Below, one piece after another: positions 1-62,516 of a stretch of 62,516 bases of DNA. This stretch comes from a virus. Its lineage: Duplodnaviria > Caudoviricetes. Under the pieces are notes generated by a model. It was given only the letters and a program-made list of their open reading frames with translations. It was not told the origin of the DNA and ran no database searches. Positions within the stretch are counted from its first letter, which is position 1; each line of letters opens with the position of its first letter. The stretch is from positions 1 through 62,516 of IMG/VR virus record IMGVR_UViG_3300037313_000418. One strand, given 5' to 3'. The position numbers and the translations under genes are program-made.

Positions 1-297
1 GCATACGGTTGTCGCCTTGCTGCTGGTATCGCAGCGGCAGAGGGCAACAGTGTGCTTGGGGTGGGCGTGCTCGTGGCGACCCCAAACGAATGCCTCCTTC
101 GCGTAAATTTCGTCTGGATGCAGGTAGCCAACCACTTCCACCTTGGCAGGCTGTACAGGCGCGGCATCGAGGGCGGCGAGTGCGTAATCATGCATTTGCT
201 CTGCGGTGTATAGCGGTTCGCTGCCGTCGCTATAGCCGTTGTAGTTCGTGTAAGGCAGGGGTGGCAGCACTTGCTGTTTCAGTGTGTTGTCAGTCAT
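1..297 (-). CDS. Modular accessory protein, partial (runs off window); alternative allele of 59673-61238
   Basis: Starts MTDNTLKQQVLPPLPYTNYNGYSDGSEPLYTAEQ; 132-297 is nearly identical to 61073-61238. Confidence 0.75.
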   Translation of the reverse strand, partial: MTDNTLKQQVLPPLPYTNYNGYSDGSEPLYTAEQMHDYALAALDAAPVQPAKVEVVGYLHPDEIYAKEAFVWGRHEHAHPKHTVALCRCDTSSKATTVC

Positions 298-559
298 GGC
301 TGTCCCTCGATTTCAACATGGCATCGGCAATTTTGTATGCGCCATCAGTGATGTGGTGCGGGCCGCAACCTGGCAATAGGTCGGGCGTAGGATTCATGAT
401 GAATGCCTGCATCGCCTTGGCTGCGAAGTAATCACGAACAGTAAGCCCGCCGTGAACCATTGCCTCTGGCTCCCATTCCGTGCTGCCATCCATTTCTACG
501 CGGACGCAACGCAGCTCTACAACTTGGCCAAATGCTGGCCCGCCTGTTTTCTCGTCCAT
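290..559 (-). CDS. Phage hypothetical protein (GLTVRDYFAAKAMQ motif family)
   Basis: Recurrent phage motif GGPAF...RDYFAAKAMQ...AYKIADAML; purine-rich RBS upstream. Confidence 0.75.
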   Translation of the reverse strand: MDEKTGGPAFGQVVELRCVRVEMDGSTEWEPEAMVHGGLTVRDYFAAKAMQAFIMNPTPDLLPGCGPHHITDGAYKIADAMLKSRDSHD

Positions 560-560
560 A

Positions 561-1862
561 TCACCCCTCCCTCTTATCCGACTGCACCGACTGCTGGCGA
601 AGGGCGGCGATTGTCTTACCGCAGTGATGGCAAAAGTTCATACTATGTTCAGCAGGGGTGCCGCCCTCAGGGAAATGCCACGCCTGCCCGCAACCAGTTT
701 GCCAGCAGTAGTCGTCACCATCGAAATGCCATTCGCAAGCCTCCGCATCCTTGCTGTCCTGCTGGGAGAGGGCGGCCTCCAGTTCCACAATACGCGCATC
801 GGCTTCCGCCTTGAGTCGGCCCGGCGTTTTGCCGTTGACGTTTTGCAGCGTGACCAGCAGATTCAGGCCGTCCGGCGTGGTGAAGCCGATTTCCAGATAG
901 TTCGCGCCGCCTTTCTCGCGGAACTGGTCGGCAAAAGCAGCCGCGAGAACTTGGCTTGCGCCGCCTTCTAAAGCCATGTTTATACCGCCATCTTTTATCG
1001 AAATTTCACGCAGCATAGTGGCAGCGCTAACCTTGTCGGCAAGCGCTTCCCGCAGCTTCGCGTTTTCTTCTTCCAGTTCGTTTATCCGCTCATCCTGTGC
1101 TGGCGTGGCGGCTGCTGCACCAAGTTTGAGGCGCGCTTCAATTTCTTCGCATGCGGTTTCCATGCCGCCACGGAACTGTGCGTCTTCAAGCAGGCTGGCA
1201 GCGGCACGAGTTCCCGCTATCGCTTGGCGCACGGCTTCCCACACCAATGCCTCGGCAAGCTCGATGCACTGGTCGCACGAAATATCCTCGTCGGTTTGCT
1301 GCGGCGTGGCGGCAGCAAGGTAGTCACGCAGGAACCTTGCGCTATCGCAGGTGGCGGTGGTTTCCGAGTAATGGCACACATCACATACCGACATTTCATT
1401 GTCGAATGCTTGCGCCAGATAGTTCAGCATGTCGCGGTCATTGCGAATGCCCAGCGGCGGAAGCAAGTCCACATCCTGCCCGCCTGCATTTGCAGCCGCA
1501 CTGGCGGCAGTAGGGCCGTCATACAGCGCCACCATGCCGTCGCTATGCTCCTTGTGCAGCATCATGCCGCGCCCAGCGATGAGCGGATCAGCCAGCTTTT
1601 GCAGTTCGTCGGCGCGCGCATAGGCAATAGGCTGCCCGCCTGCATTGGCGGCTGGCGTGACTGGGGCGGATTGCAGGGCGAGATCGGCGCGGACGTATTC
1701 AATGTCATTGTCGTGCTGGATGTCCTCGCACCAGCAGATTTCATCGGTGTCATCCTTGTATTTTGGGATGGGCATGCCATCGGCGCTGTGCTGGAGCCAA
1801 ATGCGCTCAGGCCACGTTTTCAGGTTTTCCACTGCCTGCTGCTTGTCTTGTTCGTTGCTCAC
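561..1862 (-). CDS. Modular accessory protein with C-terminal Zn-ribbon (CGQAW...FCHHCGK)
   Basis: 433-aa ORF of short domains joined by Ala/Pro/Gln linkers; shares modules with 61713-62516. Confidence 0.8.
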   Translation of the reverse strand: MSNEQDKQQAVENLKTWPERIWLQHSADGMPIPKYKDDTDEICWCEDIQHDNDIEYVRADLALQSAPVTPAANAGGQPIAYARADELQKLADPLIAGRGMMLHKEHSDGMVALYDGPTAASAAANAGGQDVDLLPPLGIRNDRDMLNYLAQAFDNEMSVCDVCHYSETTATCDSARFLRDYLAAATPQQTDEDISCDQCIELAEALVWEAVRQAIAGTRAAASLLEDAQFRGGMETACEEIEARLKLGAAAATPAQDERINELEEENAKLREALADKVSAATMLREISIKDGGINMALEGGASQVLAAAFADQFREKGGANYLEIGFTTPDGLNLLVTLQNVNGKTPGRLKAEADARIVELEAALSQQDSKDAEACEWHFDGDDYCWQTGCGQAWHFPEGGTPAEHSMNFCHHCGKTIAALRQQSVQSDKREG

Positions 1863-1883
1863 TTCATTCCCCCTTAATAATTT

Positions 1884-2090
1884 TCATCTGTCGATAATTG
1901 CCACAGCACCCAGCAGACAAACACCACAATCAGCACAGTCAGCAGGCTTAGCGCTATCTTCATCGTCTATCTCCGCATCGCATATCTGACATTCCTCGTC
2001 CACGCTGACACCATGCGAACAGGCTAGATCGGCATCGAACCAGTCTGCTAGCGTGGCGGCGTAGTCGAGGCCAGGCACTATCCGCTCCAC
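1884..2090 (-). CDS. Small Cys-rich hypothetical protein
   Basis: In operon order, overlaps the ninB stop; CxxC pairs. Confidence 0.45.
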   Translation of the reverse strand: MERIVPGLDYAATLADWFDADLACSHGVSVDEECQICDAEIDDEDSAKPADCADCGVCLLGAVAIIDR

Positions 2091-2449
2091 TTCACGCCAC
2101 GTTCAGCGCCGAATGCCGCGATCAGTTCCAGCAAGTCCGAGAACTCGCGCTTCGTCATGTTGCTAGTCGATTGGCCCAACACTACAAAGCCGGTTCCATC
2201 CAGGTTCGGCACCACGTCTTGCCGCTTCAGGCTGCTGCTGAAAATGTGCTTCCAGCTCTCGGCGTCCAGGTAGCGGCCATGCCAAACCACTTGCGCTGAT
2301 ATGTCGGACAAGTATCCCCATAGAGCCGCGTTCTGCTCCAGGTTGCGAGTTGCTGGCGACACTCGCACCACATAGCCGACAGGTGCCGCGTGAATCGCGC
2401 CGGCTATGTGATTGCGGTTCGTGTCGGTGACGGTGAAGAACTGCTTCAT
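2078..2449 (-). CDS. ninB: NinB/Orf-family recombination protein
   Basis: TRNLEQNAALWGYLSDIS...WK...GQSTSNMTKREFSDLLELIAAFGAERGVKW. Confidence 0.85.
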   Translation of the reverse strand: MKQFFTVTDTNRNHIAGAIHAAPVGYVVRVSPATRNLEQNAALWGYLSDISAQVVWHGRYLDAESWKHIFSSSLKRQDVVPNLDGTGFVVLGQSTSNMTKREFSDLLELIAAFGAERGVKWSG

Positions 2450-2952
2450 CAGCGAATGTCCAGCCTCGTTCCTTGTGCCAGCATCGCACCAGGCACTTCC
2501 ACGCCAGCCTTGAGCGCATCCTTGATTGCAGTCTTATCCGGCGATGGCGGTGGTGGCTCAGGCTGACGCATGAACTCCGCAGGGATCAGGCCCGGCTCGA
2601 AAATATCCACGCTGGCCGGGTTGCTTTTGATCGCCAGGGCGAAGTGCGGGCAGTCGATTTTTTTCACACCCGCGATTTCCATGCAGGTTTTCAGGTATTC
2701 GCGCACATGGGCGGCGCGGTTCTCGATACGCTTGCGGCGCTCGGCCATTTCCTTTTCGGCGGCCTTGATGGCTTCCGCCGTGGCTTCCAAGTTCTTGACG
2801 GCATAGGCCACGTTCTGCGCCTTGACTTCGAGCGGATAAGACTCCGCTTCGATGGTGTCGGCAATGGCTACCTGATCGTCTTGCGCATCCATCAGGCGAT
2901 CTACCATTGCGCGGTATTCGGCGGCGATGTGATAAAGGGCTAGTGCGGTCAT
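2449..2952 (-). CDS. Siphovirus Gp157-family protein
   Basis: LYHIA start, coiled coil, SNPASV...PDKTAIKDALKAGVEVPGA.L. Confidence 0.85.
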   Translation of the reverse strand: MTALALYHIAAEYRAMVDRLMDAQDDQVAIADTIEAESYPLEVKAQNVAYAVKNLEATAEAIKAAEKEMAERRKRIENRAAHVREYLKTCMEIAGVKKIDCPHFALAIKSNPASVDIFEPGLIPAEFMRQPEPPPPSPDKTAIKDALKAGVEVPGAMLAQGTRLDIR

Positions 2953-2960
2953 GGCTTGCC

Positions 2961-3338
2961 TCAGAACGGGATTTCGTCGGGAAACGACTCATCATTGCGA
3001 GAGTTAGGCTGCTGGCGTTTCGTTGGCGCATCTTCGCGCTTGCCGCCTTGCAGAGCAACGTCAGCAACACGTACATCCATCTGCTTGCGCTTGTTGCCCT
3101 CCTTGTCCGTCCATTCGCGCTCAGTCACGTTGCCGCTGATCGTGACCGACTGGCCTTTGACGAGGTAAGGCGCGAGCGATTCGGCGCGTTTGCCATACAA
3201 GGCGCAATTCCAGAAAATTGCTGGCTTATCCTTGCCTTGATTGTCAGCGACGGCAAAGTTAGCAACGGCGTCGCCGCCCGGAGTGAAGCGCACTTCGGCG
3301 TCACGTGTGATGTTCCCTGCTAGGCAAATAACGTTCAT
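2961..3338 (-). CDS. ssb: Single-stranded DNA-binding protein
   Basis: GNITRDAEVRFT OB-fold start; acidic DEIPF C-terminus. Confidence 0.95.
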   Translation of the reverse strand: MNVICLAGNITRDAEVRFTPGGDAVANFAVADNQGKDKPAIFWNCALYGKRAESLAPYLVKGQSVTISGNVTEREWTDKEGNKRKQMDVRVADVALQGGKREDAPTKRQQPNSRNDESFPDEIPF

Positions 3339-3346
3339 GGCTTTCC

Positions 3347-3964
3347 TTAGTTGGTTACTTCGAGATCGGTCTTGCGGGCTTCATACGCGGCTTGCAAGAC
3401 TTTCCGCGCTGTCGCGTCTGCTCGCTTCCATGCGCCGGCATAAACGCCTTTTAGAGCCTCCATGTCGTCGCATTCAAGCATGGCAGTGCAGCAGGCATCG
3501 ACTTCATGTTCGGGCATCAATGCAGGTTTTGGCTGTGCTTTAACGGTCGCCTGCTGTGCAGGCTTGGCCGGAGCGTGCGAAGCGGCGTTGCCGTCGTCGT
3601 CGTCCTGGTACAACCCGGTAATCGCCGCCAGCGCATAGCGGCGGGCGTATGTCATGGCACTGCCGTACCCTTGCGGATCGTTCTTCGGCAGCGGCACAGT
3701 CGCCGTGTCCTCGATCCATTCGCCGGACGAGTGAACCAAGCGTGTAGTTAGGGCGAGGGTGCCAGGCTCAGACGGAGAGGGCGCTTGCAGGAACATGATT
3801 CCCTGCTCGTTCAGCGCAGGTTTGATCGCGTCGATCACTGCCGGCAGATCGGCGTAAGTGCTCTTGAAGTGCGGGTTCTTCGCATCCTTCGTTGCAAAGG
3901 TAATCGCCTTTTGCGCGGCTACCAGTGCCGGCGCGATCTTGTTGATGGTTTCGCTTGTTTTCAT
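3347..3964 (-). CDS. erf: ERF-family single-strand annealing recombinase
   Basis: KDAKNPHFKSTYADL...QGYGSAMTYARRYALAAITGLYQDDDDG. Confidence 0.9.
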   Translation of the reverse strand: MKTSETINKIAPALVAAQKAITFATKDAKNPHFKSTYADLPAVIDAIKPALNEQGIMFLQAPSPSEPGTLALTTRLVHSSGEWIEDTATVPLPKNDPQGYGSAMTYARRYALAAITGLYQDDDDGNAASHAPAKPAQQATVKAQPKPALMPEHEVDACCTAMLECDDMEALKGVYAGAWKRADATARKVLQAAYEARKTDLEVTN

Positions 3965-4098
3965 TCGATTCCTCGTAAAGTAAGTATTGCTGCTCTTCTT
4001 CCTGCTCCTGCTGCTGCCGCCAATCAGCGCCGCTCATTGCAGCCTCCGTAATAGTCGCCGGATCAAATACCGAATCCGGCCCGCCAAGCATGTGTGAA

Positions 4099-4272
4099 TC
4101 ATTGCCGCGTCACCTGCTTATCCAGAATCCACTTGCTGCCGCCTGGAGCATTGCGCAGGTACTGAACTGCTTCTGCCCACTGGCGGCGAGCATGGCGCAC
4201 GGCTGACGGTTCGGTGTAGTCGGTGCGCGGGAATACACGGCAGGCGCGTTTAAACATTTGCAGGTTGCTCAT
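4099..4272 (-). CDS. 57-aa hypothetical protein (below ORF-track cutoff)
   Basis: MSNLQMFKRACRVFP...KWILDKQVTRQ; ATGA overlap with the upstream gene. Confidence 0.6.
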   Translation of the reverse strand: MSNLQMFKRACRVFPRTDYTEPSAVRHARRQWAEAVQYLRNAPGGSKWILDKQVTRQ

Positions 4273-4565
4273 GCAGCACCTGCTTCAGTCGGCGCAGGCA
4301 GGCACTTCAGGTCAGCAATGCGCGACTTGATGGCGCGGCTTTGCTTCATGAACTCGTCGCTGATGCTGGTCAGCTTCTTTTCCAGCATGTCGATTTCGCC
4401 CGTAACCCGGTTAAAGCCCTCCGGGATTTCAAAGTCGATTTCCGTCTCAACCGGGCCGACATTGATATAGCCGTATTGCGTCATATCTGAGGCGACAAAG
4501 CGCGGATTGTCATCGTGCGGTGCGAGCTGCACAAAGCCATCGATCTTGATCTTCACTGTTGCCAT
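4269..4565 (-). CDS. Hypothetical protein
   Basis: RBS GGGAGA; C-terminal coiled coil; operon context. Confidence 0.7.
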   Translation of the reverse strand: MATVKIKIDGFVQLAPHDDNPRFVASDMTQYGYINVGPVETEIDFEIPEGFNRVTGEIDMLEKKLTSISDEFMKQSRAIKSRIADLKCLPAPTEAGAA

Positions 4566-4577
4566 GCTCTTCTCCCG

Positions 4578-4793
4578 TTAGACGACTTCATGTGCTGCGT
4601 ACTTCGGAGTCATCGCCTGATAATCATCACGCGCAGTTTTTCCGCATTCGCCACACTCCATCGCCGGAATCACGTTCTCATGAAAGTTGGCGTCGTCGTA
4701 ACCGCTGCCGCGCTTTTCGTGTCCGCAGTGTTCGCATTCATAAACTGCGTAGAAGTCGCGGCGGCTTTGGCTCTCAATACGTTTGATTTTCAT
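4578..4793 (-). CDS. Zn-ribbon protein (CEHC...CGEC)
   Basis: Two CxxC pairs; RBS GGGAGA. Confidence 0.75.
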   Translation of the reverse strand: MKIKRIESQSRRDFYAVYECEHCGHEKRGSGYDDANFHENVIPAMECGECGKTARDDYQAMTPKYAAHEVV

Positions 4794-4832
4794 TTCTTCT
4801 TCTCCCTATCTAGTTATTCGACGGCAGTAGTA

Positions 4833-4995
4833 ATCAACAAGTCAGGGGGGCAGGGGCGCTCACCCTGCTTGCGTTGCCCGAGGAATTTCAACTACGCCAC
4901 TGCTCCCCGTATTCCCTATCACGCGCTTTAGGCTGCGCTACCAACTTAAAGGCTGCCTCGTGGATGCTTCGCCACGCCGCCCCTGACTTGTTGAT
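4833..4995 (-). ncRNA. Candidate tRNA-like structured RNA
   Basis: Perfect 16-bp inverted repeat (4833-4848 with 4980-4995) closes the element; T-arm-like hairpin abuts the 3' strand; lies in a ~520-bp gap without a convincing CDS. Confidence 0.5.
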
Positions 4996-5314
4996 GCTCG
5001 TCTTTCCGAGCTGCCACCCAACAGGCAGGGTTTGCCCCGCTTTCGCGGCCTTCATGGGCCTAATGCCCCTCTTGGTGTTCGTGCCGTCTCTCCGGCTGTC
5101 TCGCCCTTCGCCATTGACCAGAACAAAAAGTGAACCAATCAAGCGTTTTCTACCGTCAGTCTCGCGTGGAGCGTTCACACCTCATTACAGGGACGGTCCC
5201 CGCCAGCAGTTATCGGATCGTCATGCTGGTAAGCCCCCATCGCAACCTCCGAGGCAGAATCTTTGCCCGTACACAGGAGCAAGTGGCCGAGTGCGCATCG
5301 GCGTAGCGTGGTGA

Positions 5315-5650
5315 TCAACCGAGCAGCGACTCAAAGACCTTTTTTCGATCCCATGAATTTTTCAGGTTCTCGGCCACAGCGGCAGTCATGCCCTTAACAA
5401 CCTCGTCAACAATCGCTGGCCCAAGCTTCACGCCGACACCAACTAGGCCATCCTTGCCCTCAATTAGCGCGGTTGTAATTTCGGGGATCACGTTCTCCTT
5501 GATCCATTGTTCCGTGTGAGCCTTAACCTGCTGAGCGCAAGCCTGCTTCATTTCATATGTGATGGACTGTTTAAGCTCATCCTTAATCGACTGAATAATC
5601 GACGGCTTTGCAGACTCCAAAAGCTCATTTACCTGTTCCTGTGTAAGCAT
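5315..5650 (-). CDS. Hypothetical helical protein
   Basis: Start MLTQEQV chosen from RBS AAGGGAG. Confidence 0.7.
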   Translation of the reverse strand: MLTQEQVNELLESAKPSIIQSIKDELKQSITYEMKQACAQQVKAHTEQWIKENVIPEITTALIEGKDGLVGVGVKLGPAIVDEVVKGMTAAVAENLKNSWDRKKVFESLLG

Positions 5651-5696
5651 TTCTTTTCTCCCTTGGTTATTCAAAATTTCCCGTTTATTGTTGTGT

Positions 5697-5978
5697 TCAG
5701 TAACCCGCCATCGCTTCTTGGCGATCCAGTGAGCGGTTGTATGCAATGGTTTCCTGATCATCCCTAAGCTTCTTTGCCAGCTCTGCGTCAATCGCCCTGT
5801 CGAAGTCGTTGTGATCAGCGAGGCCGAAAATCTCAGCCAGATCCACGTTCGACCCCTGCAACGTCACGCCAGCCAGGTTGCCGCCGTTATCCACGTACAG
5901 CGCGAGCATCACGCCGCTGAAGTGCTGGTGGTTGCAGCAGAAGCGGGCGTCTTTGTCGAGGATCGGCTGCGGCTTCAT
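5697..5978 (-). CDS. Hypothetical protein
   Basis: RBS GGAG; directly follows 5980-6219. Confidence 0.65.
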   Translation of the reverse strand: MKPQPILDKDARFCCNHQHFSGVMLALYVDNGGNLAGVTLQGSNVDLAEIFGLADHNDFDRAIDAELAKKLRDDQETIAYNRSLDRQEAMAGY

Positions 5979-5979
5979 G

Positions 5980-6219
5980 TCAGGCTCCAGCTTTGGCTAG
6001 GGCAACGATGTCGAAATCAGTTTCGCGACCTTGCGCATACCGTCCAGCTTCAGAGAAGGATGCGATGCGAATATGATTTCCTTCCGCATCAAGAATGTCC
6101 CCAAAGTAGCGGCCGTCGTAATCATCTAGATGTCGGATCGCGACGGTGTTGCCGGCTCTTGTTATGTATGTTTCGCCAACAGACATTGTCATCGGCACTG
6201 CTGCTTGTGCTGTTGCCAT
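5980..6219 (-). CDS. First gene of the PL operon, hypothetical
   Basis: Start MATAQAA after GGGAGA; downstream of PL. Confidence 0.7.
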   Translation of the reverse strand: MATAQAAVPMTMSVGETYITRAGNTVAIRHLDDYDGRYFGDILDAEGNHIRIASFSEAGRYAQGRETDFDIVALAKAGA

Positions 6220-6275
6220 CTTCCATCTCCCTGTCACTTGCCGCCTGGGGCGGGTTGTTTTGATTCGATGAAGCA

Positions 6276-6315
6276 ATTATGCGCTAGAAAAACTAGTAAG
6301 ACAAGAAAAACTAGT
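6276..6315 (-). promoter_or_regulatory. PL promoter with two CI/Cro operators (OL)
   Basis: Minus strand TTGTCT-N17-CATAAT; operators GCTAGAAAAACTAGT (6283-6297) and ACAAGAAAAACTAGT (6301-6315) match the OR palindrome ACTAG-N5-CTAGT. Confidence 0.8.
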
Positions 6316-6376
6316 ATAAAAGAAAGTAATTAAGCAAGCTTGTTACTCGATATTTTTTGAATATGCTGAGGTTTGC

Positions 6377-6402
6377 AAAGAAATACCGGCAAGGGGCCGG
6401 TA
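6377..6402 (-). terminator. Intrinsic terminator after the 6425-6721 gene
   Basis: TACCGGC-loop-GCCGGTA followed by TTTCTTT on the minus strand. Confidence 0.7.
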
Positions 6403-6424
6403 CATGGGCAGTTTGCGACGCGGA

Positions 6425-6721
6425 TTAATGCGTCGTGTTTGCCGCCTCTTTTAGAGCGATGGGGATGAGATGATTTATTTCGTTGCCAAGATCAGCAAGC
6501 AGCCACCTTGCATTGTTTTTCGTTGCGGTGTTCTGGTGCTCAAACCCTTCCATAGCCATCAAGCTGGCCAGGGCTGCTAATTGTGCTGCGCGCATGGCTA
6601 AATAGTCCCCGGCATCTCCATCAAAAACAGAAACCTGCATTCCCGGGAAATTTGAATACACGCCCAAAAGTTTTTGGCTTTCCGGTGGTTTTGCGGCGTT
6701 GCTTACTTGCTGTGCTTCCAT
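6425..6721 (-). CDS. SOS-regulated small protein, candidate antirepressor
   Basis: RBS AGGAG; LexA box ~40 bp upstream; own terminator; function inferred from context only. Confidence 0.6.
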   Translation of the reverse strand: MEAQQVSNAAKPPESQKLLGVYSNFPGMQVSVFDGDAGDYLAMRAAQLAALASLMAMEGFEHQNTATKNNARWLLADLGNEINHLIPIALKEAANTTH

Positions 6722-6759
6722 CCACATCTCCTGCTCACAAAAATGTTGTAACGACTTAT

Positions 6760-6779
6760 TACTGTATAAGCATACAGTA
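6760..6779. promoter_or_regulatory. LexA (SOS) box
   Basis: TACTGTATAAGCATACAGTA matches the proteobacterial CTGT-N8-ACAG consensus. Confidence 0.9.
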
Positions 6780-6875
6780 TTATTTTAATGATTGTACCCC
6801 TAAAGAGTGTCATCAGGGCAATAATTACACGGTGTAACTATTCGTGTCTATTGTTGATAGATACACTTTGCGGCT

Positions 6876-7136
6876 ATGAGAGACATAGCCCCGTTTGGCC
6901 TGCGCATTCCTGCTGACCTAAAGAAGCAACTTGAAGAAGGGGCGAAGAAGAATCTACGCTCGCTTAATGCTGAAATGATCGTGCGTCTGAGTGACAGTTT
7001 TGAACGCAGACCGCTCGCGGATTATTCGGACGGTGATCTGGTGGCAGAGCTAATGAACAGATACGAGCGCGGTGAAATCTATATTCGACTCGGCAGGCAA
7101 TTACCAGAGGATAAGGATGGCGGCGTAAGGCGTTAA
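6876..7136 (+). CDS. Arc/Mnt-family ribbon-helix-helix regulator
   Basis: PFGLRIPADLKKQLEEGAKKNLRSLNAEMIVRLSDSF; palindrome TTACACGGTGTAA at 6825-6837 upstream. Confidence 0.9.
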   Translation: MRDIAPFGLRIPADLKKQLEEGAKKNLRSLNAEMIVRLSDSFERRPLADYSDGDLVAELMNRYERGEIYIRLGRQLPEDKDGGVRR

Positions 7137-7316
7137 TGCCGCAGATACGCAACGCCATGACAATAAAAACCGGCTTAATCTATTCACTTCTCATTAATGA
7201 GAATTCAGGGGCTAGTCACCGTTTGAGCGAGCAACAACTTTGATATCCAACAGCCACGCCATGAGGTGGCTGGAATAGCATCAGCGCATTGTTCTTTTAA
7301 TAAAGAGTGCTGACGC

Positions 7317-7625
7317 ATGGCCCATGCCAAAACCTACGACAAAATTGCACCCATAGCAGAAGAACTAAGGCGCACGCTTCCAGGGGAAAAAGCGGGAGAA
7401 GTGCTTGGGGTGAGTGTGAGCCAGATGCGGCGGATTATGGCAAAGGCGAAGCGGGATGCCGCCATGCCACCTTGGACGGCTGGGCTCGACATCCGCACGG
7501 CTAATGTCCTGCTGGCGGCCGGCTTCACTGATAAAGACCAAGTGCGAGAAGCGATCCAGCGGGGCAGGGATATCCCGTGGTTGAAGGCTTTGAGGTTGGA
7601 AATCGTCAGGCGGTGGCTGGAGTAA
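7317..7625 (+). CDS. HTH protein with RNAP alpha-CTD-like C-terminal region
   Basis: AGEVLGVSVSQMRRI (HTH); GLDIRTANVLLAAGF resembles the alpha-CTD L-x-x-R-(S/T)-A-N-x-L motif. Confidence 0.55.
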   Translation: MAHAKTYDKIAPIAEELRRTLPGEKAGEVLGVSVSQMRRIMAKAKRDAAMPPWTAGLDIRTANVLLAAGFTDKDQVREAIQRGRDIPWLKALRLEIVRRWLE

Positions 7626-7626
7626 T

Positions 7627-7652
7627 AAAAAACCGGCCTGAGCCGGTTTCTT
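7627..7652. terminator. Bidirectional intrinsic terminator
   Basis: AAAAAACCGGC-CTGA-GCCGGTTTCTT between convergent genes. Confidence 0.8.
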
Positions 7653-7655
7653 GGG

Positions 7656-7769
7656 TTACTTCATCGGTGCCGATCGCCAATGCTGGCGTACGAACTGCGG
7701 CCGGCCATAACTGAAGCGGGTATAGGCTGAAACGAAGACGGATTTGTGATTTAAATGTGATTTGGCCAT
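7656..7769 (-). CDS. 37-aa basic peptide (not in ORF track)
   Basis: MAKSHLNHKSVFVSAYTRFSYGRPQFVRQHWRSAPMK; ends just before a terminator; CII-type site upstream. Confidence 0.6.
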   Translation of the reverse strand: MAKSHLNHKSVFVSAYTRFSYGRPQFVRQHWRSAPMK

Positions 7770-7809
7770 GCTTATTTGCTTGAAAGGTTGACGTCGTTGA
7801 CGGGAACCC

Positions 7810-7842
7810 ACGCTGGGTATCCTTATGTGCAACCAAATGCAA
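7810..7842 (-). promoter_or_regulatory. Putative CII-dependent promoter
   Basis: Minus strand TTGCATTTGGTTGC (TTGC-N6-TTGC), then N13, then a weak -10 CAGCGT. Confidence 0.5.
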
Positions 7843-7888
7843 AAATGGCAATTAATCGCTCATCGCGGAACGGGAGCTGGAACGGAAA

Positions 7889-7920
7889 TAAAAAACCCGC
7901 ACTCAGATCGATGCGGGTTG
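7889..7920 (-). terminator. Intrinsic terminator
   Basis: Minus strand AACCCGCA-loop-TGCGGGTTTTTTATTT. Confidence 0.75.
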
Positions 7921-8076
7921 TCATAAACTGGTGCCGGTATATTTCCCGACCGTCGACGCCGGTAGAGCATTTAATGCTGATCACTGCTCGTTGCTTGTTG
8001 CAGATCGAGGAATATCTTAGCAATATGGCATTAGTGGGATTTGATATTTCGCAAAGGTGCCAGAGCTGCGGGCAAT

Positions 8077-8102
8077 AAAAAACCCGCCTGGGTGGCGGGT
8101 TG
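8077..8102 (-). terminator. Intrinsic terminator ending the cI operon
   Basis: AAACCCGCC-TGGGT-GGCGGGTTT with a U-tract on the minus strand. Confidence 0.8.
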
Positions 8103-8146
8103 TTGTTGAATCGGGGAAGACTTAGCCGTGTTGGGCGACGAGCGCC

Positions 8147-9133
8147 TCAATCTGTTCGTTGATGTTCGCCTGCTTGTTCGCCTGTGGCTGGTGTGATTCC
8201 GTGGTTCTGCGCTGAATCACTTTTACCACTTCCTTGGATCGCTGGTTCACCATTCTCATTGCTTCCATTAGTGGCTGCGGGGTTTGGTGTGCCTTCATGG
8301 TTATCTCCAGTTAAAACAAGCGGGTATGTGAACAAATTTACTTCTGGCGTTGAAAAATTAATCTTCGGCGTCAACGCAGAATGCAGCATTTTGCTAAGGT
8401 TAGCAAGCATTCCTGTTGGGCGCTCCACATTAATAAAGAGGTTTTTAGCCTCTTTTCTATCGATCACAAATCCATGTGACGGGTAGGCAGAAACAAGATT
8501 GTGTAACCCGGTTGCTCGCAAATTCCCGCTTTTCTCCGCCAGCCTCCTGCCATACTCAAGAGCAATTTCCATTGCCCTTTGCATTTCAGCAAGTTTCATC
8601 GGGTCAATTTGGCCGGCAATAGGCTCAAATAACCCAATGGTGAGCGTCGAGGAAATTTCTGAAGCCACCTTAGTTGAGAGTCCGGCGTTGCTTGTAAGTT
8701 CGGTCACATACTGGGAAAACGCATACATGGCCTGATTTTGCAGATAATTTACAGCTTGAATAATGTCCAAGCCAGAATTTCTACCTACGATTTCATCATT
8801 TTTCTTTACCTGGATATCGAGCGGGCCCAACTCACTCATATCGTCGAGGTACAAGCGGGAAGCTCCTACGACGATTAAGGTTCCTGCGCTTTTGCAATAC
8901 CTTGGCACCAGTGCTCCAAAGCTTCCATAGGTGTGCTGTAAGGCTCGCGCAATCCGAAACCCGGCATGCGGATCACCGCCAGGAGTGGCAAGTGCAATCA
9001 GCGCTTTCTCAGATTTCTTGTTTTCTAGGGCTTGGCAAACTAATTCATACCCGCTCCCGGAAACCCCGCCTGCGTAGGTGATTATGTCGGTTGTTTCGAT
9101 AACCGGTTGCTCTTGTTCTTGTGCGGTTTGCAT
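8147..9133 (-). CDS. SDH-family ClpP/SppA-fold serine protease
   Basis: TPGGDP, CKSAGT (Ser), ELGPLD (Asp), YPSHGFVI (His) motifs; AT-richer than the flanking genes. Confidence 0.85.
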   Translation of the reverse strand: MQTAQEQEQPVIETTDIITYAGGVSGSGYELVCQALENKKSEKALIALATPGGDPHAGFRIARALQHTYGSFGALVPRYCKSAGTLIVVGASRLYLDDMSELGPLDIQVKKNDEIVGRNSGLDIIQAVNYLQNQAMYAFSQYVTELTSNAGLSTKVASEISSTLTIGLFEPIAGQIDPMKLAEMQRAMEIALEYGRRLAEKSGNLRATGLHNLVSAYPSHGFVIDRKEAKNLFINVERPTGMLANLSKMLHSALTPKINFSTPEVNLFTYPLVLTGDNHEGTPNPAATNGSNENGEPAIQGSGKSDSAQNHGITPATGEQAGEHQRTD

Positions 9134-9282
9134 AAGTTGAGTTTTTGATTTTGAGTTTCGGGAATTTATCGTCGTTCGCGGTTTTGCCCATCCCATAAAC
9201 ATGGGATGCCGGGCAGGGGTAGGGCTATTTCGGCAAGCTAGTACATTGCTTTGCAGGCCGCGGAAGCAACCTTGGCGACAAA

Positions 9283-9870
9283 CTACCGGCACTCGATTTC
9301 GTTGCGAATGCCAGATGGGTTGCATCGGTAGCGTTTATTCCCAAGTTCATCCAATTTCCGGTTGGTGGCGTTAGCGTTCTGGTTCAATTGCTGCGTAATC
9401 TGCTGGGCGTTTGCGTCAGCTTGTATCCGAGCAATAGCCGCATTGCGCTTGTCGGACTCTATGGAGTGGTGATCTTTCCAGAGATTGTAGGCTTCAAGCG
9501 AAATTGGCTGGCCATTAGCTTTGCGCACCATGTTTTCTACACACTCTGCTGTCGCATTGTCTGCCAGGATTTTCCCTTTTGAGTCGTTGTTTTTGAATGA
9601 TTTGAATTTACATTCGGCTGGCGGCGGGCCAGATCGAAGCCGGTCTGCCTCAAGCATTTTCAATGCTCTCGCATTTGGATCGCCGCTAGACGTGGATGGG
9701 CCGCCGAAACTGGGGGGCACAATGTTTACTTTCTGAGAGTCGGCGCTAGCACATGGAACATCCGAGTATTCCATCTTTCCCTGGGCGTTTTTGCACTTAT
9801 AGACCTGAGCATGAGCGCACGAGCATGCCACCACCAGTATCCAGAATAGAGAAGCGGATAGCTTTTTCAT
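9283..9870 (-). CDS. Exported DUF4124-like protein
   Basis: Signal peptide, then AQVYKCKNAQGKMEYSDVPC. Confidence 0.8.
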   Translation of the reverse strand: MKKLSASLFWILVVACSCAHAQVYKCKNAQGKMEYSDVPCASADSQKVNIVPPSFGGPSTSSGDPNARALKMLEADRLRSGPPPAECKFKSFKNNDSKGKILADNATAECVENMVRKANGQPISLEAYNLWKDHHSIESDKRNAAIARIQADANAQQITQQLNQNANATNRKLDELGNKRYRCNPSGIRNEIECR

Positions 9871-9894
9871 TTTTATTTCCCTTTCGATCAGGGC

Positions 9895-10191
9895 TTACTT
9901 GCTCAAAAAGATCCATGCCCACGGCAATGCAAAGCCACCAAGAAGAAAGCCGATGATGGCGCCGCCGTCTGGAGCCATTTGATCTTTCCCTTTTTTATTG
10001 CGGTGCAAGCAATAGAAGTAGCCTGCTGCGGAGCCAATAAGCGCACAGATAACCACTAGTCCGAGGCCATTCCCGCCAGAATCATCGGTGTCAGTATTTC
10101 CCATTCCACCGTATCCAGCATGGGCACTCATGGCAATTGCCGACATGCTTATTGCCGCTGCAATTAATTGCAACTTAGTGGTTTTTTTCAT
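9895..10191 (-). CDS. Small membrane protein (signal peptide plus 2 TM)
   Basis: Strong RBS GGAGG; hydrophobic segments; downstream of cI. Confidence 0.75.
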   Translation of the reverse strand: MKKTTKLQLIAAAISMSAIAMSAHAGYGGMGNTDTDDSGGNGLGLVVICALIGSAAGYFYCLHRNKKGKDQMAPDGGAIIGFLLGGFALPWAWIFLSK

Positions 10192-10236
10192 TCTTCCTCC
10201 CGGCGGCATAGCGTTCTTGATCCCAACAAAACAAAT

Positions 10237-10656
10237 TTATTTCTTTTTTGCAACTGATTTTGATGGCGCTTTCTCAACACCAGGGAATGGATTTGCAGGG
10301 CCTGGCGCGTTTGGATTGGCGCGGTTGGCAATCTCATTTGCATGGACCAGCAGATCATGCTTTCCGTCATCCGTCATTGACCGGTACAGCATCACCAGTT
10401 GCGCCTCCAAACCGCTAAGTTCGGTAAATTGAAGTGCATCTGACTTCTGTCCGGGCTCGCGTCCAGTCATCAGATATTCCGGCGTGGTTTTAAGTAGTGT
10501 CGCGACCAAGCCAAGCCGCCCCCGCTTTGGGGCCGTCCCGCCTTCTTTCTCCCATTGCTGAACAGTCTGCCAGACGACGCCACAGGCATCCGCGAATGCT
10601 TCCCTCGACGGCCAATGTTTTTCCCGTAGTTCTTTTATGCGTTTATTAATGCTCAT
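10237..10656 (-). CDS. cI: CI-like XRE repressor lacking a peptidase domain
   Basis: RIKELREK..SREAFADACGVVWQTVQQWEKEGGTAPK HTH; divergent from cro; only 139 aa. Confidence 0.85.
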   Translation of the reverse strand: MSINKRIKELREKHWPSREAFADACGVVWQTVQQWEKEGGTAPKRGRLGLVATLLKTTPEYLMTGREPGQKSDALQFTELSGLEAQLVMLYRSMTDDGKHDLLVHANEIANRANPNAPGPANPFPGVEKAPSKSVAKKK

Positions 10657-10740
10657 GCGCGAATGGTATTGGCTAGATTTTTTGGTATCAATGCAAAATT
10701 TTCTTGTGCTCACTAGATTTTCTAGTAAAATAAAAAAACC
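10657..10740. promoter_or_regulatory. OR switch: three operators, PRM (leaderless cI) and PR
   Basis: Operators at 10672-10686, 10693-10707 and 10712-10726 (ACTAGATTTTCTAGT); PRM on minus strand TTGATA-N17-TACCAT-N6-ATG; PR TTGTGC-N16-TAAAAT. Confidence 0.8.
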
Positions 10741-11052
10741 ATGAAAAACGAAGCCCTAATCCGCGCAGTTGAAAAGTTCGACACCTTAAAGGCGTTCGCC
10801 GATGCGTTGAGCACGCCTGAACGGCCTGTCACTTACCAAATGGTTCAGCAGTGGATGACCGGAAGCGTCCCGGCCGAGTATTGCCCAGACGTCGAGCGCA
10901 TCGCTGATTACTCAGTTTCGCGTGTTGACCTTCGCCCGAAAGATGGGCATCGCATCTGGCCAGAAATTGCCGGAAAGAAGCTGGCAAAGCACAAGCGCCG
11001 CAAGGAAGACAAGGAGGGGGCGTGCAACACATCTATCCCGCATGGCGCGTAA
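10741..11052 (+). CDS. cro: Cro-like (YdaS-type) regulator
   Basis: AFADAL...VTYQMVQQWMTGSVPAEYCPDVERI...LRP...IWPE. Confidence 0.85.
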   Translation: MKNEALIRAVEKFDTLKAFADALSTPERPVTYQMVQQWMTGSVPAEYCPDVERIADYSVSRVDLRPKDGHRIWPEIAGKKLAKHKRRKEDKEGACNTSIPHGA

Positions 11053-11346
11053 AGACGCTTCAATGGACAGCCAATTTGTTGCGCGTGCTGATCCAAATCG
11101 AGGGATTCCCGTATGGATCGAACCAAATTCACTGCGAAAGCCATTACGGCTGACACGGCGGGGCGAAATGGATTGTCGGCCAGAGCTGGCTGAAGGTGCG
11201 AACCACCGGAAGCCAGACAAAGAAAACCCGTGATGTCTGTCTGACTAGCGGACACCACCACCCGAATAAAAAGTTTATTACCCGCGCCGAATTCAGCGCA
11301 CAGCAACAACATACGTAAGCCTTGAGGCCCACGGAGACTGGCGAAG

Positions 11347-11706
11347 ATGAACATGCTACCCCCTGATGACGAATTTCTTTTTTCTCGTTCTTGTACTGCC
11401 ACGGTACCAGTATCGGCAGAAGTGGAAGCTAGGTCACGCAAGAATTTGTCTCGAATCTTGCACGGTCTGGCCTCGGTCGGTCAGGTGCGTGTAGCCGGGG
11501 CGATCGGCCTTCATGAATCGAACATCACGCGCTGGAAGGAAAAGGGCGAATTCGAGCGCATGAGCACGATGCTGGCGGCCATGGGCCTGCGTATCGCTTT
11601 GCCTGAGCAGAAGGTCATGAGCCAGGACGAATTCAACATGCTGATGCGATTCGCAAAAATCGGCATGCGCAACATGACTGAAGCCGATCTTTCGTTCGAG
11701 GACTGA
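11347..11706 (+). CDS. cII: CII-family transcriptional activator
   Basis: RSRKNLSRILHGLASVGQVRVAGAIGLHESNITRWK; canonical position after cro. Confidence 0.85.
   Translation: MNMLPPDDEFLFSRSCTATVPVSAEVEARSRKNLSRILHGLASVGQVRVAGAIGLHESNITRWKEKGEFERMSTMLAAMGLRIALPEQKVMSQDEFNMLMRFAKIGMRNMTEADLSFED
11409..11441 (-). promoter_or_regulatory. PRE-like CII-activated promoter inside cII
   Basis: Minus strand TTGCGTGACCTAGC-N13-GATACT; same position and geometry as lambda PRE. Confidence 0.65.
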
Positions 11707-11707
11707 T

Positions 11708-11881
11708 ATGGCTGAACTCTTCGCAAGTATTGAAAAGATCACCCGCGACGCTGAAGAGGCTGCCGACAACAACTGCGGCATTGGCAGCAATCCCTATCCG
11801 GATGACTCTGTGGCGCATGTGACCTGGAAGCAGGCCTGCGCCGCCCAGTATGCGGCCAATTCTGAGCAGGTGGCGGCATGA
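11708..11881 (+). CDS. 57-aa hypothetical protein
   Basis: MAELFASIEKITRDAEEAA...NPYP; fills the gap with RBS GAGGA and an ATGA overlap. Confidence 0.6.
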   Translation: MAELFASIEKITRDAEEAADNNCGIGSNPYPDDSVAHVTWKQACAAQYAANSEQVAA

Positions 11882-12210
11882 CCCAGCTCGCATTCGACCT
11901 GGCTGAGCGCGGTGCGAACCTGGCAGCCGATAAAGCAAACCGCACCATCGACTGCTGGACTGATCGCGCCTTGGCCGCCTTGAAAGAATACGCCAAGCGG
12001 GCAAAAACTTTCACCACCGAAGACGTGATCCTGGCATCACCTGATCTGCCGGCGCCATCCGAAAAGCGCGCATGGGGTTTCGTCACGCTGCAAGCCAAGA
12101 AGCAGGGAATTATCGACAAGGCCGGCTATGCGACTGCCAAGCAAGCGCACGCGCACTGCCGCCCGGTGAGCCTCTGGCAATCAAAAATTTTTTCACCTGC
12201 GACTAGCTGA
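11878..12210 (+). CDS. Hypothetical protein
   Basis: Translationally coupled ORF in the PR operon. Confidence 0.7.
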   Translation: MTQLAFDLAERGANLAADKANRTIDCWTDRALAALKEYAKRAKTFTTEDVILASPDLPAPSEKRAWGFVTLQAKKQGIIDKAGYATAKQAHAHCRPVSLWQSKIFSPATS

Positions 12211-12283
12211 CAAACACCCCGCCAAATATATAGGTTAATTGAATAAAAAGTAACAAAACTGATAAGTATCAAAAGGGGATCAA

Positions 12284-12655
12284 ATGAAATTTCCAGCAGA
12301 AAACAGCGCAGTCGAGCACATCTGCAAATACCTCAAGGACTGCGGCCCGGCGACTGCTCAGCAAGTTCAGGAGGTAACGGGCCATTCCATCAACAGTGTT
12401 TCCGTCGCTTTTGCCGAGGGTTTTCTGAGCCGTGAGGATGGCGGAAAAAGTGGCTACATCTACGCCCTGAAACCGCATGTGCGGGACTACTTGGCGCGTG
12501 GCGGTGACTACAAGGGCGAGATCGTCGAGCCTGCCCAGCCTCGCCCGTTCAAGCCGCTGACCGGCTATACCGCATCACTCACCCGCAATCTGCGCGAGCC
12601 GATCCGCGACATGTCGTTCATGCGCACTTCTAGCCAGTGCTTGCCGAGGGCGTGA
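12284..12655 (+). CDS. Putative winged-helix protein
   Basis: YLKDCGPATAQQVQEVTGHSINSV; RBS AAGGGG. Confidence 0.6.
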   Translation: MKFPAENSAVEHICKYLKDCGPATAQQVQEVTGHSINSVSVAFAEGFLSREDGGKSGYIYALKPHVRDYLARGGDYKGEIVEPAQPRPFKPLTGYTASLTRNLREPIRDMSFMRTSSQCLPRA

Positions 12656-12662
12656 GGGCGGC

Positions 12663-13202
12663 ATGAACTCGACTTTTGAAACTGGCGGCAGCGGCGGAAA
12701 TGCCACAACTCACGATTGGCTCACGCCGCCGGAGATCCTTCAAGCGCTTGGCAATTTTGACCTTGACCCCTGCGCAAGCCAGTTTCAACCGTGGCGTACC
12801 GCAGCGGCACAGTACACGATTGAGGACGATGGTTTGGCGCGCGAGTGGTCCGGGCGCGTCTGGTGCAATCCGCCGTATGGCCCACATGCGGAAAAATTCT
12901 TGAAGCGAATGGCGGAGCATGGCAATGGCATTTTGCTTATCTTTGCCAGGACCGAAACCAAGGCATTTCAAGAGTATTGCTGGCGTCGCGCCGATGGAAT
13001 GCTGTTCATGGCTGGACGCATCAAGTTCAGATTGCCAGGCGGCGGTACTGCAGGGGCCGCGGGTGCGCCATCTGTGCTTATCGCTTTCGGCAAAGACAAT
13101 GCCAATGCGCTACGGGATAGCGGCATTGCTGGCTACTTCGTGCCACTAGAAAACCAGGATGAATGCGTGGCGCAAACCTCCTTGGCACTGGAGGCAGCAT
13201 GA
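12663..13202 (+). CDS. Phage DNA N6-adenine methyltransferase
   Basis: DWLTP, FDLDPCA and VWCNPPYG motifs. Confidence 0.9.
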   Translation: MNSTFETGGSGGNATTHDWLTPPEILQALGNFDLDPCASQFQPWRTAAAQYTIEDDGLAREWSGRVWCNPPYGPHAEKFLKRMAEHGNGILLIFARTETKAFQEYCWRRADGMLFMAGRIKFRLPGGGTAGAAGAPSVLIAFGKDNANALRDSGIAGYFVPLENQDECVAQTSLALEAA

Positions 13203-13576
13203 CCCTGACCCGCAAATCCCCCATGAAGCGCACAGCAATGAAGCGCGGCACGTCACGCATGAGGTCGCGCGGGCCGAAGATGACGCCGATCCGCAAGAGC
13301 GCCAAGAACGAGGAATGCACGATCCGCCTGCCGGGCGTGTGCAACTTCGACCCGGCGACAACCGTGCTGTGCCATTCCAACGAGGGCGCAGACGGCAAGG
13401 GCATGGGGTTGAAGGCGTCGGACGAGCGGGCTGCTTACGGCTGCAGCGCCTGCCATGACGTGGTGGACGGTCGCCGGCCGCGCCCGGAAGGATTGACCCT
13501 GGAACTGGTAGCGACGCTGTTCAAAGAAGGCATTGCTCAGACAAACCGGATTTTGAAGCGGAAGGGGTTGATGTGA
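13199..13576 (+). CDS. YbcO/DUF1364-like His-Cys nuclease
   Basis: CTIRLPGVC...TVLCH...GKGMGLKASD...AYGCSACHDVVDGR. Confidence 0.85.
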   Translation: MTLTRKSPMKRTAMKRGTSRMRSRGPKMTPIRKSAKNEECTIRLPGVCNFDPATTVLCHSNEGADGKGMGLKASDERAAYGCSACHDVVDGRRPRPEGLTLELVATLFKEGIAQTNRILKRKGLM

Positions 13577-13908
13577 AGCCGTCCAAGTACAGCAACGTCA
13601 AGGCCGAATGGAATGGTGAGAAGTTCGACAGCAAAGCCGAATTGAGCCGCTACATGCAACTTTTGGCACTGGTCAAGGCTGGCGCAATCCGCGATTTGAC
13701 CCGGCAGGTTTCGTTCGTGCTAGCCCCCAAAGTAATCATTCAAGGCAAACCAAAGCGATCGCTGATCTACCGGGCCGACTTCAGCTATGTCGATTGCAAG
13801 ACCGGAAAACAGGTTGTCGAGGACAAGAAGGGCGCGCTGACAGAAGCCTACAAGATCAAACGGCACCTGATGAAGTCGGTGCATGGCATTGATATTTTGG
13901 AGTCGTGA
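13573..13908 (+). CDS. DUF1064-family PD-(D/E)xK nuclease-like protein
   Basis: SKYSN...FDSKAE...YRADF...VVEDKKG. Confidence 0.85.
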   Translation: MKPSKYSNVKAEWNGEKFDSKAELSRYMQLLALVKAGAIRDLTRQVSFVLAPKVIIQGKPKRSLIYRADFSYVDCKTGKQVVEDKKGALTEAYKIKRHLMKSVHGIDILES

Positions 13909-13954
13909 TGTATCGCGCCAAATTGAAGGAATTGAAGGCAGGGGAGGGGCTGCA

Positions 13955-14431
13955 ATGAAGAAAACAAGCAGGCAATTGGTGCTGGAAGCCGTACAGGATC
14001 TACACGCGCAAGAGCAAATCGTGACGCGCGAAACGCTGGCCGAGCACACCGGCCTGAAATTGACTGTGGTGGACGACCGGATTGCCACCTTGGTCGATGA
14101 CGGCGACGTGCTGCGGGTGCAGCGCGGGGTATTCGTGCCGGCGCCGGCGCATCCACCTTCACGGCCTATCAGTAAAACCGTGCTGCCGAACGGACTAGTG
14201 AAGCTGGAGATCGGCGACCAGGTGCTGGACCTGACGCCGCGGGAAAACCGCATGCTGGGCGACCTGATGGCCGGAGCCGGTGTGCAGTATGCGCAGATTG
14301 AAACCGGGCACAGCATGGCCGTGATGGTGGCAGAAATGCGCCGGGAAATGGCAGCGCTGTTTCGCGTGCAGCCGGCTGAGAAAGACGGAGATTCGCTGCA
14401 GGCTGGCGAATCGAAGGGGATGGCATTGTGA
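13955..14431 (+). CDS. Winged-helix DNA-binding protein (candidate late activator)
   Basis: VTRETLAEHTGLKLTVVDDRIATLVDDGDVLRVQRGVF; activator role is inference. Confidence 0.6.
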   Translation: MKKTSRQLVLEAVQDLHAQEQIVTRETLAEHTGLKLTVVDDRIATLVDDGDVLRVQRGVFVPAPAHPPSRPISKTVLPNGLVKLEIGDQVLDLTPRENRMLGDLMAGAGVQYAQIETGHSMAVMVAEMRREMAALFRVQPAEKDGDSLQAGESKGMAL

Positions 14432-15345
14432 CTGAATTACCAGCCCCGATAACGCCTGCAGATTGCGACCTTCGGGACTTCCCGTTCATGCCGCTCGATA
14501 TTGCTCGCCTGTTCAATTCCGAGTTCCACGCTCGGGCCGATGATTCCGAATGGCGCGCCGGTATCACGCTCTGGCTGAAGTCGTTTCACCAGGTTCCTGC
14601 CGGATCGATCCCGGATGACGACGTGGCGCTGGCTCGCCTTGCCGAACTTGGGCGCGATGTGAAGTCCTGGAAAAAAATCCGCGAAGTTGCCCTTCATGGC
14701 TGGGTGAAATGCAGTGACGGCCGCCTGTATCACCCTGTCGTGGCCGAGAAGGCCGCAGAGGCATGGGCTGGCAAGCTGTCACAGCGCGCACGCACTGCCA
14801 AGGCCAGGTTACAGGCTTTGATAACCCGTCTGTCGAAGGCGGCTGACGACATTGATGTTGCTCATATCGAGAACAGCATTCAGAACCTGTTACACGACCT
14901 GTCGCAGTACCTGATGCCGAATGAATACGAAGCTGTCGCTGCTTCTGTCACAGACTCTGTTACAGAAGCCAAGAGAAAGAGAAAGGGACAGGGAAAGGGA
15001 AAAGATAATAATTCCGATCCTATCGGATCGGGCGGCACGCCGCCGGAAAAGTCGCCCGACGAAATGACCAAGGATGAGCTCTGGAATTCCGGCAAGTCGT
15101 TGCTGATCCAGGCTGGCATGCCAAAGGCCCAATGCGGCTCCTTTGTCGGCAAGTTGGTCAAGGATTACTCCGCCGACATCGTGATCGAGGCGGTGCGCGC
15201 CGCCATCGTGGAGCGTCCGGCGGATCCAGCCTCCTACCTGAAAAAAATCTGCCAGAAGCGCAGCGGCGAGCGCCCGAACCGCCAGGAATCCCTTGAAAAC
15301 GCCAACTTGGCCGTAGCGGCCGAACTCGCAGGAGAACCGCAATGA
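14428..15345 (+). CDS. Replication initiator (DUF1376-like)
   Basis: DLRDFPFMPLDI...GSIPDDD...GWVKCSDGRLYHPVVAE; internal iterons and purine tract. Confidence 0.8.
   Translation: MTELPAPITPADCDLRDFPFMPLDIARLFNSEFHARADDSEWRAGITLWLKSFHQVPAGSIPDDDVALARLAELGRDVKSWKKIREVALHGWVKCSDGRLYHPVVAEKAAEAWAGKLSQRARTAKARLQALITRLSKAADDIDVAHIENSIQNLLHDLSQYLMPNEYEAVAASVTDSVTEAKRKRKGQGKGKDNNSDPIGSGGTPPEKSPDEMTKDELWNSGKSLLIQAGMPKAQCGSFVGKLVKDYSADIVIEAVRAAIVERPADPASYLKKICQKRSGERPNRQESLENANLAVAAELAGEPQ
14776..15012. repeat. Putative replication origin iterons
   Basis: CTGT(C/T)ACAG-like palindromes at 14776, 14887, 14899, 14945 and 14957, followed by a purine-rich/AT tract inside the initiator gene. Confidence 0.6.
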
Positions 15346-15992
15346 TCGATGCAGACCGCAAGGTTTTTTTTGAGACGATCGCCGGCGTGTACGGCTTCTA
15401 TCGCCAGGATTTTTCCAAGTTTGCCGGCAATGTCTGGTGGGAAGCCATGAAGCCGTTTGACTTCAAGGCTGTGGCCGACGCGTTGAATCGCCATTGCGTC
15501 AATCCGGACGTCGGCCAGTTCATGCCCAAGCCGGCGGACGTTGTGCGCATGCTGCAGGGCTCCACGCAGGACAGCGCCCTGGTGGCTTGGGCCAAGGTGG
15601 ACCGCGCCATCCGCACGGTCGGCACTCACAAGTCAGTGGCATTTGACGATCCGTTAATCCATCGCGTGCTGGTCGAAATGGGCGGCTGGATTCAGATCGG
15701 CACCAAGACTGACGATTACTGGCCTTTCCTGAAAAACGAGTTCGTGAACCGCTACCGCGGCTATCGTGGCCGCAGTGAGGTGCCCGAATACCCTCCGGTG
15801 CTGATCGGCATCGCTGAGGCGCAGAACAGCCAGCAAAACCTGGCGCACCGTGAGCCTCCTACGCTGATTGGCGACCAGGCGCAGGCCGAGCGCGTGGCCT
15901 TAGGTGGATCCGGCAAGCCGTTGCTGGCAATCGGTCAGATGACGCCAAAGGCGGCCGCCAAAGTTCTGCAAATCGCCGGTGCCGCCGCATGA
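15342..15992 (+). CDS. Replication protein, helicase-loader-like (DUF6475-like)
   Basis: Follows the initiator; FMPKPADVV...FDDPLIHRVLVEMGGW. Confidence 0.7.
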   Translation: MIDADRKVFFETIAGVYGFYRQDFSKFAGNVWWEAMKPFDFKAVADALNRHCVNPDVGQFMPKPADVVRMLQGSTQDSALVAWAKVDRAIRTVGTHKSVAFDDPLIHRVLVEMGGWIQIGTKTDDYWPFLKNEFVNRYRGYRGRSEVPEYPPVLIGIAEAQNSQQNLAHREPPTLIGDQAQAERVALGGSGKPLLAIGQMTPKAAAKVLQIAGAAA

Positions 15993-16192
15993 GTGCCTGT
16001 CCATCCTGCGGCACGTCTCGTTACATGGAGTTCGAATGCATCGAGTGCTGCCTGAAATGGCTGGCCGGGATGGATCGGGAAACGATGGCGCAGAACGCGC
16101 CGATGATCGAAAGAATTGCCGGTGCCGCGCAGATGGAGAAAGTCCGCAAGGAGTGGCAGGCAAGAGGGTATCAACCGAAAGGGAGCGCATGA
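15989..16192 (+). CDS. Small Cys-rich hypothetical protein
   Basis: CPSC...CIEC; ATGA coupling. Confidence 0.65.
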   Translation: MSACPSCGTSRYMEFECIECCLKWLAGMDRETMAQNAPMIERIAGAAQMEKVRKEWQARGYQPKGSA

Positions 16193-16452
16193 AGCTGAAA
16201 GTCACCTACACGCACAAAGGCTGGTTTGGCCTGTGCCCGGTCTATTTCGCCAACCTGAACTGCGAAGCGCCGGATATCCATCCGCGCCACTGGTCGCTCG
16301 AATGGCTGATGGATCTGAGCGAATTCATGTTCGGGCTGGTCTGCTGGATGAGGTCGGCGGCAGATCCGTACTTCGAGCCAGGTTGGCCTTTGCAAGTAAC
16401 CGGCGAACTCAATCCGCCGAAAGTGATTGAGCACGAGTACGACGAGTTTTAA
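16189..16452 (+). CDS. Hypothetical protein
   Basis: Start MKLKVTYTHKGWFG with RBS GGGAG. Confidence 0.65.
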   Translation: MKLKVTYTHKGWFGLCPVYFANLNCEAPDIHPRHWSLEWLMDLSEFMFGLVCWMRSAADPYFEPGWPLQVTGELNPPKVIEHEYDEF

Positions 16453-16479
16453 CGCAGTGCCAACGAAGGGGAGAGGAAA

Positions 16480-16746
16480 ATGCCTAAAAAATACGACGCA
16501 AACAACCTGCTGGACACGCTGATCGAGGCGCTGAACCTGAAGAACGATGCTGCGCTGGCCAAGACTTTGGAAGTGACGCCGCCAGTGGTCAGCAAGCTCC
16601 GGCACCGCCGCCTGCCGGTCGGCGCCTCGATGCTGATCCGCATGCACGAGATCAGCCGCCTGGAAATTAGGGAGCTTCGCGCCTTGATGGGCGATACCCG
16701 GGCGAAGTTTGGTTCGAGCACGGCTGAGTTGATGGCGACAGCATGA
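16480..16746 (+). CDS. HTH protein resembling an Oxalobacteraceae chromosomal family
   Basis: LLDTLIEALNLKNDAALAKTLEVTPPVVSKLRHRRLPVGASMLIRMHE. Confidence 0.8.
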   Translation: MPKKYDANNLLDTLIEALNLKNDAALAKTLEVTPPVVSKLRHRRLPVGASMLIRMHEISRLEIRELRALMGDTRAKFGSSTAELMATA

Positions 16747-16925
16747 GCGCAGCATGCGAAATGGCAGAAGAAGCCCTGATCGCCAAGCAGGCGCGGATTA
16801 ACGAGCTGGAGAAGTTCGTGAAGTCGTTTCTCGACCCTGAACAGAACGGTTATGCGGTAGGTCCGTTTGTGCGGGACGAGGCGCGGCGGCTGATGGGGAT
16901 CCCGCCCTGCGAAACGGGCAGGTAG
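16743..16925 (+). CDS. Hypothetical protein
   Basis: ATGA-coupled small ORF. Confidence 0.6.
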   Translation: MSAACEMAEEALIAKQARINELEKFVKSFLDPEQNGYAVGPFVRDEARRLMGIPPCETGR

Positions 16926-16953
16926 CAGGTAAGTTTAATCCGACAAGGGAGGA

Positions 16954-17244
16954 ATGATGGAAAAGGTAATTGCAAAGTTTTTCTGGGATTGTGGTCGTAT
17001 GGGCGAAGTTGAGGGCATGTTTGTCAGCTCCAGGGATGAGCTGGAAAAGGCATATGGAAAGGAAGTCTACTTTGGTGAGATTCTTGGAAAGCATTCCGAG
17101 GTGTACGGAACGCTTGACCGTTGTGATATTGAGATCAAAACGGATGACCAGGCCTTCATTGCAAAGTTCGAGGAAATCATGGGCGGCGGCACGATCAGCG
17201 GTTATAACCCGCTGAGTTATTTGCGGGATGACGAGGAAGAATGA
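16954..17244 (+). CDS. Hypothetical protein
   Basis: Strong RBS GGGAGG; WDCGRMGEVEGMF...YFGEILGKHSEVYG. Confidence 0.75.
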   Translation: MMEKVIAKFFWDCGRMGEVEGMFVSSRDELEKAYGKEVYFGEILGKHSEVYGTLDRCDIEIKTDDQAFIAKFEEIMGGGTISGYNPLSYLRDDEEE

Positions 17245-17744
17245 CCAAAAGCCCAACACATCGCGGCCGCCACAAGAAGCACAAGCCAATCGCGGTAAAG
17301 ATCCCGGCCATCATCCCGCTGGAGACGGCCGGCGACGCCATGCCGCTACTCGCTGGCCGGCTCCACGCCGGAATCATTACGCTGATCGAGCGTCCGGCCG
17401 TGGCGCACTGCAACAACCTGTCACGGCAGCTTTGCATCATCGCTGGCGGCATGAGCCATGCGAATAACGGTGATCCGATCAAGGGAAAGCGCGACGCGGC
17501 CAGCCTGGCGATTCAGTCGGCAATCAATGCGATTGATGATGTGATTCAGCGGCACGAGCGGACGGGCGGCGTGGCCGTGCTGGACACCGAAGCGCTGACA
17601 CTCCGGGCCGCAGCCGGCAAGTTGGACGATGCACTGTATTCCATGCCGCTGCTGTGCTATCGGCTGGCTGAGGGTGAAGTGGCGCGGTGGGTGGATGGAC
17701 TGGTCGAGGCTGGTAAGCTAGAAGCGGTTGTGGCGCAAAACTGA
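17241..17744 (+). CDS. Hypothetical protein
   Basis: ATGA-coupled 167-aa ORF. Confidence 0.7.
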   Translation: MTKSPTHRGRHKKHKPIAVKIPAIIPLETAGDAMPLLAGRLHAGIITLIERPAVAHCNNLSRQLCIIAGGMSHANNGDPIKGKRDAASLAIQSAINAIDDVIQRHERTGGVAVLDTEALTLRAAAGKLDDALYSMPLLCYRLAEGEVARWVDGLVEAGKLEAVVAQN

Positions 17745-17759
17745 TCTGCTATCTGCTAA

Positions 17760-17873
17760 GATGACGCAAAGCCATTTAAAGGCTGGGCGAAAGAAGAGCA
17801 CGGAACAGATGCAGCCGCTGCCACCCGTCGTGCTATCGTCCGCGCTGCTGCCGAGGTTGGCAAGCTCATGTGA
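17760..17873 (+). pseudogene. C-terminal remnant of a phage protein
   Basis: Reads ...EEHGTDAAAATRRAIVRAAAEVGKLM*, a recurrent phage C-terminus, but has no start (in-frame stops immediately upstream). Confidence 0.5.
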
Positions 17874-17917
17874 AGAATCAAGACCACAGGCGATTGCACC
17901 AAGAATAAGAATCTCCA

Positions 17918-17957
17918 CCCTGTAGGGTTCGACATCCAGCCCACCCGGCTTAACACT
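17918..17957 (+). promoter_or_regulatory. Late promoter motif, copy 1
   Basis: CCCTGTAGGGTTCG-N20-AACACT upstream of terS. Confidence 0.75.
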
Positions 17958-17964
17958 GCCGGGC

Positions 17965-18603
17965 ATGGCCACAAAGAAGGCGGCGACGGCCGCAACTCCA
18001 TCCAAGACCACAAAGAAGCCTGTAGCCACTAAAAAGGCTGCGGGCAAAGTCACGCCCAAAGCAAAGCCGAATGCAACACCGAAGAAGCGCGGAAGGCCCA
18101 GTACTTATTCTCATGAACTCGGCGCCGAAATCTGTTTGCATATTGCCGATGGCAAAACCATCCGTGACATTGCATCAATGGAAACAATGCCAGCCGCCAG
18201 CACGATCATGCAATGGCTGGACGGGCGCCATCCAGAATTTACGGAACAATACGCGCGTGCGCGCGAGGCATTAGCCGATCGGCTGGCCTTTGAAACCCTG
18301 ACCATTGCCGACGATGGAAGCAACGACACATACAAGGATGATGAAGGCAACGTCCGCACGGATCACGATGTCATTGCCCGTTCCCGCCTGCGGGTAGATG
18401 CGCGCAAGTGGCTGGCTGCGAAGATGGCGCCGAAGAAGTACGGCGACAAAATGGCCATTGGCGGCGCCGATGATCTGGGACCGGTTCAGACGGTGACCAA
18501 GGAAATGACCGATGCCGAGCGCGCGGTGCGACTTTCAAGGCTGGTATCTGGCAATCCTGATGCATTGGCTGCACTGGCAGCGGCATTGAAGGGCAAGCAA
18601 TGA
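17965..18603 (+). CDS. terS: Terminase small subunit
   Basis: GRPSTYS...IADGKTIRDI...F.EQYARARE...RLRVDARKWLAAKMAPKKYGDK. Confidence 0.9.
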   Translation: MATKKAATAATPSKTTKKPVATKKAAGKVTPKAKPNATPKKRGRPSTYSHELGAEICLHIADGKTIRDIASMETMPAASTIMQWLDGRHPEFTEQYARAREALADRLAFETLTIADDGSNDTYKDDEGNVRTDHDVIARSRLRVDARKWLAAKMAPKKYGDKMAIGGADDLGPVQTVTKEMTDAERAVRLSRLVSGNPDALAALAAALKGKQ

Positions 18604-20150
18604 GCCAGGCGGAAATCTCCCTGTCGACTGCCGACATGCTGGCTCTGGTAGCGAAACTGGACCCGGCAGCCAAGGCCGAGATCGACAAGATCTTATTGGC
18701 GGGTGACGCGCCGATCTGGGTTCCGCAGGAAGGCCCGCAACTTGCCGCGTACAACTCGACGGCCGACATCCTCTTTTACGGCGGTGCGGCTGGCGGCGGA
18801 AAAACCGATCTGCTGCTTGGCATTGCCACGACCACGCAAGAGCACAGCATTCTTTTCCGGCGCGAGGCTGTGCAGCTGGTTGGTATCGAGGAACGCATGA
18901 CCACGATCCTCGGCACCCGCAAGGGTTACAACTCGCAGACCGGCGTATGGCGCCTGCCCGGTGACCGCGTAATGGAGCTCGGCAGCGTCAAGGAACCTGG
19001 GGACTGGATCAAGTACCAAGGACGCGCACATGACGCCAAGCTGTTTGACGAGATTTGCCACTTCACCGAGGCGCAATTCCGAACTCTGATTGGCTGGCTG
19101 CGTACCGATAACCCGAACATTCGCCAGCGCGTTGTTTGCGCTGGCAACCCACCGACTACCGCGGAAGGCGAATGGGTAAAGCGTTTCTGGGCTGCCTGGC
19201 TGGATCCGCAACACCCGAACAAGGCCAAGCCAGGAGAACTGCGCTGGTATGTGACCAACGAAAAGGGCGAAGATCAGGAAGTTCCCGGTCCAGAACCCGT
19301 CAAGGTTGGCAATGACTGGATGAAGCCAAAAAGCCGAACCTTCATCCCATCGAGCGTCGATGACAATCTATTTCTCCTGTCGACCGGCTACAAGGCAACG
19401 CTGCAAGCCTTGCCGGAGCCCTTGCGTAGCCAGATGCTGCGCGGTGACTTCCAGGCCGGTGCAGCTGATCCGGCTTGGCAAGTCATCCCGACCGAATGGG
19501 TGAAGGCTGCGCAGGCGCGCTGGGCGCCAAAGCAGGCCAAGGGCATGATGACGGCAATGGGCTTCGATCCGGCGCGCGGCGGCATCGACAAGACTGCGGC
19601 GGCGCGACGACATGGCCAGTGGTTCGATGAAATCGTGCAAGCGCCCGGCGCCGTGACCAAGGACGGGCCCACCGCGGCAGCATTTGCTGTCCCGCTTGTG
19701 CGCGATGGCGCTTGCATATGCGTCGATTCGATCGGCATTGGCTCCAGTGCACTGGACTTCCTGACCGGTCTGAATCTGAATGTACTGGCCGTCAACGGTT
19801 CCGAGACATCGAACTCGCTCACCAAGGCCGGCAACCTGCGATTCAGGAACCGGCGTGCCGAAATGTACTGGAAGCTGCGCGAAGCGCTGGACCCGACCAA
19901 TCCAGACCCGATAGCACTGCCGCCCGACGCTGAATTGCTGGGCGACCTGACCGCCGTGCGCTACAAGGTCGTCACGATGGGCAAGGTGACGGCAATCCAG
20001 ATGCGCAGCAAGGATGAGGTGCGCGAAATGCTTGGCCGATCGCCGGACAAGGGCGATGCCGTGGCAATGACCTTCGTTGACGGCATTCCGGCACCGAATA
20101 CCGCACGCAACGACTATCAAGAATCCCCCGCGCCGGATTGGCGATTGTGA
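18600..20150 (+). CDS. terL: Terminase large subunit
   Basis: Walker A YGGAAGGGKT, Walker B LFDE, GNPP, nuclease GFDPARGG.D and SPDKGDA. Confidence 0.95.
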   Translation: MSQAEISLSTADMLALVAKLDPAAKAEIDKILLAGDAPIWVPQEGPQLAAYNSTADILFYGGAAGGGKTDLLLGIATTTQEHSILFRREAVQLVGIEERMTTILGTRKGYNSQTGVWRLPGDRVMELGSVKEPGDWIKYQGRAHDAKLFDEICHFTEAQFRTLIGWLRTDNPNIRQRVVCAGNPPTTAEGEWVKRFWAAWLDPQHPNKAKPGELRWYVTNEKGEDQEVPGPEPVKVGNDWMKPKSRTFIPSSVDDNLFLLSTGYKATLQALPEPLRSQMLRGDFQAGAADPAWQVIPTEWVKAAQARWAPKQAKGMMTAMGFDPARGGIDKTAAARRHGQWFDEIVQAPGAVTKDGPTAAAFAVPLVRDGACICVDSIGIGSSALDFLTGLNLNVLAVNGSETSNSLTKAGNLRFRNRRAEMYWKLREALDPTNPDPIALPPDAELLGDLTAVRYKVVTMGKVTAIQMRSKDEVREMLGRSPDKGDAVAMTFVDGIPAPNTARNDYQESPAPDWRL

Positions 20151-20158
20151 GGAAAACC

Positions 20159-22456
20159 ATGCAAACCGAAGATCAAAAGCCCGCCGTTCCAACTGCCGAA
20201 GCGACCCCGCTGACGCTGGATGAATACACGGAGATCATTTACGAGTCGGAGAATCAGCCGTACTGGAGAAGCCGCGCCGACAAGGAAATGGATTATGCGG
20301 ACGGCAACCAGCTGGACTCGGAACTGTTGCGCCGCCAGCGGCAACTGGGCGTGCCGCCGGCCGTCGAAGACTTGATTGGCCCAGCCCTGCTATCGATCCA
20401 GGGCTATGAAGCCAAGACCCGTACTGACTGGCGCGTGACCCCGAACGGCCAGCCGGGCGGCCAGGAGATTGCCGACGCCATCAACTTCAAACTGAATCAG
20501 GCCGAGCGTCAATCCAAGGCAGACGAAGCCTGTACCGAAGCATTCCGCCCGCAAATCGGCGTGGGCCTCGGCTGGGTAGAAGTCTCCCGCGACTCCGACC
20601 CGTTCGCCTACCCGTATCGCTGCACATCCGTCCACCGCAATGAAGTCTGGTGGGACATGAAGGCCAAGAAGAAAGACTTGACCGACTCTCGCTGGTTGCG
20701 CCGTAAACGCTGGATACATCCCGAGCGCGTGGCATCAACCTTCCCACAACATGCTGAAGTGATCCGCGCGGCTGGAAATAGTGGAACGGTTGGTCTGCTG
20801 GAACGCGCCGACATGGCATACCTTGAAGGCGGACAGAGCACCGGCCTGATGGGACCATGGGCAGAAGCACGCGGATGGACCATGATGGAGGATAGCTGGT
20901 ACAACCCGGCTTCCAATGAAGTGGGCATCAATGAACTCTGGTACCGCCGCTGGGTGCGCGTGCCGGTCATGTTCTCTCCGGATGGTCGCGTCGTGGAATA
21001 CGACGAAGGGAACCCGGCGCATGTGGCGGCTGTCGCTTCCGGGCGCGTCAAGGTCAAGATGGCGACTGTCACCCGCATTCGCCGCAGCTACTGGCTTGGT
21101 CCATTGGTCCTGTTCGATGGCCCAACACCCTATACGCATCGGCATTTCCCGTATGTGCCGTTCTGGGGCTTCCGCGAGGACAGCACCAATATCCCCTACG
21201 GCTACATCCGTGGCATGGTCTACTCACAAGATAGTGTCAACTCCGGTACCAGCAAACTGCGCTGGGGCATGAGTGTGGCTCGTGTTGAGCGCACCAAGGG
21301 CGCCGTCGACATGACGGATGAACAATTGCGCCGCCAGATCGCCCGCCCGGATGCCGATATCGTCTTGAATGCCGAAGCCATGGCTCGCACTGGCGCCCGT
21401 TTCGATGTCAAGCGCGATTACACCCTGACCGACCAGCATTTCCAGCTGCTGAACGATGCCAGGTCCACGATTCAACGCGTATCAGCCGTGACTGCTGGGT
21501 TCATGGGGCGGCAAGGTACTGCCACCAGTGGTTTGCAAGAGCAAACTCAGGTCGAGCAATCGAATCAATCGCTGGGTGTCATGATGGACAATTTCCGCAC
21601 CGGCCGCACGATGGTTGGTGAATTGCTGATGTCCATGATTGTCGAGGACATGGGCGACCAACTGCAGACCATTATCATCGAGGGCGACGCCGTGCGCGAG
21701 GATCGCGCCGTCACCATCAACAAGCCCGAAGTGGACCCGGAAACCGGCATTCCATACCTGTCCAACGACTTGCAGCGCACCCGCCTGAAAGTATCCTTGG
21801 AAGATGTGCCGAGCACCAACAGTTACCGCGCGCAGCAGCTTAACTCCCTGTCCGAAGCCGTCAAGAGCCTGCCGGCGCAGTACCAGGCTGCCGTCCTGCC
21901 GTTTATGGTCAGCTTGATGGATGTGCCATTCAAGCAGGATGTGGTGAAGTCCATCAAAGAAGTCAGCGCCCAGCAGACGCCCGAGCAGATCGAAGCCCGC
22001 ATCAAGGAAGAAGTCAAGCAAGCCTTGCTCAATGCTGGCCACGACTTGAAAGCCCGCGAACTGGAACTCAAGGAGCGCAAGGGCGAGGCGGAAATTCAGC
22101 AAATCATGGCGCAGGCCGTGCAAACCGGCGTGCAAGCCGCGTTCGCTGCCATGCAGGCCGGCACGCAGATTGCTCAGATGCCGCAGATCGCACCGGTGGC
22201 CGACGCCATCATGCAGGGCGCCGGGTACAAGAAGCCAGCAGGCGGACAAGATCCGAACTTCCCGACCGCCGCGGAGACTGCAGCTGTGCAGATGAAAGAT
22301 CCGTATGTGCAAGGGCAGGGCCGTCCACTCGACGTGCCGCAAGTGCATCACAACACCAGCCCAACTTTCCCGCCTATCCCCAGTGACGGTAAATCCCCCA
22401 TGACCGGCATCGAGACAGCCACGCCGGCCGATAACTTTCAAGGAGCAGAGCAATGA
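20159..22456 (+). CDS. Portal protein (podovirus type)
   Basis: Follows terL; ~765 aa; DYADGNQ, FPYVPFWG, PYGYIRGM motifs. Confidence 0.9.
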   Translation: MQTEDQKPAVPTAEATPLTLDEYTEIIYESENQPYWRSRADKEMDYADGNQLDSELLRRQRQLGVPPAVEDLIGPALLSIQGYEAKTRTDWRVTPNGQPGGQEIADAINFKLNQAERQSKADEACTEAFRPQIGVGLGWVEVSRDSDPFAYPYRCTSVHRNEVWWDMKAKKKDLTDSRWLRRKRWIHPERVASTFPQHAEVIRAAGNSGTVGLLERADMAYLEGGQSTGLMGPWAEARGWTMMEDSWYNPASNEVGINELWYRRWVRVPVMFSPDGRVVEYDEGNPAHVAAVASGRVKVKMATVTRIRRSYWLGPLVLFDGPTPYTHRHFPYVPFWGFREDSTNIPYGYIRGMVYSQDSVNSGTSKLRWGMSVARVERTKGAVDMTDEQLRRQIARPDADIVLNAEAMARTGARFDVKRDYTLTDQHFQLLNDARSTIQRVSAVTAGFMGRQGTATSGLQEQTQVEQSNQSLGVMMDNFRTGRTMVGELLMSMIVEDMGDQLQTIIIEGDAVREDRAVTINKPEVDPETGIPYLSNDLQRTRLKVSLEDVPSTNSYRAQQLNSLSEAVKSLPAQYQAAVLPFMVSLMDVPFKQDVVKSIKEVSAQQTPEQIEARIKEEVKQALLNAGHDLKARELELKERKGEAEIQQIMAQAVQTGVQAAFAAMQAGTQIAQMPQIAPVADAIMQGAGYKKPAGGQDPNFPTAAETAAVQMKDPYVQGQGRPLDVPQVHHNTSPTFPPIPSDGKSPMTGIETATPADNFQGAEQ

Positions 22457-23199
22457 CGCAAACCATCATCAAACCCACCGTAGGCCGCATCGTCTGGTTT
22501 CATCCTTCTGCACTTATTGGTGAGTCAGGCTTCGCAGCACCTTATCCTGGCGAACCACTGGCTGCGATCGTTGCAAAGGTCTGGTCAGATACCTGCGTTA
22601 ACCTGACCGTTTTTGATGCCAATGGCGTAGCGCATTCGCGCACCTATGTGTTGCTGCTCCAGGATGGCAACCCGACACCGGAAGGCGGCTATTTCTGTGA
22701 ATGGATGCCCTACCAGAAGGGTCAAGCTGCCAAGGTCGATGCACTGCAGGCCGTGAAAGATAAGGCAGAAGCGCCGCCGACACCCGTCGAGCCCGACGCC
22801 ATCGAGCAGGAAATCCGCGCCAAGGGCTTGACCGCGCCGCGTATCACGCCGGCAGACATCGAGGCGAATATCGCGGAAGAACGCTATTTCACTGCTGGCC
22901 AAGGCGTAATAGGTGCTGGCGTGCCAGGCTACATGGTAAATGCACAGTTCGACCTGCTAACTTTCTGTGTGCTCCGGTTGAGCAACGGTTTCATCGTCAC
23001 AGGAGAAAGTGCGTGCGCCTCTCCCGATAACTTCGACGCCGAGATAGGCAGGCAGATCGCCCGCCAGAATGCCATCAATAAGGTATGGCCACTGATGGGC
23101 TATGAACTGCGCTCGAAATTGGCGCAGCCGGTCAAGAAGTGCACTTGCGGTCCTAACGATGGTTGTTCTGGTCCGTGTGACCGCGATCGCACATTCTAA
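22453..23199 (+). CDS. Two-domain protein: unknown N-domain plus Gp49-family domain
   Basis: C-half APRIT...LTFCVLRLSNGFIVTGESACASPDNFDAEIGRQIARQNAINKVWPLMGY. Confidence 0.8.
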   Translation: MTQTIIKPTVGRIVWFHPSALIGESGFAAPYPGEPLAAIVAKVWSDTCVNLTVFDANGVAHSRTYVLLLQDGNPTPEGGYFCEWMPYQKGQAAKVDALQAVKDKAEAPPTPVEPDAIEQEIRAKGLTAPRITPADIEANIAEERYFTAGQGVIGAGVPGYMVNAQFDLLTFCVLRLSNGFIVTGESACASPDNFDAEIGRQIARQNAINKVWPLMGYELRSKLAQPVKKCTCGPNDGCSGPCDRDRTF

Positions 23200-23225
23200 T
23201 TCCATCACACTCCCTGCAGCACTTT

Positions 23226-23250
23226 GCCCGCCTTTGCGCGGGCTTTTTTT
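23226..23250 (+). terminator. Intrinsic terminator
   Basis: GCCCGC-loop-GCGGGC-TTTTTTT. Confidence 0.85.
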
Positions 23251-23259
23251 CGTCCCTAC

Positions 23260-23299
23260 CCCTGTAGGGTTCGACCAATCCCTCGCGTAATTACAGACT
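23260..23299 (+). promoter_or_regulatory. Late promoter motif, copy 2
   Basis: CCCTGTAGGGTTCG-N20-CAGACT upstream of the scaffold/capsid genes. Confidence 0.75.
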
Positions 23300-23390
23300 T
23301 CCGCCAAGCCCATAACAAGGCGAAGCGCCTGCAGCAATGCCGGCATACCGCAGAACCCTTTGGGGCTACTCCGATAAGTAGCGGGGATGC

Positions 23391-24386
23391 ATGAGCACAC
23401 AAACTGATTTTCTCCAAACGCTAGCACCTGATGGCGTATTGACTCCTGAACAGGCGGCGCAGTTGTTAGAACTGCCCGAGGGCGATACCAGCAAATTGCT
23501 GGATAACGTTGACGCGCCCGCGTCATCGACTGCAACGGAAACCAATACCGAGGTCGAGCAAGGCAGTAAGAACGAACCAGCAACACCGCAGGAACCGGAT
23601 GCAGCCAACGCTGTGATTCTGGCCAAGGATGGAAAACACACCATCCCCTACGACAAGCTGGTGGAAGCACGAGAAGGCGAAAAGCACTGGAAGGCCCAGG
23701 CCGAAGCCGCCGCACAGGAACTTGCGGCCTTAAAAGCGCAAGCCGAGCAGCGCGCCGCAGCCGGACAGGCAGAAACCGAAACCGACAGGAACGTGGAGGC
23801 CGCGCAGGCTGCCATCAATGCCGGCGTCAACCCGGATATTTTCGGGGACTTTTCGGAAGAAGCACTGGCCAAGGGCATCCAGACACTGGTAGCCGCGCAA
23901 GTGGAAGCCCGAGTCAAAGCCGCGATGGAATCGACCTTAAAACCGATCCAGGACAAGCAAGCACTCGACGCCACCCAAGCGCACTACCAGGCAATCTATG
24001 AGGCCCACCCCGATGCCGATTCCATCGCGGAATCGAAGGAGTTGGCCGACTGGATCAAGGCTCAACCGAGCTTTGCGCGCGCCGGCTTCGAGCAAGCCCT
24101 GACCAAGGGCACCACCGAACAGATCATTGAACTGTTCGACACGTTCAAGAAAGCCACCGGAGCAAGTCAACCGGCAGTGAATACGGACCCGAAAGCGGAT
24201 CCGAAAGCCGCTGCCCGAGCCGCGATCGCCAAGGCAGGCGATGACGTACCCAACAGCCTGACCGACATACCGGGCGGGAAAGCGGGCGCGACCAGCCTGC
24301 AAGAAACGATCGATCAACTGTCGCCACACGATCTGCTGGACCGTTTTGCAAACATGACGCCCGCACAGATCGAGCGACTTTTGTAA
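23391..24386 (+). CDS. Capsid scaffolding protein
   Basis: Acidic, helical; immediately before the capsid gene; DGKHTIPYDKLVEAR. Confidence 0.75.
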   Translation: MSTQTDFLQTLAPDGVLTPEQAAQLLELPEGDTSKLLDNVDAPASSTATETNTEVEQGSKNEPATPQEPDAANAVILAKDGKHTIPYDKLVEAREGEKHWKAQAEAAAQELAALKAQAEQRAAAGQAETETDRNVEAAQAAINAGVNPDIFGDFSEEALAKGIQTLVAAQVEARVKAAMESTLKPIQDKQALDATQAHYQAIYEAHPDADSIAESKELADWIKAQPSFARAGFEQALTKGTTEQIIELFDTFKKATGASQPAVNTDPKADPKAAARAAIAKAGDDVPNSLTDIPGGKAGATSLQETIDQLSPHDLLDRFANMTPAQIERLL

Positions 24387-24407
24387 CCCTTATCGAGAGA
24401 GAACACC

Positions 24408-25697
24408 ATGCCAAAAACGAATATGGCTTACGGTAGCCCCGTAGCGATGGTGCAGCAAGCCGCTGGCTTGTTTGCCACCCACATGCAGCGCAATTCCACC
24501 ATTGCGCGTCTGACTGGCGCCATGCCGAAAGGCGAAGAGGGCGCAGTCGCCACCCTGCGTAAACAGACCACCCAGCACATGCCGATCGTGCGCTGCCAGG
24601 ATTTGGGCAAAGGCAAGGGCGATGAAGTGGAGTTCCACCTGTTGAACCCAGTTGGCGCCAAGCCGATCATGGGCTCGAAGGTTGCCGAAGGCCGCGGCGT
24701 GGGCATGTCCTACTCCGAAGCCCGTCTGCGCGTCAATCAAGCCCGTTTCCCGGTCGACCTGGGCAACGTCATGACGTCGATCCGCAGTCCCTACGACTTC
24801 CGCAAGCTGGGCCGCCCGGTTGCGCAGTCGCTGATGGACCGCTATGTCGACCATTCGATTCTGGTCCACCTGGCCGGCGCCCGTGGCTCCCACAACAACA
24901 TCGAGTGGGGCGTCCCGACTGAAGCTGACCCGGATTTCGCTGAAATCATGGTCAACCCGGTTAAGGCACCGACCAAGAACCGCCACTATATCGCTGATGG
25001 CACCAACGGCATTCAGCCGTTCGCCGTGAACGCGGGCGAAATCGACTTGGCCACCACCGACCTGCTGAACCTGAACGTGGTTGACGGCATCCGTACCGTG
25101 ATGGAGCAGATCAGCCTGCCGCCGCCGCCGGTAATTTTCGAGGGCGACAAAGCCGCCACCGATTCGCCGCTGCGCGTGCTGCTGGTTTCCCCAGCTCAGT
25201 ACAGCAAGTTCGCTACCGATTCGAGCTTCCGCCAGTTCCAGGCTTCGGCCATGGCGCGCGCTTCGCAAGCTGGTGGCCACCCGCTGTTCATGGGTGATGC
25301 GGGCCTGTGGAATGGCATCCTGATAGTCAAGATGCCCAAGCCGATCCGCTTCTACGCCGGCGACACCATCAAGTATTGCGCCGACACCGCAACCGAAGTC
25401 GAATCGTCCTGCGTCGTGCCGGCCGGCTTTGGTACTACCTTCGCCGTTGACCGCGCCATCCTGCTGGGTGGCCAGGCACTGGCCGAAGCGCTGGCTGCAT
25501 CGGAAAAGTCGAGCCTGCCGTTCTTCTGGAGCGAGAAGGATCTGGACCACGGCGACAAGGTGGAACTGCTGCTGGGCACCATCCGTGGCCTGTCGAAGAT
25601 CCGCTTCGAGATCGATCATGGCGACACCAAGCAGATGACCGATTACGGCGTCGTGGCCATCGATACCGCCGTCCCCATCATCGGCGCACGCAACTGA
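24408..25697 (+). CDS. Major capsid protein (N4-gp56/DUF4043-like)
   Basis: DLGKGKGDEV, ILVHLAGARG, HPLFMGDAGLWNGILI, DYGVVAIDTAV; strongly biased codon usage. Confidence 0.9.
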   Translation: MPKTNMAYGSPVAMVQQAAGLFATHMQRNSTIARLTGAMPKGEEGAVATLRKQTTQHMPIVRCQDLGKGKGDEVEFHLLNPVGAKPIMGSKVAEGRGVGMSYSEARLRVNQARFPVDLGNVMTSIRSPYDFRKLGRPVAQSLMDRYVDHSILVHLAGARGSHNNIEWGVPTEADPDFAEIMVNPVKAPTKNRHYIADGTNGIQPFAVNAGEIDLATTDLLNLNVVDGIRTVMEQISLPPPPVIFEGDKAATDSPLRVLLVSPAQYSKFATDSSFRQFQASAMARASQAGGHPLFMGDAGLWNGILIVKMPKPIRFYAGDTIKYCADTATEVESSCVVPAGFGTTFAVDRAILLGGQALAEALAASEKSSLPFFWSEKDLDHGDKVELLLGTIRGLSKIRFEIDHGDTKQMTDYGVVAIDTAVPIIGARN

Positions 25698-25763
25698 TGA
25701 ACTTGGCCGGGTTTAGCGCCCGGCCAGTCGTCAATGTGACCATTCAAGTATAGGAGCCTCACC

Positions 25764-26240
25764 ATGGCAACCATCAAGAAAACTTCGTTCCGCGTGAGCC
25801 AGTTCGGCAGCGTCGGCTACGGCAATAAAGCAAGCCTGCCGTTCAAACTCGAAACCGACGCCAACGGCGCCGCCAAAGATGCCAACTCGACCACTGCCAT
25901 CGGCAACGGCGACAAGGTAATTCTCGGCACCCTGCCGGCTGGCATGGCCCTGCAAGACATGCTGGCCACTGTCTCGACCGCCTTCACTGCACTTGTGACG
26001 GCTGACATCGGCTTTGAATATGTCGATGGCGTCGATGACACCACCGTCCCGCAGGATGCTGATTACTTCGGCAACGATGTGGCAATCAATACTGCAGGCG
26101 TGTACCGCAAGGCAACCGCAACTGCACCAGTTGTGCTGCCCAAGGATGCGTATCTGACGCTGACCACTGCCGGCGCAGCCAACGCCAAAGCAGCCCGCAT
26201 CGACATTCAGATCGATGGCGAACTGCTGGGCGCACCCTAA
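25764..26240 (+). CDS. Virion structural protein (capsid decoration-like)
   Basis: Follows the capsid gene; RBS AGGAG; beta-rich. Confidence 0.6.
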   Translation: MATIKKTSFRVSQFGSVGYGNKASLPFKLETDANGAAKDANSTTAIGNGDKVILGTLPAGMALQDMLATVSTAFTALVTADIGFEYVDGVDDTTVPQDADYFGNDVAINTAGVYRKATATAPVVLPKDAYLTLTTAGAANAKAARIDIQIDGELLGAP

Positions 26241-26308
26241 TCTAGGGCAACCGGCACGGCGGGATGGCTGCGGCTGTCCCGCCATCTTTCCATTCACTGG
26301 GGAAGTAC

Positions 26309-26725
26309 ATGAATGAACCGAAAATTGGCGTGACTTACATCGGCCGCCGTGAATCGTTCGCCGACAATATCTACGGCACTGGCTTGACCTTCGCCCAGAA
26401 CCAGACCCATCCAATGCCGCGCCAACTGGCCGAGCGCTTCTTGCGTCATCCCGAGTTCGAGCAGGCCAAAGGCGATGTGGCGCAGCAGGAAGCCGCCAAG
26501 ACTGACACCGAGGAAGCCCTGGAAGCGGCTAGGCTGGAGCAGGAGCGCAAGCAGCAGGAAGCCAACCGATTGCTGGACCTGCGCGATTCCGTGCTGCAGA
26601 TGGACAAAGACAAGGTGGCCGAGTTCGTTAAGGTGAACTACAACCAGGCCCTGGCTAAGAACATGAGGCTGGAAAACATGCAAGCCAAGGCCCAACAACT
26701 GATCGACCAGTTCGGAGCGCCTTGA
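26309..26725 (+). CDS. Head-completion/hypothetical virion protein
   Basis: Operon position. Confidence 0.6.
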   Translation: MNEPKIGVTYIGRRESFADNIYGTGLTFAQNQTHPMPRQLAERFLRHPEFEQAKGDVAQQEAAKTDTEEALEAARLEQERKQQEANRLLDLRDSVLQMDKDKVAEFVKVNYNQALAKNMRLENMQAKAQQLIDQFGAP

Positions 26726-26726
26726 C

Positions 26727-27395
26727 ATGACGTTGGCGGAACTCATTGCCACTTTCCGCGCGCAGGCGGACGACATCGCCGAGCCCTATTTGTGGGACGA
26801 CGAATGGCTGGCCGTGCGCTTTACCGAGGCACAGGATGAAGCCGCCATCCGCAGTCGCCTGCTTCATGAGTCCACCAATACGACCATTTGCCAGATCGCC
26901 GTCACCGCCGGCACATCGGTCTATCCACTGCATGCGGCGCTGTATGAAATCGATTACCTGGCATTCAAGAAGGATGGCGCCAGCTGCCGCACGCCGGTCA
27001 ACCTGGTGTCGCGTGAAGCCCTGGATGCGCGCTGCCCGGACTGGCGCGAGAAAACCGGCGAGGTCGAGTATGCCATCCAGTCCGACACCCTGATCAGGCT
27101 GGCCTACACCCCGGAGAGCGCTGGCACGCTGTACCTGGAAGGCTACCGCCTGCCGCTGAAGGTATTGGCGAACGATGGCGACAAGCCGGAATTGCACAAG
27201 GCGCACCATATCCATCTGGTGCAATGGGTATTGCACAAGGCTTTCTCCATCCCTGACGCTGACAAGTTCGACGCCAACCGGGCCAGAGAAGCCGAGCAAA
27301 AATTTACCGCTTATTTCGGGATCCGCCCAGATGCTGACTTGCGCCGCATGACGCAAGAGGATGTGCCGCAGACGGTAAAGGCATTCTGGCCATGA
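26727..27395 (+). CDS. Head-tail adaptor-like protein
   Basis: MTLAELIATFR..DD..PYLWDD start typical of podovirus adaptors. Confidence 0.65.
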   Translation: MTLAELIATFRAQADDIAEPYLWDDEWLAVRFTEAQDEAAIRSRLLHESTNTTICQIAVTAGTSVYPLHAALYEIDYLAFKKDGASCRTPVNLVSREALDARCPDWREKTGEVEYAIQSDTLIRLAYTPESAGTLYLEGYRLPLKVLANDGDKPELHKAHHIHLVQWVLHKAFSIPDADKFDANRAREAEQKFTAYFGIRPDADLRRMTQEDVPQTVKAFWP

Positions 27396-28615
27396 ATCTT
27401 AAGCAAATCGGCCCGTTTGCCGGCATGAATAACCGCCGGCCGGATACCAGGCTGGCGAATGCCGATGGCAGCACCTTCTTGCGCAATGCCGTCAATGTCG
27501 ACCTGACCGCATCCGGCACGCTCAAGCGCCGACCAGGCGTGGAGTTGGCAATTGCCGGCGCCGATGCGCATAGCCTGTGGGGCAGCGATCAGGCCGCATA
27601 TTACATCGATGGCACCGACCTTTGTGAAGTCGCCCAAGGTATCAAGAAAAATGTTATCCGGTCCGGGTTGATCCCAGGCCGCCGCGCCTCCTTTGCCCGT
27701 GTGGGCGAGGATGTCTATTGGAGCAATGGCATCGTAATCGAGCGCATCACCGCAGGCATCTCGGGCGCGGCTGGCGCACCGACTCCGAACCCGGTGCCGG
27801 TCGTGACCTATGGCAGTGGCGGCAGCCTTCCGGCCGGCATCTATCAAGTCGCCTTTACCCAAGTCATCGACGGCGAGGAATCTGGTTCCACCTGGCCGCA
27901 GATGATTGAGATCCCCGCCAATGGCCGCATCGATGTGTCCGGCATCGATGCGGGGACCGCCGTGAATGTGTACATGACGCCGGCCAATGGCGATGTGCTG
28001 TTTCTGGTAGCTGAACTGGATGGCGCCAGTAGTACTACTTTTACCGTCATGCCGGCATTGAGGCGTCAGATCCCGACGCTCGGCCTATGCCCGATGCCGG
28101 CCGGGCACATCGTGCGCTACTACAACGGCCGCTTGCTGGTGGCGCGCGACAACATCCTGTACTACTCGGAACCCTACGCGCCGGCGCTGCACAACCCGAT
28201 GCGCGGTTATATCCCGTTCCCCGAACGTATCACGGTCATGGAGCCGTGCGACAACGGCGTGTATGTCGCTTCCGACACGACGCGCTGGCTGGATGGCCCT
28301 GATATCGACAAGGCGGAAGCTGTTGAAGTGCTGCCCTATGGCGCTGTCGAAGGCACTGGCAGCTGCCCGGAGAACGACAAGGCCGTGTATTGGTTTTCCA
28401 CGCGCGGCATGGTCATTGGCGACGCATCCGGCAGCGTGAAAAACATTCAGGAAGATACCGTCGCTGTCGATCCGGCTGCCGTGGGCGCCGCCTTGTACCG
28501 CGAGCAGGATGGTTTGCGTCAAGCTATTACATCGCTGTTCGGCACCGAGGCGTCCGTGGCGGCAGCAACCAGTTTCATGGACGCCGAGATTGTTAGAAAG
28601 GAGTCAATGCTGTGA
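27392..28615 (+). CDS. Tail protein (nozzle-like, beta-rich)
   Basis: FAGMNN...LRNAVNVDL..SG.LKRRPG start; position after the adaptor. Confidence 0.6.
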   Translation: MNLKQIGPFAGMNNRRPDTRLANADGSTFLRNAVNVDLTASGTLKRRPGVELAIAGADAHSLWGSDQAAYYIDGTDLCEVAQGIKKNVIRSGLIPGRRASFARVGEDVYWSNGIVIERITAGISGAAGAPTPNPVPVVTYGSGGSLPAGIYQVAFTQVIDGEESGSTWPQMIEIPANGRIDVSGIDAGTAVNVYMTPANGDVLFLVAELDGASSTTFTVMPALRRQIPTLGLCPMPAGHIVRYYNGRLLVARDNILYYSEPYAPALHNPMRGYIPFPERITVMEPCDNGVYVASDTTRWLDGPDIDKAEAVEVLPYGAVEGTGSCPENDKAVYWFSTRGMVIGDASGSVKNIQEDTVAVDPAAVGAALYREQDGLRQAITSLFGTEASVAAATSFMDAEIVRKESML

Positions 28616-29109
28616 TGAACCAAGCAAAAGCAGGCTTCACCTATCTGGTGGAAGTCATTAAAGACGGCGTCGTGACCGATTCCGAGACAGTTCACAATCT
28701 GATCCCCGTCGAAGGGATCAACCACATGCTGGGCGTAACGTTCAAGGGTGCGTCCCAAGTGACGAGCTGGTATGTCGGCCTGTTCGAGGGGGACTATACT
28801 CCGCTACCCAGCGACGATGCGGCAACGTTCCCTGGCTTGGCAACCGAAACGACTGCCTACGATGAAACCGTCCGCGAAGCTCTGACGCTTGGGACAGTCA
28901 CTGGCGGCGTCGTGGACAACAGCGCTAGCCGCGCTGAGTTCACATTCAACGCCACCAAGACTGTGCGCGGCGGCTTCATCTCGTCTTCATCCGTCAAAGG
29001 CGGCACAACTGGCGTGCTGATATCGGCGGTCAAGTTCGCCTCACCCAAGAGCCTGGATTCCGGCGCCATTCTTCGTGTCACCGCAGGCAACCAGATCGTT
29101 TCCGCTTAA
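28612..29109 (+). CDS. Small virion/tail structural protein
   Basis: Thr/Gly-rich beta protein; operon context. Confidence 0.6.
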   Translation: MMNQAKAGFTYLVEVIKDGVVTDSETVHNLIPVEGINHMLGVTFKGASQVTSWYVGLFEGDYTPLPSDDAATFPGLATETTAYDETVREALTLGTVTGGVVDNSASRAEFTFNATKTVRGGFISSSSVKGGTTGVLISAVKFASPKSLDSGAILRVTAGNQIVSA

Positions 29110-29121
29110 GGAGGAATTACC

Positions 29122-29565
29122 ATGTCCCTGAAAACCTCGACCGGCCTGCGCAACGGCGTTCTGGCCACCGGCTCGCTGAAGAGCTTGCTCAACGGTGGCT
29201 TCATCAAGATTTATGCCGGCACCGTGCCGTCGTCTGCTGATGATGCCATCGGCTCGGCTACCCTGCTGAACACGATTTCGGTCAACTCGACCGGCACTGG
29301 CATCAACTTCGATACCGCCGCATCGGCCGGCGTACTATCGAAAGCGCCCGCCGAAGTCTGGAGCGGCGTGAACGCAGCCTCCGGTACGGCGACCTTTTAC
29401 CGCCATGTGGCCGCCGCCGACGACGGCACCCTGTCGACCACCCAGCCGCGCATTCAGGGCACGGTCAGCACCGTCGGAGCGGACCTGAACCTGTCAAGCG
29501 TGTCGCTGACCTCGGGCGCAACGCAAACCATCGACTACTATTCCGTCGCACTGCCGGCGCTGTGA
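29122..29565 (+). CDS. Small virion/tail structural protein
   Basis: Strong RBS AAGGAGG; IKIYAGTVPSSAD...ASGTATFYR. Confidence 0.65.
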   Translation: MSLKTSTGLRNGVLATGSLKSLLNGGFIKIYAGTVPSSADDAIGSATLLNTISVNSTGTGINFDTAASAGVLSKAPAEVWSGVNAASGTATFYRHVAAADDGTLSTTQPRIQGTVSTVGADLNLSSVSLTSGATQTIDYYSVALPAL

Positions 29566-29568
29566 TAG

Positions 29569-29979
29569 ATGCCGATCATCATCACCTATGCCTGGGCTAA
29601 GCCGTGGTTTTCAGAGACTGACGGCGTCTCAGGCAATACAGGGCAGACGAAGACCTGGGAGGCTTCCAGTACGACTTCGCAGACGTGGCAAATTGGTTTT
29701 CGGCCTGAATCTGTCACGGTAACGGTCGCCTCGGACAACCCGCCTGGGGCCCGCAACGTTACGCTAGTGTTCCGCGACACTGGCGAGAATGTAATAGGCA
29801 GCACCACGGCCGCTGTCGGCACGATCGTTGTCCCGCTAAACTTCGCTGCTTACGGCCTGGACTTAAAGAAGATGGTGATGACGTGGGACGGCATCGTTTC
29901 TGTTAATGATGTAACGTTCCCGCCGCCCACGATTCCCCCATTCTGGGCTCCGCGCACCAACTCCTATGAAATACCCTAA
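29569..29979 (+). CDS. Hypothetical virion protein
   Basis: Operon context. Confidence 0.55.
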   Translation: MPIIITYAWAKPWFSETDGVSGNTGQTKTWEASSTTSQTWQIGFRPESVTVTVASDNPPGARNVTLVFRDTGENVIGSTTAAVGTIVVPLNFAAYGLDLKKMVMTWDGIVSVNDVTFPPPTIPPFWAPRTNSYEIP

Positions 29980-31444
29980 GCTCAGAAACGGCCCCAACCC
30001 GACGGGCGAAGCGCTCCACCGCGCACTCCAGCGCACGGGTGCGCCATTTCTGAGCGCCGAGGGCATAGGCTACGGCGCCAACAAGATGGGTAACGGCGCA
30101 GAAGTGTATAGCAGTCCCGGTGACGGCTTTTATTGCCTCGGCGCGGTCGACGTCAACCCGGCGTCCCCGCCGTTCAAGATCACGGCTTCCGACACAGCCA
30201 GGGGAAAGTTCTTTAGTCGCGGCACATGGGATGGCGGCGCATTCACAACACCTTCGCTGGCTTATGTTGGGTACGGCGCCGGCATCGTCCCGACCGCCTC
30301 CGGCACCGGATTCAGCACGCTGTCATCCACACGCGATGGAAAGCAGTTCAGGGAATTGCTGACATTTGGCTGGGGCCAGGACGGACATTCCGGCATAGCG
30401 TGGGGCGTGCATAGCGGCGCTAGGTACACGCAGGATGGCGCGGCTAACTGGACCTGGGGTGTCATGCTGGCGACTTACTCCGACGAGGAACCATTCTGGA
30501 GTTCTGCGGGTGGCTACCTGTTCACCAAGGACAAAGGCCTGACATGGCAGCAGACGGCGCTGAGCTTCGGCCAGGGATTTTTTCATGGGCTCCCGGCCAT
30601 GCACAGGCTGACACCGGCCACGAGCATGATGATACTCCCTACCTATGTCGTGGATGGCGCATCCGAGCAATGGGCTGAACAGCAAGACCCGCGCCTGTCG
30701 ACACTCGTTCGGCTTGACGATTATGGCGACACATTCTCGGAGATCGGCGGCGGCGAGCTTGTCGGCATGCTGCAGCTGTCGGTGAGCGATCCGGTAACGG
30801 CCAGCCACGATCAAGTCAACGACCGTATTCAGGCATGGGTGAGAGACACCTACGTTTTGCCGCTGGCAGACGGGGGTGTGCTCTATCTGGCAGAGGCCCG
30901 GTACTATGACGGCCGCTACGCCGGTGGCCCTGAGGCCGACAGCGGCATGTGGGTATTCCGCGGCGGGCAGGACACCGAACCCGTATTCATCGGCAAGATA
31001 GCCATCCCGGGCGTCCCTACCTCCTACGCCTACGCCATCCAGTTTGGTGGTAAGCCGGTGGGCTTTGCTGTACCGGAGTCCAGCACAGACCCGGTGCAGC
31101 TGATTGTCGGCGCGACAGATGGATCGAGCTGGACCTATAAACCCATGCCGTATCCACGCCATTCGACCGGCGGGCTGCTCGCCATCGATGAACACACGCT
31201 GGTCTGCCCGATGTATGACGCGGAAAGGCAAGCCTACGTCCTGAAGCAGACGCGCGACTTGGGAGACACATGGACGCACCGGGCGACCATCACCAAGGAT
31301 GCACCGCCGCCTGAGCCTGGCGATAGCTTTCTGGCGCGGTTCGGCACGCTGACCTACATGCGCAGGGATGGGTTCGCGGCACCTACTTTTCCGGGCGCAC
31401 CGTGGATGGGCGACGACAGACTCACCACGCCTTGGGAGGCTTAA
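29966..31444 (+). CDS. Asp-box/BNR beta-propeller-like protein
   Basis: STRDGKQF, TKDKGLTW, DDYGDTF, ATDGSSW and TRDLGDTW repeats. Confidence 0.6.
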   Translation: MKYPKLRNGPNPTGEALHRALQRTGAPFLSAEGIGYGANKMGNGAEVYSSPGDGFYCLGAVDVNPASPPFKITASDTARGKFFSRGTWDGGAFTTPSLAYVGYGAGIVPTASGTGFSTLSSTRDGKQFRELLTFGWGQDGHSGIAWGVHSGARYTQDGAANWTWGVMLATYSDEEPFWSSAGGYLFTKDKGLTWQQTALSFGQGFFHGLPAMHRLTPATSMMILPTYVVDGASEQWAEQQDPRLSTLVRLDDYGDTFSEIGGGELVGMLQLSVSDPVTASHDQVNDRIQAWVRDTYVLPLADGGVLYLAEARYYDGRYAGGPEADSGMWVFRGGQDTEPVFIGKIAIPGVPTSYAYAIQFGGKPVGFAVPESSTDPVQLIVGATDGSSWTYKPMPYPRHSTGGLLAIDEHTLVCPMYDAERQAYVLKQTRDLGDTWTHRATITKDAPPPEPGDSFLARFGTLTYMRRDGFAAPTFPGAPWMGDDRLTTPWEA

Positions 31445-33304
31445 TTGACCAACAGATTACAAAAGACGGTACGCACCAGCTATGTCCCCGGATCTCCAGG
31501 TATTCCCGGCGACCCTGGACAGCCGTTTATTCCGGCCCGCTGGGTAACGGAATCTATCTCGCGCTGCGCTTATCAGGTCGATGCGGCTGCGATGCTCGCC
31601 GCTGGCTGGACGCGCACGTACATCCCGCCGAAAGATGCCTACGATAGCGGCACCTACCAGTGGACACCGCCATCTGGTTCGGATGGCGGCCAGATTATTT
31701 ACCGCAACATCTGCTCCACCACGCTGTCGTCGCGCTGGGCGCCGGCGCAACCTTATCGCGCGCCAGTCGCAGCGGTGCCGCCGACGCCGGCGCAGACGAT
31801 CATCGACAAGCTAATCGGCTGGAACGCACGCGCGCATTCCAAGCAGGCGTTTCCGGGTTACGGCGAGTTCAGCTTTACCGTGCCACGCTCTGCCGTGGGG
31901 GTGATCGTCGGCCTGAACGATGTGCCGCAAGACTCGGGCTATTCCGACATCCGCTTCGCCTTCTACCTCTCGCACGGCATTGCAAGGGTGATGGAGCAGG
32001 GCGTCGAGAAGTTTTATGCGGGTGCCTACGCGGAAGGGGCAACCTTCACGGTCCGGCGCCTCAAGGGCACGATCTACTATGAGATCAACGGCGTGGGGGT
32101 CTATTCTTCCCCCAACACGGACGTGCCGCTGTTTCTGGATGCAGCGCTTTACTCTGGCGGCGACTATGTCGATAACCCATCCATGCGCGGGATTTCTGGG
32201 GGTGACGTAACCCTGCCGGCACTGGCTGCGCTGGGCGGCGATATCATAATCAGTGGCGGCTACACCGTCCTGCCGGCCTTGACTGGATCGGGTCGCGTGG
32301 GTTCGCGCGCTGACGGCAGCCTGCCTGCATTGATCGCAAGCGGCGGCGACTATGCGCTCGGCATGTCGACCGGCGTATTCCCGGCGCTGACCTGTCAGGC
32401 GGAAGGGGGGATGCTTGCGCCGAGCTATTCGGTCGGTACCGGCGTCGCCCTGTTCTTTACCGGCAGCGGCTATGGGACCACGGGCGAGATCGGCGGCAGT
32501 AATGGCGTCACACCGGCTTTTACCGGAATATCCTCGGAAGGTTCCTACGGCGCATCCGCCGGTGAGCTGCCCAGCCTCGTCGGCGCAGCGTCCGCCACCG
32601 AGGGCAATACGAACGCCGCGGTATTCAGCATGGCCTTGTTGCAGGACTACATGAGCGCGCCGGTCGAGCTGGTCGTTACGATGACTTCCACCGGCACGGT
32701 TTCATCGGTATTCGCTGTCGGTCTGGTTGTGCCGGCAGAACTGCGTTCAAGCGCGACCGCCAGCACACCATGGATATTGCAAGCCTTGCTGAACGCCGTC
32801 ATGAAATCGACCGCGACCGGCGCGACTGTGGCGCCGCTCAACGAGGAACAGCAAGCCGTGTTGGTGGTGAACCTGGAAAATCAGGGCACCACGCGCTATG
32901 AGAATTACCCGTTCAATAGCTTCGCCAAGATCGGCAACGCCTACTATGGAGCGAAGGCAGACGGCATTTATCGGCTGGATGGCGAAAGCGATGCCGGAAT
33001 TCCGATTTCGGCCATGGTCGCGCTGGGCATGCAAGATTTCGGCATCAGTGCAAAAAAGACGGTGCCCAATTGCTATGTCGGCTTATCCTCGGGCGGCCAG
33101 CTATACCTCAAGGTGATTGTGGAAGGCCTGTCGTACACCTACGCGGCACGTTCGGCCAGCAGCGATATGCAACAGCAGCGCTTCGACCTAGGCAAAGGCA
33201 TCAAGGCCAATTACCTGGAGTTTGAGCTTTATAACAAAGATGGCGATGATTTCGAGCTGGATAAGATCGAATTCCTGGTCGCCACCCTGAGTCGGAGGAT
33301 TTAA
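31445..33304 (+). CDS. Tail-associated protein with LPAL-x-G repeats
   Basis: 619-aa ORF with a TTG start; central repeats LPALAALG/LPALTGSG/FPALTCQA. Confidence 0.65.
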   Translation: MTNRLQKTVRTSYVPGSPGIPGDPGQPFIPARWVTESISRCAYQVDAAAMLAAGWTRTYIPPKDAYDSGTYQWTPPSGSDGGQIIYRNICSTTLSSRWAPAQPYRAPVAAVPPTPAQTIIDKLIGWNARAHSKQAFPGYGEFSFTVPRSAVGVIVGLNDVPQDSGYSDIRFAFYLSHGIARVMEQGVEKFYAGAYAEGATFTVRRLKGTIYYEINGVGVYSSPNTDVPLFLDAALYSGGDYVDNPSMRGISGGDVTLPALAALGGDIIISGGYTVLPALTGSGRVGSRADGSLPALIASGGDYALGMSTGVFPALTCQAEGGMLAPSYSVGTGVALFFTGSGYGTTGEIGGSNGVTPAFTGISSEGSYGASAGELPSLVGAASATEGNTNAAVFSMALLQDYMSAPVELVVTMTSTGTVSSVFAVGLVVPAELRSSATASTPWILQALLNAVMKSTATGATVAPLNEEQQAVLVVNLENQGTTRYENYPFNSFAKIGNAYYGAKADGIYRLDGESDAGIPISAMVALGMQDFGISAKKTVPNCYVGLSSGGQLYLKVIVEGLSYTYAARSASSDMQQQRFDLGKGIKANYLEFELYNKDGDDFELDKIEFLVATLSRRI

Positions 33305-33306
33305 CC

Positions 33307-34272
33307 ATGGCAGATAACGTACAGGCAATCATTGACCAGGCGCTAGCCATCGGGCAGACCAAGGCTTCGGAAGCGTCGTCCTATGCCCAGCAAGCCATCA
33401 CGGCATCGCAGGGCTATGTTGCCGGCCACCCCAATACGGTGAACTTCACGCCGGGAAGCATTGAACCGCTGGTGAATATCCCGACCAATGCAACCGGGCT
33501 CGACTCAGCCATGTATGGCACGGAGTACCAGCGCATCATTACGGATCTGTCCGACAAGTTCGCTGACTTCTTTGCGGTTTATTTTCCTGATGACACCGCT
33601 GCATTGAAGGATGCGCAAGACTGGATTACCAGAGCCTTGACCGAGGGCGGTACCGGAATCAATGCGAACGTTGAGGACCAGATCTGGCAGAGGGACCGCG
33701 CCCGCGTGCTGCAGGAGGTCAACCGCGCCAGCGAGGAAGTCTTGGCTACCTTTGCTGCCAGGCGCTTTCCCGTGCCGCCCGGCGCCGCCCAACACCAGCT
33801 TTACCTGGCCAACCTAGCTGCGCAAAACAAGATTGCCCAGGCCAGTCGCGATGTGGCGATCAAGCAGGCCGAGTTGGAGGTCGAAAACGTCAAGTTCGCT
33901 GTGCAGCAGGCATTGGATTACCGCATCAAGGGTATCGCCGCAGCGGGGGACTATATCCGCATCATGGCGCTCGGCCCCGATATCGCCATGAGGCTGGCGA
34001 CCAGCGCGGCTGGCGCGCAGGCGCAACTGATCAATGCAGCATCCTCTTACTACAACGCTCGCATCCGCGTCGAGGAAATGAAGTACGACGTCAAGAAAAC
34101 CAATGCCAAGGAAATGAACGATATCCAGCGCCAGGAATTAGTGGAGTTTTCCAACCGGCTGCGCTCTCAGGCACAGGTGTTGGCGGCTGCAGCGGAGTCG
34201 GCCGGCAACCAGGCGGCAGCGGCCCTGAATGCGGTCCATGCTTCGGCGCAGATTTCCAAGCAAGAAGAATAA
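33307..34272 (+). CDS. Helical virion (ejection/tail) protein
   Basis: RBS GGAGG; Ala/Gln-rich coiled coil. Confidence 0.65.
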   Translation: MADNVQAIIDQALAIGQTKASEASSYAQQAITASQGYVAGHPNTVNFTPGSIEPLVNIPTNATGLDSAMYGTEYQRIITDLSDKFADFFAVYFPDDTAALKDAQDWITRALTEGGTGINANVEDQIWQRDRARVLQEVNRASEEVLATFAARRFPVPPGAAQHQLYLANLAAQNKIAQASRDVAIKQAELEVENVKFAVQQALDYRIKGIAAAGDYIRIMALGPDIAMRLATSAAGAQAQLINAASSYYNARIRVEEMKYDVKKTNAKEMNDIQRQELVEFSNRLRSQAQVLAAAAESAGNQAAAALNAVHASAQISKQEE

Positions 34273-34277
34273 TTCGC

Positions 34278-34317
34278 CCCTGTAGGGTTCGACCGCGCGC
34301 CAGTTGAGCCCGAATAT
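34278..34317 (+). promoter_or_regulatory. Late promoter motif, copy 3
   Basis: CCCTGTAGGGTTCG-N20-GAATAT. Confidence 0.75.
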
Positions 34318-34346
34318 CGCGAGAAAGCGATTAATGGGGAAGTCTC

Positions 34347-36386
34347 ATGCATGGATTCAAGAAGGGCTTCAAGCCCAAGGCGCAGCAACTGGCTGATGGC
34401 GGCATGGTGAAGGACAAGCCTTCGTTTATCAATCGGATTGCCTCCGCCTTTTCTCCTGCTATATCCCAGCGCAAAACCAGACTGGAACAGGCCGAAGCGC
34501 AGGCAGTCGGCTTTCAGCCGCAATCCCAAGCCCAGGCAGCAGCGCAGCCTGAACAAATGCCTGAGCCAAAACCATTCCGCTTTGCTGATGGCGGCTTGAT
34601 TCGCGGTCCCGGCAACGGCACATCTGATTCCATCGCAAAGAAAGTCCCGGCTGGCACCTTCATCCTACCGGCAGATTCCGTCGAGGCGATCGGCAAAAAT
34701 AACTTGGACGTACTGGGCTTCACGCCTGGCAAGAAAATGTCGGTCCGAGTCAGTAATGGCGAATACCAGTTACCTCCCGAGCAAGTCCATGCCATTGGCG
34801 TGCAAGTGCTGGATCAGATGAAGTCCGCCACGCATACCCCCGTCAACGACATGGATGCCGATGACATGCCAGATCCGGGCATGATGATGCGCGACGGTGA
34901 CGCCGATGATCAGACGCAAGCCTATTTTGCCGATGGCGGCGTGGTGGGCCAAGAAAAGCGCAAGCCGATTTCCCCGTCCAATACTTTTCCGGTTGGTCAC
35001 CCAGATTACAAAAAAACCGACGATATGGCTGCACTGGCCAGTGCCGGGCCGAAGATCGCCAATGCCGTCACGCCGACCATGCGCACGGAGGGCCCAGGCT
35101 GGCGTACCGACTCTGTGTTAGCAGGCACTGGCCAGGATATCAATGAGCAGTTGGGTAAGGGCGAATATGGCCGCGCCGCCGGTACCGCGATCCGCGGCAC
35201 GCTGGCGACGGTGCCGGCAGCCTTTGCGGACGTAGGCGACGATATCAACCGCGTTGCAGCGCCCGTTATCAATGCGGGAATCGGTTTCGGTAAGGGCTTG
35301 CTTGGTATGCAAAATGCGACTGCCGCGTCTGCGCCGCCGCCAAGCTCGGCTGCCAAAAATCCAGCGGCTGTAGCGCAGTCAACCGCCACTTCAAAAGTAG
35401 ATACGGCAGCCAACCCATTCCAGCAGGATGGAACGTCGCCAGCTGGTATGTCATCTTCAGGATCGCAATTGAACGATCCAACAGCGCTCAATGGCGTCGT
35501 CGGGCGTACGGTCGAAGGTGCTCCTGGCATCGTCAAGCTGCAGGGCGGCATGTTCGGCAAGAGCCCGATGTACACAGATGATCCGGTCAGAGCGGCCAAT
35601 GAATACAACCAGCCGCAAGTTGTGCCGTCCGCAGCAGGATTTAAACCGGCAGCCGCATCCGTCGCCCGGCCAGCAGCGCAAACCGCCAGTGGTATTGGTG
35701 TACCAAGTGGGTTTGCTCCTGGTGGCGGCAGCACGTCGGCGGCATTGGCCGCAGCACGCGCGGCTGCAGCAGAGCGCGGCGACTTCAATGCCGTGCGCAA
35801 TTCCTATCAGGTGGGAGGTGGAACTTTTAACGGCGAAGCCGCACTCGATACCGCCGTGCGCGATACCCAGCAGGCATTAGCCGGCGCCAAGGGCAAGCAG
35901 CGTGCCGCGCTGGCGCAGCAATTGAACGCCTTGCAAGCCCAGCAAAATGGGTTGACCGATGCCCAGGCCAAGCAAGCCACAACTCAAATGGCTCGCGACA
36001 AGCTGGAGATGGAGCGCACTGCGCAAGGCTTCACCACGCGCGCCGCGCAACGACTGGAAAACCTCCACACCCAGTACGAAGCCGCCCAGAAGCCAGAAGA
36101 AAAGGCCGCGATTGCCGAGCAAATCCGCGTCTTGAATGGCAAGGAAAAGGACGATTGGAAGGCTGTTGCCCTGCAAGGCAGCACTGATGCCATGGGCAAC
36201 AAGACCGAGGGCGTCTTGGCAGCCGTGAATCAGCGCACCGGTGAGATGCGGCGATTCGACGCTGGGCAGCAAGCCGTTGCAGCTCCCACTGCTGCGATCG
36301 CGCATCTCAAAGCCAATCCGCAACTTGCCGCCCAATTCGACGCGAAGTATGGTGCCGGCGCTGCTAAGCGCGCTCTTGCCAAATAA
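34347..36386 (+). CDS. Putative ejected/internal virion protein with ADGG motifs
   Basis: Three (L/F)ADGG motifs; GPGNGTSDSI and VSNGEY; low-complexity middle; ends FDAKYGAGAA. Confidence 0.7.
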   Translation: MHGFKKGFKPKAQQLADGGMVKDKPSFINRIASAFSPAISQRKTRLEQAEAQAVGFQPQSQAQAAAQPEQMPEPKPFRFADGGLIRGPGNGTSDSIAKKVPAGTFILPADSVEAIGKNNLDVLGFTPGKKMSVRVSNGEYQLPPEQVHAIGVQVLDQMKSATHTPVNDMDADDMPDPGMMMRDGDADDQTQAYFADGGVVGQEKRKPISPSNTFPVGHPDYKKTDDMAALASAGPKIANAVTPTMRTEGPGWRTDSVLAGTGQDINEQLGKGEYGRAAGTAIRGTLATVPAAFADVGDDINRVAAPVINAGIGFGKGLLGMQNATAASAPPPSSAAKNPAAVAQSTATSKVDTAANPFQQDGTSPAGMSSSGSQLNDPTALNGVVGRTVEGAPGIVKLQGGMFGKSPMYTDDPVRAANEYNQPQVVPSAAGFKPAAASVARPAAQTASGIGVPSGFAPGGGSTSAALAAARAAAAERGDFNAVRNSYQVGGGTFNGEAALDTAVRDTQQALAGAKGKQRAALAQQLNALQAQQNGLTDAQAKQATTQMARDKLEMERTAQGFTTRAAQRLENLHTQYEAAQKPEEKAAIAEQIRVLNGKEKDDWKAVALQGSTDAMGNKTEGVLAAVNQRTGEMRRFDAGQQAVAAPTAAIAHLKANPQLAAQFDAKYGAGAAKRALAK

Positions 36387-36394
36387 GGAACTCC

Positions 36395-39300
36395 ATGTCC
36401 AGTAATCCGTTTGACCAGTTTGATGCGACCGCAGGCAGTGGCGGGAATCCCTTCGACACGTTCGATGATTCACAAAAAAATAAAGGCAAAGGCGTTCTTG
36501 GCCATGCGCGCGACCTTGGCTTATCACTCGCCAAGGGGGTTGTCGCTGTGCCGGAAGCCGCTGTCGGTCTAGCTGATATCGCTACCGGTGGACAAGCAGG
36601 CAAGGTACTGGCCAATGAGGATGGTGCCATTGGTTTCCGCCCAAAGCAGGCTAAAGAGTTTTTGTCCGATCTGCATACCGACCAGTACAAGGAGCAGCAG
36701 CGCCAGTTCGCTAATGCTGACGGCATCCTCGACAAGACCGTTACCGCCGTCAAAAATCCGTCCCTGATCGCCAATGCTGTAGTCGAATCGCTGCCACTGA
36801 TGGGCGCCGGCGGCGCGGCAGGCCGTGGTGCCATGGCGGTAGCGCCGCGGATCGGTGAACTGGGCGCCGCAGCTGCCGGCGAAGGCATTGTCGGCGCCGG
36901 TTCCTCGGCCGAGCAAATCCGCCAGGAGACCAAAGACGGCTTAATGACGCCAGAGCAAAGCGCGCTGGCTGCCGGCGTGGGTGCCGCAACCGCTGGATTC
37001 GGCGTATTGGGCGGCAAGGCGGCGCAAAAAATGGGAATTGGCGATATCGATACCATGGCCGTGCAAGGCAAGAAAGCCTTGGCGCAGCCGGTCGATGCTG
37101 CTGCCGCTAATAAGGGCATCACGCGACAAGTCATTGAAGGCGCGATCTCGGAAGGCTTGCTGGAAGAACTGCCGCAATCCGTATCCGAAACCCTGATGCA
37201 AAACATCGCCCTGGACAAGCCGTGGAATGACGGGCTGGATGAGTCCATTGTCATGGGCACCCTGTCGGGCATGGCTATGGGTGGCGGTGCTGCTGGTGTG
37301 CACGGCGTTGCCTCCAGCCGGCACGCCGTGCAAGCGCCCGCCACAGAACAAGCGCCAGCCACCGATGAAGGCTTGTCGCTAGCTCCGATCGATCAAGCTG
37401 CGCAGCAGGCGACCGCCAACGACATTGAGGCGTTCCCAGGCGGCACATTGGCGGTTCAACGTGCATTTGATGCGCGCGACAAGAAGAGCCGGCCGCCACT
37501 TTCTATCCTACCGCTCGCACCAACCGATGGGGTTGACTTCGTCCCGAGCGGCATTGCGCCGGTCAAGCCATCCGAGGCCATGAGCCTGGACCCGAACGCA
37601 GGCATGCTGTCGACTGCCGCGGCTACTGCCGTGGATGGTGGTGCACATGCCGTGGCACAGGCGCGAGAACAAGCGCAACTGGCGCTGGAGGAAGCAAGAA
37701 AGGGCGGCAAGGCGGTCATGGAAACCAAGCCGGTCGCTACTGATCTATCGAGCCGTTCTTTCGAGGAGTTGAGCGCGCAATTCCGCATTGCTCAAAACAA
37801 GGAAATCCGCACGGCGATCGCGACCGAGTTACAGCGGCGCCGCGCCGAGCAGAAAGCGACACAAGGAGCAAGCAATGGCCCAGCTGCTGACGTTTTACCC
37901 GGAGTTGCAACAAGCAATCGACCAGGGAATATTGACGCCCCAGCAGGCGTGGATGCTGTACTGGGACGAGCAAGTGAACCCGCACCTTCCGCCGCCGTTT
38001 CAGAACCGGCCGCTGCTGGACAAACTGGAACTGATGGACTTGCAGCCGGGCCCGGGCAGACTGCCGAACTGAAATTGCTAGCTGACTTGGAACAGCCGGG
38101 TTCCACACGCCAGGCGCAGTTTGATGCGCGCCGCCTGAATGCGCAGGCCACGTTGGATGATCTGCGAGCCAAGACGCACGTAGACAAGCAAGACCAGCAG
38201 GATGCACTGGAACAGGTCAAGCAGGAGTTGGACTCTGCCGCTCACGAAGCCGCCACCAGTCCGCAAAATGACCTGCCAGAGCCGACCCAAGCGCAGAAGG
38301 AAGCCGGCAACTACAAGAAGGGCCACACTCGCCTGCATGGCCTGGATATCGCCATTGAAAATCCTGCGGGCTCGATCCGTTCTGGCGTTGATCGTGACGG
38401 CAAGGCTTGGGAAAACCAGCTGCAGCACCACTACGGCTATATCAAGCACACCGAAGGCGCAGATGGCGACCATGTGGATACCTTCATCGGTCCCAAGGCG
38501 GATAGCCAAAATGTCTTTGTGGTGGACCAGATCGACCCGACTACCGGCAAATTCGATGAGCACAAGGTCATGTTGGGATTCGATTCGCTGCCGCAAGCCA
38601 GGATGGCTTACCAAGCGAACTATGCCAAGGGCTGGAAAGGTGGCAAGACCATCACCAAGACCAGCATAGACGAGTTCAAGGCATGGCTGGCCACGGGCGA
38701 TACGAAAGCACCGTTTAGCGGGAAACGTGCGGCGGAACACGGGAAAACCGTTTCGCTCACCGAGCCAAGCGGAACCGCTCCACAATCCGAACCACAAAAT
38801 ATTCCTAAAAATATTCAAGCGAGTGAGAACCAGGATACAGCAAAGGATGATTCCAATGTACCAACCGCTGACCCCCCAGCAAAGAATGCACCCGCTGTAT
38901 CTAATGACGCTACCACCGTTTCTGCTGATGAGCACGTGGCTGCTAATGGTGGAAAGGATGCTGCCGAAGGGCCGGAAGTAGGCAATGCCGATGTGACGCC
39001 GGCCCAGGATGCTGGCACCAAGCGCACGCGCGGCGTGCTGGCGAAGCTTGCCGAACGCAAAGGTGAGGCTGCACAGGATCCATCGACAGCCAAGAAGAAA
39101 CCGACCGAAAAGCAAAAGCAGGCCGCTGCAGTAGAAGCCATGCGCAAGATGCTGGGCGCTGAAGTGGGCGACACGATCACCATGACTTTCAAAGGCAGCT
39201 TCGGCTACCTGACGAGCGGCAAGCCCATGGTCATTGAAAGCATTAATAGCGATAAGAGCATTTATTTTCGTGATCCAGTGAACGGTTCGGGGACGTTTGA

Positions 39301-42300
39301 ATCGCTGTCGTCCATGCAGGCCGCCGCCAGGAATGCATTTGTCAAGTTGACTTGGACTGTAGAGCCAAAAGCAGAGCCGAAGCCGGCGCCGACCGAATCA
39401 GCGCCGGCGCCAGCCGCCAAACCCCAAAGTACACCACAGAATATTCCCGAAAATATTCCAGCTTCCGATGACAGCGCCAAGGCGCAGTCTGCTGCCACAG
39501 CCAAGATATCCGACTTCGGTCAGAAGATCGGCGGCGCCCGCAAGGACGTCTGGACATCATTCAAGGATGAGCTGAATGCCATCGGCGATGACGATATTGC
39601 CAATCAGCCGCTATCCAAGGTATGGCCGGCTCCGGATTACCAAGCGATGATCGATGCCGGCGCGGATCCGTGGATAGTCGGCTTTGCCCGTGCAACCCGC
39701 GATGAAGTGCCGGCAAAGCCGCGCACCAGTTACAAGGTGCGCAACTGGGTCGAGAAGGTCCGCATCCTACGGGAAATGACCACGAATCTGCTGGATGGGA
39801 CCTGGAGCAAGGAAACGGCGAGACGCGAGCTTGCCATGGCCGGCGCGGCATCGCGCGGCATGGCGGACATTGCCGGACGCATCGAGCTTTACACGCTGGT
39901 CGGCCATCGTCAGTCCCTAAGCGGCGTGCGCCTGTCGAGCGGCGAATACATGATGTACAAAGGCATCGAATACAAACCGCCTAAGGTTATGTGGACGGTG
40001 ACGAAAGACAGTTCTGCGACAGCGTTTAGCAACTGGCCGCGAGAATTGGCAATTGGCAACACCAGGCAAGAGGCGCTGGACAACTTCAAGGCCAAGTACG
40101 ATGCCATCGACATCAACCCGGTGCCTTCGAAGGAAGTCACGTTCGACATTTACACCAAACGCGAAGACAAGACGGTCTGGGTCGGAAAAAAAGTGGGGCG
40201 AAACCCGCTCTTGCTGTCCGGCCCATTTAAGACGGTCAAGGATGCGCGCGAGTACAAGGATAATAATCAGGCAGAGCTGGTCGCCAAGCTGGAAAAATCC
40301 AAAGAAATCCCGCGCGAGCGCCGCGACACTAATGAGCCCCGCATCGGCGAAGACATGCGCAACGGCCAGGACGTTACACCGGAAATGTTTGGTGACGCCT
40401 TCGGCTTCCGCGGCGTGGAGTTTGGCAACTGGGTCGAGCAAGGCCGGCGCCAGAAAGACTTGAACGATGCCTATGATGCCTTGATGGACATGGCTGCGGT
40501 TCTGGGCATCCAGCCAAAGGCCATTTCCCTGAATGGCGAGCTCGGCCTGGCGTTCGGCGCGCGCGGCAGCGGTGGCGTCAATCCCGCATCCGCCCATTAT
40601 GAACCTGGTAAGGTCGTCATCAACCTTACCAAGCGGCAGGGTGCCGGTAGCCTGGGGCATGAGTGGTGGCATGCGCTGGACAATTATTTCTCGCGTATGC
40701 GCGCCAAGGGCGGCGACTTCATGACGACCGCGCTGGACGTTTCACTGGCCGCGCGCGGGGCGGATTTCGTTGCCAATACCGCAGTCCGCAGGGAAATGAT
40801 TGCAGCCTTTGGTGAAGTGGTGAAGGCGATCCGGCAAACGTCACTCAAGGCACGTTCCTCGAAACTTGACGCAAAGCGCAGCAAGGAATACTGGACGACC
40901 GGCGAGGAAATGGCCGCGCGTGCGTTCGAGTCATACCTGATTTCGAAGCTGCAGGACCAGAATGCATCGAACGACTACCTGGCGAATATCGTAGCGCCGG
41001 AAACGTGGAAAGCCGCCGAGGCGCTTGGCTTTGAGTTGGACGATAGCTTTCCTTACCCGACCGCCGGCGAAATGCCGCTCATTCGCGCCGGATTTGATCA
41101 CTTTTTCCAGACGATTCAAACCCGCGAAACAGATCAAGGCATTGCGCTGTACGACCGCGGCGGCATGTTCTCGATCGGCATGCCAGTCAAGGAAGTGCAG
41201 GAAGAAGTCAGCCGAATCGCAGCCAGCTGGAAAAATGCACCGAAAATCAATGTGGTTGAGTCAGTCTATGACCTGCCATTCCAAGCGCCGCGCGACATTC
41301 GCGGTGTGTACGCGAAAGGCCAGGTCTGGATTGTGGCCGAGAACAATAATTCGGCTTTGGATGTGCAATCCGTTCTATTCCACGAAGTGCGTGCTCATGC
41401 TGGCTTACGGGGCTTGTTCGGCAGCCGGCTTTATCATGAGCTGCGTGCCATCGCGATGAAGAATGCCGATATCCGTAACCTAGCAACCACCTGGCGGGCG
41501 AAGAATGGCGACTTGCTGACGCAATATAAAGAAAAATACGGCGAGCAGCGCGGTCGGGAAATCTGGCAAATGACGTCAATTGAAGAAGCACTTGCCGACG
41601 TGGCCGGCGAGGGAAAGACCATTACCGGATTTCAGCGATTCATGAACGCGCTGCAAAAGGCACTGCGGGCGATCGGCTTTGATGCGCTGGCTAATTGGTT
41701 GGAAAACCGCACTGATGCCGAAGTCATGGCTTTGCTGGCCAAGGCTCGGCGGTATATTGAGGAAGGCGAGCAAGCAGCGGTGTTGGCTGGCCAGGCAGCG
41801 CCTGCGTATGCGCGCGGTGAACCACAGCGCCCGAGTGTCGATACCGATGACCGCTTAGTCAACATCTTTACTGAAATCGCTAAGCAGGACGATGCCTTCC
41901 GTCTGCCTGGCTCCAACGCTACCAGCTTGGAAACTGTGATCGCTGACATGATGCCAGGCGCGACGGTGGACGATACGGGCAATATCCTCGACTTCCTCAA
42001 CGACGAGGACCGCCAATCGTGGCCGGTGGACCGCTCGTGGGCAATCCGCCCCGGCAAAAATGCTGATGAAGTGGCGTATGTCTACCGGAACAACAAAGCC
42101 AAGGAAGTTTGGCTAGACATATCGAATTGGAAAGAAGGTAAGCAAGGATATGCCGTCTATCAGGTCGTGGCGACCTGGGCGCATAACAATGGTTATACCT
42201 TCATTGGCGACCCGGCCGGACTGTCAGACAAAGCGCTGTACCGCCGTACAGAGCAAATGATTTCATCCGCGCTGCGCCATGGCACGACCAAGCACTTGGC

Positions 42301-45300
42301 GCCGCATGCTCGCCAACTGGAAGCCACTGAGACGCGCGCAGGGCAGGAAGTGCGTCCATTGCGCTGGATCGACGGAGACGATGCAAATAACTTGCGGGAA
42401 ATGCTTGTTTCATCCTACACTAATATCAAACAGATATTTCCCGAGATCGATGATGTCACCTTTAATTTCTCCACAGGTCAGTTCGAACGCGCACCCGTTC
42501 GCGCATCTGGAGGGGCATTATTGGCTGACGAACCCGCTGGCAGAGAACAAGCTGATGCGTCAGGGGTGGAGCAGGGAAGCGATCGAGGCGCTGCCAAACG
42601 AGCAGCTACTGGCGCTGATGAAGGAAGTCGGCGACTCGCACGAGTGGATGCAGTACCTTTCACTGACGCGGATTTCCGATCTCTTGCAGAGTCAGTTCGA
42701 GGCGCTTATGACGTACTCTTTCCATCCAGTCGAGGAGCGTATACGCCTCCGATTGGCGTGTCTGATCTTAAAAGAGCGGTTATCACCGCATCCGTTCTAC
42801 GCGGAGAAAGCAGCGAGGCTGGGCGAGTCCTACTGGATCACGCATCAGAGCGGCTGCTACAACGTGTAAAAAGCTCCCAGCTTAATCAAGTTTTATATAG
42901 CCGTGGCCCTATCCATGATGGGGCGCGTGAATACGCACGCCAGGCCGTCGATACCCTGAACGCCAATTTCAGCGCGCCGGGCAGGCTGTCGTGGTGGCAT
43001 AAGACGGTCGGCACGATGTACAACCTAGCCGAGCGATCCCCATACTTTAAGCCTGTATTCGATGCCGCGCAGGGCTTCATTGACGATGTGAGCCACTACG
43101 CCAATGACGCCGCCGACCTGGCGCCGCGCCTATTGCCGAAGCTGGAAAACTGGCGCGACATCATGAAGTCGCCGATTTCCGCCACCGATAACAAGGCCAT
43201 CGCCCGCCCGATCTTTGAGGGCACACTGTCATGGTCCCGTGGCCTGGATGGCAAGCCGGTGCAGACACTGAAATTAGAGGAAGAAGCCACCGGACTGGAC
43301 GCCAAAGAAAAGGCTGATCGCCTGCTTGCGGCCGACAAGCTAACCCACGGTATGCACAAGGCCTGGCTGGGGATGCCGGAAGAACAGTATGAAAAGCTGA
43401 TCGATTCCCGCTACGAATCGCAGATGCTGCAACCGGGGATTGTCTGGACGGATGCCGAACTGAAATCCATGTTCAACCTGAACGAGGAACAAATCGGCCT
43501 GTACCGCGAATTCCGCGAGGCGACCGACCGTAGCCTGGATACCATGGCACGCGCAGACATGCTGCGTTACGGTGGCGATGACGTGAAGGATTTGCGCAGT
43601 GCGGTCATGGCTGCCGCTGATGCACAAGAGGCGTCTATTCTCTTACGAGACAGGCTGGTGGAACTGTCGCAAACCATGCCGGACCGGGAAGAGCAGCTTA
43701 CCGCACTGGCGCACGGCATCATTGACCGCGCCGACCGGCTATCCGACCTGCAGGGCAAGGGGTATGCGCCGCTGTCGCGCTTTGGTCGCTATACCGTGGA
43801 TGTGGTAGCGGACGGCGAGCGACAATACTTCGGCTTGTTTGAGACTGCCCGCGAAGCCAATCAGATGGCCGAGCGCATGCGCAAGGAATTCGGCAAGGAT
43901 GCGGTCAGCCAGGGCACGATGTCGAACGAGGCCTTTAAACTGTTCGCAGGCATCACACCGGAATCGCTGGAACTGTTCGGCAACATGCTGGGCCTCGATT
44001 CGACTGGCGACGGCGCCCGCGACCAGGCGTTCCAGGAATACCTGCGGCTGACCAAGGCCAATCGCAGCGCCATGAAGCGCCTGATTCACCGCCAGGGCAT
44101 CGCCGGCTTCAGCGAGGATGCCGGGCGCGTGCTGGCTTCCTTCATCTATTCCAATGCTCGCCAGACGGCCGCCGGCTTGAACATGGGCGACTTGGGCGAA
44201 GCGGTGAATGCGATCCCGAAAGAACAGGGCGAACTGAAAGATGCGGCAGTGCGCTTGTCCGAGTACATTAAGAATCCTCAGGAGGAAGCGCAAGCCATCC
44301 GTGGATTGCTGTTTGCCCAATACTTGGGCGGCTCAATCGCTTCGGCGTTTGTCAACATGACGCAGCCTGCGGCGGTTTCCTTCCCTTGGTTGAGTCAGTA
44401 CGGCGGCGCTCGCAAGGCTGCTGCAGCGCTTGGGCGCGCGGCAAAAGAATTGGCCAAGCGTGGGCACCAATATGAGCCGGACCTTGCCAAAGCACTGAAG
44501 CATGCCGAAGAAGATGGCACGGTCAGCCCGCAAGAGGTGCACCAGCTCATGGCGCAGGCGCGCGGTTCCGGTTCGCTGCGCAGTGGTGACGGCACAAAAT
44601 TTGGAGAAGCGCGCGCGCGAGCACAAAACTCGCTTTCTCGCCTTTCCCTGGCATGGGGCAAAGTGTTCGGCGCCGCCGAGCAGGTCAACCGGCGCCTGAC
44701 CTTCATCGCTGCCTACCGGATGGCGAAGGAGCAGGGCATTGCCAATCCCGCTACGTTTGCGCGCCGGGCTGTCACTGAAACGCAGTTCGTCTATTCCAAG
44801 GCATCAAAGATGCAATGGGGCCGCGGTGCGGTCGGCGGAACGCTGATGACCTTCAAGACCTATTCCATCGCTTACCTTGAACTGCTGCATCGCATGTATA
44901 CGCAAGGTGGACCGGAAGGCAAGAAGGCGGCCTTGCTGGCGATGGGCGTATTGATGCTGATGGGCGGCGCGGGCGGCGTGCCGTTTGCCGAGGATGTCGA
45001 AGATGCGGCCGATGGCCTAGCGCAACTGCTGGGCTATAACATCAGCACCAAGAAAGCACGCCAGGAGTTCTTGGAAAACCTGTTTGGCCGCGAGATCGCC
45101 AACTTCATCGACAAGGGTGTGACGGGTTTGCCGGGGGCGCCGCTGGATGTGTCCGGCCGCCTCGGTATGGGTAACCTGATTCCGGGTACTGGGCTTTTCC
45201 AGGAAAAGTCGAGCCATACCCGTGATGTGTTGGAAGTGGTGGGGCCGATGGGCGACTTTGCGCAACGCATCGTGACCGGTGGCCGTAAAATCCTCGGCGG

Positions 45301-45784
45301 CGATATCGGCGCCGGCCTGCTGGAAGTCGCGCCGACTGCCGTGCGCAATGCCGCCAAGGGCGCCGACATGGCGGCCACTGGCATGTACCGCGACGCCAAG
45401 GGCTACAAGGTATTGGACACCACGACGCTGGAAGCGGCCTTGAAAGCGATCGGGTTCCAGCCGCAGTCTGTGGCCACGGTGCAGGAAGCCAATGCCCTCA
45501 ACCAGCAAGCCAAGAACTTCTACAGCCTGAAGGCACAGGAGATCCGCGCCCGCTGGGCACAAGGGATTTTCGAGAAGGATCCGACCAAGGTGCAGGCGGC
45601 ACGCGATGAAATCACCGCCTGGAATGCCAAGAACCCGAACCAGCCGATGATGATCCGCATTCCAGACGTCATGAAGCGCGTGCGCGAAATGGCCAAATCC
45701 AAGGATCAGCGCATTGCCGACGCGGCGCCAAAGGCCATGCGCGCGCAGTTGCGGGATGAAATCGCCCGCAATCGTGAAAATTGA
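36395..45784 (+). CDS. Giant polyvalent virion protein (PLxRFG family) with inorganic-pyrophosphatase-like, LPD5/LPD1-like, zincin and GNAT-like domains
   Basis: 3129 aa; IAIENPAGSIRSG...HYGYI...DGDHVD; DFGQKIGGARKD; GLAFGARG...HEWWH; FHEVRAH; YAPLSRFG. Confidence 0.85.
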   Translation: MSSNPFDQFDATAGSGGNPFDTFDDSQKNKGKGVLGHARDLGLSLAKGVVAVPEAAVGLADIATGGQAGKVLANEDGAIGFRPKQAKEFLSDLHTDQYKEQQRQFANADGILDKTVTAVKNPSLIANAVVESLPLMGAGGAAGRGAMAVAPRIGELGAAAAGEGIVGAGSSAEQIRQETKDGLMTPEQSALAAGVGAATAGFGVLGGKAAQKMGIGDIDTMAVQGKKALAQPVDAAAANKGITRQVIEGAISEGLLEELPQSVSETLMQNIALDKPWNDGLDESIVMGTLSGMAMGGGAAGVHGVASSRHAVQAPATEQAPATDEGLSLAPIDQAAQQATANDIEAFPGGTLAVQRAFDARDKKSRPPLSILPLAPTDGVDFVPSGIAPVKPSEAMSLDPNAGMLSTAAATAVDGGAHAVAQAREQAQLALEEARKGGKAVMETKPVATDLSSRSFEELSAQFRIAQNKEIRTAIATELQRRRAEQKATQGASNGPAADVLPGVATSNRPGNIDAPAGVDAVLGRASEPAPSAAVSEPAAAGQTGTDGLAAGPGQTAELKLLADLEQPGSTRQAQFDARRLNAQATLDDLRAKTHVDKQDQQDALEQVKQELDSAAHEAATSPQNDLPEPTQAQKEAGNYKKGHTRLHGLDIAIENPAGSIRSGVDRDGKAWENQLQHHYGYIKHTEGADGDHVDTFIGPKADSQNVFVVDQIDPTTGKFDEHKVMLGFDSLPQARMAYQANYAKGWKGGKTITKTSIDEFKAWLATGDTKAPFSGKRAAEHGKTVSLTEPSGTAPQSEPQNIPKNIQASENQDTAKDDSNVPTADPPAKNAPAVSNDATTVSADEHVAANGGKDAAEGPEVGNADVTPAQDAGTKRTRGVLAKLAERKGEAAQDPSTAKKKPTEKQKQAAAVEAMRKMLGAEVGDTITMTFKGSFGYLTSGKPMVIESINSDKSIYFRDPVNGSGTFESLSSMQAAARNAFVKLTWTVEPKAEPKPAPTESAPAPAAKPQSTPQNIPENIPASDDSAKAQSAATAKISDFGQKIGGARKDVWTSFKDELNAIGDDDIANQPLSKVWPAPDYQAMIDAGADPWIVGFARATRDEVPAKPRTSYKVRNWVEKVRILREMTTNLLDGTWSKETARRELAMAGAASRGMADIAGRIELYTLVGHRQSLSGVRLSSGEYMMYKGIEYKPPKVMWTVTKDSSATAFSNWPRELAIGNTRQEALDNFKAKYDAIDINPVPSKEVTFDIYTKREDKTVWVGKKVGRNPLLLSGPFKTVKDAREYKDNNQAELVAKLEKSKEIPRERRDTNEPRIGEDMRNGQDVTPEMFGDAFGFRGVEFGNWVEQGRRQKDLNDAYDALMDMAAVLGIQPKAISLNGELGLAFGARGSGGVNPASAHYEPGKVVINLTKRQGAGSLGHEWWHALDNYFSRMRAKGGDFMTTALDVSLAARGADFVANTAVRREMIAAFGEVVKAIRQTSLKARSSKLDAKRSKEYWTTGEEMAARAFESYLISKLQDQNASNDYLANIVAPETWKAAEALGFELDDSFPYPTAGEMPLIRAGFDHFFQTIQTRETDQGIALYDRGGMFSIGMPVKEVQEEVSRIAASWKNAPKINVVESVYDLPFQAPRDIRGVYAKGQVWIVAENNNSALDVQSVLFHEVRAHAGLRGLFGSRLYHELRAIAMKNADIRNLATTWRAKNGDLLTQYKEKYGEQRGREIWQMTSIEEALADVAGEGKTITGFQRFMNALQKALRAIGFDALANWLENRTDAEVMALLAKARRYIEEGEQAAVLAGQAAPAYARGEPQRPSVDTDDRLVNIFTEIAKQDDAFRLPGSNATSLETVIADMMPGATVDDTGNILDFLNDEDRQSWPVDRSWAIRPGKNADEVAYVYRNNKAKEVWLDISNWKEGKQGYAVYQVVATWAHNNGYTFIGDPAGLSDKALYRRTEQMISSALRHGTTKHLAPHARQLEATETRAGQEVRPLRWIDGDDANNLREMLVSSYTNIKQIFPEIDDVTFNFSTGQFERAPVRASGGALLADEPAGREQADASGVEQGSDRGAAKRAATGADEGSRRLARVDAVPFTDADFRSLAESVRGAYDVLFPSSRGAYTPPIGVSDLKRAVITASVLRGESSEAGRVLLDHASERLLQRVKSSQLNQVLYSRGPIHDGAREYARQAVDTLNANFSAPGRLSWWHKTVGTMYNLAERSPYFKPVFDAAQGFIDDVSHYANDAADLAPRLLPKLENWRDIMKSPISATDNKAIARPIFEGTLSWSRGLDGKPVQTLKLEEEATGLDAKEKADRLLAADKLTHGMHKAWLGMPEEQYEKLIDSRYESQMLQPGIVWTDAELKSMFNLNEEQIGLYREFREATDRSLDTMARADMLRYGGDDVKDLRSAVMAAADAQEASILLRDRLVELSQTMPDREEQLTALAHGIIDRADRLSDLQGKGYAPLSRFGRYTVDVVADGERQYFGLFETAREANQMAERMRKEFGKDAVSQGTMSNEAFKLFAGITPESLELFGNMLGLDSTGDGARDQAFQEYLRLTKANRSAMKRLIHRQGIAGFSEDAGRVLASFIYSNARQTAAGLNMGDLGEAVNAIPKEQGELKDAAVRLSEYIKNPQEEAQAIRGLLFAQYLGGSIASAFVNMTQPAAVSFPWLSQYGGARKAAAALGRAAKELAKRGHQYEPDLAKALKHAEEDGTVSPQEVHQLMAQARGSGSLRSGDGTKFGEARARAQNSLSRLSLAWGKVFGAAEQVNRRLTFIAAYRMAKEQGIANPATFARRAVTETQFVYSKASKMQWGRGAVGGTLMTFKTYSIAYLELLHRMYTQGGPEGKKAALLAMGVLMLMGGAGGVPFAEDVEDAADGLAQLLGYNISTKKARQEFLENLFGREIANFIDKGVTGLPGAPLDVSGRLGMGNLIPGTGLFQEKSSHTRDVLEVVGPMGDFAQRIVTGGRKILGGDIGAGLLEVAPTAVRNAAKGADMAATGMYRDAKGYKVLDTTTLEAALKAIGFQPQSVATVQEANALNQQAKNFYSLKAQEIRARWAQGIFEKDPTKVQAARDEITAWNAKNPNQPMMIRIPDVMKRVREMAKSKDQRIADAAPKAMRAQLRDEIARNREN
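37875..38072 (+). CDS. Nested +1-frame 65-aa gene inside the giant gene
   Basis: AAGGAG RBS then ATG; MAQLLTFYPELQQAIDQGILTPQQAWMLYWDEQ...; host frame is a low-complexity linker here. Confidence 0.6.
   Translation: MAQLLTFYPELQQAIDQGILTPQQAWMLYWDEQVNPHLPPPFQNRPLLDKLELMDLQPGPGRLPN
38856..38981 (+). CDS. Nested +1-frame 41-aa hydrophobic peptide
   Basis: AAGGA upstream of ATG; MYQPLTPQQRMHPLYLMTLPPFLLMSTWLLMVERMLPKGRK. Confidence 0.35.
   Translation: MYQPLTPQQRMHPLYLMTLPPFLLMSTWLLMVERMLPKGRK
42450..42869 (+). CDS. Nested +1-frame helical protein (start uncertain: 42450 or 42555)
   Basis: Frame open from 42279; protein-like amphipathic helices (WSREAIEALPNEQLLALMKEV...RIRLRLACLILKERL). Confidence 0.45.
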   Translation: MMSPLISPQVSSNAHPFAHLEGHYWLTNPLAENKLMRQGWSREAIEALPNEQLLALMKEVGDSHEWMQYLSLTRISDLLQSQFEALMTYSFHPVEERIRLRLACLILKERLSPHPFYAEKAARLGESYWITHQSGCYNV

Positions 45785-45786
45785 TC

Positions 45787-45827
45787 CCCTGTAGGGTTCG
45801 CAGATCGCCCCTCTAGTGTTGGACACT
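45787..45827 (+). promoter_or_regulatory. Late promoter motif, copy 4
   Basis: CCCTGTAGGGTTCG-N21-GACACT upstream of the fibre/lysis operon. Confidence 0.75.
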
Positions 45828-45867
45828 GCCGGCATGAAAACGGCAATCCAATACGACGAGGCGGCAC

Positions 45868-46248
45868 ATGGCGCAGGTTAAGTTCAAGGACACGGCCAAG
45901 CTCAACCTGAGCATCAATCAGGGCGCGACCTATCGCAAGCAACTCGTATATAAAGCTGGCCCGACCAATGCGCCGGTCCCGGTCGACCTGACTGGCTACA
46001 CGGCGCGCATGCAGGCGCGCGAATCCCAGGAAGCCACCGCCGTCCTGGTCGAGCTGGCCACGGAAAACGGCGGCATTACCCTGGGCGGTGCCGCCGGCAC
46101 CATCGATCTTTACATTTCCGCAACCGCCACGGCGGCATTCACCTGGACCAGCGCCGTGTATGACCTGGAGCTGATCGCGCCCAATGGCGATGTGCTGCGC
46201 AAGGTCGAGGGCTCCATTACCGTCCGTCCGGAGGTCACGCGTGGCTGA
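45868..46248 (+). CDS. Fibre adaptor-like beta-sandwich protein
   Basis: INQGATY...VDLTGYTARMQ...YDLEL...EGSITVRPEVT. Confidence 0.65.
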   Translation: MAQVKFKDTAKLNLSINQGATYRKQLVYKAGPTNAPVPVDLTGYTARMQARESQEATAVLVELATENGGITLGGAAGTIDLYISATATAAFTWTSAVYDLELIAPNGDVLRKVEGSITVRPEVTRG

Positions 46249-46849
46249 CGTCCTAGTCGAAGCAGTCACGGAAGTGCTGGTCGTTGAAGGCGACACGCAA
46301 ACCGATCTGATCGAAACCGCCGCTGCCGAACTCCTTCTGGAGACGGAAACCATCAATGAAGTGGTGGAAGTCGCGGAAACCGAAGTATTGGTCGAGCAGG
46401 TTTCGACTTCGGAAGTATTGCTGGAAACGGCCGAAGCGGTCGAACTGCTGGAAGTCGGGATACAGGGACCGCCGGGGCCGCCCGGACAGGCTGGCGTGAC
46501 TTACCTCACTTTTATCGCAGACGGCCCGGTGGGCGGGCATCGCGTCGTGGTGACGACGAGCGCAGGCAAGGTCGGCTATGCCGACAACACCAACCTGTCG
46601 CATGTCAGTGCCGTGGTCGGTATCACGCTCGGTGCGGCAGTGGATGGCGCGCCAGTCAACGTGCAGACTGCCGGCGAAATCACGGAACCAAGCTGGAACT
46701 GGACCTTACAACAACCTGTGTTTTTAGCGGCGAATGGCTTACTGACGCAGACCGCGCCGGCAAGCGGCTTTCACCTGGTCGTGGGCGTCCCTACCGCCCC
46801 GACGACACTGATCGTCAGCATCAAACAACCTTTCGTCTTGGGAGCCTGA
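46241..46849 (+). CDS. Virion fibre-associated protein (acidic repeats, short collagen-like GPPGPPG)
   Basis: GTG start with RBS GGAGG overlapping the upstream stop. Confidence 0.6.
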   Translation: MADVLVEAVTEVLVVEGDTQTDLIETAAAELLLETETINEVVEVAETEVLVEQVSTSEVLLETAEAVELLEVGIQGPPGPPGQAGVTYLTFIADGPVGGHRVVVTTSAGKVGYADNTNLSHVSAVVGITLGAAVDGAPVNVQTAGEITEPSWNWTLQQPVFLAANGLLTQTAPASGFHLVVGVPTAPTTLIVSIKQPFVLGA

Positions 46850-46850
46850 T

Positions 46851-47357
46851 ATGGCCTACAAATACCTCTACAACAACGCCGGCACGCTGACTGAACGCGA
46901 AGCGCTGGTGTCGTCGGCAGGCGCGGCAGACGCTGGCAAGATTCCTGCGCTGGATGCGGCAGGTCGTTTTGACGCCTCCATGATGCCGGTCGGGATTGGC
47001 GCGGATACCGCATCAATCTTGGCCAGCGAGAATATCGCTGCGGGCGACTATGTGAATGTCTGGAATGACGCCGGTGCTTTCAAGATCCGCAAGGCCGACG
47101 CCACCACGAACGGCAAGCGCGCGCACGGCTTCGTGTTGGCTGCGGTCGCGGCAGGCGCGTCTGGGACGGTCTATTTCGAAGGCACGAATACGCAAGTATC
47201 CGGGCAGACGCCTGGTGAAGTGTTCCTCGCCACCACAGCTGGCACCGGCGCGGCAAGCGCGCCCACCGCATCAGGCAACGTGGTGCAGCGCATCGGCGTG
47301 GCTGTTGGTGCAACGGCAGTCAGCTTCGAGGCTGGCCAACCCATCGTACTAGCCTAA
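46851..47357 (+). CDS. Virion structural protein
   Basis: Ala/Gly-rich; C-half similar in style to 46241-46849. Confidence 0.6.
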   Translation: MAYKYLYNNAGTLTEREALVSSAGAADAGKIPALDAAGRFDASMMPVGIGADTASILASENIAAGDYVNVWNDAGAFKIRKADATTNGKRAHGFVLAAVAAGASGTVYFEGTNTQVSGQTPGEVFLATTAGTGAASAPTASGNVVQRIGVAVGATAVSFEAGQPIVLA

Positions 47358-47360
47358 GTC

Positions 47361-47573
47361 ATGACAGTCCGCCGCCCCCTCATTAACGATGCTGGCACGC
47401 TCCGGGAACTTCCGGCAGGCGATGCGGTAGCAGGGGCCGCGCCGCTATGGTGGATTACCGCCGACGAGGCAGTGAGCGTGCCGGCGCGCGCGCAATACAC
47501 CATTCATGGCGAATTCAGGAATGAAGGCGAGCTGCGTCTTGGCGCAGACGCGGAACTTAGGGTTATGGCATGA
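47361..47573 (+). CDS. Small fibre-associated protein
   Basis: Operon context; ATGA coupling. Confidence 0.55.
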   Translation: MTVRRPLINDAGTLRELPAGDAVAGAAPLWWITADEAVSVPARAQYTIHGEFRNEGELRLGADAELRVMA

Positions 47574-49987
47574 GCAAAATTATTCTCGACGAAACTTCAG
47601 CAGTCATCTCTGGCGAGGACGGCAAGCACAAGCTGGTGGCCCGCGCCGCCGGTTTTAGTGAAGTAGCCCCGGACGGCACCGAAACGCTGATCTCTGGCAC
47701 CGCCGCGGTGACTGCGCACGTCGCCCAGGGCGGAGCTGCTCACGGCGCGGCGACGCCTAGTGCAGCAGGGTTCATGTCAGCTACCGACAAGACAAAATTG
47801 AACGGCATCGCAGCCGGCGCCACGGCCAACGATACGGATGAGAACCTGAAGAACCGGGCGAACCATACCGGCGAGCAGCCTATCAGCTCGGTGACGGGGT
47901 TGCCGGGCGCGCTTAACAGCAAAGCCGACCTCGTAGACGGCAAGGTCGCGGCATCCCAGCTGCCATCCTACGTGGACGACGTGCTGGAATATGCGGACTT
48001 TGCATCTCTGCCTGCGACGGGCGAGGCGGGAAAAATCTATGTCCTCGCTACTCCGTATACCAGTGGCGGCGTGACTTCCTCGCAATACCGCTGGTCTGGC
48101 ACGGCTTACGCACCGATCATCGCTAGCCCCGGCAGTTCCGATGCGGTGACGGAAGGGGCGACCAACCTGTATTTCACCGCGCAGCGCGTGCGCGATACCA
48201 TCCTCACAGGCCTCTCCACCGCAACAGGCACAGTAGTCAACGCCACGCACACTTTCTTGCAAGCCATCGGCTTCTTACAGAAGCAAGTGACTGACCTGGA
48301 TGCGAATAAAGCCAACCTCTCCGGCGCGGATTTTACGGGGCCTGTGTCAGTTATCTCAAATATCGGAGTTGGGTCAACAAATAGGACTGACTTAAACGGT
48401 ACAGGTAAAGGCGTCATTACAGCTAACGCACCTGGAACCGGAGGAGGCTATCACGCACAGTATGACGGGGATAACGTAGGCTATGTGATTGCTGCCGCTG
48501 ATGCACTGCGGATTAATACATTCACAGGTAAAACTATCAAGCTAGGTGTGGAAGCGATTGATAGGGTGGAAATCACTTCTACCGGCATCCAAGGCGCTAT
48601 CGGTCAAGACACGCCAGCAGCGGGGAGTTTTAACAAGGTATATGTAGCCGGTAACAATAATCTACTTAGCTTCCAAGACTCTGCTGGTACTGAACGCGCC
48701 GGTATGCGCCTGGACTCGTCTAATGTTTTTAACTATGGTTCTTATACAGCCGGGCATAAATGGCGTGTCTATGATGTAGAAGCCATGACGCTGGCATCCA
48801 GCGGCAACCTTATTCTTGGAGGTGCTACCGATGCAGGGCTGCGGTTGCAAGTAAGTGCCCCAGCTAATACCACGATTGGCGCACGCATCACTTCCAGCGG
48901 TGCAGCTACTGAGTCCTTATTAGAATTCAAAGACCCAGCCACTACAGCAGACTATAAAGTGCGATTCGGCTCTAAAGGCGATGCGGCGATTATATATGCT
49001 GGAGGTAGTGTTGGTCTGACGTTGGACTCTAACAGAAACCTACTGGCAGGGGCGACGAGTGGAAGCAATCACGTAATACAGGCTGTAGGCGGGGCTGTTT
49101 CGGCATCGCGTTCACTCGGTATCAACAATGGTATTGGCGCTAATGTTGCATATTTTTGGAACACGGCTGTTTCTGTCGGGGAAAACAGTGCAAATGCTTG
49201 TTTATATGTTCGCAAGGATTCCACTACTAGCCGATCTATCAATGCTGCGGGCACAATCAATGCATCCGGCGCTGACCAAGCTGAGTATTACAAGAAAGCT
49301 GAAGGCTGCGGCATCATCGACAAGGGCCAGATCGTTGGCGTCAATGCCCTTGGCGAAGTCACCGACAAGTACGCCGATGCGGTTTCATTCCTGATCAAAT
49401 CGACTGACCCGTATATCGTCGGTGGCGATGTATGGGGAAGCGAAGATGCGCTCGGCATGTCGCGTCCGGTTGAACCGAAATTCACGCCACCTAGCTATTC
49501 CGGTGCAGCACACCCCGGTGATGCTCCGGTAGCGCCGCAAGCGCCTGCCGAAGGTGCCGACGAAGAAGCACTGGCAGCCTATGCCGCCGCGCTTGAAGCG
49601 TATGAGGTGGCAGCCGCTGCCTACAGTTCCGCGCTATCCGCTTACAACCTCGACCGGCAGGCCCACGCAGCTGCCATCGAAGTAGCCAAGCAGATTTTCG
49701 ACACGGCAACCTATCCGACCTACCTGCAAGAGAAAGCCACGTTCGAGGCCGCACTGGAGGCTGCGCGCCAAAAGGTCGATCGCATCGCCTTCTCCGGTCA
49801 GGTGCCGGTCAACGTGCTGGGCGCCGTGCCGGGGCAATACATCGTTCCGGTTCAGGACGGTGAAGGCATCAAAGGTATCGCGGTTAATGATGCAGATATC
49901 ACGTTCGAGCAGTACCGGCGCGCAGTCGGCGTCGTGCAAAACATCCTGCTGGACGGACGGGCCAATGTGAGGGTAAAGGCATGCTGA
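47570..49987 (+). CDS. Tail fibre with C-terminal chaperone-like domain
   Basis: GFMSATDKTKL, QLPSYVDDVLEY, EGATNLYFT fibre motifs; NASGADQAEY...RIAFSGQVPV C-domain. Confidence 0.8.
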   Translation: MSKIILDETSAVISGEDGKHKLVARAAGFSEVAPDGTETLISGTAAVTAHVAQGGAAHGAATPSAAGFMSATDKTKLNGIAAGATANDTDENLKNRANHTGEQPISSVTGLPGALNSKADLVDGKVAASQLPSYVDDVLEYADFASLPATGEAGKIYVLATPYTSGGVTSSQYRWSGTAYAPIIASPGSSDAVTEGATNLYFTAQRVRDTILTGLSTATGTVVNATHTFLQAIGFLQKQVTDLDANKANLSGADFTGPVSVISNIGVGSTNRTDLNGTGKGVITANAPGTGGGYHAQYDGDNVGYVIAAADALRINTFTGKTIKLGVEAIDRVEITSTGIQGAIGQDTPAAGSFNKVYVAGNNNLLSFQDSAGTERAGMRLDSSNVFNYGSYTAGHKWRVYDVEAMTLASSGNLILGGATDAGLRLQVSAPANTTIGARITSSGAATESLLEFKDPATTADYKVRFGSKGDAAIIYAGGSVGLTLDSNRNLLAGATSGSNHVIQAVGGAVSASRSLGINNGIGANVAYFWNTAVSVGENSANACLYVRKDSTTSRSINAAGTINASGADQAEYYKKAEGCGIIDKGQIVGVNALGEVTDKYADAVSFLIKSTDPYIVGGDVWGSEDALGMSRPVEPKFTPPSYSGAAHPGDAPVAPQAPAEGADEEALAAYAAALEAYEVAAAAYSSALSAYNLDRQAHAAAIEVAKQIFDTATYPTYLQEKATFEAALEAARQKVDRIAFSGQVPVNVLGAVPGQYIVPVQDGEGIKGIAVNDADITFEQYRRAVGVVQNILLDGRANVRVKAC

Positions 49988-50262
49988 CCATCGTCCTTTT
50001 CATCATCCTCTGCATCCTGCAGATCAACGATATCGGCTCGACTTACTACCTGCTGTCTCGCGGGTACAAGGAGGCCAATCCCGTCATGCGATGGCTGATC
50101 AAGCAACTGGGCCTCGGCCACGCCCTGATCTGGCCGAAGGTCATTGTGATGATCGGCCTATGGTTCTGGCTGAACGCCTATGTATTGGCTGCTTTGTGCG
50201 CGCTGTATGCCTGGGTGGTATGGCGCAATCTCAATCTGGCGTATCGAGCAGGCAGACGGTAA
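49981..50262 (+). CDS. Small membrane protein (DUF5658-like)
   Basis: D..STYY.L..GYKEANPVMRWLI; multiple TM segments. Confidence 0.7.
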   Translation: MLTIVLFIILCILQINDIGSTYYLLSRGYKEANPVMRWLIKQLGLGHALIWPKVIVMIGLWFWLNAYVLAALCALYAWVVWRNLNLAYRAGRR

Positions 50263-50318
50263 GTAGCGTAGTCGGCATTCAGATTTTGCTGAAATTAATA
50301 ATCAACAAAAACCACATC

Positions 50319-50663
50319 ATGACAGACACCCTAGAAAAATCCCTCGCCGTCGCCATCGCCAAGATGGATAACTTGCACGGCGATGTGCAAGAGATCAAGA
50401 GCGCCCAGCGCGATATGGCAACCGCCATCATGAAGATGGCTTTGGTCGAGGAACGGCAAAGCCAAGCCGCGCTGGCGCAGGAACGCACGTTCAAGGTGTT
50501 GGAAAAGATGGAAAACCGCTTCGATGCGCTGGAAAAACGGGTGGTCGAACTGGAGAAGGACGAGCCGACGCAAAAGCGGGTGGCCGACTGGGTATTTGCC
50601 GCTGTATGGGGCGCGGTCGGGCTGGTGGCGATGTTCATCGGTAAGCAGGTAGGGTTACTGTGA
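50319..50663 (+). CDS. Coiled-coil protein with C-terminal TM (holin/antiholin-like)
   Basis: Precedes the endolysin; a single C-terminal hydrophobic segment. Confidence 0.55.
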   Translation: MTDTLEKSLAVAIAKMDNLHGDVQEIKSAQRDMATAIMKMALVEERQSQAALAQERTFKVLEKMENRFDALEKRVVELEKDEPTQKRVADWVFAAVWGAVGLVAMFIGKQVGLL

Positions 50664-51190
50664 ACCCGCTCTTAAAAAAGCGCCTCGCCCTGGCCGGTGG
50701 TGGCGGCACGCTGGCGATCGCGGCCGTGCTGGGCGCCTGGTATGAAGGTGACGGCCCCAGCGTCAAGCAGCCCGATGGCGTGGTGCATTACGTGCCATAC
50801 CGCGATACCGGCGATGTGTGGACCGTCTGCCGCGGTGTCACCGGCCCCGAAGTCTTCCCCTACAAACGCTACACCATCCCGGAGTGCCGCGCGTTGGAAC
50901 GCGCCGCACTGGTAAATGCCGAGCGCGGTGCCAAGGCCGTGCTGCGGCATTACGGCGCGTACAACAAGTGGCGGCAAGCGGCGCTGGTCGACTATACCTA
51001 TAACTTGGGCGCGGGCGCCCTTGCCGGCAGCACCATGGCGAAAAAATTCAATGCCGGCGATGAAGTCGGCGGCTGCCAGGAATTGGCGCGGTGGGTCAAG
51101 GGGCGCGTCAAGGGCAAGTTGGTCACACTGCCTGGCCTAGTGGACCGCCGCGCCACCGAACAGGAACTGTGCCTGGGAGCGATCACATGA
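50660..51190 (+). CDS. SAR endolysin (GH24 lysozyme)
   Basis: Gly/Ala-rich N-terminal TM, then EG...YRDTGDVWTVCRGVTG, YNLG and GLVDRRATE. Confidence 0.9.
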   Translation: MNPLLKKRLALAGGGGTLAIAAVLGAWYEGDGPSVKQPDGVVHYVPYRDTGDVWTVCRGVTGPEVFPYKRYTIPECRALERAALVNAERGAKAVLRHYGAYNKWRQAALVDYTYNLGAGALAGSTMAKKFNAGDEVGGCQELARWVKGRVKGKLVTLPGLVDRRATEQELCLGAIT

Positions 51191-51366
51191 ACCGTTACCG
51201 TAGCCGTAAATTCATCCTGACGCTGGCGTCGGTGGCCTCGGCAACCGGGCTGGTCGCGTTCGGCCTGATCAGCGATGGCGTCTATTCCACCGTCATGATT
51301 GCAACGGTCGGCGGCTACCTGACAGCCAACGTCGCGCAGAAAGCGACAATCAAGGAGCCGCAATGA
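51187..51366 (+). CDS. Small 2-TM holin-like protein
   Basis: SRKFILTL...GGYLTANVAQK; between the endolysin and Rz. Confidence 0.6.
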   Translation: MNRYRSRKFILTLASVASATGLVAFGLISDGVYSTVMIATVGGYLTANVAQKATIKEPQ

Positions 51367-51854
51367 CACTTCCATTATGGTTCCGCGCCACCGTCGCCGC
51401 TGTGATCATTGCTGCTGTCGTGGGCATCTTGGGTGCAATAGCCTACGGCATTGACCAGAACGGCTACCAGCGCGCCGAAGCGAGGTGGAAAGCGAAATAT
51501 GCCGACCTCGAAGCCAAGCAAGCCAAAGCCAATGCCGACGCCAAGGCCGCCGCCCTGGTGAAGGAGCGGGAATATCAAGCCAACTTACAAGGAGCCCAAG
51601 ATGCTGCCAAAAAACGGGAAGCCGCCATACTTACTGACGCTAATCTTGCTCGTGTTGAGTCTGAGCGCGTGCGCGGCGACCTTGCCGCCATCCGAGCCAA
51701 GCTGCCCAGCCTTGCCGAAGCGGCCGTCCGTCGCTACGCAGACGCCGCCAGTGTCGTATTCGACCAGTGCCAAAGAAGATATACAGAAGTGGCAGAAATC
51801 GCTGACCGATGCGGTAGCGACCTCAAAACCTTAGAGGATGCCTGGCCAAGGTAG
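51363..51854 (+). CDS. Rz: i-spanin (Rz-like)
   Basis: N-terminal TM, coiled coil, C-terminal Cys; contains an embedded lipoprotein gene. Confidence 0.85.
   Translation: MTLPLWFRATVAAVIIAAVVGILGAIAYGIDQNGYQRAEARWKAKYADLEAKQAKANADAKAAALVKEREYQANLQGAQDAAKKREAAILTDANLARVESERVRGDLAAIRAKLPSLAEAAVRRYADAASVVFDQCQRRYTEVAEIADRCGSDLKTLEDAWPR
51601..51834 (+). CDS. Rz1: o-spanin (Rz1-like lipoprotein) embedded in Rz
   Basis: +1 frame; RBS AAGGAG; lipobox LSAC; Pro-rich. Confidence 0.85.
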   Translation: MLPKNGKPPYLLTLILLVLSLSACAATLPPSEPSCPALPKRPSVATQTPPVSYSTSAKEDIQKWQKSLTDAVATSKP

Positions 51855-51902
51855 CACAGAAGTTTTATCACATTCATATTTCATTTTTAAGGGGTAATAA
51901 TC

Positions 51903-52361
51903 ATGGCACGCGGTGATGTTAAATGGTTTGCAAGTTTCATTCAGAAGTCGAAGGATGGTGTCGGCTTCGACTTGGCCGGCGATGCGATCAAGATGGGGAT
52001 TGTCGGCAATGGTGTCGCACCGACTGTTTCCACGGCTGACCCGCGCTGGGGCAGCGGCGGCACGACTGACTTTTCGGCGCAGCAGGTCGGTACCGGTACG
52101 GCCTATACCGGCCCGATCACGCTGGCGAACGTGACCTATGCGCGGTCGAGCGGCGTCACCACGCTGGATGCTGACAACGTGACAGTAGCGCAGGACGCGG
52201 CCGGCTTCACGACAGGCTATTGGGGCATCCTGTATGACGATACCGTGGCCGGGAAATACGCCATCGGCTTCGTTGACCTGGGTGGCCCGGTGTCGATTCA
52301 GGGCGGCCCGCTGAACATCAACTGGAACGCTTCCGGCATCCTGCAAGAAACGGCGAGCTGA
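51903..52361 (+). CDS. Small virion structural protein
   Basis: Thr/Gly-rich beta protein similar in style to 28612 and 29122. Confidence 0.6.
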   Translation: MARGDVKWFASFIQKSKDGVGFDLAGDAIKMGIVGNGVAPTVSTADPRWGSGGTTDFSAQQVGTGTAYTGPITLANVTYARSSGVTTLDADNVTVAQDAAGFTTGYWGILYDDTVAGKYAIGFVDLGGPVSIQGGPLNINWNASGILQETAS

Positions 52362-52363
52362 TA

Positions 52364-52765
52364 ATGGCTAAGCTGTTGATCCGCACCGTCAACGGCGAGA
52401 ACTCGCAGCGTTACATGCGCGGCGATGTAGTGGCGGTTTTTCCTGATTCGCACGAATTCGGGCGGCTAGAAAGCCTTGCTGTTTGGGTGGCGGAAGGACG
52501 CAACAAGGCGGATTGGCCGGGCGGCTTTGCCATCATCGAGATTGAAGGCCTAGCCGTCGAGGATGCGCGGCAGTATGTTGAAGAGGTTTTTCTCGCCGGC
52601 GCGACAACCCCGGTAATCGCCCAGCGACGTAGATGGACACTGGATTACACGCAGCTTGAGCGGCGTGAAACTGGTGGCGGGCGCGATACGTTGAATACGG
52701 AAGGCCGGATTAAGCGGCGCTGGAGTGACGCCGACGTGCCGGGCAAATTCCGGGTGAAAGGCTAG
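52364..52765 (+). CDS. Hypothetical protein
   Basis: RGDVVAVFPDSHEFG; operon context. Confidence 0.65.
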   Translation: MAKLLIRTVNGENSQRYMRGDVVAVFPDSHEFGRLESLAVWVAEGRNKADWPGGFAIIEIEGLAVEDARQYVEEVFLAGATTPVIAQRRRWTLDYTQLERRETGGGRDTLNTEGRIKRRWSDADVPGKFRVKG

Positions 52766-52767
52766 GC

Positions 52768-54642
52768 ATGGCCGTCAAGACCATCAAGGCCAGCGGCGGC
52801 GATTACACTGGGCTTTCGGCCTGGGAAGCCGCATTGCCGGCAACGACTTCAGCGGTCGAAGGGGCGGAGTGCTACGACTTCGACCTGTCCGACAACTTTG
52901 CCGTGTCTGGCGTCACGACCAGCGCAGCGAACTACCTGCACATCTACACGCCAGCTTCGGAGCGCCATGACGGGCGTTCGCGCACGGTGTCGGGTTCTGG
53001 ATTTCGCATCAAGGACACCACCGGGGCGGGCACGTTCCGGCTAGGCACGACGGGCCATGTCCGGCTGGATGGCCTGGAAATCGAGCAGACCGGCGCGAAT
53101 AGCGCGATGCTGCTGATGAATGGGCTTGATGCCGGCAACGATATCCGCGTCGAGAACTGCATCATCCACGACGCACAGACCGGCACGGCGTACACGATTT
53201 TGGCCATCGCGTCTGGTCTAAACCTGGCGTTCCGTAACAATATTGTCTACGGTAATTGCCGTTCATGGGATACGCGCGGCGCGGCTTCGGTACTGTGCGA
53301 AAACTCGACGTTCTGGCGGCACCAGGCGCAGCTTGGCCTTGTGTCCGATGCGGAACTGACTTGTAAGAACACGTATTCCGGCCATACGGGCGGCGCAGCG
53401 GATGACTTCTGGAGTGGCGGCAGCCCGAGCGGTAACAACAACGCGTCAAGCGATACATCGGCGACGGCGCGATTCACTAGCAGCGTTAACAGCGTGGCAG
53501 GCTCCGCTGTGTTCGTGTCCGTCACGGCGGGCGCTGAGGACTTCGCGCTTGCGGCTGGAGCAAACGCGCTAGTCGATGCAGGAGCCACGCTCGCCAGCGT
53601 AACAACCGACGCAAAAGGAACGGCAAGGCCGCAGGGCGCTGCATATGACATTGGTGCATTAGAGCGCGCAGCAGCGGGCGGCGGAGCTGCAACGGATGTC
53701 AATTGCGCAATTGGCGCGCTGGCAGCATCCGGCCTTGCCGCCTCCATTGCACTGACAACCGCGATTGATGCAACGGTTGGCGGGGTGGAAGCCACAGGCC
53801 TGTCTGCCTCGGTCAGCATCGGCACGGTGGTTGATGCCGTGGCAGGCTACGCCGCCGCGCAGGGTCTTTCGGCAAGCGTCTCCATCTCTACGGTAGTGGC
53901 ATGCGGAACTGGGGCTCTGTCCGCAACTGGCCTAGCCGCCGCGCTGGACAATGGCACATCGGTCAGTGCAGGCATCGGTGCCGCGGCGATTGCTGGGCTG
54001 CCGGCTACGATCCTGACGCAAACTACCATCGAATGCAGTACCGGTGCGCTCGACGCTAGAGGGCTTGTAGCGCAAGTCGGCATTGCAACGGAGATCGACT
54101 GCCAGCCTGGCGGCCTGATGATTGCAGGATTGCCGGCAGGTGTTGCGATCAGCGTCACGATTCAAGCATCTGTCGGCAGCCTTGTATTGACCGGCCAGGC
54201 TGCCAGCATTTCCGTTGTCACAACCACCAACCTGATCTCCAATGCGTTGCGCACGCTATTGGTGCCGTTGCGAGCTAGAAGAATTTCCGTGCCTGTGCGG
54301 CAGCGTCAATTTATCGTTAGGAACGAAATGATTTATCAAGCAGACAGCAAGCGGTCGGACGAATCCCCGGTGTTTTCGCTGAATATCCGCAAGGAACTGG
54401 CGCTTACTGGTGATGCCATTTCATCGGTGACAGCGGAGATTGAGGTTGCGACTGGATCCGATCCTGCTGTTGGCAGCATGCTTGTTGGCTCTGCAACCCA
54501 TATCGGCAGCATTATCTCAGCCCGTGTTGGCGGTGGCGTGTCTGGCAATAAATACAACCTGAAATTCACCGTTACCACGCCGCAGCAGGTGCTGACCTAC
54601 GTGGTTAGCATCCCGGTCGATGATGAAGGCGCTTTTGTGTGA
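52768..54642 (+). CDS. Second fibre-like protein: beta-helix, ~24-aa repeats and a fused adaptor-like C-domain
   Basis: ENCIIHD/RNNIVY/ENSTF beta-helix pattern; RPQGAAYDIGALE; repeated G-x-L-x-x-x-GL-x-A units. Confidence 0.65.
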   Translation: MAVKTIKASGGDYTGLSAWEAALPATTSAVEGAECYDFDLSDNFAVSGVTTSAANYLHIYTPASERHDGRSRTVSGSGFRIKDTTGAGTFRLGTTGHVRLDGLEIEQTGANSAMLLMNGLDAGNDIRVENCIIHDAQTGTAYTILAIASGLNLAFRNNIVYGNCRSWDTRGAASVLCENSTFWRHQAQLGLVSDAELTCKNTYSGHTGGAADDFWSGGSPSGNNNASSDTSATARFTSSVNSVAGSAVFVSVTAGAEDFALAAGANALVDAGATLASVTTDAKGTARPQGAAYDIGALERAAAGGGAATDVNCAIGALAASGLAASIALTTAIDATVGGVEATGLSASVSIGTVVDAVAGYAAAQGLSASVSISTVVACGTGALSATGLAAALDNGTSVSAGIGAAAIAGLPATILTQTTIECSTGALDARGLVAQVGIATEIDCQPGGLMIAGLPAGVAISVTIQASVGSLVLTGQAASISVVTTTNLISNALRTLLVPLRARRISVPVRQRQFIVRNEMIYQADSKRSDESPVFSLNIRKELALTGDAISSVTAEIEVATGSDPAVGSMLVGSATHIGSIISARVGGGVSGNKYNLKFTVTTPQQVLTYVVSIPVDDEGAFV

Positions 54643-54801
54643 TCGAAATAACCGCCGTTTCATTACCGGCAAGCACTGGCCGGGGCCGCCGGGCGGAAAT
54701 ACGGCAGCAGAATCTTCCGGGGGTGATTGGCCATCCCTTTGGTGCGCGCCGAGAACCGACAACCTGCAGCGCCTAACTCGCCGGGCGTAATCGGATGCAG
54801 G

Positions 54802-54981
54802 TTAAAACTTCGCCGCCGGCACCCATTCAATCACATCCGACACCGGGCAATGCTCTTTGGCACCATCCGTGAAGATGAATACCCAGGCATACGGATCCCA
54901 GCGCGCCTCCCTTTCGCCGGCCGCCGTGGTCACGGTGCACAGTTCGCCGTCTTGAAGTAGGGGTAGGGCGTTATTGCTCAT
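54802..54981 (-). CDS. 59-aa moron-like protein next to attP
   Basis: MSNNALPLLQDGELCTVTTAAGEREARWDPYAWVF...; TGATAAT 8 nt upstream of ATG. Confidence 0.5.
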   Translation of the reverse strand: MSNNALPLLQDGELCTVTTAAGEREARWDPYAWVFIFTDGAKEHCPVSDVIEWVPAAKF

Positions 54982-55037
54982 AGGGGAATATTATCAAGCG
55001 CGTCTTGCTATTTTGGTTGGGTTTTGGTGTCCATTTT

Positions 55038-55290
55038 AGTTCCGCAAATAAAAAGACACCCGCGTAAACAGTGGGTTTCCTCGTGCTGGAGTTTACATAA
55101 TTGCGGAATTGAAATAAACTTAAGTAACTGATTTGTTTAGCTAAATCCTCGGACTTAAAATCCGCCGCTTACCCGAGAGGGGGCGTACCGGTTCGATTCC
55201 GGTCTCAGGCACCAATTAAGGCTTTGCGGCGTTTTCGTGGTTGGGAAACGAGCAGGCCACAGTTCCGCAAAATACCCGCAGTTCCGCAAA
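55038..55290. repeat. attP arm-type integrase sites and IHF-like site
   Basis: AGTTCCGCAAA at 55038, 55261 and 55280; inverted partial copy at 55101; TAAGTAACTGATT at 55121. Confidence 0.75.
55151..55214 (+). other. attP core: 3' portion of tRNA-Leu(TAA)
   Basis: GGACTTAAAATCC anticodon arm, long variable arm, GGTTCGATTCC T-loop and CCA end; the 5' half is absent; adjacent to the integrase. Confidence 0.9.
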
Positions 55291-55292
55291 AA

Positions 55293-56393
55293 TTACTTTG
55301 TCGGCTTAACAAGCTTGCCGATTTTGTGGCGGATATATCGGGTTGTCATGCCTTCGGTTGTGTGCCCGAGCAAGTCCTGAGCAGCCTTGGTTCCCTTTAT
55401 CTCATCGACGTCGGTGCCTGCTTTCGGGCGCATGTCGCGGAATTGAAGCTCTGCTTTCGGAATGCCTGCGGCATCCCGCGCTTTGTCAAACCTGGTCCTC
55501 ATGGTGTACTCGTTCATCGCCTGACCGGTTTCTGTAACCAGCAGGGCAAGCGGGCGTACGGAAAATTGGCGCTTGTAGTCGGCGATCTCGTCAAGTAGGG
55601 TCTTGAGTTCGCCCTCGATCAGGATTCGCAAGGGCGCCTTGGTTTTGCCCTGTTTAATCCACAATATGCCGTCCTTGATGTCGGTCTCGGACATTTTGTA
55701 GACGTCTGCCGGCCGCTGGCCGGTCAGGTAGGCCAGGCGTAGGGCGTATTGCAACGCTTGACACGAATGTTTCAGTAGGCGGTCGAACATTGCCTGGTCA
55801 ACGTACACATCCCTGCCGTCTTCTTTGAATTTTTTGACGCCATCGCTGGGGTTCGTGTTCGAAGTCAGGCCGTTTTCCCGGGCGTAGTTGAAAATGTGGC
55901 TAAACAGAGCCAGTTCACGATTTGCCCGCACTTGGCCAAGCTTCGGATCAATCGGCAAGGGTTCTTTCTCGCGCTTTACTCGCTCTTCGTTCCTTCTCGC
56001 AGCGTCGGCCTTCGCTTTGTCGGTGCGCCACGCCTTGTATTGCCCAATGTGTATCGGTTCAATATCATCGAGAAGTGCCGGTGGATTGTTGAAGAACTGG
56101 TAAAGGCATTCCAATTCCTTCAAATTATCCTTGCGAGTGCGCGGCGCTTTGGTCGGAAGCACGTCCTTAATGTAGCGCTCCGCGGCATACTTGAAAGTCA
56201 CCAATCCATTGCGCGGCGCGTTGCTCATGGTGAGCTCTGCCCACTTCTGAACCGCAAGAACGTAATCGCTGCCGAGCGGGATCTCCTTTCGCGGCTTGGC
56301 TCCCGTATCCAGGTAGTAGTACGTCCCTGCTTTGCGATGCCGAGCGCGCATTCCTGCGGGGAGATTGGTGTTCCTTGTCGGCTTCCGTCCCAT
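55293..56393 (-). CDS. int: Tyrosine integrase
   Basis: LTGQRPADV, KQGKT, FRDMRPK, LLGH...TTRY catalytic motifs. Confidence 0.95.
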   Translation of the reverse strand: MGRKPTRNTNLPAGMRARHRKAGTYYYLDTGAKPRKEIPLGSDYVLAVQKWAELTMSNAPRNGLVTFKYAAERYIKDVLPTKAPRTRKDNLKELECLYQFFNNPPALLDDIEPIHIGQYKAWRTDKAKADAARRNEERVKREKEPLPIDPKLGQVRANRELALFSHIFNYARENGLTSNTNPSDGVKKFKEDGRDVYVDQAMFDRLLKHSCQALQYALRLAYLTGQRPADVYKMSETDIKDGILWIKQGKTKAPLRILIEGELKTLLDEIADYKRQFSVRPLALLVTETGQAMNEYTMRTRFDKARDAAGIPKAELQFRDMRPKAGTDVDEIKGTKAAQDLLGHTTEGMTTRYIRHKIGKLVKPTK

Positions 56394-56394
56394 G

Positions 56395-56607
56395 TTATGC
56401 AGTCCTCAGTACCTGCGGAATCCATGCCTTTTTAACTGGATCAGCGCCATTCTTGCCGCCCTCAATCGCGGAACGAGTCACAACCGGATGGCCGGTGGCA
56501 TTGACGAAAAAGGGAATCCCCATCTTGCGCAGGGCGTCAATCTGATGGCTTTTCATTTTCTTTCCAGTCAGTGTAACAATTTCCGCATCTTCAAGAAACA
56601 TCCCCAT
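56395..56607 (-). CDS. Excisionase-like DUF4224 protein
   Basis: FLEDAEIVTLTG...QIDALRKMGIPFFVNATGHPVV; directly upstream of int. Confidence 0.8.
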   Translation of the reverse strand: MGMFLEDAEIVTLTGKKMKSHQIDALRKMGIPFFVNATGHPVVTRSAIEGGKNGADPVKKAWIPQVLRTA

Positions 56608-56778
56608 TATTTCACCTTTTGCACATTCCAAGCCTTCCGGCTCAATTCAATAATCTTTGCTACCGCTTCCTGCATTGCTACTGCTTCCTAAAATTTTTTC
56701 AATTCCAAAGCCAGCTCATCAGACGACGTATTTCTTTGTCATGGTAGGATTCGCATTTCCTAACTTATTGGAGCGGAC

Positions 56779-57021
56779 ATGCGAGTAATGAGAGGGCCGG
56801 TCTACCGTGACTACGTAATCATTTTTAATCCAGCTGACGCACCTGGAGGGCGTTTCCGAGACGCCTTCTCGGTTCATAAGTGTATTAACGGAAGTCCCGA
56901 CTGGCGCGTCTCCGTCTATCAGCGCTCCATCTCCGACGCTACTGAATTCTTGACTGAGCAAGAGGCAGTTGATAGCGCATTTAAGATGGCTGAAGAGTGG
57001 ATCGACGCGCAGTACAGCTGA
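56779..57021 (+). CDS. Hypothetical protein in opposite orientation (moron-like)
   Basis: RBS GGAG; ends AFKMAEEWIDAQYS. Confidence 0.6.
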   Translation: MRVMRGPVYRDYVIIFNPADAPGGRFRDAFSVHKCINGSPDWRVSVYQRSISDATEFLTEQEAVDSAFKMAEEWIDAQYS

Positions 57022-57059
57022 GATTTGGATTGTCTGCATCATTCCTCTGCTGGCTCCTT

Positions 57060-57275
57060 CTAGGCGGCTTGCCTGCGTAATGCATCGATTGCCAAATTTG
57101 CCGCATCAATCGCCAGGTCGAGCACGGGAGACAATGACGGGAATTCCGGCTTGATGCTTCGGATGCCATCGGCGACATCGGTCAATCGCTTGATTTCGGC
57201 CATGCGCTTTTGCTGTAGCCATTGCTTGCGCAGCTCCCTATCCCTGCGCCGCTCTTTCAATTCTGCCGGCGTCAT
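57060..57275 (-). CDS. Hypothetical protein
   Basis: Coupled ORF in the left operon. Confidence 0.6.
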   Translation of the reverse strand: MTPAELKERRRDRELRKQWLQQKRMAEIKRLTDVADGIRSIKPEFPSLSPVLDLAIDAANLAIDALRRQAA

Positions 57276-57610
57276 CCTTCCCCTCCCGTTGATTGAGCAC
57301 CGGAAGAAAACATGTCAACCGTAAGCTCGCAGCGCGGTTCCGGTATGCGCTCGCCAGCCGGCACGAAGGCGATGCACTTTACTTCGCCGTCTGGCATTTC
57401 GCGCCATTCAACTGCCTCGCCGCGAAACGATGCGCCAATGATTTCGCAGCGCTCGTTGTCGTCGCATTCCTCCAGCGGCACGCCTTCGCGCATCGACTTG
57501 TCACGCTGGCAGTTGCCGCATTCCCCGGTGAGGAAGCTATAGCCAACGTCGCCGTTGCTCGGTATCCATTGCTCGCCTGGTAGTGGGCCGGGAGTCGGTT
57601 TGTATGTCAT
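57272..57610 (-). CDS. Cys-rich hypothetical protein (AQST cassette 1)
   Basis: ATGA-coupled; ends in the shared AQST linker. Confidence 0.7.
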   Translation of the reverse strand: MTYKPTPGPLPGEQWIPSNGDVGYSFLTGECGNCQRDKSMREGVPLEECDDNERCEIIGASFRGEAVEWREMPDGEVKCIAFVPAGERIPEPRCELTVDMFSSGAQSTGGEG

Positions 57611-58062
57611 GACTGTTCTCCCGTTGATTGAGCACTAACGTCAGCCAATGCGAACACGATGCCACGGCAATATGGCTCGCCGTCTTCGGTGATCTCGAAT
57701 GTGACGTGTGGGATGTTGGCCGTGAATGTCCAGGAATAGCCAGGCTCCGCGCACCACAGAGCCTGAATGAGCTTTGCGCTCGGCTTACGGATGAAATAAT
57801 CAGCAAGTGCCTCGTCGTCATCGTCGATTGAATCTCGATCCGGCAGCAGACCTTTGCCATCCACGCAGGCATCGCCGCCGTTATAGCAGCCGATTTCGTC
57901 ATAGATCGCGCCGCGAAACTCCATCAGGTCATCCGATGCGCCATGCACAATCACCAAGCCATGCTGCTTTGCCTCGGCAAAGACGGCATCGTAATCGTCG
58001 CCACGCACGAAGTTGTCGTACGTCGCGCCGGCCAGCTTTGCGGCCAATTCTTCTTTGGTCAT
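57607..58062 (-). CDS. Conserved phage protein (AQST cassette 2)
   Basis: GASDDLMEFRGAI...IPHVTFEITEDGEPYCRGIVF. Confidence 0.75.
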   Translation of the reverse strand: MTKEELAAKLAGATYDNFVRGDDYDAVFAEAKQHGLVIVHGASDDLMEFRGAIYDEIGCYNGGDACVDGKGLLPDRDSIDDDDEALADYFIRKPSAKLIQALWCAEPGYSWTFTANIPHVTFEITEDGEPYCRGIVFALADVSAQSTGEQS

Positions 58063-58067
58063 GATTT

Positions 58068-58463
58068 TTATCCTTGTTGGTCCGTTGATTGAGCACTAGG
58101 GGCGGCGGGAAGTGGCATCCAGTGGGTGGGTGGTTCATCGTCAGCGAATCCGCCATCAGCAGACATCCAGAATGCCAATCCATCACTTTCATCTTGGTCG
58201 ATATAGTTTCCGTCCATGTCACGCCGCTCTTTAATGTACGGCTCCTCCTCGTACCATGAGCCGGATGTGACACGCGGTCCACGGGCAAGAATGATTTCCG
58301 TGCCATCCTTCGGCGCTGTTTCAATCGGCAGCCATTCCGGCACTTGCTGACTGGCGCGAGCGGCTTGCCAGCCTATCGCAAACATGCCAGCGTCCCACTC
58401 CGTCCAGTCGTCCCATCCTTTTTCCTCCATCGCGTCGAGGAAGGCTTTCCGTTGCTCTGTCAT
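58068..58463 (-). CDS. DUF551-like protein (AQST cassette 3)
   Basis: WLPIETAPKDG...PTHWMPLPAAP. Confidence 0.8.
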   Translation of the reverse strand: MTEQRKAFLDAMEEKGWDDWTEWDAGMFAIGWQAARASQQVPEWLPIETAPKDGTEIILARGPRVTSGSWYEEEPYIKERRDMDGNYIDQDESDGLAFWMSADGGFADDEPPTHWMPLPAAPSAQSTDQQG

Positions 58464-58702
58464 TACTTGCTCCCTTGATCTGCTGATGGTTGGGCGGCAA
58501 AAACAGGCTCATAGGGAGGAATAATCAGATGGCCGAATGTGTCGCTGCCAACATCGCCGGCCATGCGGCGCTCGCCGGTCCATGGATTGAATAGCCACGC
58601 CGTCGCGCCATGGAATTCCCGCCACTGTTCGGCATGTGAAGGGTATGGCTTTCCCTCTCCAGTTGCGGGGTCAACATTCATCAAAGTGTGTTGCTGCTTC
58701 AT
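58463..58702 (-). CDS. Hypothetical protein
   Basis: Start MKQQHTLM with RBS GGAG. Confidence 0.65.
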   Translation of the reverse strand: MKQQHTLMNVDPATGEGKPYPSHAEQWREFHGATAWLFNPWTGERRMAGDVGSDTFGHLIIPPYEPVFAAQPSADQGSK

Positions 58703-58824
58703 TTTGGTTCTCCGTTCGGTTTGCCGGCATCCAGTGCGCCGATGAGGTTTAGAATTGCCCACATGGCGAGCGTCGTGCATGCACCGCCAATCAGGAAGCC
58801 AAGCGCGAAAGATTGCTCATCCAT
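58699..58824 (-). CDS. Small single-TM protein
   Basis: MDEQSFALGFLIGG...; coupled at both ends. Confidence 0.5.
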   Translation of the reverse strand: MDEQSFALGFLIGGACTTLAMWAILNLIGALDAGKPNGEPK

Positions 58825-59014
58825 TCTTTGCGCTCCCTGCGATCCGAAAGCCGTCAGCATCATAGAATTTGTCACATATCCAGAAACTCTCGTTCCAGAA
58901 TCCATTCGCCTCAATCCAGTGCTTCCCGCGCTCCCCGCACTCAGGGCAAATGCAAGCCTGGTCAGCTAGGAAGCGGGCATTGCGCCTGTTCTGCTCGCGC
59001 TGTTGACGGTTCAC
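58817..59014 (-). CDS. Small Zn-finger-like protein
   Basis: CPECGERGKHW...C; GTGA coupling. Confidence 0.6.
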   Translation of the reverse strand: MNRQQREQNRRNARFLADQACICPECGERGKHWIEANGFWNESFWICDKFYDADGFRIAGSAKNG

Positions 59015-59676
59015 TTTGCGCTCCCTGCGATAATCCCTGCGCATCCACAGTCCTCAATGATCGTGTATCCGAAGTCTGCGGCCAACCCTTGTAAGCTGAA
59101 CATTTCATAGTGGTTCGACATAACACCGTCATCGTCATGCCAGCGGAATGGTTCGCGCCAGATGACTTTCTGACCTGTGCCAAGGAAAGGGCGCAACGCA
59201 TCAGCGACAGATGCGGACAGAGATTTCTGTGTCGGCGCGGCTTCCTGAGCTGGCCAATCACCTACGCTCCCACCGCATTCAGTATGGTGTTCAGAGTAGG
59301 TAACTTCTTCGGGCGGCACGCCTTTGCCGCAAGTGGCGCAATACCAGCCTTGATTTTGTGGCGCGGCTTCCTGAGCGGGTGCGGTGGTGGCGAACATCAA
59401 GCTATCGTCAGAGTTTTGTGCGTGCCATGCTTCAAATCGCGCCACTTTTCTATCTCGCCGCTGTTCCATGCGGGTGGCATCCAGCTTGAACTGGCGGGCA
59501 ACAAAGATGCAAGCAGCCATCACATCGGCCATTTCATCTTCCATGCGCTGCTTAAGCGAGCCTGCGCCGTCCGGGTGTTCGTCAGTGTGAAAGTAAGCCA
59601 GCTTTTTTGCGGCAATCTGCTGTAGCTCGCCGCATTCCTCGATCAGCTTGGCCAAACCATTGGCGGTCATAGTCAT
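59011..59676 (-). CDS. Modular protein with N-terminal MazG-like domain
   Basis: KLIEECGELQQ...EDEMADV; further modules separated by PAQEAAP linkers. Confidence 0.7.
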   Translation of the reverse strand: MTMTANGLAKLIEECGELQQIAAKKLAYFHTDEHPDGAGSLKQRMEDEMADVMAACIFVARQFKLDATRMEQRRDRKVARFEAWHAQNSDDSLMFATTAPAQEAAPQNQGWYCATCGKGVPPEEVTYSEHHTECGGSVGDWPAQEAAPTQKSLSASVADALRPFLGTGQKVIWREPFRWHDDDGVMSNHYEMFSLQGLAADFGYTIIEDCGCAGIIAGSAK

Positions 59677-61238
59677 GCTGCACCTCCTTCCTGCCCGCCT
59701 GCTTCCGGTGCGGTCTTGCCTCTCGCATCCAAAAATAGGGAAGTGCAGTAGTCGCAAGCAATCACATCGTTGAGCCTATTCTCATTACCGGGAACGCCAC
59801 CCTTCGCGCCTAAGCAGAATTGGCATTTATCGCGCTCCGGTGCGGTCTTGCCTGCAAGGGCTTCGATGCGTTGAAGGATGGCTTCTCCTTCTTCGCCTCT
59901 GAGAATAGTGTCATCCTCAAGCACTTCCAGACACGCCTTCTTACACTGCTCGATGATGGCGTTACACTGTGCGGCTGGCCGACCTTCCTCCAGCTTGCGG
60001 GCAATCGTGCCAAGGATGGTTCCTGCTACTTCAGCAACCTGTTCATGCGTCATGTCGGGCATTGGCACGCCTACTAGCTTGGCTACGCGAGCAAGACGCT
60101 TTGACAGAAATTCGGCATCGGTTAGCTGTGCGGATGGCTGACTGGATAGTAGTACGGTGCCATACTGGCTAGGCTGGTTTTCTGGATCGGTAATCGCCTG
60201 GATGACGCTTTCGTATTTCGTGGCGTATTCCAGCGCCTTGTCTGTGGCTTCGTCTGCCAGCTTGCGAAGGCGCTCTATCTCTTGCTGTGCGGCTGGCTGG
60301 GCGATAGGGTTGACGCTAGAAACGATCAGTTCAGCGTTAGGCAAGTCCAACGCGGTCAGCTTGGCGACCGTTGCGCCATTTGCTCCCACAATCTCACGCG
60401 GGCCTTTCTTTTCGTTCGGCTCGGTAACGCGCCACGGTAGCGGCGTATGAAACGCTACCGGCTCTTGCGGCTGTGCCGGTGCAGCTACAGCGGCAGGGCG
60501 GTGTATATGGGCGCTTTCTGGCAGCGCAAATCGATTGTTTTTCAGAGCGCGAATAGCATCAAAGGCGCTTGTCACCGCGATACGGTCAGCATCCCCTGCG
60601 CGCTCAGCAACGGCTTGTACCGCAGATTCCAGCGCGGCATCCCGATCTGTTGCCTCCTGTGCCGGTGCAGCGGAAGGGGCGGCAGCAGCTTTCTTTTCGT
60701 AGTGCTGGCAGCTTTCAGAGGGGCAGCCGGATTCGCGCGTACAGATACAGGCAATGCCTAGCTCGCAATCCAATCGTTCATCCTGCGCCGCATCGCTGCT
60801 GGCTTCCGCCTTGTCGGATGGCGTGAGAACGAAATCAATGCCGCCGAAGCTAACCGGGATTGCCGCCTTGCTGCTGGTATCGCAGCCCCTTGAGCCATCG
60901 AAGTAGATTTCACTGCCAGGAATCACGGCAAGCGCTCGCGCTTCGTATACCCATTGATTGTCGATTTGGTTGCCTAACTTTGACGTATCTTCATAGCTGC
61001 CTTGTGAGCAGGTTTCCCAATCATGCCACTTGTTGTTGGCGAAATTCGGCAGCATGCGTCGTTGATACAGTGCCACTTCCGCCTTGGCAGGCTGTACAGG
61101 CGCGGCATCGAGGGCGGCGAGAGCGTAATCCTGCATTTGCTCTGCGGTGTATAGCGGCTCGCTGCCGTCGCTATAGCCGTTGTAGTTCGTGTAAGGCAGG
61201 GATGGCAGCACTTGCTGTTTCAGTGTGTTGTCAGTCAT
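59673..61238 (-). CDS. Large modular accessory protein
   Basis: 521 aa of short modules with AAPAQ/QPAAQ/GKTAPE linkers. Confidence 0.8.
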   Translation of the reverse strand: MTDNTLKQQVLPSLPYTNYNGYSDGSEPLYTAEQMQDYALAALDAAPVQPAKAEVALYQRRMLPNFANNKWHDWETCSQGSYEDTSKLGNQIDNQWVYEARALAVIPGSEIYFDGSRGCDTSSKAAIPVSFGGIDFVLTPSDKAEASSDAAQDERLDCELGIACICTRESGCPSESCQHYEKKAAAAPSAAPAQEATDRDAALESAVQAVAERAGDADRIAVTSAFDAIRALKNNRFALPESAHIHRPAAVAAPAQPQEPVAFHTPLPWRVTEPNEKKGPREIVGANGATVAKLTALDLPNAELIVSSVNPIAQPAAQQEIERLRKLADEATDKALEYATKYESVIQAITDPENQPSQYGTVLLSSQPSAQLTDAEFLSKRLARVAKLVGVPMPDMTHEQVAEVAGTILGTIARKLEEGRPAAQCNAIIEQCKKACLEVLEDDTILRGEEGEAILQRIEALAGKTAPERDKCQFCLGAKGGVPGNENRLNDVIACDYCTSLFLDARGKTAPEAGGQEGGAA

Positions 61239-61438
61239 TTGTCACCTTTCACTATCGCATGCGAAAATTCTACGGGGCTTATGACGCGGAAATTGTCAGG
61301 CAAGCTGTTGCGCAAAATGCCTTCTGCCTCAGACTTCGCTGCCGTGTGCATTTGCTCCAAAGTTTCAGATGCACCACTCGCCCGGACAGGTATTTCGATG
61401 GTGACTTTCATTACGGCAAAAACAGTTGAAGATTTCAT
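61235..61438 (-). CDS. Hypothetical protein (allele-B cassette)
   Basis: Occupies the slot held by 290-559 in allele A. Confidence 0.65.
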   Translation of the reverse strand: MKSSTVFAVMKVTIEIPVRASGASETLEQMHTAAKSEAEGILRNSLPDNFRVISPVEFSHAIVKGDK

Positions 61439-61441
61439 CTA

Positions 61442-61711
61442 TCACCCCTCCCTCTTATCCGACTGCACCGGAAGTTTCGCGTGCCAGTTTTTATTAAAGT
61501 CCTGCATGGCCGCAGCCGGACTATCGCCAAATCCCGTGACGCCATCCTGCAAGTTCTCACCGTACAAAGCACACCACTTGTTGCCGTCAATGGACAGGCT
61601 CGGGCGGTACATCACGCTCGGATCGGTAAGACACTCTGCTACGTGCTTATATGCTTGATGCGCGGCGAAGATGACCCCTTCGCGTGCTTGGTAGCTATCG
61701 TCATTGTTCAT
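61442..61711 (-). CDS. Hypothetical protein (extra cassette in allele B)
   Basis: WCALYGENLQDGVTGFGDSPAAAMQDF; flanked by CTTATCCGACTGC direct repeats. Confidence 0.7.
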   Translation of the reverse strand: MNNDDSYQAREGVIFAAHQAYKHVAECLTDPSVMYRPSLSIDGNKWCALYGENLQDGVTGFGDSPAAAMQDFNKNWHAKLPVQSDKREG

Positions 61712-61712
61712 G

Positions 61713-62516
61713 TCATTGCTCCTTATCCGACTGCTGGCGAGCCACATCCGCGCAGTAGCAGCCGCGCCCCTCGTTTTCCGGGCAGCTGGTCGGGTCGTCG
61801 CTGCAATCGGCTGGCTTTTCCTCTGGCGGTGGCATGGCGCTGATAGTCTTGCCGCAGTGGTGGCAGAAGTTCATGTGGTGCTCCGCAGGGGTGCCTCCCT
61901 CCGGGAAATGCCACGCCTGCCCACAGCCTGTTTGCCAGCAGTAGTCGTCGCCATCGAAGCGCCATTCGCAAGACGCAGCATCCTTGCTGTCCTGCTGGGA
62001 GAGGGCGGCGCGAGCAGCATCCATTTGGCGCAACTGGTCTTGCACGCCGGTTAGGATGTGGTCTTTGATGTCTTCGCGCTCTTGGCGCAGCAGGCCCATG
62101 CCTTCCATTGCCAGCTTGACGATTTCGCCAAGCTCCACAGCCATTTGCATTTCGCCTTGATGCTGTGCGCGGTCTGCGCGGTGAATAATGGCTTTCAGAC
62201 GAGTTTCAGCGCTGCCCCCGTGCACATCAGACCAGTTCTCAATGTCAAACTTCCGCTCATCCTGTGCTGGCGTGGCGGCCGACTTACGAGGCGCAAGCTC
62301 TTTGCCGTCGTTGTAGCCTTCGTCATACCAGCGCTGCTTTTGCGTCCAATCCGGTTCCTGCGGCGTGGCGGCTGCACTGGTGGCAGTAGGGTGAGGTGCG
62401 GCAGCAAGGTAGTCACGCAGGAACCTTGCGCTATCGCAGGTGGCGGTGGTTTCCGAGTAATGGCACACATCACATACCGACATTTCATTGTCGAATGCTT
62501 GCGCCAGATAGTTCAG
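61713..62516 (-). CDS. Modular accessory protein, partial; alternative allele of 561-1862
   Basis: Shares linkers and the Zn-ribbon with 561-1862 but has different internal modules. Confidence 0.75.
   Translation of the reverse strand: MNYLAQAFDNEMSVCDVCHYSETTATCDSARFLRDYLAAAPHPTATSAAATPQEPDWTQKQRWYDEGYNDGKELAPRKSAATPAQDERKFDIENWSDVHGGSAETRLKAIIHRADRAQHQGEMQMAVELGEIVKLAMEGMGLLRQEREDIKDHILTGVQDQLRQMDAARAALSQQDSKDAASCEWRFDGDDYCWQTGCGQAWHFPEGGTPAEHHMNFCHHCGKTISAMPPPEEKPADCSDDPTSCPENEGRGCYCADVARQQSDKEQ
62398..62516. repeat. 119-bp exact repeat of 1309-1427
   Basis: Direct sequence comparison. Confidence 0.95.

Follow-up and report, generated by a model that had tools for sequence, protein, structure and literature searches.

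An early accessory locus of a P22-like soil phage occurs in two versions with unrelated modules between short, near-identical anchors

The two ends of the analysed stretch of DNA, hereafter called the window (62,516 nucleotides, i.e. the whole 62.5-kb IMG/VR record IMGVR_UViG_3300037313_000418), contain the early-left accessory region of a circularly permuted, P22-like temperate soil phage in two versions of one locus, A at the left and B at the right end. The doubling of this locus at the contig ends is a product of assembly wrap-around and not of biology. Between the versions, genes and protein modules are exchanged at short, near-identical junction sequences, which we term anchors. The joint reading that we consider probable combines a record that wraps around, more than one related phage haplotype, and an exchange of cassettes guided by the homology of the anchors.

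At its right end the contig repeats earlier sequence: positions 62398-62516, which extend to its very last base, agree with 1309-1427 in 119 of 119 bases, and this 119-mer has exactly two occurrences in the window. The segment 1309..1427, to which no strand was assigned, marks the site at which the assembly joins the circle again. It is plausible that the assembly stopped after 119 bp because de Bruijn words of length 119 were used. A minus-strand operon runs from approximately position 5800 to 1 and continues from 62516 to the integrase gene at 55293, and the contig ends truncate the genes on either side, so that a3 lacks its 3' part and b1 its 5' part. The assembly of this record consists of one contig only, which was rated 98% complete by CheckV and is classed as linear in IMG/VR. 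According to the preferred reading, several related phage haplotypes would have been present in the sample. The assembler would have left the circle via haplotype A at the left end and returned via haplotype B at the right end, halting 119 bp into sequence that had already been used. One genome would then possess one copy of the locus, and the circle with version B would comprise 61089 bp (62516-1427). A preliminary description of this DNA had spoken of two alleles of one locus. Two versions of one locus do exist, both of them in one soil run (X1) and version A also in other assemblies, but their joint presence in one record is due to the wrap-around. It is extremely improbable that a single genome contains both loci, be it as paralogues that have diverged or as the terminal repeats, likewise diverged, of a linear molecule. 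Both versions lie in one contig and their depths are of like order; on the other hand, the copies are positioned exactly at the contig ends, which cut both end genes, and the right end breaks off within the repeated 119 bp. Moreover, a sister phage has a single copy of the locus, between recombination genes and integrase, true terminal repeats would be identical, and the depths of A and B, as far as noisy contig-level figures permit, appear to be each lower than that of the unique backbone and to add up to about that of the shared part. The record is a clear case of strain heterogeneity leading to imperfect end overlaps, whereupon essentially complete genomes are classed as linear, and the doubled locus of such contigs is open to misreading as a duplication.

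Within the early-left operon, the locus makes up the accessory part, located between the recombination genes and xis/int. We take this position to correspond to the exo-xis interval of lambda and, judged by the P22 gene order, to the ea region of P22. Upstream of it, genes for an ERF-family single-strand annealing protein (3347..3964, minus strand, same operon; PF04404 at 9.5e-27), SSB, a Gp157/Gam-like protein and NinB were identified. Downstream there are a DUF4224 gene and the integrase gene (55293..56393, minus strand), which is the last gene of the leftward operon. Since virion and tail genes stop just before the integrase gene, attP is intact. The host is probably a member of the Oxalobacteraceae. 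A ClpP-like gene was detected at 8147-9325, outside the operon of the locus.

All genes of the two versions are on the minus strand. In version A, a1 (561..1862) encodes a protein of 433 aa in which at least five modules that also occur independently are strung together, and its HMMER matches each span one module (residues 11-78, 110-190, 183-259, 240-370 or 372-423). The 89-aa gene a2 (290..559) is confined to version A and matches phrog_2201 at 3e-18. Of a3 (1..297), the first 99 codons of a multi-slot protein are available, the reading frame being cut by the contig start and open at its 3' side; the full form has 374 aa (L002:3915-5039, where L002 denotes the locus of the sister phage). In version B, b1 (61713..62516) corresponds to a1 and loses its 5' part at the contig end, b2 (61235..61438) is a 67-aa gene restricted to this version, and b3 (59673..61238) encodes a multi-slot protein of 521 aa. 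Eight anchors in b3 (A0-A7, seven of 7-11 aa and one of 5 aa) part fillers without relation to the a3 fillers, and every module of a1 and b3 can also be found elsewhere, in different proteins and at different positions. An exchange of whole genes, 290-559 versus 61235-61438, had been postulated. It holds for a2 and b2, which are unrelated, but version B possesses in addition the 89-aa gene bX (61442..61711), which lies between two copies of a QSDK..E tail.

By end-to-end comparison, all seven anchors that the preliminary description had listed were recovered in colinear order; those with an assigned strand are on the minus strand. The outermost one (13..35 versus 60864-60886) is exact over 23 bp, or 27 bp with 1 mismatch if counted from 9/60860, and codes for the peptide CDTSSKA, which is kept in 4/4 family members. 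It is followed by the common N-terminal module of a3 and b3 (132..297 versus 61073-61238; minus strand), 166 bp in length with 5 mismatches (97.0%). The gene-boundary anchor at 559..589 (versus 61440-61470; minus strand) is exact over 31 bp and comprises the QSDKREG tail codons with their stop, along with the Shine-Dalgarno sequence that serves the following gene; a weaker third copy is found at 61708-61740. Some of the claims required correction. The exact 32-bp anchor at 745-776 (versus 61978-62009; minus strand), coding for AALSQQDSKDA, exists but is not isolated, as it forms the upstream edge of a homologous 174-bp block (603..776 versus 61836-62009, minus strand; 86.8%), so that the zinc-ribbon module encoded there is common to both versions and not swapped. 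The AATPAQDER-coding anchor (1085..1112 versus 62252-62279, minus strand; 28 bp exact) does separate two swapped modules of a1 and b1. The 15 exact bp at 1299-1313 (versus 62358-62372) are present as well, but they represent one copy of a repeated Ala-Ala-Thr-Pro-Gln coding motif beside a 30-nt in-frame indel. Chance is ruled out as the origin of the anchors by the count of the 119-mer and by shuffling, in which the 23-mer of 13-35, with 2 matches in the window, had 0.00 expected (100 shuffles, even with 2 mismatches allowed). More than a dozen different anchor sequences were found, and only some of them share a 12-nt core with a neighbour. The inserts between the anchors are unrelated, as had been assumed, no same-slot pair of fillers being detected at BLASTP E<1, and reading frames are preserved, all of them being open in both A and B.

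A much longer comparison was possible with the sister phage, which originates from another assembly. It is 100% identical to version A at window positions 1-1538, departs from the window at 1539-1618 and is unrelated to it beyond 1663. Aligned with the B side of the window, L002 revealed 21 colinear blocks over about 5.2 kb, 14 of them with lengths of 21-49 bp (91-100% identity) and seven of 102-316 bp (80-100%). Exact runs of 49, 33, 31 and 23 bp occur, besides runs of 27-41 bp with at most one mismatch. At the protein level, the a3/b3 scaffold has only four members among the proteins searched. Anchors A0-A4 are present in 4/4 of them and the linker peptides are identical in 4/4. Tabulating the fillers of these relatives slot by slot upheld the proposed anchor-bounded slots, since the four members re-assort fillers between the same anchors: a3 is paired with b3 in slot 0, with P0158 in slot 1.

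Version B also contains extra cassettes. In b3, exact 18-nt direct repeats (59704-59721 and 59836-59853, together spanning 59704..59853 on the minus strand; 132 nt apart) flank an additional 44-codon zinc-ribbon cassette, and this repeat is single copy in L002. The neighbouring gene (59011..59676, minus strand), whose N-terminal part is MazG-like by a family-model match, carries direct repeats of 20 nt (59234-59253 and 59360-59379, minus strand; 95%, 126 nt apart) which likewise enclose an extra zinc-ribbon cassette. Further exact direct repeats of 18 nt (58826-58843 and 59014-59031, minus strand) flank a 188-nt insertion relative to the sister phage. Altogether there are four B-only cassettes, each situated between direct repeats of an anchor that is single in the sister phage. 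Such cassettes may be the footprint of a gain or loss guided by homology. Gene junctions show a related picture. The tails QSDKREG (twice), QSDKEQ, AQSTDQQG, AQSTGEQS, AQSTGGEG and ADQGSK, each followed by the stop codon, are common to non-homologous genes and have a Shine-Dalgarno sequence embedded, which in the gene-tail anchors is of the GGAG type with overlapping stop and start. Three consecutive AQST..G/E tails with Shine-Dalgarno sequences are located at 57279-57302, 57614-57637 and 58075-58098 (within 57271..58098, minus strand).

Neither version is an invention of the assembler, an objection that had been raised beforehand. Version A was reproduced in a separate assembly and in run X2 of another study, whose contigs match it with 0 other letters, and B contigs were found in X1. 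In X1, where each depth is one noisy figure per contig and one B-type piece reached 31, A-type pieces have depths of 9.6-14.7, B-type contigs spanning all of the anchor pairs (35>132, 297>559, 776>1085, 1112>1309) have depths of 13-18.4, and shared sequence has depths of 19.8-25. A loose end at position 9 in this run reads window positions 60830-60859. All X1 contigs over 181-261 show B-type letters and 805-1072 is without an X1 contig, so that the A path of the window is only partly reproduced in this run; the gap at 805-1072 was not counted as absence, and neither were small word shares in run X3. The word length of the X1 assembly (k=31) follows from 30-base overlaps between contigs and is presumably that of Logan contigs. 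X1 is probably the source sample, and samples 3300037420 and 3300037313 may stem from one campaign, which limits their independence. It is very unlikely that the alternating pattern is a chimera, generated by an assembler that switched strains wherever they had words in common. In favour of a chimera, the sample is heterogeneous and assemblies do break at the locus, as illustrated by a sister-type contig (G402) which starts at the equivalent of window position 1424 and ends inside a3. Nevertheless, version A is repeated base for base in another assembly and in contigs of another run, B-type contigs of the separate k=31 assembly bridge all four anchor pairs, most anchors are far below 119 bp, the stopping length of this assembler, and frames are intact in both versions. 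In the sister assembly, one contig breaks off at a site without an anchor (L002:4469).

It is harder to decide on which backbone version A resides. It is conceivable, with a chance slightly below even, that this version is foreign, i.e. that the first 1308-1663 bases of the window originate in a sister phage of the G402/G403 type that co-occurs with it, and that the assembler linked them to this backbone via shared sequence. In that case, what looks like a pair of alleles would be homologous loci from distinct phages. This possibility is favoured by the complete identity with the sister phage at 1-1538, followed by the differing patch and the unrelated sequence past 1663. The only independent carriers of version A (L002 and X2) have the sister backbone, which diverges at 1539-1618 and from 1664 onward. 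In addition, the contigs of X1 are interrupted at 1309 and at 1634-1663, which makes the 355-bp stretch in between a branching node poorly phased by short reads. By contrast, the depth of A-type pieces in X1 (approximately 10-15) exceeds the remainder available for a second backbone (25 minus 19.8, about 5), which suggests, as far as such rough figures permit, that some A is on the backbone of the window, and one X1 contig crosses 1309-1663 unbroken, with the window-type patch included. A foreign origin of version A would change the phasing alone, and the anchored mosaic of two real haplotypes stays.

The HMMER match ranges and the structural models of a1 and b3 suggest that anchors are situated at module edges. 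In the a1 model, a helix ends at residue 185, and a gap at 245-253, followed by a helix start, coincides with the AATPAQDER anchor (residues 245-254). The b3 model has low-confidence gaps at 186-194, 252-260 and 367-371, and with a mean pLDDT of 56.5, three b3 anchors lie in a low-confidence model and are therefore outside this claim. The a1 anchor at residues 363-373 is predicted with confidence to be inside a helix and not in a loose linker. Hence, the earlier designation of the anchors as linker-coding is only in part appropriate. Swaps do occur at boundaries of modules or genes, but some anchors are gene tails with the Shine-Dalgarno sequence of the next gene, one is within a confident helix and one is the edge of a conserved module.

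How the cassettes were exchanged may be best explained by relaxed phage recombination guided by homology. The proteins of the locus would be strings of small modules with sequences of 21-49 bp at their junctions, which would be Ala/Pro/Gln-rich linkers between modules, and between genes tail codons that double as the ribosome-binding site of the next gene. These sequences would be kept near-identical across the phage population. Upon co-infection, the single-strand annealing recombinases of the phages (ERF here, RecT in the sister phage) could use the short identities as crossover points, and a module could thereby be substituted, gained or lost along with its linker, without a shift of frame. 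That the anchors act in crossover is thus deduced from patterns in the sequences. A particular role of ERF as the driver, as initially suggested, gained no support, since in the second phage with version A no match to ERF was detected, and the annealing protein encoded there is RecT-like (phrog_561 at 1e-98). In a study on temperate phages, a minimal pairing segment of 23-27 bp is given for Red-beta, compared to 31-34 bp for RecT-independent RecA, and Erf of phage D3 is described as efficient on substrates of 78% identity (PMC3945230). Versions A and B share exact stretches of 23, 28, 31 and 32 bp, which reach or exceed the reported minimal pairing length; some other anchors, of 21-22 bp, and the 15-mer fall below it. 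As both phages encode annealing proteins and pairing lengths of this order have been reported, the annealing route is plausible.

An alternative is that the anchors resemble each other only because they serve as ribosome-binding sites, translational-coupling signals or flexible linkers. Cassettes would then have been acquired by illegitimate recombination and in-frame selection, and the anchors would mark positions of viable joints instead of strand pairing. We regard this as unlikely. It would account for the Shine-Dalgarno sequences and stop/start overlaps of the gene-tail anchors, and the linker peptides shared by all four family members fit a constraint at the peptide level. A K/R-G-E tail is likewise common to the otherwise unrelated C-termini of Ea22 proteins, according to PMC7093339. 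However, a constraint on peptides leaves the synonymous near-identity unexplained. In blocks with identical peptides, linkers differ at 3 of 207 nt and homologous modules at 28 of 234 nt (Fisher p = 7e-6), so that anchors are about 10x less diverged at synonymous sites than homologous modules nearby, a comparison that rests on one haplotype pair and on DNA for 2/4 members of the a3/b3 scaffold. The anchors thus appear to be younger or more constrained than the modules. In addition, the extra cassettes lie between direct repeats of anchors that are single copy in the other haplotype, and the intragenic linkers have no ribosome-binding role. Two other candidates were rejected. For a polyprotein with conserved cleavage sites, the anchors, by their sequences, seem to share no common motif and the operon has no protease gene. 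For a site-specific cassette system (shufflon or integron-like), there is no single repeated site, the repeats are direct and not inverted, and the integrase is the sole tyrosine recombinase found among the genes scanned, which included small open reading frames in part.

Homology-guided exchange at conserved junctions has precedents. Susskind and Botstein are said to have formulated the modular theory of phage evolution with boundary or linker sequences, and Clark and co-workers reportedly described boundary sequences in coliphage HK620. This kind of mosaicism, with short conserved junction sequences in early regions of P22- and lambda-like phages, matches the gene-tail anchors QSDKREG and AQSTGGEG (each with its stop codon). 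Unlike boundary sequences, most anchors of the window are intragenic, lie between protein modules and preserve the frame. Conserved intragenic motifs that flank variable segments and are thought to guide swaps are known as the His boxes of T-even tail fibres and the collagen-like repeats in receptor-binding proteins of Streptococcus thermophilus phages. Those proteins are virion adhesins with copies of one motif, whereas the proteins studied here are early and non-structural, with a different anchor at each position. The Ea22/ead proteins (PMC7093339) resemble the locus in their early-left position between recombination genes and xis/int and in having unrelated C-terminal domains with a common K/R-G-E tail, reminiscent of the KREG-type tails. 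They differ in that the proteins of the window show no sequence membership in this family and have many more slots per protein.

The closest parallel in mechanism is provided by De Paepe et al. 2014 (PMC3945230). Temperate phages with an annealing protein frequently undergo exchanges of about 100 bp within genes, flanked by identity close to 23-27 bp. In the window, the identities occur every 50-300 bp, at junctions of modules or genes, and are reused by several unrelated fillers. Furthermore, that study measured recombination, whereas the exchanges in the window are known from sequence alone. In accordance with Smug et al. 2023 (PMC10684548), who reported that unrelated phage proteins share homologous fragments, the modules of a1 and b3 recur in other proteins. 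The available part of that article stresses receptor-binding proteins, endolysins and replication proteins, and the word linker occurs 0 times in it; our case concerns early accessory proteins and conserved junction sequences. The slot-wise intragenic resolution had been called striking. It is indeed unusual, but the principle is in print, also for exchanges within genes (PMC3945230, PMC10684548). The locus is a clear example of a known route of phage evolution.

Relatives of the locus are scarce. In the GenBank phage collection no close relative was found, the matches being distant ones to NinB, SSB and ERF and one of 134 bp to a Burkholderia phage. IMG/VR scans with b3, b1, the 31-bp anchor and the four-member alignment yielded only IMGVR_UViG_3300037420_000269 again, and of the IMG/VR loci with the conserved neighbour gene, 2/63 were close at the DNA level. 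A metagenome scan with a1 gave 0/62 confirmed stretches, one with the a3/b3 alignment a distant contig of 1.5 kb (L004) that has the N-terminal module alone in common. With the same alignment, 0/7 stretches were confirmed in a genome scan. A ten-row alignment revealed one locus in an Oxalobacteraceae MAG with 67% over one module. A DNA search of 401 Oxalobacteraceae genomes detected no close haplotype, 23/401 having short weak matches (65-87%, or 25-45 bp). None of a1, a2, the a3 part, b1, bX, b2 and b3 matched a Pfam or NCBIfam family at E<=0.01; weak sub-threshold matches were obtained, none of them of the Ea22 type. The a1 model had no PDB match at E<=0.001 in a fold search, and in BFVD it matched uncharacterized phage proteins only. 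LPD-type domains, typical of the large polyvalent proteins of phages and conjugative elements, were found in neither a1 nor b3; they are present in another gene of the window (36395-45784).

The modules likely have a putative role in early host take-over or counter-defence. It is a rather doubtful speculation that a3/b3, and more loosely a1/b1, are an evolved cassette scaffold, in which fixed adapters are kept identical at the nucleotide level for the in-frame, slot-wise swapping of unrelated mini-domains by the annealing proteins of the phages, the mini-domains being small effectors directed early at the host or at its defences. If so, the scaffold would be a system that diversifies early phage proteins by recombination, with a logic like that of antigenic-variation cassettes, whose donor pool is spread over co-infecting phages and prophages and not kept as silent copies. 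In any case, the locus offers a scaffold with defined junctions on which anchor-guided exchange can be tested. If the anchors are crossover points, natural haplotypes from one soil sample show how new early phage proteins are assembled, by in-frame swaps between junctions of 21-49 bp, with one junction per 50-300 bp. This would tie the short and tolerant pairing of annealing proteins to evolution at the level of domains, beyond tail fibres and lysins.

Both ends of the contig were compared by BLASTN and an exact-word scan, and every anchor listed in the preliminary description was reproduced. Exact anchors lie at 13-35 (23 bp), 559-589 (31 bp), 745-776 (32 bp), 1085-1112 (28 bp) and 1299-1313 (15 bp); 132-297 (166 bp) is 97.0% identical, and 1309-1427 matches 62398-62516 exactly over 119 bp, reaching the contig's last base. 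For the 23-bp anchor, two matches were counted in the window, while shuffled sequences gave an expectation of 0.00. Two anchors have to be described differently: the 32-bp anchor is not isolated but is the edge of a 174-bp block (86.8%), a zinc-ribbon module common to versions A and B of the locus, and the 15-mer is one copy of a repeated motif adjoining a 30-nt in-frame indel. All genes at both contig ends are located on the minus strand. In version A these are a1 (561-1862, 433 aa), a2 (290-559) and a3 (1-297, truncated at the contig start); in version B they are b1 (61713-62516, truncated at the contig end), bX (61442-61711), b2 (61235-61438) and b3 (59673-61238, 521 aa). The gene swap 290-559 versus 61235-61438 is correct, but version B additionally has the extra gene bX. 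A BLASTP comparison of same-slot fillers, the sequences between anchors, revealed no pair at E<1.

To account for the presence of both versions in one contig, contigs of three soil sequencing runs (X1, X2, X3) were compared over window 1-4000. X1 holds 0.95 of the sampled words, is probably the source sample and is hence not independent. It contains A-type pieces (1-42, 13-170, 560-774; depths 9.6-14.7), B-type contigs joining every anchor pair (35 to 132, 297 to 559, 776 to 1085 and 1112 to 1309; depths 13-18) and a loose end at position 9 whose sequence is that of window 60830-60859. For 1309-4000, which both versions share, the depth is 19.8-25. One B-type piece over 141-297 reaches a depth of 31, and 805-1072 is covered by no X1 contig. 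These depths, one noisy figure per contig, roughly fit two haplotypes on one backbone and not two copies in one genome. X2, from another study, matches version A letter for letter at 1-297 and 367-1538, and departs from the window at 1663. Neither version is therefore an assembly artefact, since the X1 contigs hold both and X2 holds A. The sister phage, IMG/VR contig 3300037420_000269 (G403, loci L001 and L002), has one locus copy between recombination genes and integrase, and the right contig end stops exactly 119 bp past re-entry into the sequence of 1309-1427. The run contigs, the truncation of both end genes (a3, b1) and the single-copy relative thus argue for a wrap-around in the assembly of a heterogeneous population: there are two real versions of one locus, but their doubling is an effect of strain heterogeneity. 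With a single copy, the B-type circle would measure 61,089 bp. The 72-kb contig G402 (IMGVR_UViG_3300037313_000574, rated 100% complete; loci L018, L082) is the same phage as G403 (99.9-100% identity). Its start corresponds to window 1424 and its end lies inside a3 (L002:4469), so that the locus is absent from, and broke, that assembly too. All X1 contigs over 141-297 have B-type letters at 181, 190, 217 and 261, and their depth of 31 approximately equals the combined depths of the A-type and B-type contigs feeding them. There are hints of a recombinant haplotype in X1, A-type before position 170 and B-type after it, with the junction inside the shared N-terminal module.

The phage is P22-like and temperate. 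Its assembly is a single contig of 62,516 bp, identical with the window, linear by IMG/VR class and 98% complete by CheckV, and encodes a P22-type portal, an Sf6-type small terminase and a capsid protein. The leftward early operon, which encodes ERF, SSB, a Gp157/Gam-like protein and NinB, runs from ~5800 down to position 1 and then from 62516 down to the tyrosine integrase gene (55293-56393). The last virion genes directly precede the integrase; hence the contig has an intact attachment site and represents a permuted circle. Among the virion genes, a 3129-aa polyvalent protein (36395-45784, plus strand; LPD37, InPase, LPD5 and LPD1 domains) is probably carried in, or ejected from, the virion. 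The host probably belongs to the Oxalobacteraceae, because protein relatives point to Janthinobacterium and an uncultured Oxalobacteraceae MAG. At 6000-10000 the G+C content drops to 0.49, as against 0.55-0.62 elsewhere; this island, possibly a moron or defence insert, contains a 392-aa ClpP-like homologue of SDH/NfeD-type proteases (8147-9325) as well as a DUF4124 protein (9283-9870). The early-right region includes a gene for a Dam-type N6-adenine methyltransferase (12663-13202, plus strand; PF05869, 2.6e-11). Two stretches of the ERF gene, 3585-3605 and 3863-3889, are the only parts matched by one contig per run in X1, X2 and X3 at depths of 95-313, with 254 other letters in between, probably from an abundant organism or phage with a diverged ERF-like gene whose ends are conserved.

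Because the sister locus L002, which carries version A, extends past window position 1, it was possible to set the A-type path against about 5.2 kb of the B side (62516 down to 57271). Twenty-one colinear blocks were separated by unrelated sequence, 14 of them short (21-49 bp, 91-100%) and seven longer (102-316 bp, 80-100%). At full length a3 has 374 aa, compared to 521 aa for b3. The two proteins share the peptides MTDNTLKQQV, AALDAAPVQPA, CDTSSKA, KAEASSDAA, AAPSAAPAQ, AAPAQPQEP, QP(A/S)AQ and GKTAPEAGGQEGGAA and one helical module, everything else between the peptides being unrelated; a1 and b1 have in common the zinc ribbon, a module that ends in YLAAA, and the peptides AATPAQDER and AALSQQDSKDA. 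At gene junctions the anchor is the upstream gene's tail (QSDKREG*, QSDKEQ*, GQEGGAA*, ADQGSK*, AQSTDQQG*, AQSTGEQS*, AQSTGGEG*), whose codons embed the Shine-Dalgarno sequence for the following gene; stop and start often overlap. The a3 slot 2 filler (L002:4200-4292, residues 96-126) has two CxxCxGxG-like motifs, the pattern of a DnaJ-type zinc finger, and several other fillers are Cys-rich, zinc-ribbon-like cassettes.

According to the main rival explanation, conservation of the anchors is purely functional: they would serve as ribosome-binding sites or flexible linkers, and selection would have filtered illegitimate joints. This explanation accounts well for the gene tails but leaves two observations unexplained. 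The first is a contrast at synonymous sites, determined only in blocks of at least five identical residues, so that all differences are synonymous: seven linker blocks contain 3 differences in 207 nt, two conserved modules 28 in 234 nt (Fisher p = 7e-6). Had the linkers been co-inherited with modules of 80-88% identity, several differences would be expected in each. The second is the footprint of four cassettes in B that are absent from the sister haplotype, each flanked by direct anchor repeats which are single in L002: 59704-59721/59836-59853 (18 nt exact, 132 nt or 44 codons apart), 59234-59253/59360-59379 (20 nt at 95%, 126 nt or 42 codons apart), 58826-58843/59014-59031 (18 nt exact, 188 nt apart) and the two QSDK..E tails around bX. 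Tail repeats of 79% identity around an extra gene (57272-57610) are a weaker fifth case. The proteins searched included only four with the a3/b3 scaffold; anchors A0 to A4 occur in all four, the final anchor in three. When their fillers were tabulated per slot, re-assortment at the same anchors was seen. The slot 0 filler is common to a3 and b3 and the slot 1 filler to a3 and the scaffold member P0158, incompatible groupings which imply exchange at or near the intervening anchor; slots 2 and 3 each hold four different fillers. In X3, from a third study, a contig joins the anchors at 776 and 1085, and a further breakpoint in relatives, at 1663-1680, falls where another Ala/Pro-rich linker is encoded. 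By these sequence comparisons the anchored cassette mosaic is real, homology-guided exchange being its best explanation.

An exhaustive HMMER search with a1 yielded 2111 proteins at E<=0.001. Each of the 150 matches listed, except the sister allele P0001 and the weak, broad match P0115, spans one stretch of a1 (11-78, 110-190, 183-259, 240-370 or 372-423), with differing length and match position. The a3/b3 profile gave 36 matches at varied positions, each covering 5-25% of b3 (b3 itself excepted). From these partial, position-variable matches it follows that both kinds of protein are strings of independently occurring modules. The AlphaFold model of a1 (mean pLDDT 69) has a helix end at residue 185 and a gap at 245-253 directly before AATPAQDER; that of b3 (mean pLDDT 56.5) shows no resolved fold at 51-191, and its anchors at 186-194, 252-260 and 367-371 fall in low-confidence gaps adjoining confident segments. 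Where confident, the predicted structures agree with anchors at module edges, except for AALSQQDSKDA, which lies inside helix 347-377 of a1. The proposal that anchors code for linkers does not hold for all of them: AALSQQDSKDA and the anchors that are gene tails are exceptions.

According to PMC3945230, pairing requires at least 23-27 bp with Red-beta and 31-34 bp with RecA; on substrates of 78% identity, Erf of phage D3 performs as well as Red, and segments of about 100 bp inside genes are frequently exchanged. In length, the anchors equal or slightly exceed the minimum reported for pairing by phage annealing proteins. It is plausible from gene content that such a protein would pair the anchors and thereby bring about cassette exchange. 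The window encodes ERF, but ERF itself, suggested earlier as the driver, is not indicated: the sister phage gave no ERF match and encodes a RecT-like protein, a RecE-like exonuclease, a NinB-like protein and RdgC.

In position, the locus is the counterpart of the lambda exo-xis region and, on the basis of the P22 ea gene order, of the P22 ea genes. Conserved boundary sequences are known from lambdoid phages, and motif-flanked swaps from tail fibres. Domain mosaicism is documented for phage proteins in PMC10684548. Ea22 proteins, as described in PMC7093339, have C-terminal domains unrelated to one another but carry the same K/R-G-E tail. The gene tails of the locus are a parallel to this, although by sequence the locus proteins are not members of the Ea22 family. 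In a literature search of limited coverage, no account of a multi-slot, linker-anchored scaffold among early accessory proteins came up, and fold searches for module function gave nothing informative.

As regards the phase of version A, window and L002 are 100% identical over 1-1538, differ in a patch at 1539-1618, are again identical over 1619-1663 and unrelated beyond. The patch, compared to L002 2549-2630 (80 bp, same length), shows about 18 substitutions plus small indels and looks, from the alignment, like a small intragenic exchange without obvious anchors. It is possible, if somewhat doubtful, that version A was derived from the co-occurring sister phage rather than from the ERF-type backbone, as its only independent carriers have the sister backbone and X1 contigs branch at 1309 and at 1634-1663. 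Such an origin, if true, would affect the word "allele" but leave the comparison of the two haplotypes standing.

What the first reader, a model, noticed from the sequence alone, without database searches (positions are those of the whole stretch)
37875..38072. Hidden gene nested in the +1 frame of the giant polyvalent gene
Seen: ACAAGGAGCAAGCAATG gives a textbook RBS and ATG opening a 65-aa, globular-looking ORF (MAQLLTFYPELQQAIDQGILTPQQAWMLYWDEQVNPHLPPPFQNRPLLDKLELMDLQPGPGRLPN). Exactly there the main frame degenerates into a G/A/P/S linker, just before the pyrophosphatase-like domain. The geometry matches the accepted nested Rz1 in this same genome. Inference: the linkers of polyvalent proteins may be shadows of embedded small genes, for example antidotes or chaperones that neutralise adjacent domains during virion assembly. 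I know of no description of this arrangement.
Basis: partly seen in the sequence, partly recalled or inferred. Interest (0 to 1): 0.8.

Follow-up and report, generated by a model that had tools for sequence, protein, structure and literature searches.

The report
Conserved hidden gene inside giant phage gene
A 65-codon reading frame hidden inside the linker of a giant phage virion-protein gene is a real, conserved small gene that annotation has missed, although what its protein does is still unknown.

Summary
At 37875-38072 an ATG, preceded by AAGGAG and a 6-nt spacer, opens a 65-codon ORF. It lies in the +1 frame of the 3129-aa polyvalent gene (36395-45784), over an A/G/P-rich linker 72 residues before the InPase domain.

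On its own the ORF is not unusual. Synonymous shuffles give such an ORF here 41% of the time.

Comparison makes it a gene:
- The peptide matches seven 63-67 aa proteins among 1.84 billion (E down to 3.5e-8).
- A family profile finds a member in the +1 frame of the giant gene in 40 of 80 related viral contigs. More were found in L083, four metagenome contigs, seven Aeromonas genomes and phage phiARM81mr.
- All 41 checked (the window among them) have a start codon and a Shine-Dalgarno-like motif, and the main frame stays open across them.
- Main-frame third-position diversity drops only over this ORF: 3 of 44 windows.
- Changes silent in the nested frame but not in the main frame make up 0.65 of one-frame-silent changes. 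The figure is 0.14-0.29 in seven control stretches.

The product is a soluble, acidic, three-helix protein with no known family or fold. Its function is inferred only.

The parts
36395..45784 (+). Giant polyvalent virion-protein gene (3129 aa), the host of the nested gene
   Evidence: One open frame. Pfam InPase 632-765, LPD5 1188-1335, LPD1 1491-1577, LPD37 1824-2136. It lies among virion structural genes.
36467..37411 (+). N-terminal module of the giant protein (residues 25-339), shared with other giant virion proteins
   Evidence: phrog_30335 E 1.1e-86, phrog_11358 and phrog_2206 (virion RNA polymerase N-terminal part). The five carrier genes scanned (L014, L037, L043, L060, L083) all match phrog_2206; three also match phrog_10089 and two phrog_30335.
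37863..37868 (+). Shine-Dalgarno motif AAGGAG, 6 nt before the nested ATG
   Evidence: Read. It is the only 6-mer SD before any of 120 out-of-frame ATGs in the gene. An SD-like motif stands at the same place in 41 of 41 family members checked. The start region folds less stably than 194 of 200 shuffles.
37875..38072 (+). Nested gene, +1 frame: 65 codons plus TGA. Predicted product is a soluble acidic three-helix protein.
   Evidence: ORF; codon and GC3 signature; homologous 63-67 aa proteins; conservation and selection in relatives; AF2 pLDDT 76.6, three helices; pI 4.4, no membrane segment, no Cys.
37874..38071 (+). Main-frame A/G/P/S-rich linker (residues 494-559) read across the nested gene
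   Evidence: AGPS fraction 0.56 and GC3 0.30-0.35, the lowest in the gene. No relative of residues 400-625 other than the protein itself in a word-indexed search of 5.8 billion proteins of 1720-5476 aa.
38288..38689 (+). InPase (pyrophosphatase-like) domain, residues 632-765, downstream neighbour
   Evidence: Pfam PF18823, E 3.6e-59.
42555..42869 (+). Possible second nested gene (+1 frame, 104 codons) in the insert of the LPD37 region. Support is weak.
   Evidence: Main-frame GC3 is 0.39 and nested-frame GC3 0.75. ATG, length and stop are kept in L084 and L085. NS/(NS+SN) is 35/80 = 0.44. P(open | main protein) is 0.026. Only 3 sequences are available and no called homologue was found.

Best explanation
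The ORF at 37875-38072 is a genuine protein-coding gene, fully embedded in the +1 frame of the giant polyvalent virion-protein gene.

Shown:
- It belongs to a conserved family of 63-69 aa proteins.
- Every member found with its DNA is nested in the +1 frame of a long ORF, inside a low-complexity linker. That long ORF is a polyvalent gene in all 9 carriers scanned (Pfam or PHROG matches).
- Each has its own start codon and Shine-Dalgarno-like motif.
- In the overlap, purifying selection acts more strongly on the nested frame than on the main frame. The linker's sequence is therefore largely dictated by the small gene.

Inferred, about 80%: the protein is made by internal initiation on the late mRNA of the giant gene. 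No sigma-70-like promoter lies nearby, and the start region is only weakly structured.

Inferred from codon usage, about 60%: the nested frame is the older one. The polyvalent gene would have come to read across a small gene in another frame.

Inferred only, about 30%: the product is a soluble, acidic, three-helix protein made together with the giant ejected protein. It would act on or with that protein, most likely as a dedicated assembly or packaging chaperone or a co-packaged partner. This would resemble the small acidic chaperones encoded beside secreted cargo in other systems (recalled, not tested).
For: 1. Homologues. phmmer of the 65-aa peptide against 1.84 billion representatives gave 9 hits at E <= 0.001. 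Seven are full-length proteins of 63-67 aa (E 3.5e-8 to 1e-4, 40-59% identity).

2. Same place and frame. The iterated family HMM, run on six-frame pieces of the 80 loci, scores E < 1e-5 in 40 loci plus the window. All hits are on the + strand and in the +1 frame of the giant ORF.

3. Gene signals in all 41. There are 40 ATG starts and 1 GTG. All 41 have an SD-like motif: GAGGT with a 5-nt spacer in 37; AAGGAG in the window, L037 and L025; only GGGGG in L014. The main frame is open across all 41, and 36 of the nested DNA sequences are distinct.

4. Further members, all nested in long ORFs. These are L083, 4 of the 47 metagenome stretches returned by the motif scan, 7 Aeromonas genome loci, and phage phiARM81mr.

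5. Phase of variation. Across 31 distinct 195-nt ORFs, diversity at nested codon positions 1/2/3 is 0.184/0.183/0.263. Pairwise identity is 71% in the nested protein and 59.5% in the main-frame protein.

6. Synonymous-site suppression. Main-frame pi1/2/3 is 0.25/0.24/0.44 outside the ORF (221 codons) and 0.28/0.21/0.21 inside it (64 codons). Over 1116 aligned codons, pi3/mean(pi1,pi2) is below 1 only in the 3 windows over the ORF (0.87, 0.59, 0.89). The other 41 windows are all >= 1.20.

7. Change classes on a minimum spanning tree. There are 238 changes silent in the nested frame but not in the main frame, and 122 of the reverse kind. Expected share is 0.456; binomial p = 7e-15. The share is 0.65 in the ORF. 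It is 0.14-0.17 in three domain controls and 0.23-0.29 in four other linkers. L138 against L178, of the window's own subtype, gives 11 against 8, the same direction.

8. Single-sequence signal in the window. GC3 is 0.82 in the nested frame and 0.34 in the main frame. The nested codon score exceeds 111 of 111 +1-frame control windows. The known Rz/Rz1 overlap in this window shifts the same way.

9. The two subtypes are related. hhalign of the window type against the Aeromonas type gives E 1.6e-4 over 56 columns. Independent AF2 models give the same three-helix order: H9-16, H22-34, H42-56 against H6-13, H19-30, H42-63, with pLDDT 76.6 and 77.9.

10. Protein properties. All 7 members tested are acidic (pI 4.05-5.8) and have no membrane segment.
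Against: - No direct evidence of translation. No run on record as RNA was listed, and no ribosome-profiling or proteome data are at hand.
- ORF length, openness and one SD among 120 ATGs are each within chance for the window alone.
- Most comparative power comes from one clade, Aeromonas prophages, whose members are related. The tree correction is only a minimum spanning tree, and transition/transversion and GC bias are not modelled.
- The link between the window subtype and the Aeromonas subtype is modest: hhalign probability 50.6% and individual A1-HMM hits of E 0.0075-1.5.
- 40 of 80 InPase-bearing relatives show no member in the DNA fetched. These include L002, L003, L005 and L007, which share the window's N-terminal architecture.
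- For the window's own subtype only 6 DNA loci were found, and window against L083 is saturated (25, 24, 29 differences at the three positions).
- Function: no family, fold or partner was found.
Confidence: 0.85

Rival explanations
1. Chance ORF. The +1 frame of an A/G/P-rich linker in about 60% GC DNA is nearly free of stops, and an ATG with an SD-like motif arose by accident. No protein is made.
For: 12 ATG ORFs of at least 50 aa lie in the +1 frame of this gene. Shuffles give an ORF of at least 65 aa here in 41% and no stop in 48.5%. About one strong SD among 120 out-of-frame ATGs is near expectation.
Against: - Homologous 63-69 aa ORFs occur at the same place and frame with a start and an SD in 41 of 41 members checked.
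- The peptide has homologues at E 3.5e-8 among 1.84 billion proteins.
- The synonymous and non-synonymous pattern is reversed.
- The codon score lies outside all 111 shadow-frame controls.
Confidence: 0.03
2. A nucleotide-level element, such as an RNA structure, a regulatory site or a packaging signal, constrains the DNA. The open frame is a by-product.
For: Main-frame synonymous diversity is suppressed over about 200 nt. Any functional nucleotide element could cause this.
Against: - The constraint has a period of three in the nested phase, with nested position 3 the most variable.
- Stops are absent, and the ATG, SD and stop position are kept.
- Similarity persists at protein level between subtypes that align weakly as proteins (hhalign 23% identity over 56 columns, E 1.6e-4).
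- There is no Rfam match at E <= 1.
- The start region is less structured than 194 of 200 shuffles.
Confidence: 0.03
3. Relic frame. The stretch was once read in this frame, either as a separate gene or as part of the giant protein before a pair of compensating frameshifts. It keeps the old codon signature but is no longer expressed.
For: The GC3 phase and codon usage of the nested frame look 'ancestral', and the main frame looks 'overprinted'.
Against: A dead frame would accumulate stops and lose its start. Instead start, SD, length and stop are kept across 36 distinct sequences and several divergent subtypes. Changes in the nested protein are still selected against.
Confidence: 0.05
4. The frame is reached by programmed +1 ribosomal frameshifting from the main frame. 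This would give a truncated N-terminal module with an alternative C-terminal tail rather than a free 65-aa protein.
For: The frame is on the same strand and inside a long translated gene. Phage structural genes are known to use frameshifting (general knowledge). In the window the +1 frame is open from 37773, 34 codons before the ATG.
Against: In most relatives the open stretch is exactly 65 codons, with a stop two codons before the ATG. Only a shift inside the ORF could then work. The conserved ATG and SD argue for initiation. No slippery site was looked for.
Confidence: 0.04

Closest known systems
Rz/Rz1 embedded two-component spanin genes (phage lambda type; also present in this window at 51363..51854 and 51601..51834)
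   Same: A small gene lies wholly inside a larger gene on the same strand, in the +1 frame, with its own start. Both products are conserved. The GC3 phase shifts the same way in the overlap.
   Different: The product here is not a spanin. It has no signal sequence, no lipobox Cys and no membrane segment, and it matches no spanin PHROG. The host gene is a 3129-aa virion protein, and the overlap falls in a disordered linker, not a folded periplasmic domain. No functional link between the two products is known.
Overprinted genes of small viruses (for example the phiX174-type overlapping genes; the overprinting literature was seen only as search-listing abstracts)
   Same: One DNA stretch codes in two frames. 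One frame carries typical codon usage and the other is compositionally odd and disordered.
   Different: Here the long host gene supplies the disordered, atypical frame, and the short embedded gene supplies the typical one. The setting is a 62.5-kb tailed-phage genome rather than a genome under extreme size limits. The comparison rests on general knowledge and was not tested.
Polyvalent proteins of phages and conjugative elements (Iyer et al. 2017, PMC5512222)
   Same: The host gene is a member, with InPase, LPD5, LPD1 and LPD37 domains. Carriers elsewhere have SLT, LPD38 or ART-PolyVal domains.
   Different: In that paper, read through passages found by term search, 'overlapping' does not occur, and 'nested' and 'reading frame' occur only in other senses. 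A gene hidden in a linker is an addition to that picture.
Small acidic chaperones or helpers encoded beside translocated cargo, such as type III secretion class I chaperones or the helper proteins for packaging DarB in phage P1 (recalled from memory, no call)
   Same: The protein is small, acidic, helical and soluble, and it is genetically coupled to a large protein thought to be delivered into another cell.
   Different: This is an analogy only. There is no sequence or fold similarity, and binding was not shown. Membership is not claimed.

Membership tests
Embedded out-of-frame gene pair of a phage (Rz/Rz1-type geometry) | The small ORF lies wholly inside a larger ORF, on the same strand and in a different frame | tested here: met
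   37875-38072 is in the +1 frame of 36395-45784. The same holds in 40 related loci and the further loci.
Embedded out-of-frame gene pair of a phage (Rz/Rz1-type geometry) | Own translation start signals | tested here: met
   AAGGAG, 6 nt, then ATG. A start codon and an SD-like motif are present in 41 of 41.
Embedded out-of-frame gene pair of a phage (Rz/Rz1-type geometry) | Purifying selection on the embedded frame while the host frame stays open | tested here: met
   NS/(NS+SN) is 0.65 against 0.14-0.29 in seven controls. The main frame is open in 41 of 41.
Embedded out-of-frame gene pair of a phage (Rz/Rz1-type geometry) | The embedded protein is actually made | not testable with these tools
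   No ribosome-profiling or proteome data are available, and no RNA holder was listed.
Rz1 / o-spanin | N-terminal signal with a lipobox Cys; proline-rich outer-membrane lipoprotein | tested here: not met
   The window peptide has no Cys, and its highest 19-residue hydropathy is 0.29. It did not appear in the lipobox scan and has no PHROG match.
Unnamed family of 63-69 aa proteins (this report) | Full-length similarity to other members | tested here: met
   phmmer gave E 3.5e-8 to 1e-4 to seven proteins of 63-67 aa. A profile search gave 121 clusters at E <= 0.001 among 351 candidates, mostly of 64 aa and named only 'hypothetical protein'.
Unnamed family of 63-69 aa proteins (this report) | Common fold: short helix, turn, helix, Pro-rich loop, long helix | tested here: met
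   Two AF2 models were built, one from the pooled 42-row alignment A2 headed by the window peptide and one from the Aeromonas-type alignment A4 alone. These are predictions of moderate confidence (pLDDT 77-78).
Polyvalent protein (host gene) | A very large protein stringing several conflict-related and LPD domains together | tested here: met
   Pfam InPase, LPD5, LPD1 and LPD37 in one 3129-aa ORF.
Helix-turn-helix DNA-binding protein (considered for the product) | Recognisable HTH fold or profile | tested here: inconclusive
   There is no Pfam, NCBIfam or PHROG match. There is no Foldseek hit at E <= 0.001 in PDB or BFVD. The turn Gly is not conserved in the Aeromonas type.
Programmed-frameshift product | A slippery site and a frame open upstream of the shift point | not tested
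   No slippery-site search was run. In most relatives a stop lies two codons before the ATG.

The most novel reading that the evidence does not exclude
The 'linker' is really a mobile dual-coding cassette. In this reading an old small gene was swallowed when a polyvalent gene came to read through it in another frame, and it now travels between polyvalent genes with its linker. It is found before InPase, after InPase, and in genes with other neighbouring domains. Its acidic three-helix product would be a dedicated chaperone, adaptor or antidote for the giant ejected protein. Polyvalent genes could hold more such hidden genes, for example 42555..42869 in this window. Giant phage genes would then be unrecognised reservoirs of small proteins.
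Probability: 0.25. Interest if true: 0.85.

Novelty: new variant of a known kind. Interest (0 to 1): 0.7.

Why it matters
Same-strand embedded genes in tailed phages are known from very few cases, Rz/Rz1 above all, and annotation pipelines suppress them.

This is a conserved, unannotated example inside a widely discussed class of anti-host 'polyvalent' proteins. It is supported by selection signatures rather than by ORF length.

It shows three things:
- At least one 'disordered linker' of these giants is shaped by a second gene.
- GC3 phase together with synonymous-site diversity can pick out such genes.
- A small acidic protein is made in step with a giant virion protein.

It also gives a clean experiment. 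Single-base changes can remove the small protein without touching the large one. The outcome could reveal how giant proteins are packaged or deployed.

Tried and rejected
Close relatives of the window's own linker (residues 381-632):
- None were found in viral, genome or metagenome contigs.
- Among proteins of 1720-5476 aa, only the protein itself was found.
- An orthologue-level dN/dS for the window was therefore impossible.

Direct searches with the peptide:
- tblastn against the 80 loci gave nothing below E 0.03. Only a family HMM revealed the relatives.
- tblastn of the window, L037 and L083 peptides against 50,697 phage records gave no match.
- Pfam, PHROGs and NCBIfam gave no family.
- ESM Atlas gave no usable hit.
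- Foldseek on PDB (twice) and BFVD gave nothing at E <= 0.001.

Partner and expression:
- Complex prediction of giant-protein residues 1-770 (alignment A3) with the small protein (A2) returned 'no answer'. This is not evidence either way.
- The look-up of sequencing runs listed one DNA run, possibly the source, and no RNA holder.

Other checks:
- Rfam and the promoter scan of the region found nothing.
- The third low-GC3 stretch, 38727..38981, shows no +1-frame conservation in relatives and is rejected as a gene.
- The second stretch, 42555..42869, has no called homologues and only 3 sequences. It is kept as a lead only.
- L026 has a +1 ORF that resembles the family by eye, but it did not pass the HMM, so it is not counted.
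- P0002 and P0010 (repeat proteins of 549 and 484 aa) match only residues 29-61 through repeats. I treated them as spurious.
- The first InPase control failed because the loci were not in register. It was replaced by codon alignments.

Limits on the counts and the literature:
- Loci are not de-duplicated across collections.
- Searches for a prior description were seen as listings and abstracts, plus passages of PMC5512222. Nothing on this gene was found. Supplements were closed and might list it among predicted small phage genes.
Full report
**What is there.** The window is a 62,516-base virus record. ORF 36395..45784 (+) encodes a 3129-aa protein with Pfam InPase (632-765), LPD5, LPD1 and LPD37 domains. 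It lies among virion structural genes. Its N-terminal 490 residues match PHROGs of other giant virion proteins: phrog_30335, phrog_11358 and phrog_2206. At 37875 an ATG opens a 65-codon ORF in the +1 frame, ending in TGA at 38070-38072. The ATG is preceded by AAGGAG (37863-37868) and a 6-nt spacer. It overlies main-frame residues 494-559, an A/G/P/S-rich stretch (0.56) that ends 72 residues before the InPase domain. An Rz-like spanin ORF (51363..51854) contains a +1-frame lipoprotein ORF (51601..51834), next to an endolysin.

**Is the ORF itself unusual? No.**
- The +1 frame of the giant gene holds 12 ATG ORFs of at least 50 aa, and 6 of at least 65 aa.
- Shuffling synonymous codons while keeping the protein gives on average 5.2 such ORFs.
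- An ORF of at least 65 aa falls over this very spot in 41% of 500 shuffles. No stop occurs in the 65 codons in 48.5% of 1000 shuffles.
- A strong SD precedes 1 of 120 out-of-frame ATGs, and this is that one. That is about what chance would give.

On these grounds alone I would have dismissed the finding.

**The first sign of more came from composition.** Main-frame GC3 over the ORF is 0.34, against 0.65 for the whole gene and 0.66 for 15 reference genes. The nested frame has GC1/2/3 of 0.67/0.34/0.82, the profile of a true frame in this genome. Its codon score (0.36) lies within the range of 111 true-frame windows, at their 9th percentile. It lies above all 111 +1-frame windows, whose maximum is -0.03. 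Other A/G-rich parts of the protein keep GC3 near 0.70. The known Rz/Rz1 overlap in the same window shows the same kind of shift.

**Homologues exist.** phmmer of the 65-aa peptide against 1.84 billion representatives returned 9 hits at E <= 0.001. Seven are proteins of 63-67 aa aligned end to end (E 3.5e-8 to 1e-4, 40-59% identity). The other two are long repeat proteins that I regard as spurious. A later profile search found 121 clusters at E <= 0.001 among 351 candidates. Almost all are 64 aa and, where named, are called 'hypothetical protein'. The names are mostly Aeromonas genomes and compost metagenomes.

**Where they are encoded.** I had fetched 80 viral contigs that encode relatives of the giant protein's first 768 residues.

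- An HMM of the eight small proteins was run on all six-frame pieces of these loci. It produced a striking list of weak hits (E 3e-5 to about 1.5). Nearly all were on the + strand, in the +1 frame of the giant ORF, mostly exactly 65 codons long, and 80-810 nt before the InPase match.
- After one iteration, 40 of the 80 loci plus the window scored E < 1e-5.
- All 41 have a start codon: 40 ATG, and GTG in L025.
- All 41 have an SD-like motif. It is GAGGT with a 5-nt spacer in 37; AAGGAG in the window, L037 and L025; and only GGGGG in L014.
- The main frame is open across all 41, and 36 of the nested DNA sequences are distinct.
- A degenerate motif scan found one more viral contig, L083, with a 64-aa ORF in the +1 frame of a giant gene whose next domain is not InPase.
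- The same scan returned 47 metagenome stretches, of which 4 hold full-length members. All 4 are nested in ORFs of 364-1801 open codons.
- Seven Aeromonas genomes and the deposited Aeromonas phage phiARM81mr also carry it. In the phage only the giant CDS is annotated.
- No stand-alone copy was seen.
- The other 40 loci show no member within the DNA fetched. These include L002, L003, L005 and L007, which share the window's architecture.

**Selection.** Among 31 distinct 195-nt ORFs of the Aeromonas type:

- Nucleotide diversity is highest at nested codon position 3 (0.263, against 0.184 and 0.183). That position is main-frame position 1.
- The nested proteins are 71% identical on average, and the main-frame peptides 59.5%.
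- In a main-frame codon alignment, pi at positions 1/2/3 is 0.25/0.24/0.44 outside the ORF and 0.28/0.21/0.21 inside it.
- Over 1116 well-aligned codons of 33 distinct loci, split into 44 windows of 25 codons, pi3/mean(pi1,pi2) falls below 1 only in the three windows over the ORF (0.87, 0.59, 0.89). All others are >= 1.20.
- Counting changes along a minimum spanning tree gives 238 changes silent in the nested frame but not in the main frame, and 122 of the reverse kind. The expected share is 0.456, and the binomial p is 7e-15.
- That share is 0.65 in the ORF. With a mock +1 frame it is 0.15, 0.14 and 0.17 in three domains, and 0.27, 0.29, 0.23 and 0.26 in four other linker stretches.
- The one close pair of the window's own subtype (L138 and L178) gives 11 against 8.

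There are caveats. The sequences are related. The tree correction is crude, and mutation bias is not modelled. The size and specificity of the effect make these unlikely to matter.

**Are the window type and the Aeromonas type one family?**
- Profile-profile comparison gives E 1.6e-4 over 56 of 64-66 columns, with probability 50.6%.
- Intermediates link them: L037 at E 3e-5 to the window-type HMM, and L014.
- Both types share position, frame, size and the context around the ATG.
- AF2 models built from the pooled alignment A2 and from the Aeromonas-type alignment A4 alone give the same order of three helices, with pLDDT 76.6 and 77.9.

I take them as one family with moderate confidence. The window's membership in its own subtype does not depend on this.

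**How it most likely works.**

- Shown: the gene, its signals and its constraint.
- Inferred: it is translated by internal initiation on the giant gene's late mRNA. No sigma-70-like promoter lies within 37300-38400. The start region folds less stably than 194 of 200 shuffles. No Rfam family matches.
- The protein is soluble and acidic. The pI is 4.05-5.8 in 7 of 7 members. There is no membrane segment, and Cys is absent from 6 of the 7 (one in L014).
- It has no relative in Pfam, PHROGs, NCBIfam, PDB or BFVD.
- It is not tied to the InPase domain. It lies before InPase in most loci, after it in L025, 215 residues before it in L140, and in genes with other domains in L083 and L138.
- All five carriers scanned with PHROGs share the N-terminal module typical of giant virion proteins.

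My best guess, at about 30%, is a helper or partner of the giant ejected protein, acting in packaging, folding or deployment. The codon signature suggests, at about 60%, that the small gene's frame is the older one and that the polyvalent gene reads across it.

**The generalisation.** The idea that polyvalent linkers in general hide genes is not supported. In the Aeromonas clade only this linker shows dual coding. Half of the relatives lack the gene in the DNA fetched. The window itself has two other low-GC3 stretches.

- 42555..42869 (+1 frame, 104 codons) keeps its ATG, length and stop in L084 and L085. The main-frame position-3 variable fraction is 0.42 there, against 0.65 upstream. NS/(NS+SN) is 35/80. 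The frame is open in only 2.6% of shuffles. But only three sequences exist, and no called homologue was found.
- 38727..38981 shows no conservation in the +1 frame.

**Novelty.** No family model, annotation or paper describing this gene was found. Supplements could not be read. The phenomenon of an embedded +1-frame gene in a phage is known from Rz/Rz1. This is a different gene pair in a different setting, with the unusual feature that the short gene constrains the long one. I rate it a new variant of a known kind.

**Verdict.** The core interpretation, a hidden gene, is supported at about 0.85. The function and the generalisation remain open or unsupported. Interest is 0.7.

Noticed in passing
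window 42555-42869 (+1 frame of the giant gene, within the insert of the LPD37 region): A possible second nested gene of 104 codons. Main-frame GC3 is 0.39 and nested-frame GC3 0.75. ATG, length and stop are kept in L084 and L085. The +1 frame is open in only 2.6% of synonymous shuffles, and NS/(NS+SN) is 35/80. Only three sequences are available, and no called homologue was found.
   Followed up: partly
window 38705-39000 (+1 GTG ORF 38727..38981): A third stretch of low main-frame GC3 (0.32-0.42), just after the InPase domain. The +1 peptide has no match in the 80 related loci, whereas the main frame does. The low GC3 is unexplained.
   Followed up: partly
window 50660-51854: The lysis cassette. 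It holds an endolysin (50660..51190, phrog_7) followed by an Rz-like spanin (51363..51854) with an embedded +1-frame Rz1-like lipoprotein ORF (51601..51834, with a lipobox and proline-rich).
   Followed up: yes
L025 3524-3727: Here the family member starts with GTG, preceded by AAGGAG and a 7-nt spacer. It lies just after the InPase domain instead of before it, so the nested gene is not tied to one neighbouring domain.
   Followed up: partly
L071 (main frame opens only at 2461) and L040 (main frame open only 1864..4092): In these two loci the giant frame is interrupted near the nested gene; L071 has three stops upstream. The nested ORF is intact in both. The giant gene may be split or decaying there.
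   Followed up: no
Aeromonas-type loci, main-frame alignment columns 919-944 (about 80 codons before the nested start in L043): A very strongly conserved main-frame motif lies shortly upstream of the nested gene. Diversity at positions 1/2/3 is 0.10/0.08/0.39. It is rich in K, E, A and G and matches no Pfam family.
   Followed up: no
L138 (metagenome contig), giant ORF residues 1383-1446: A carrier of the nested gene whose giant protein has an ART-PolyVal (ADP-ribosyltransferase) domain and no InPase in the part seen.
   Followed up: no
window 36455-36664 (giant protein residues 21-90): Main-frame GC1 exceeds GC3 by more than 0.25 here as well (GC3 0.45-0.50). The shift is milder than at the three stretches above. 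I did not examine it.
   Followed up: no
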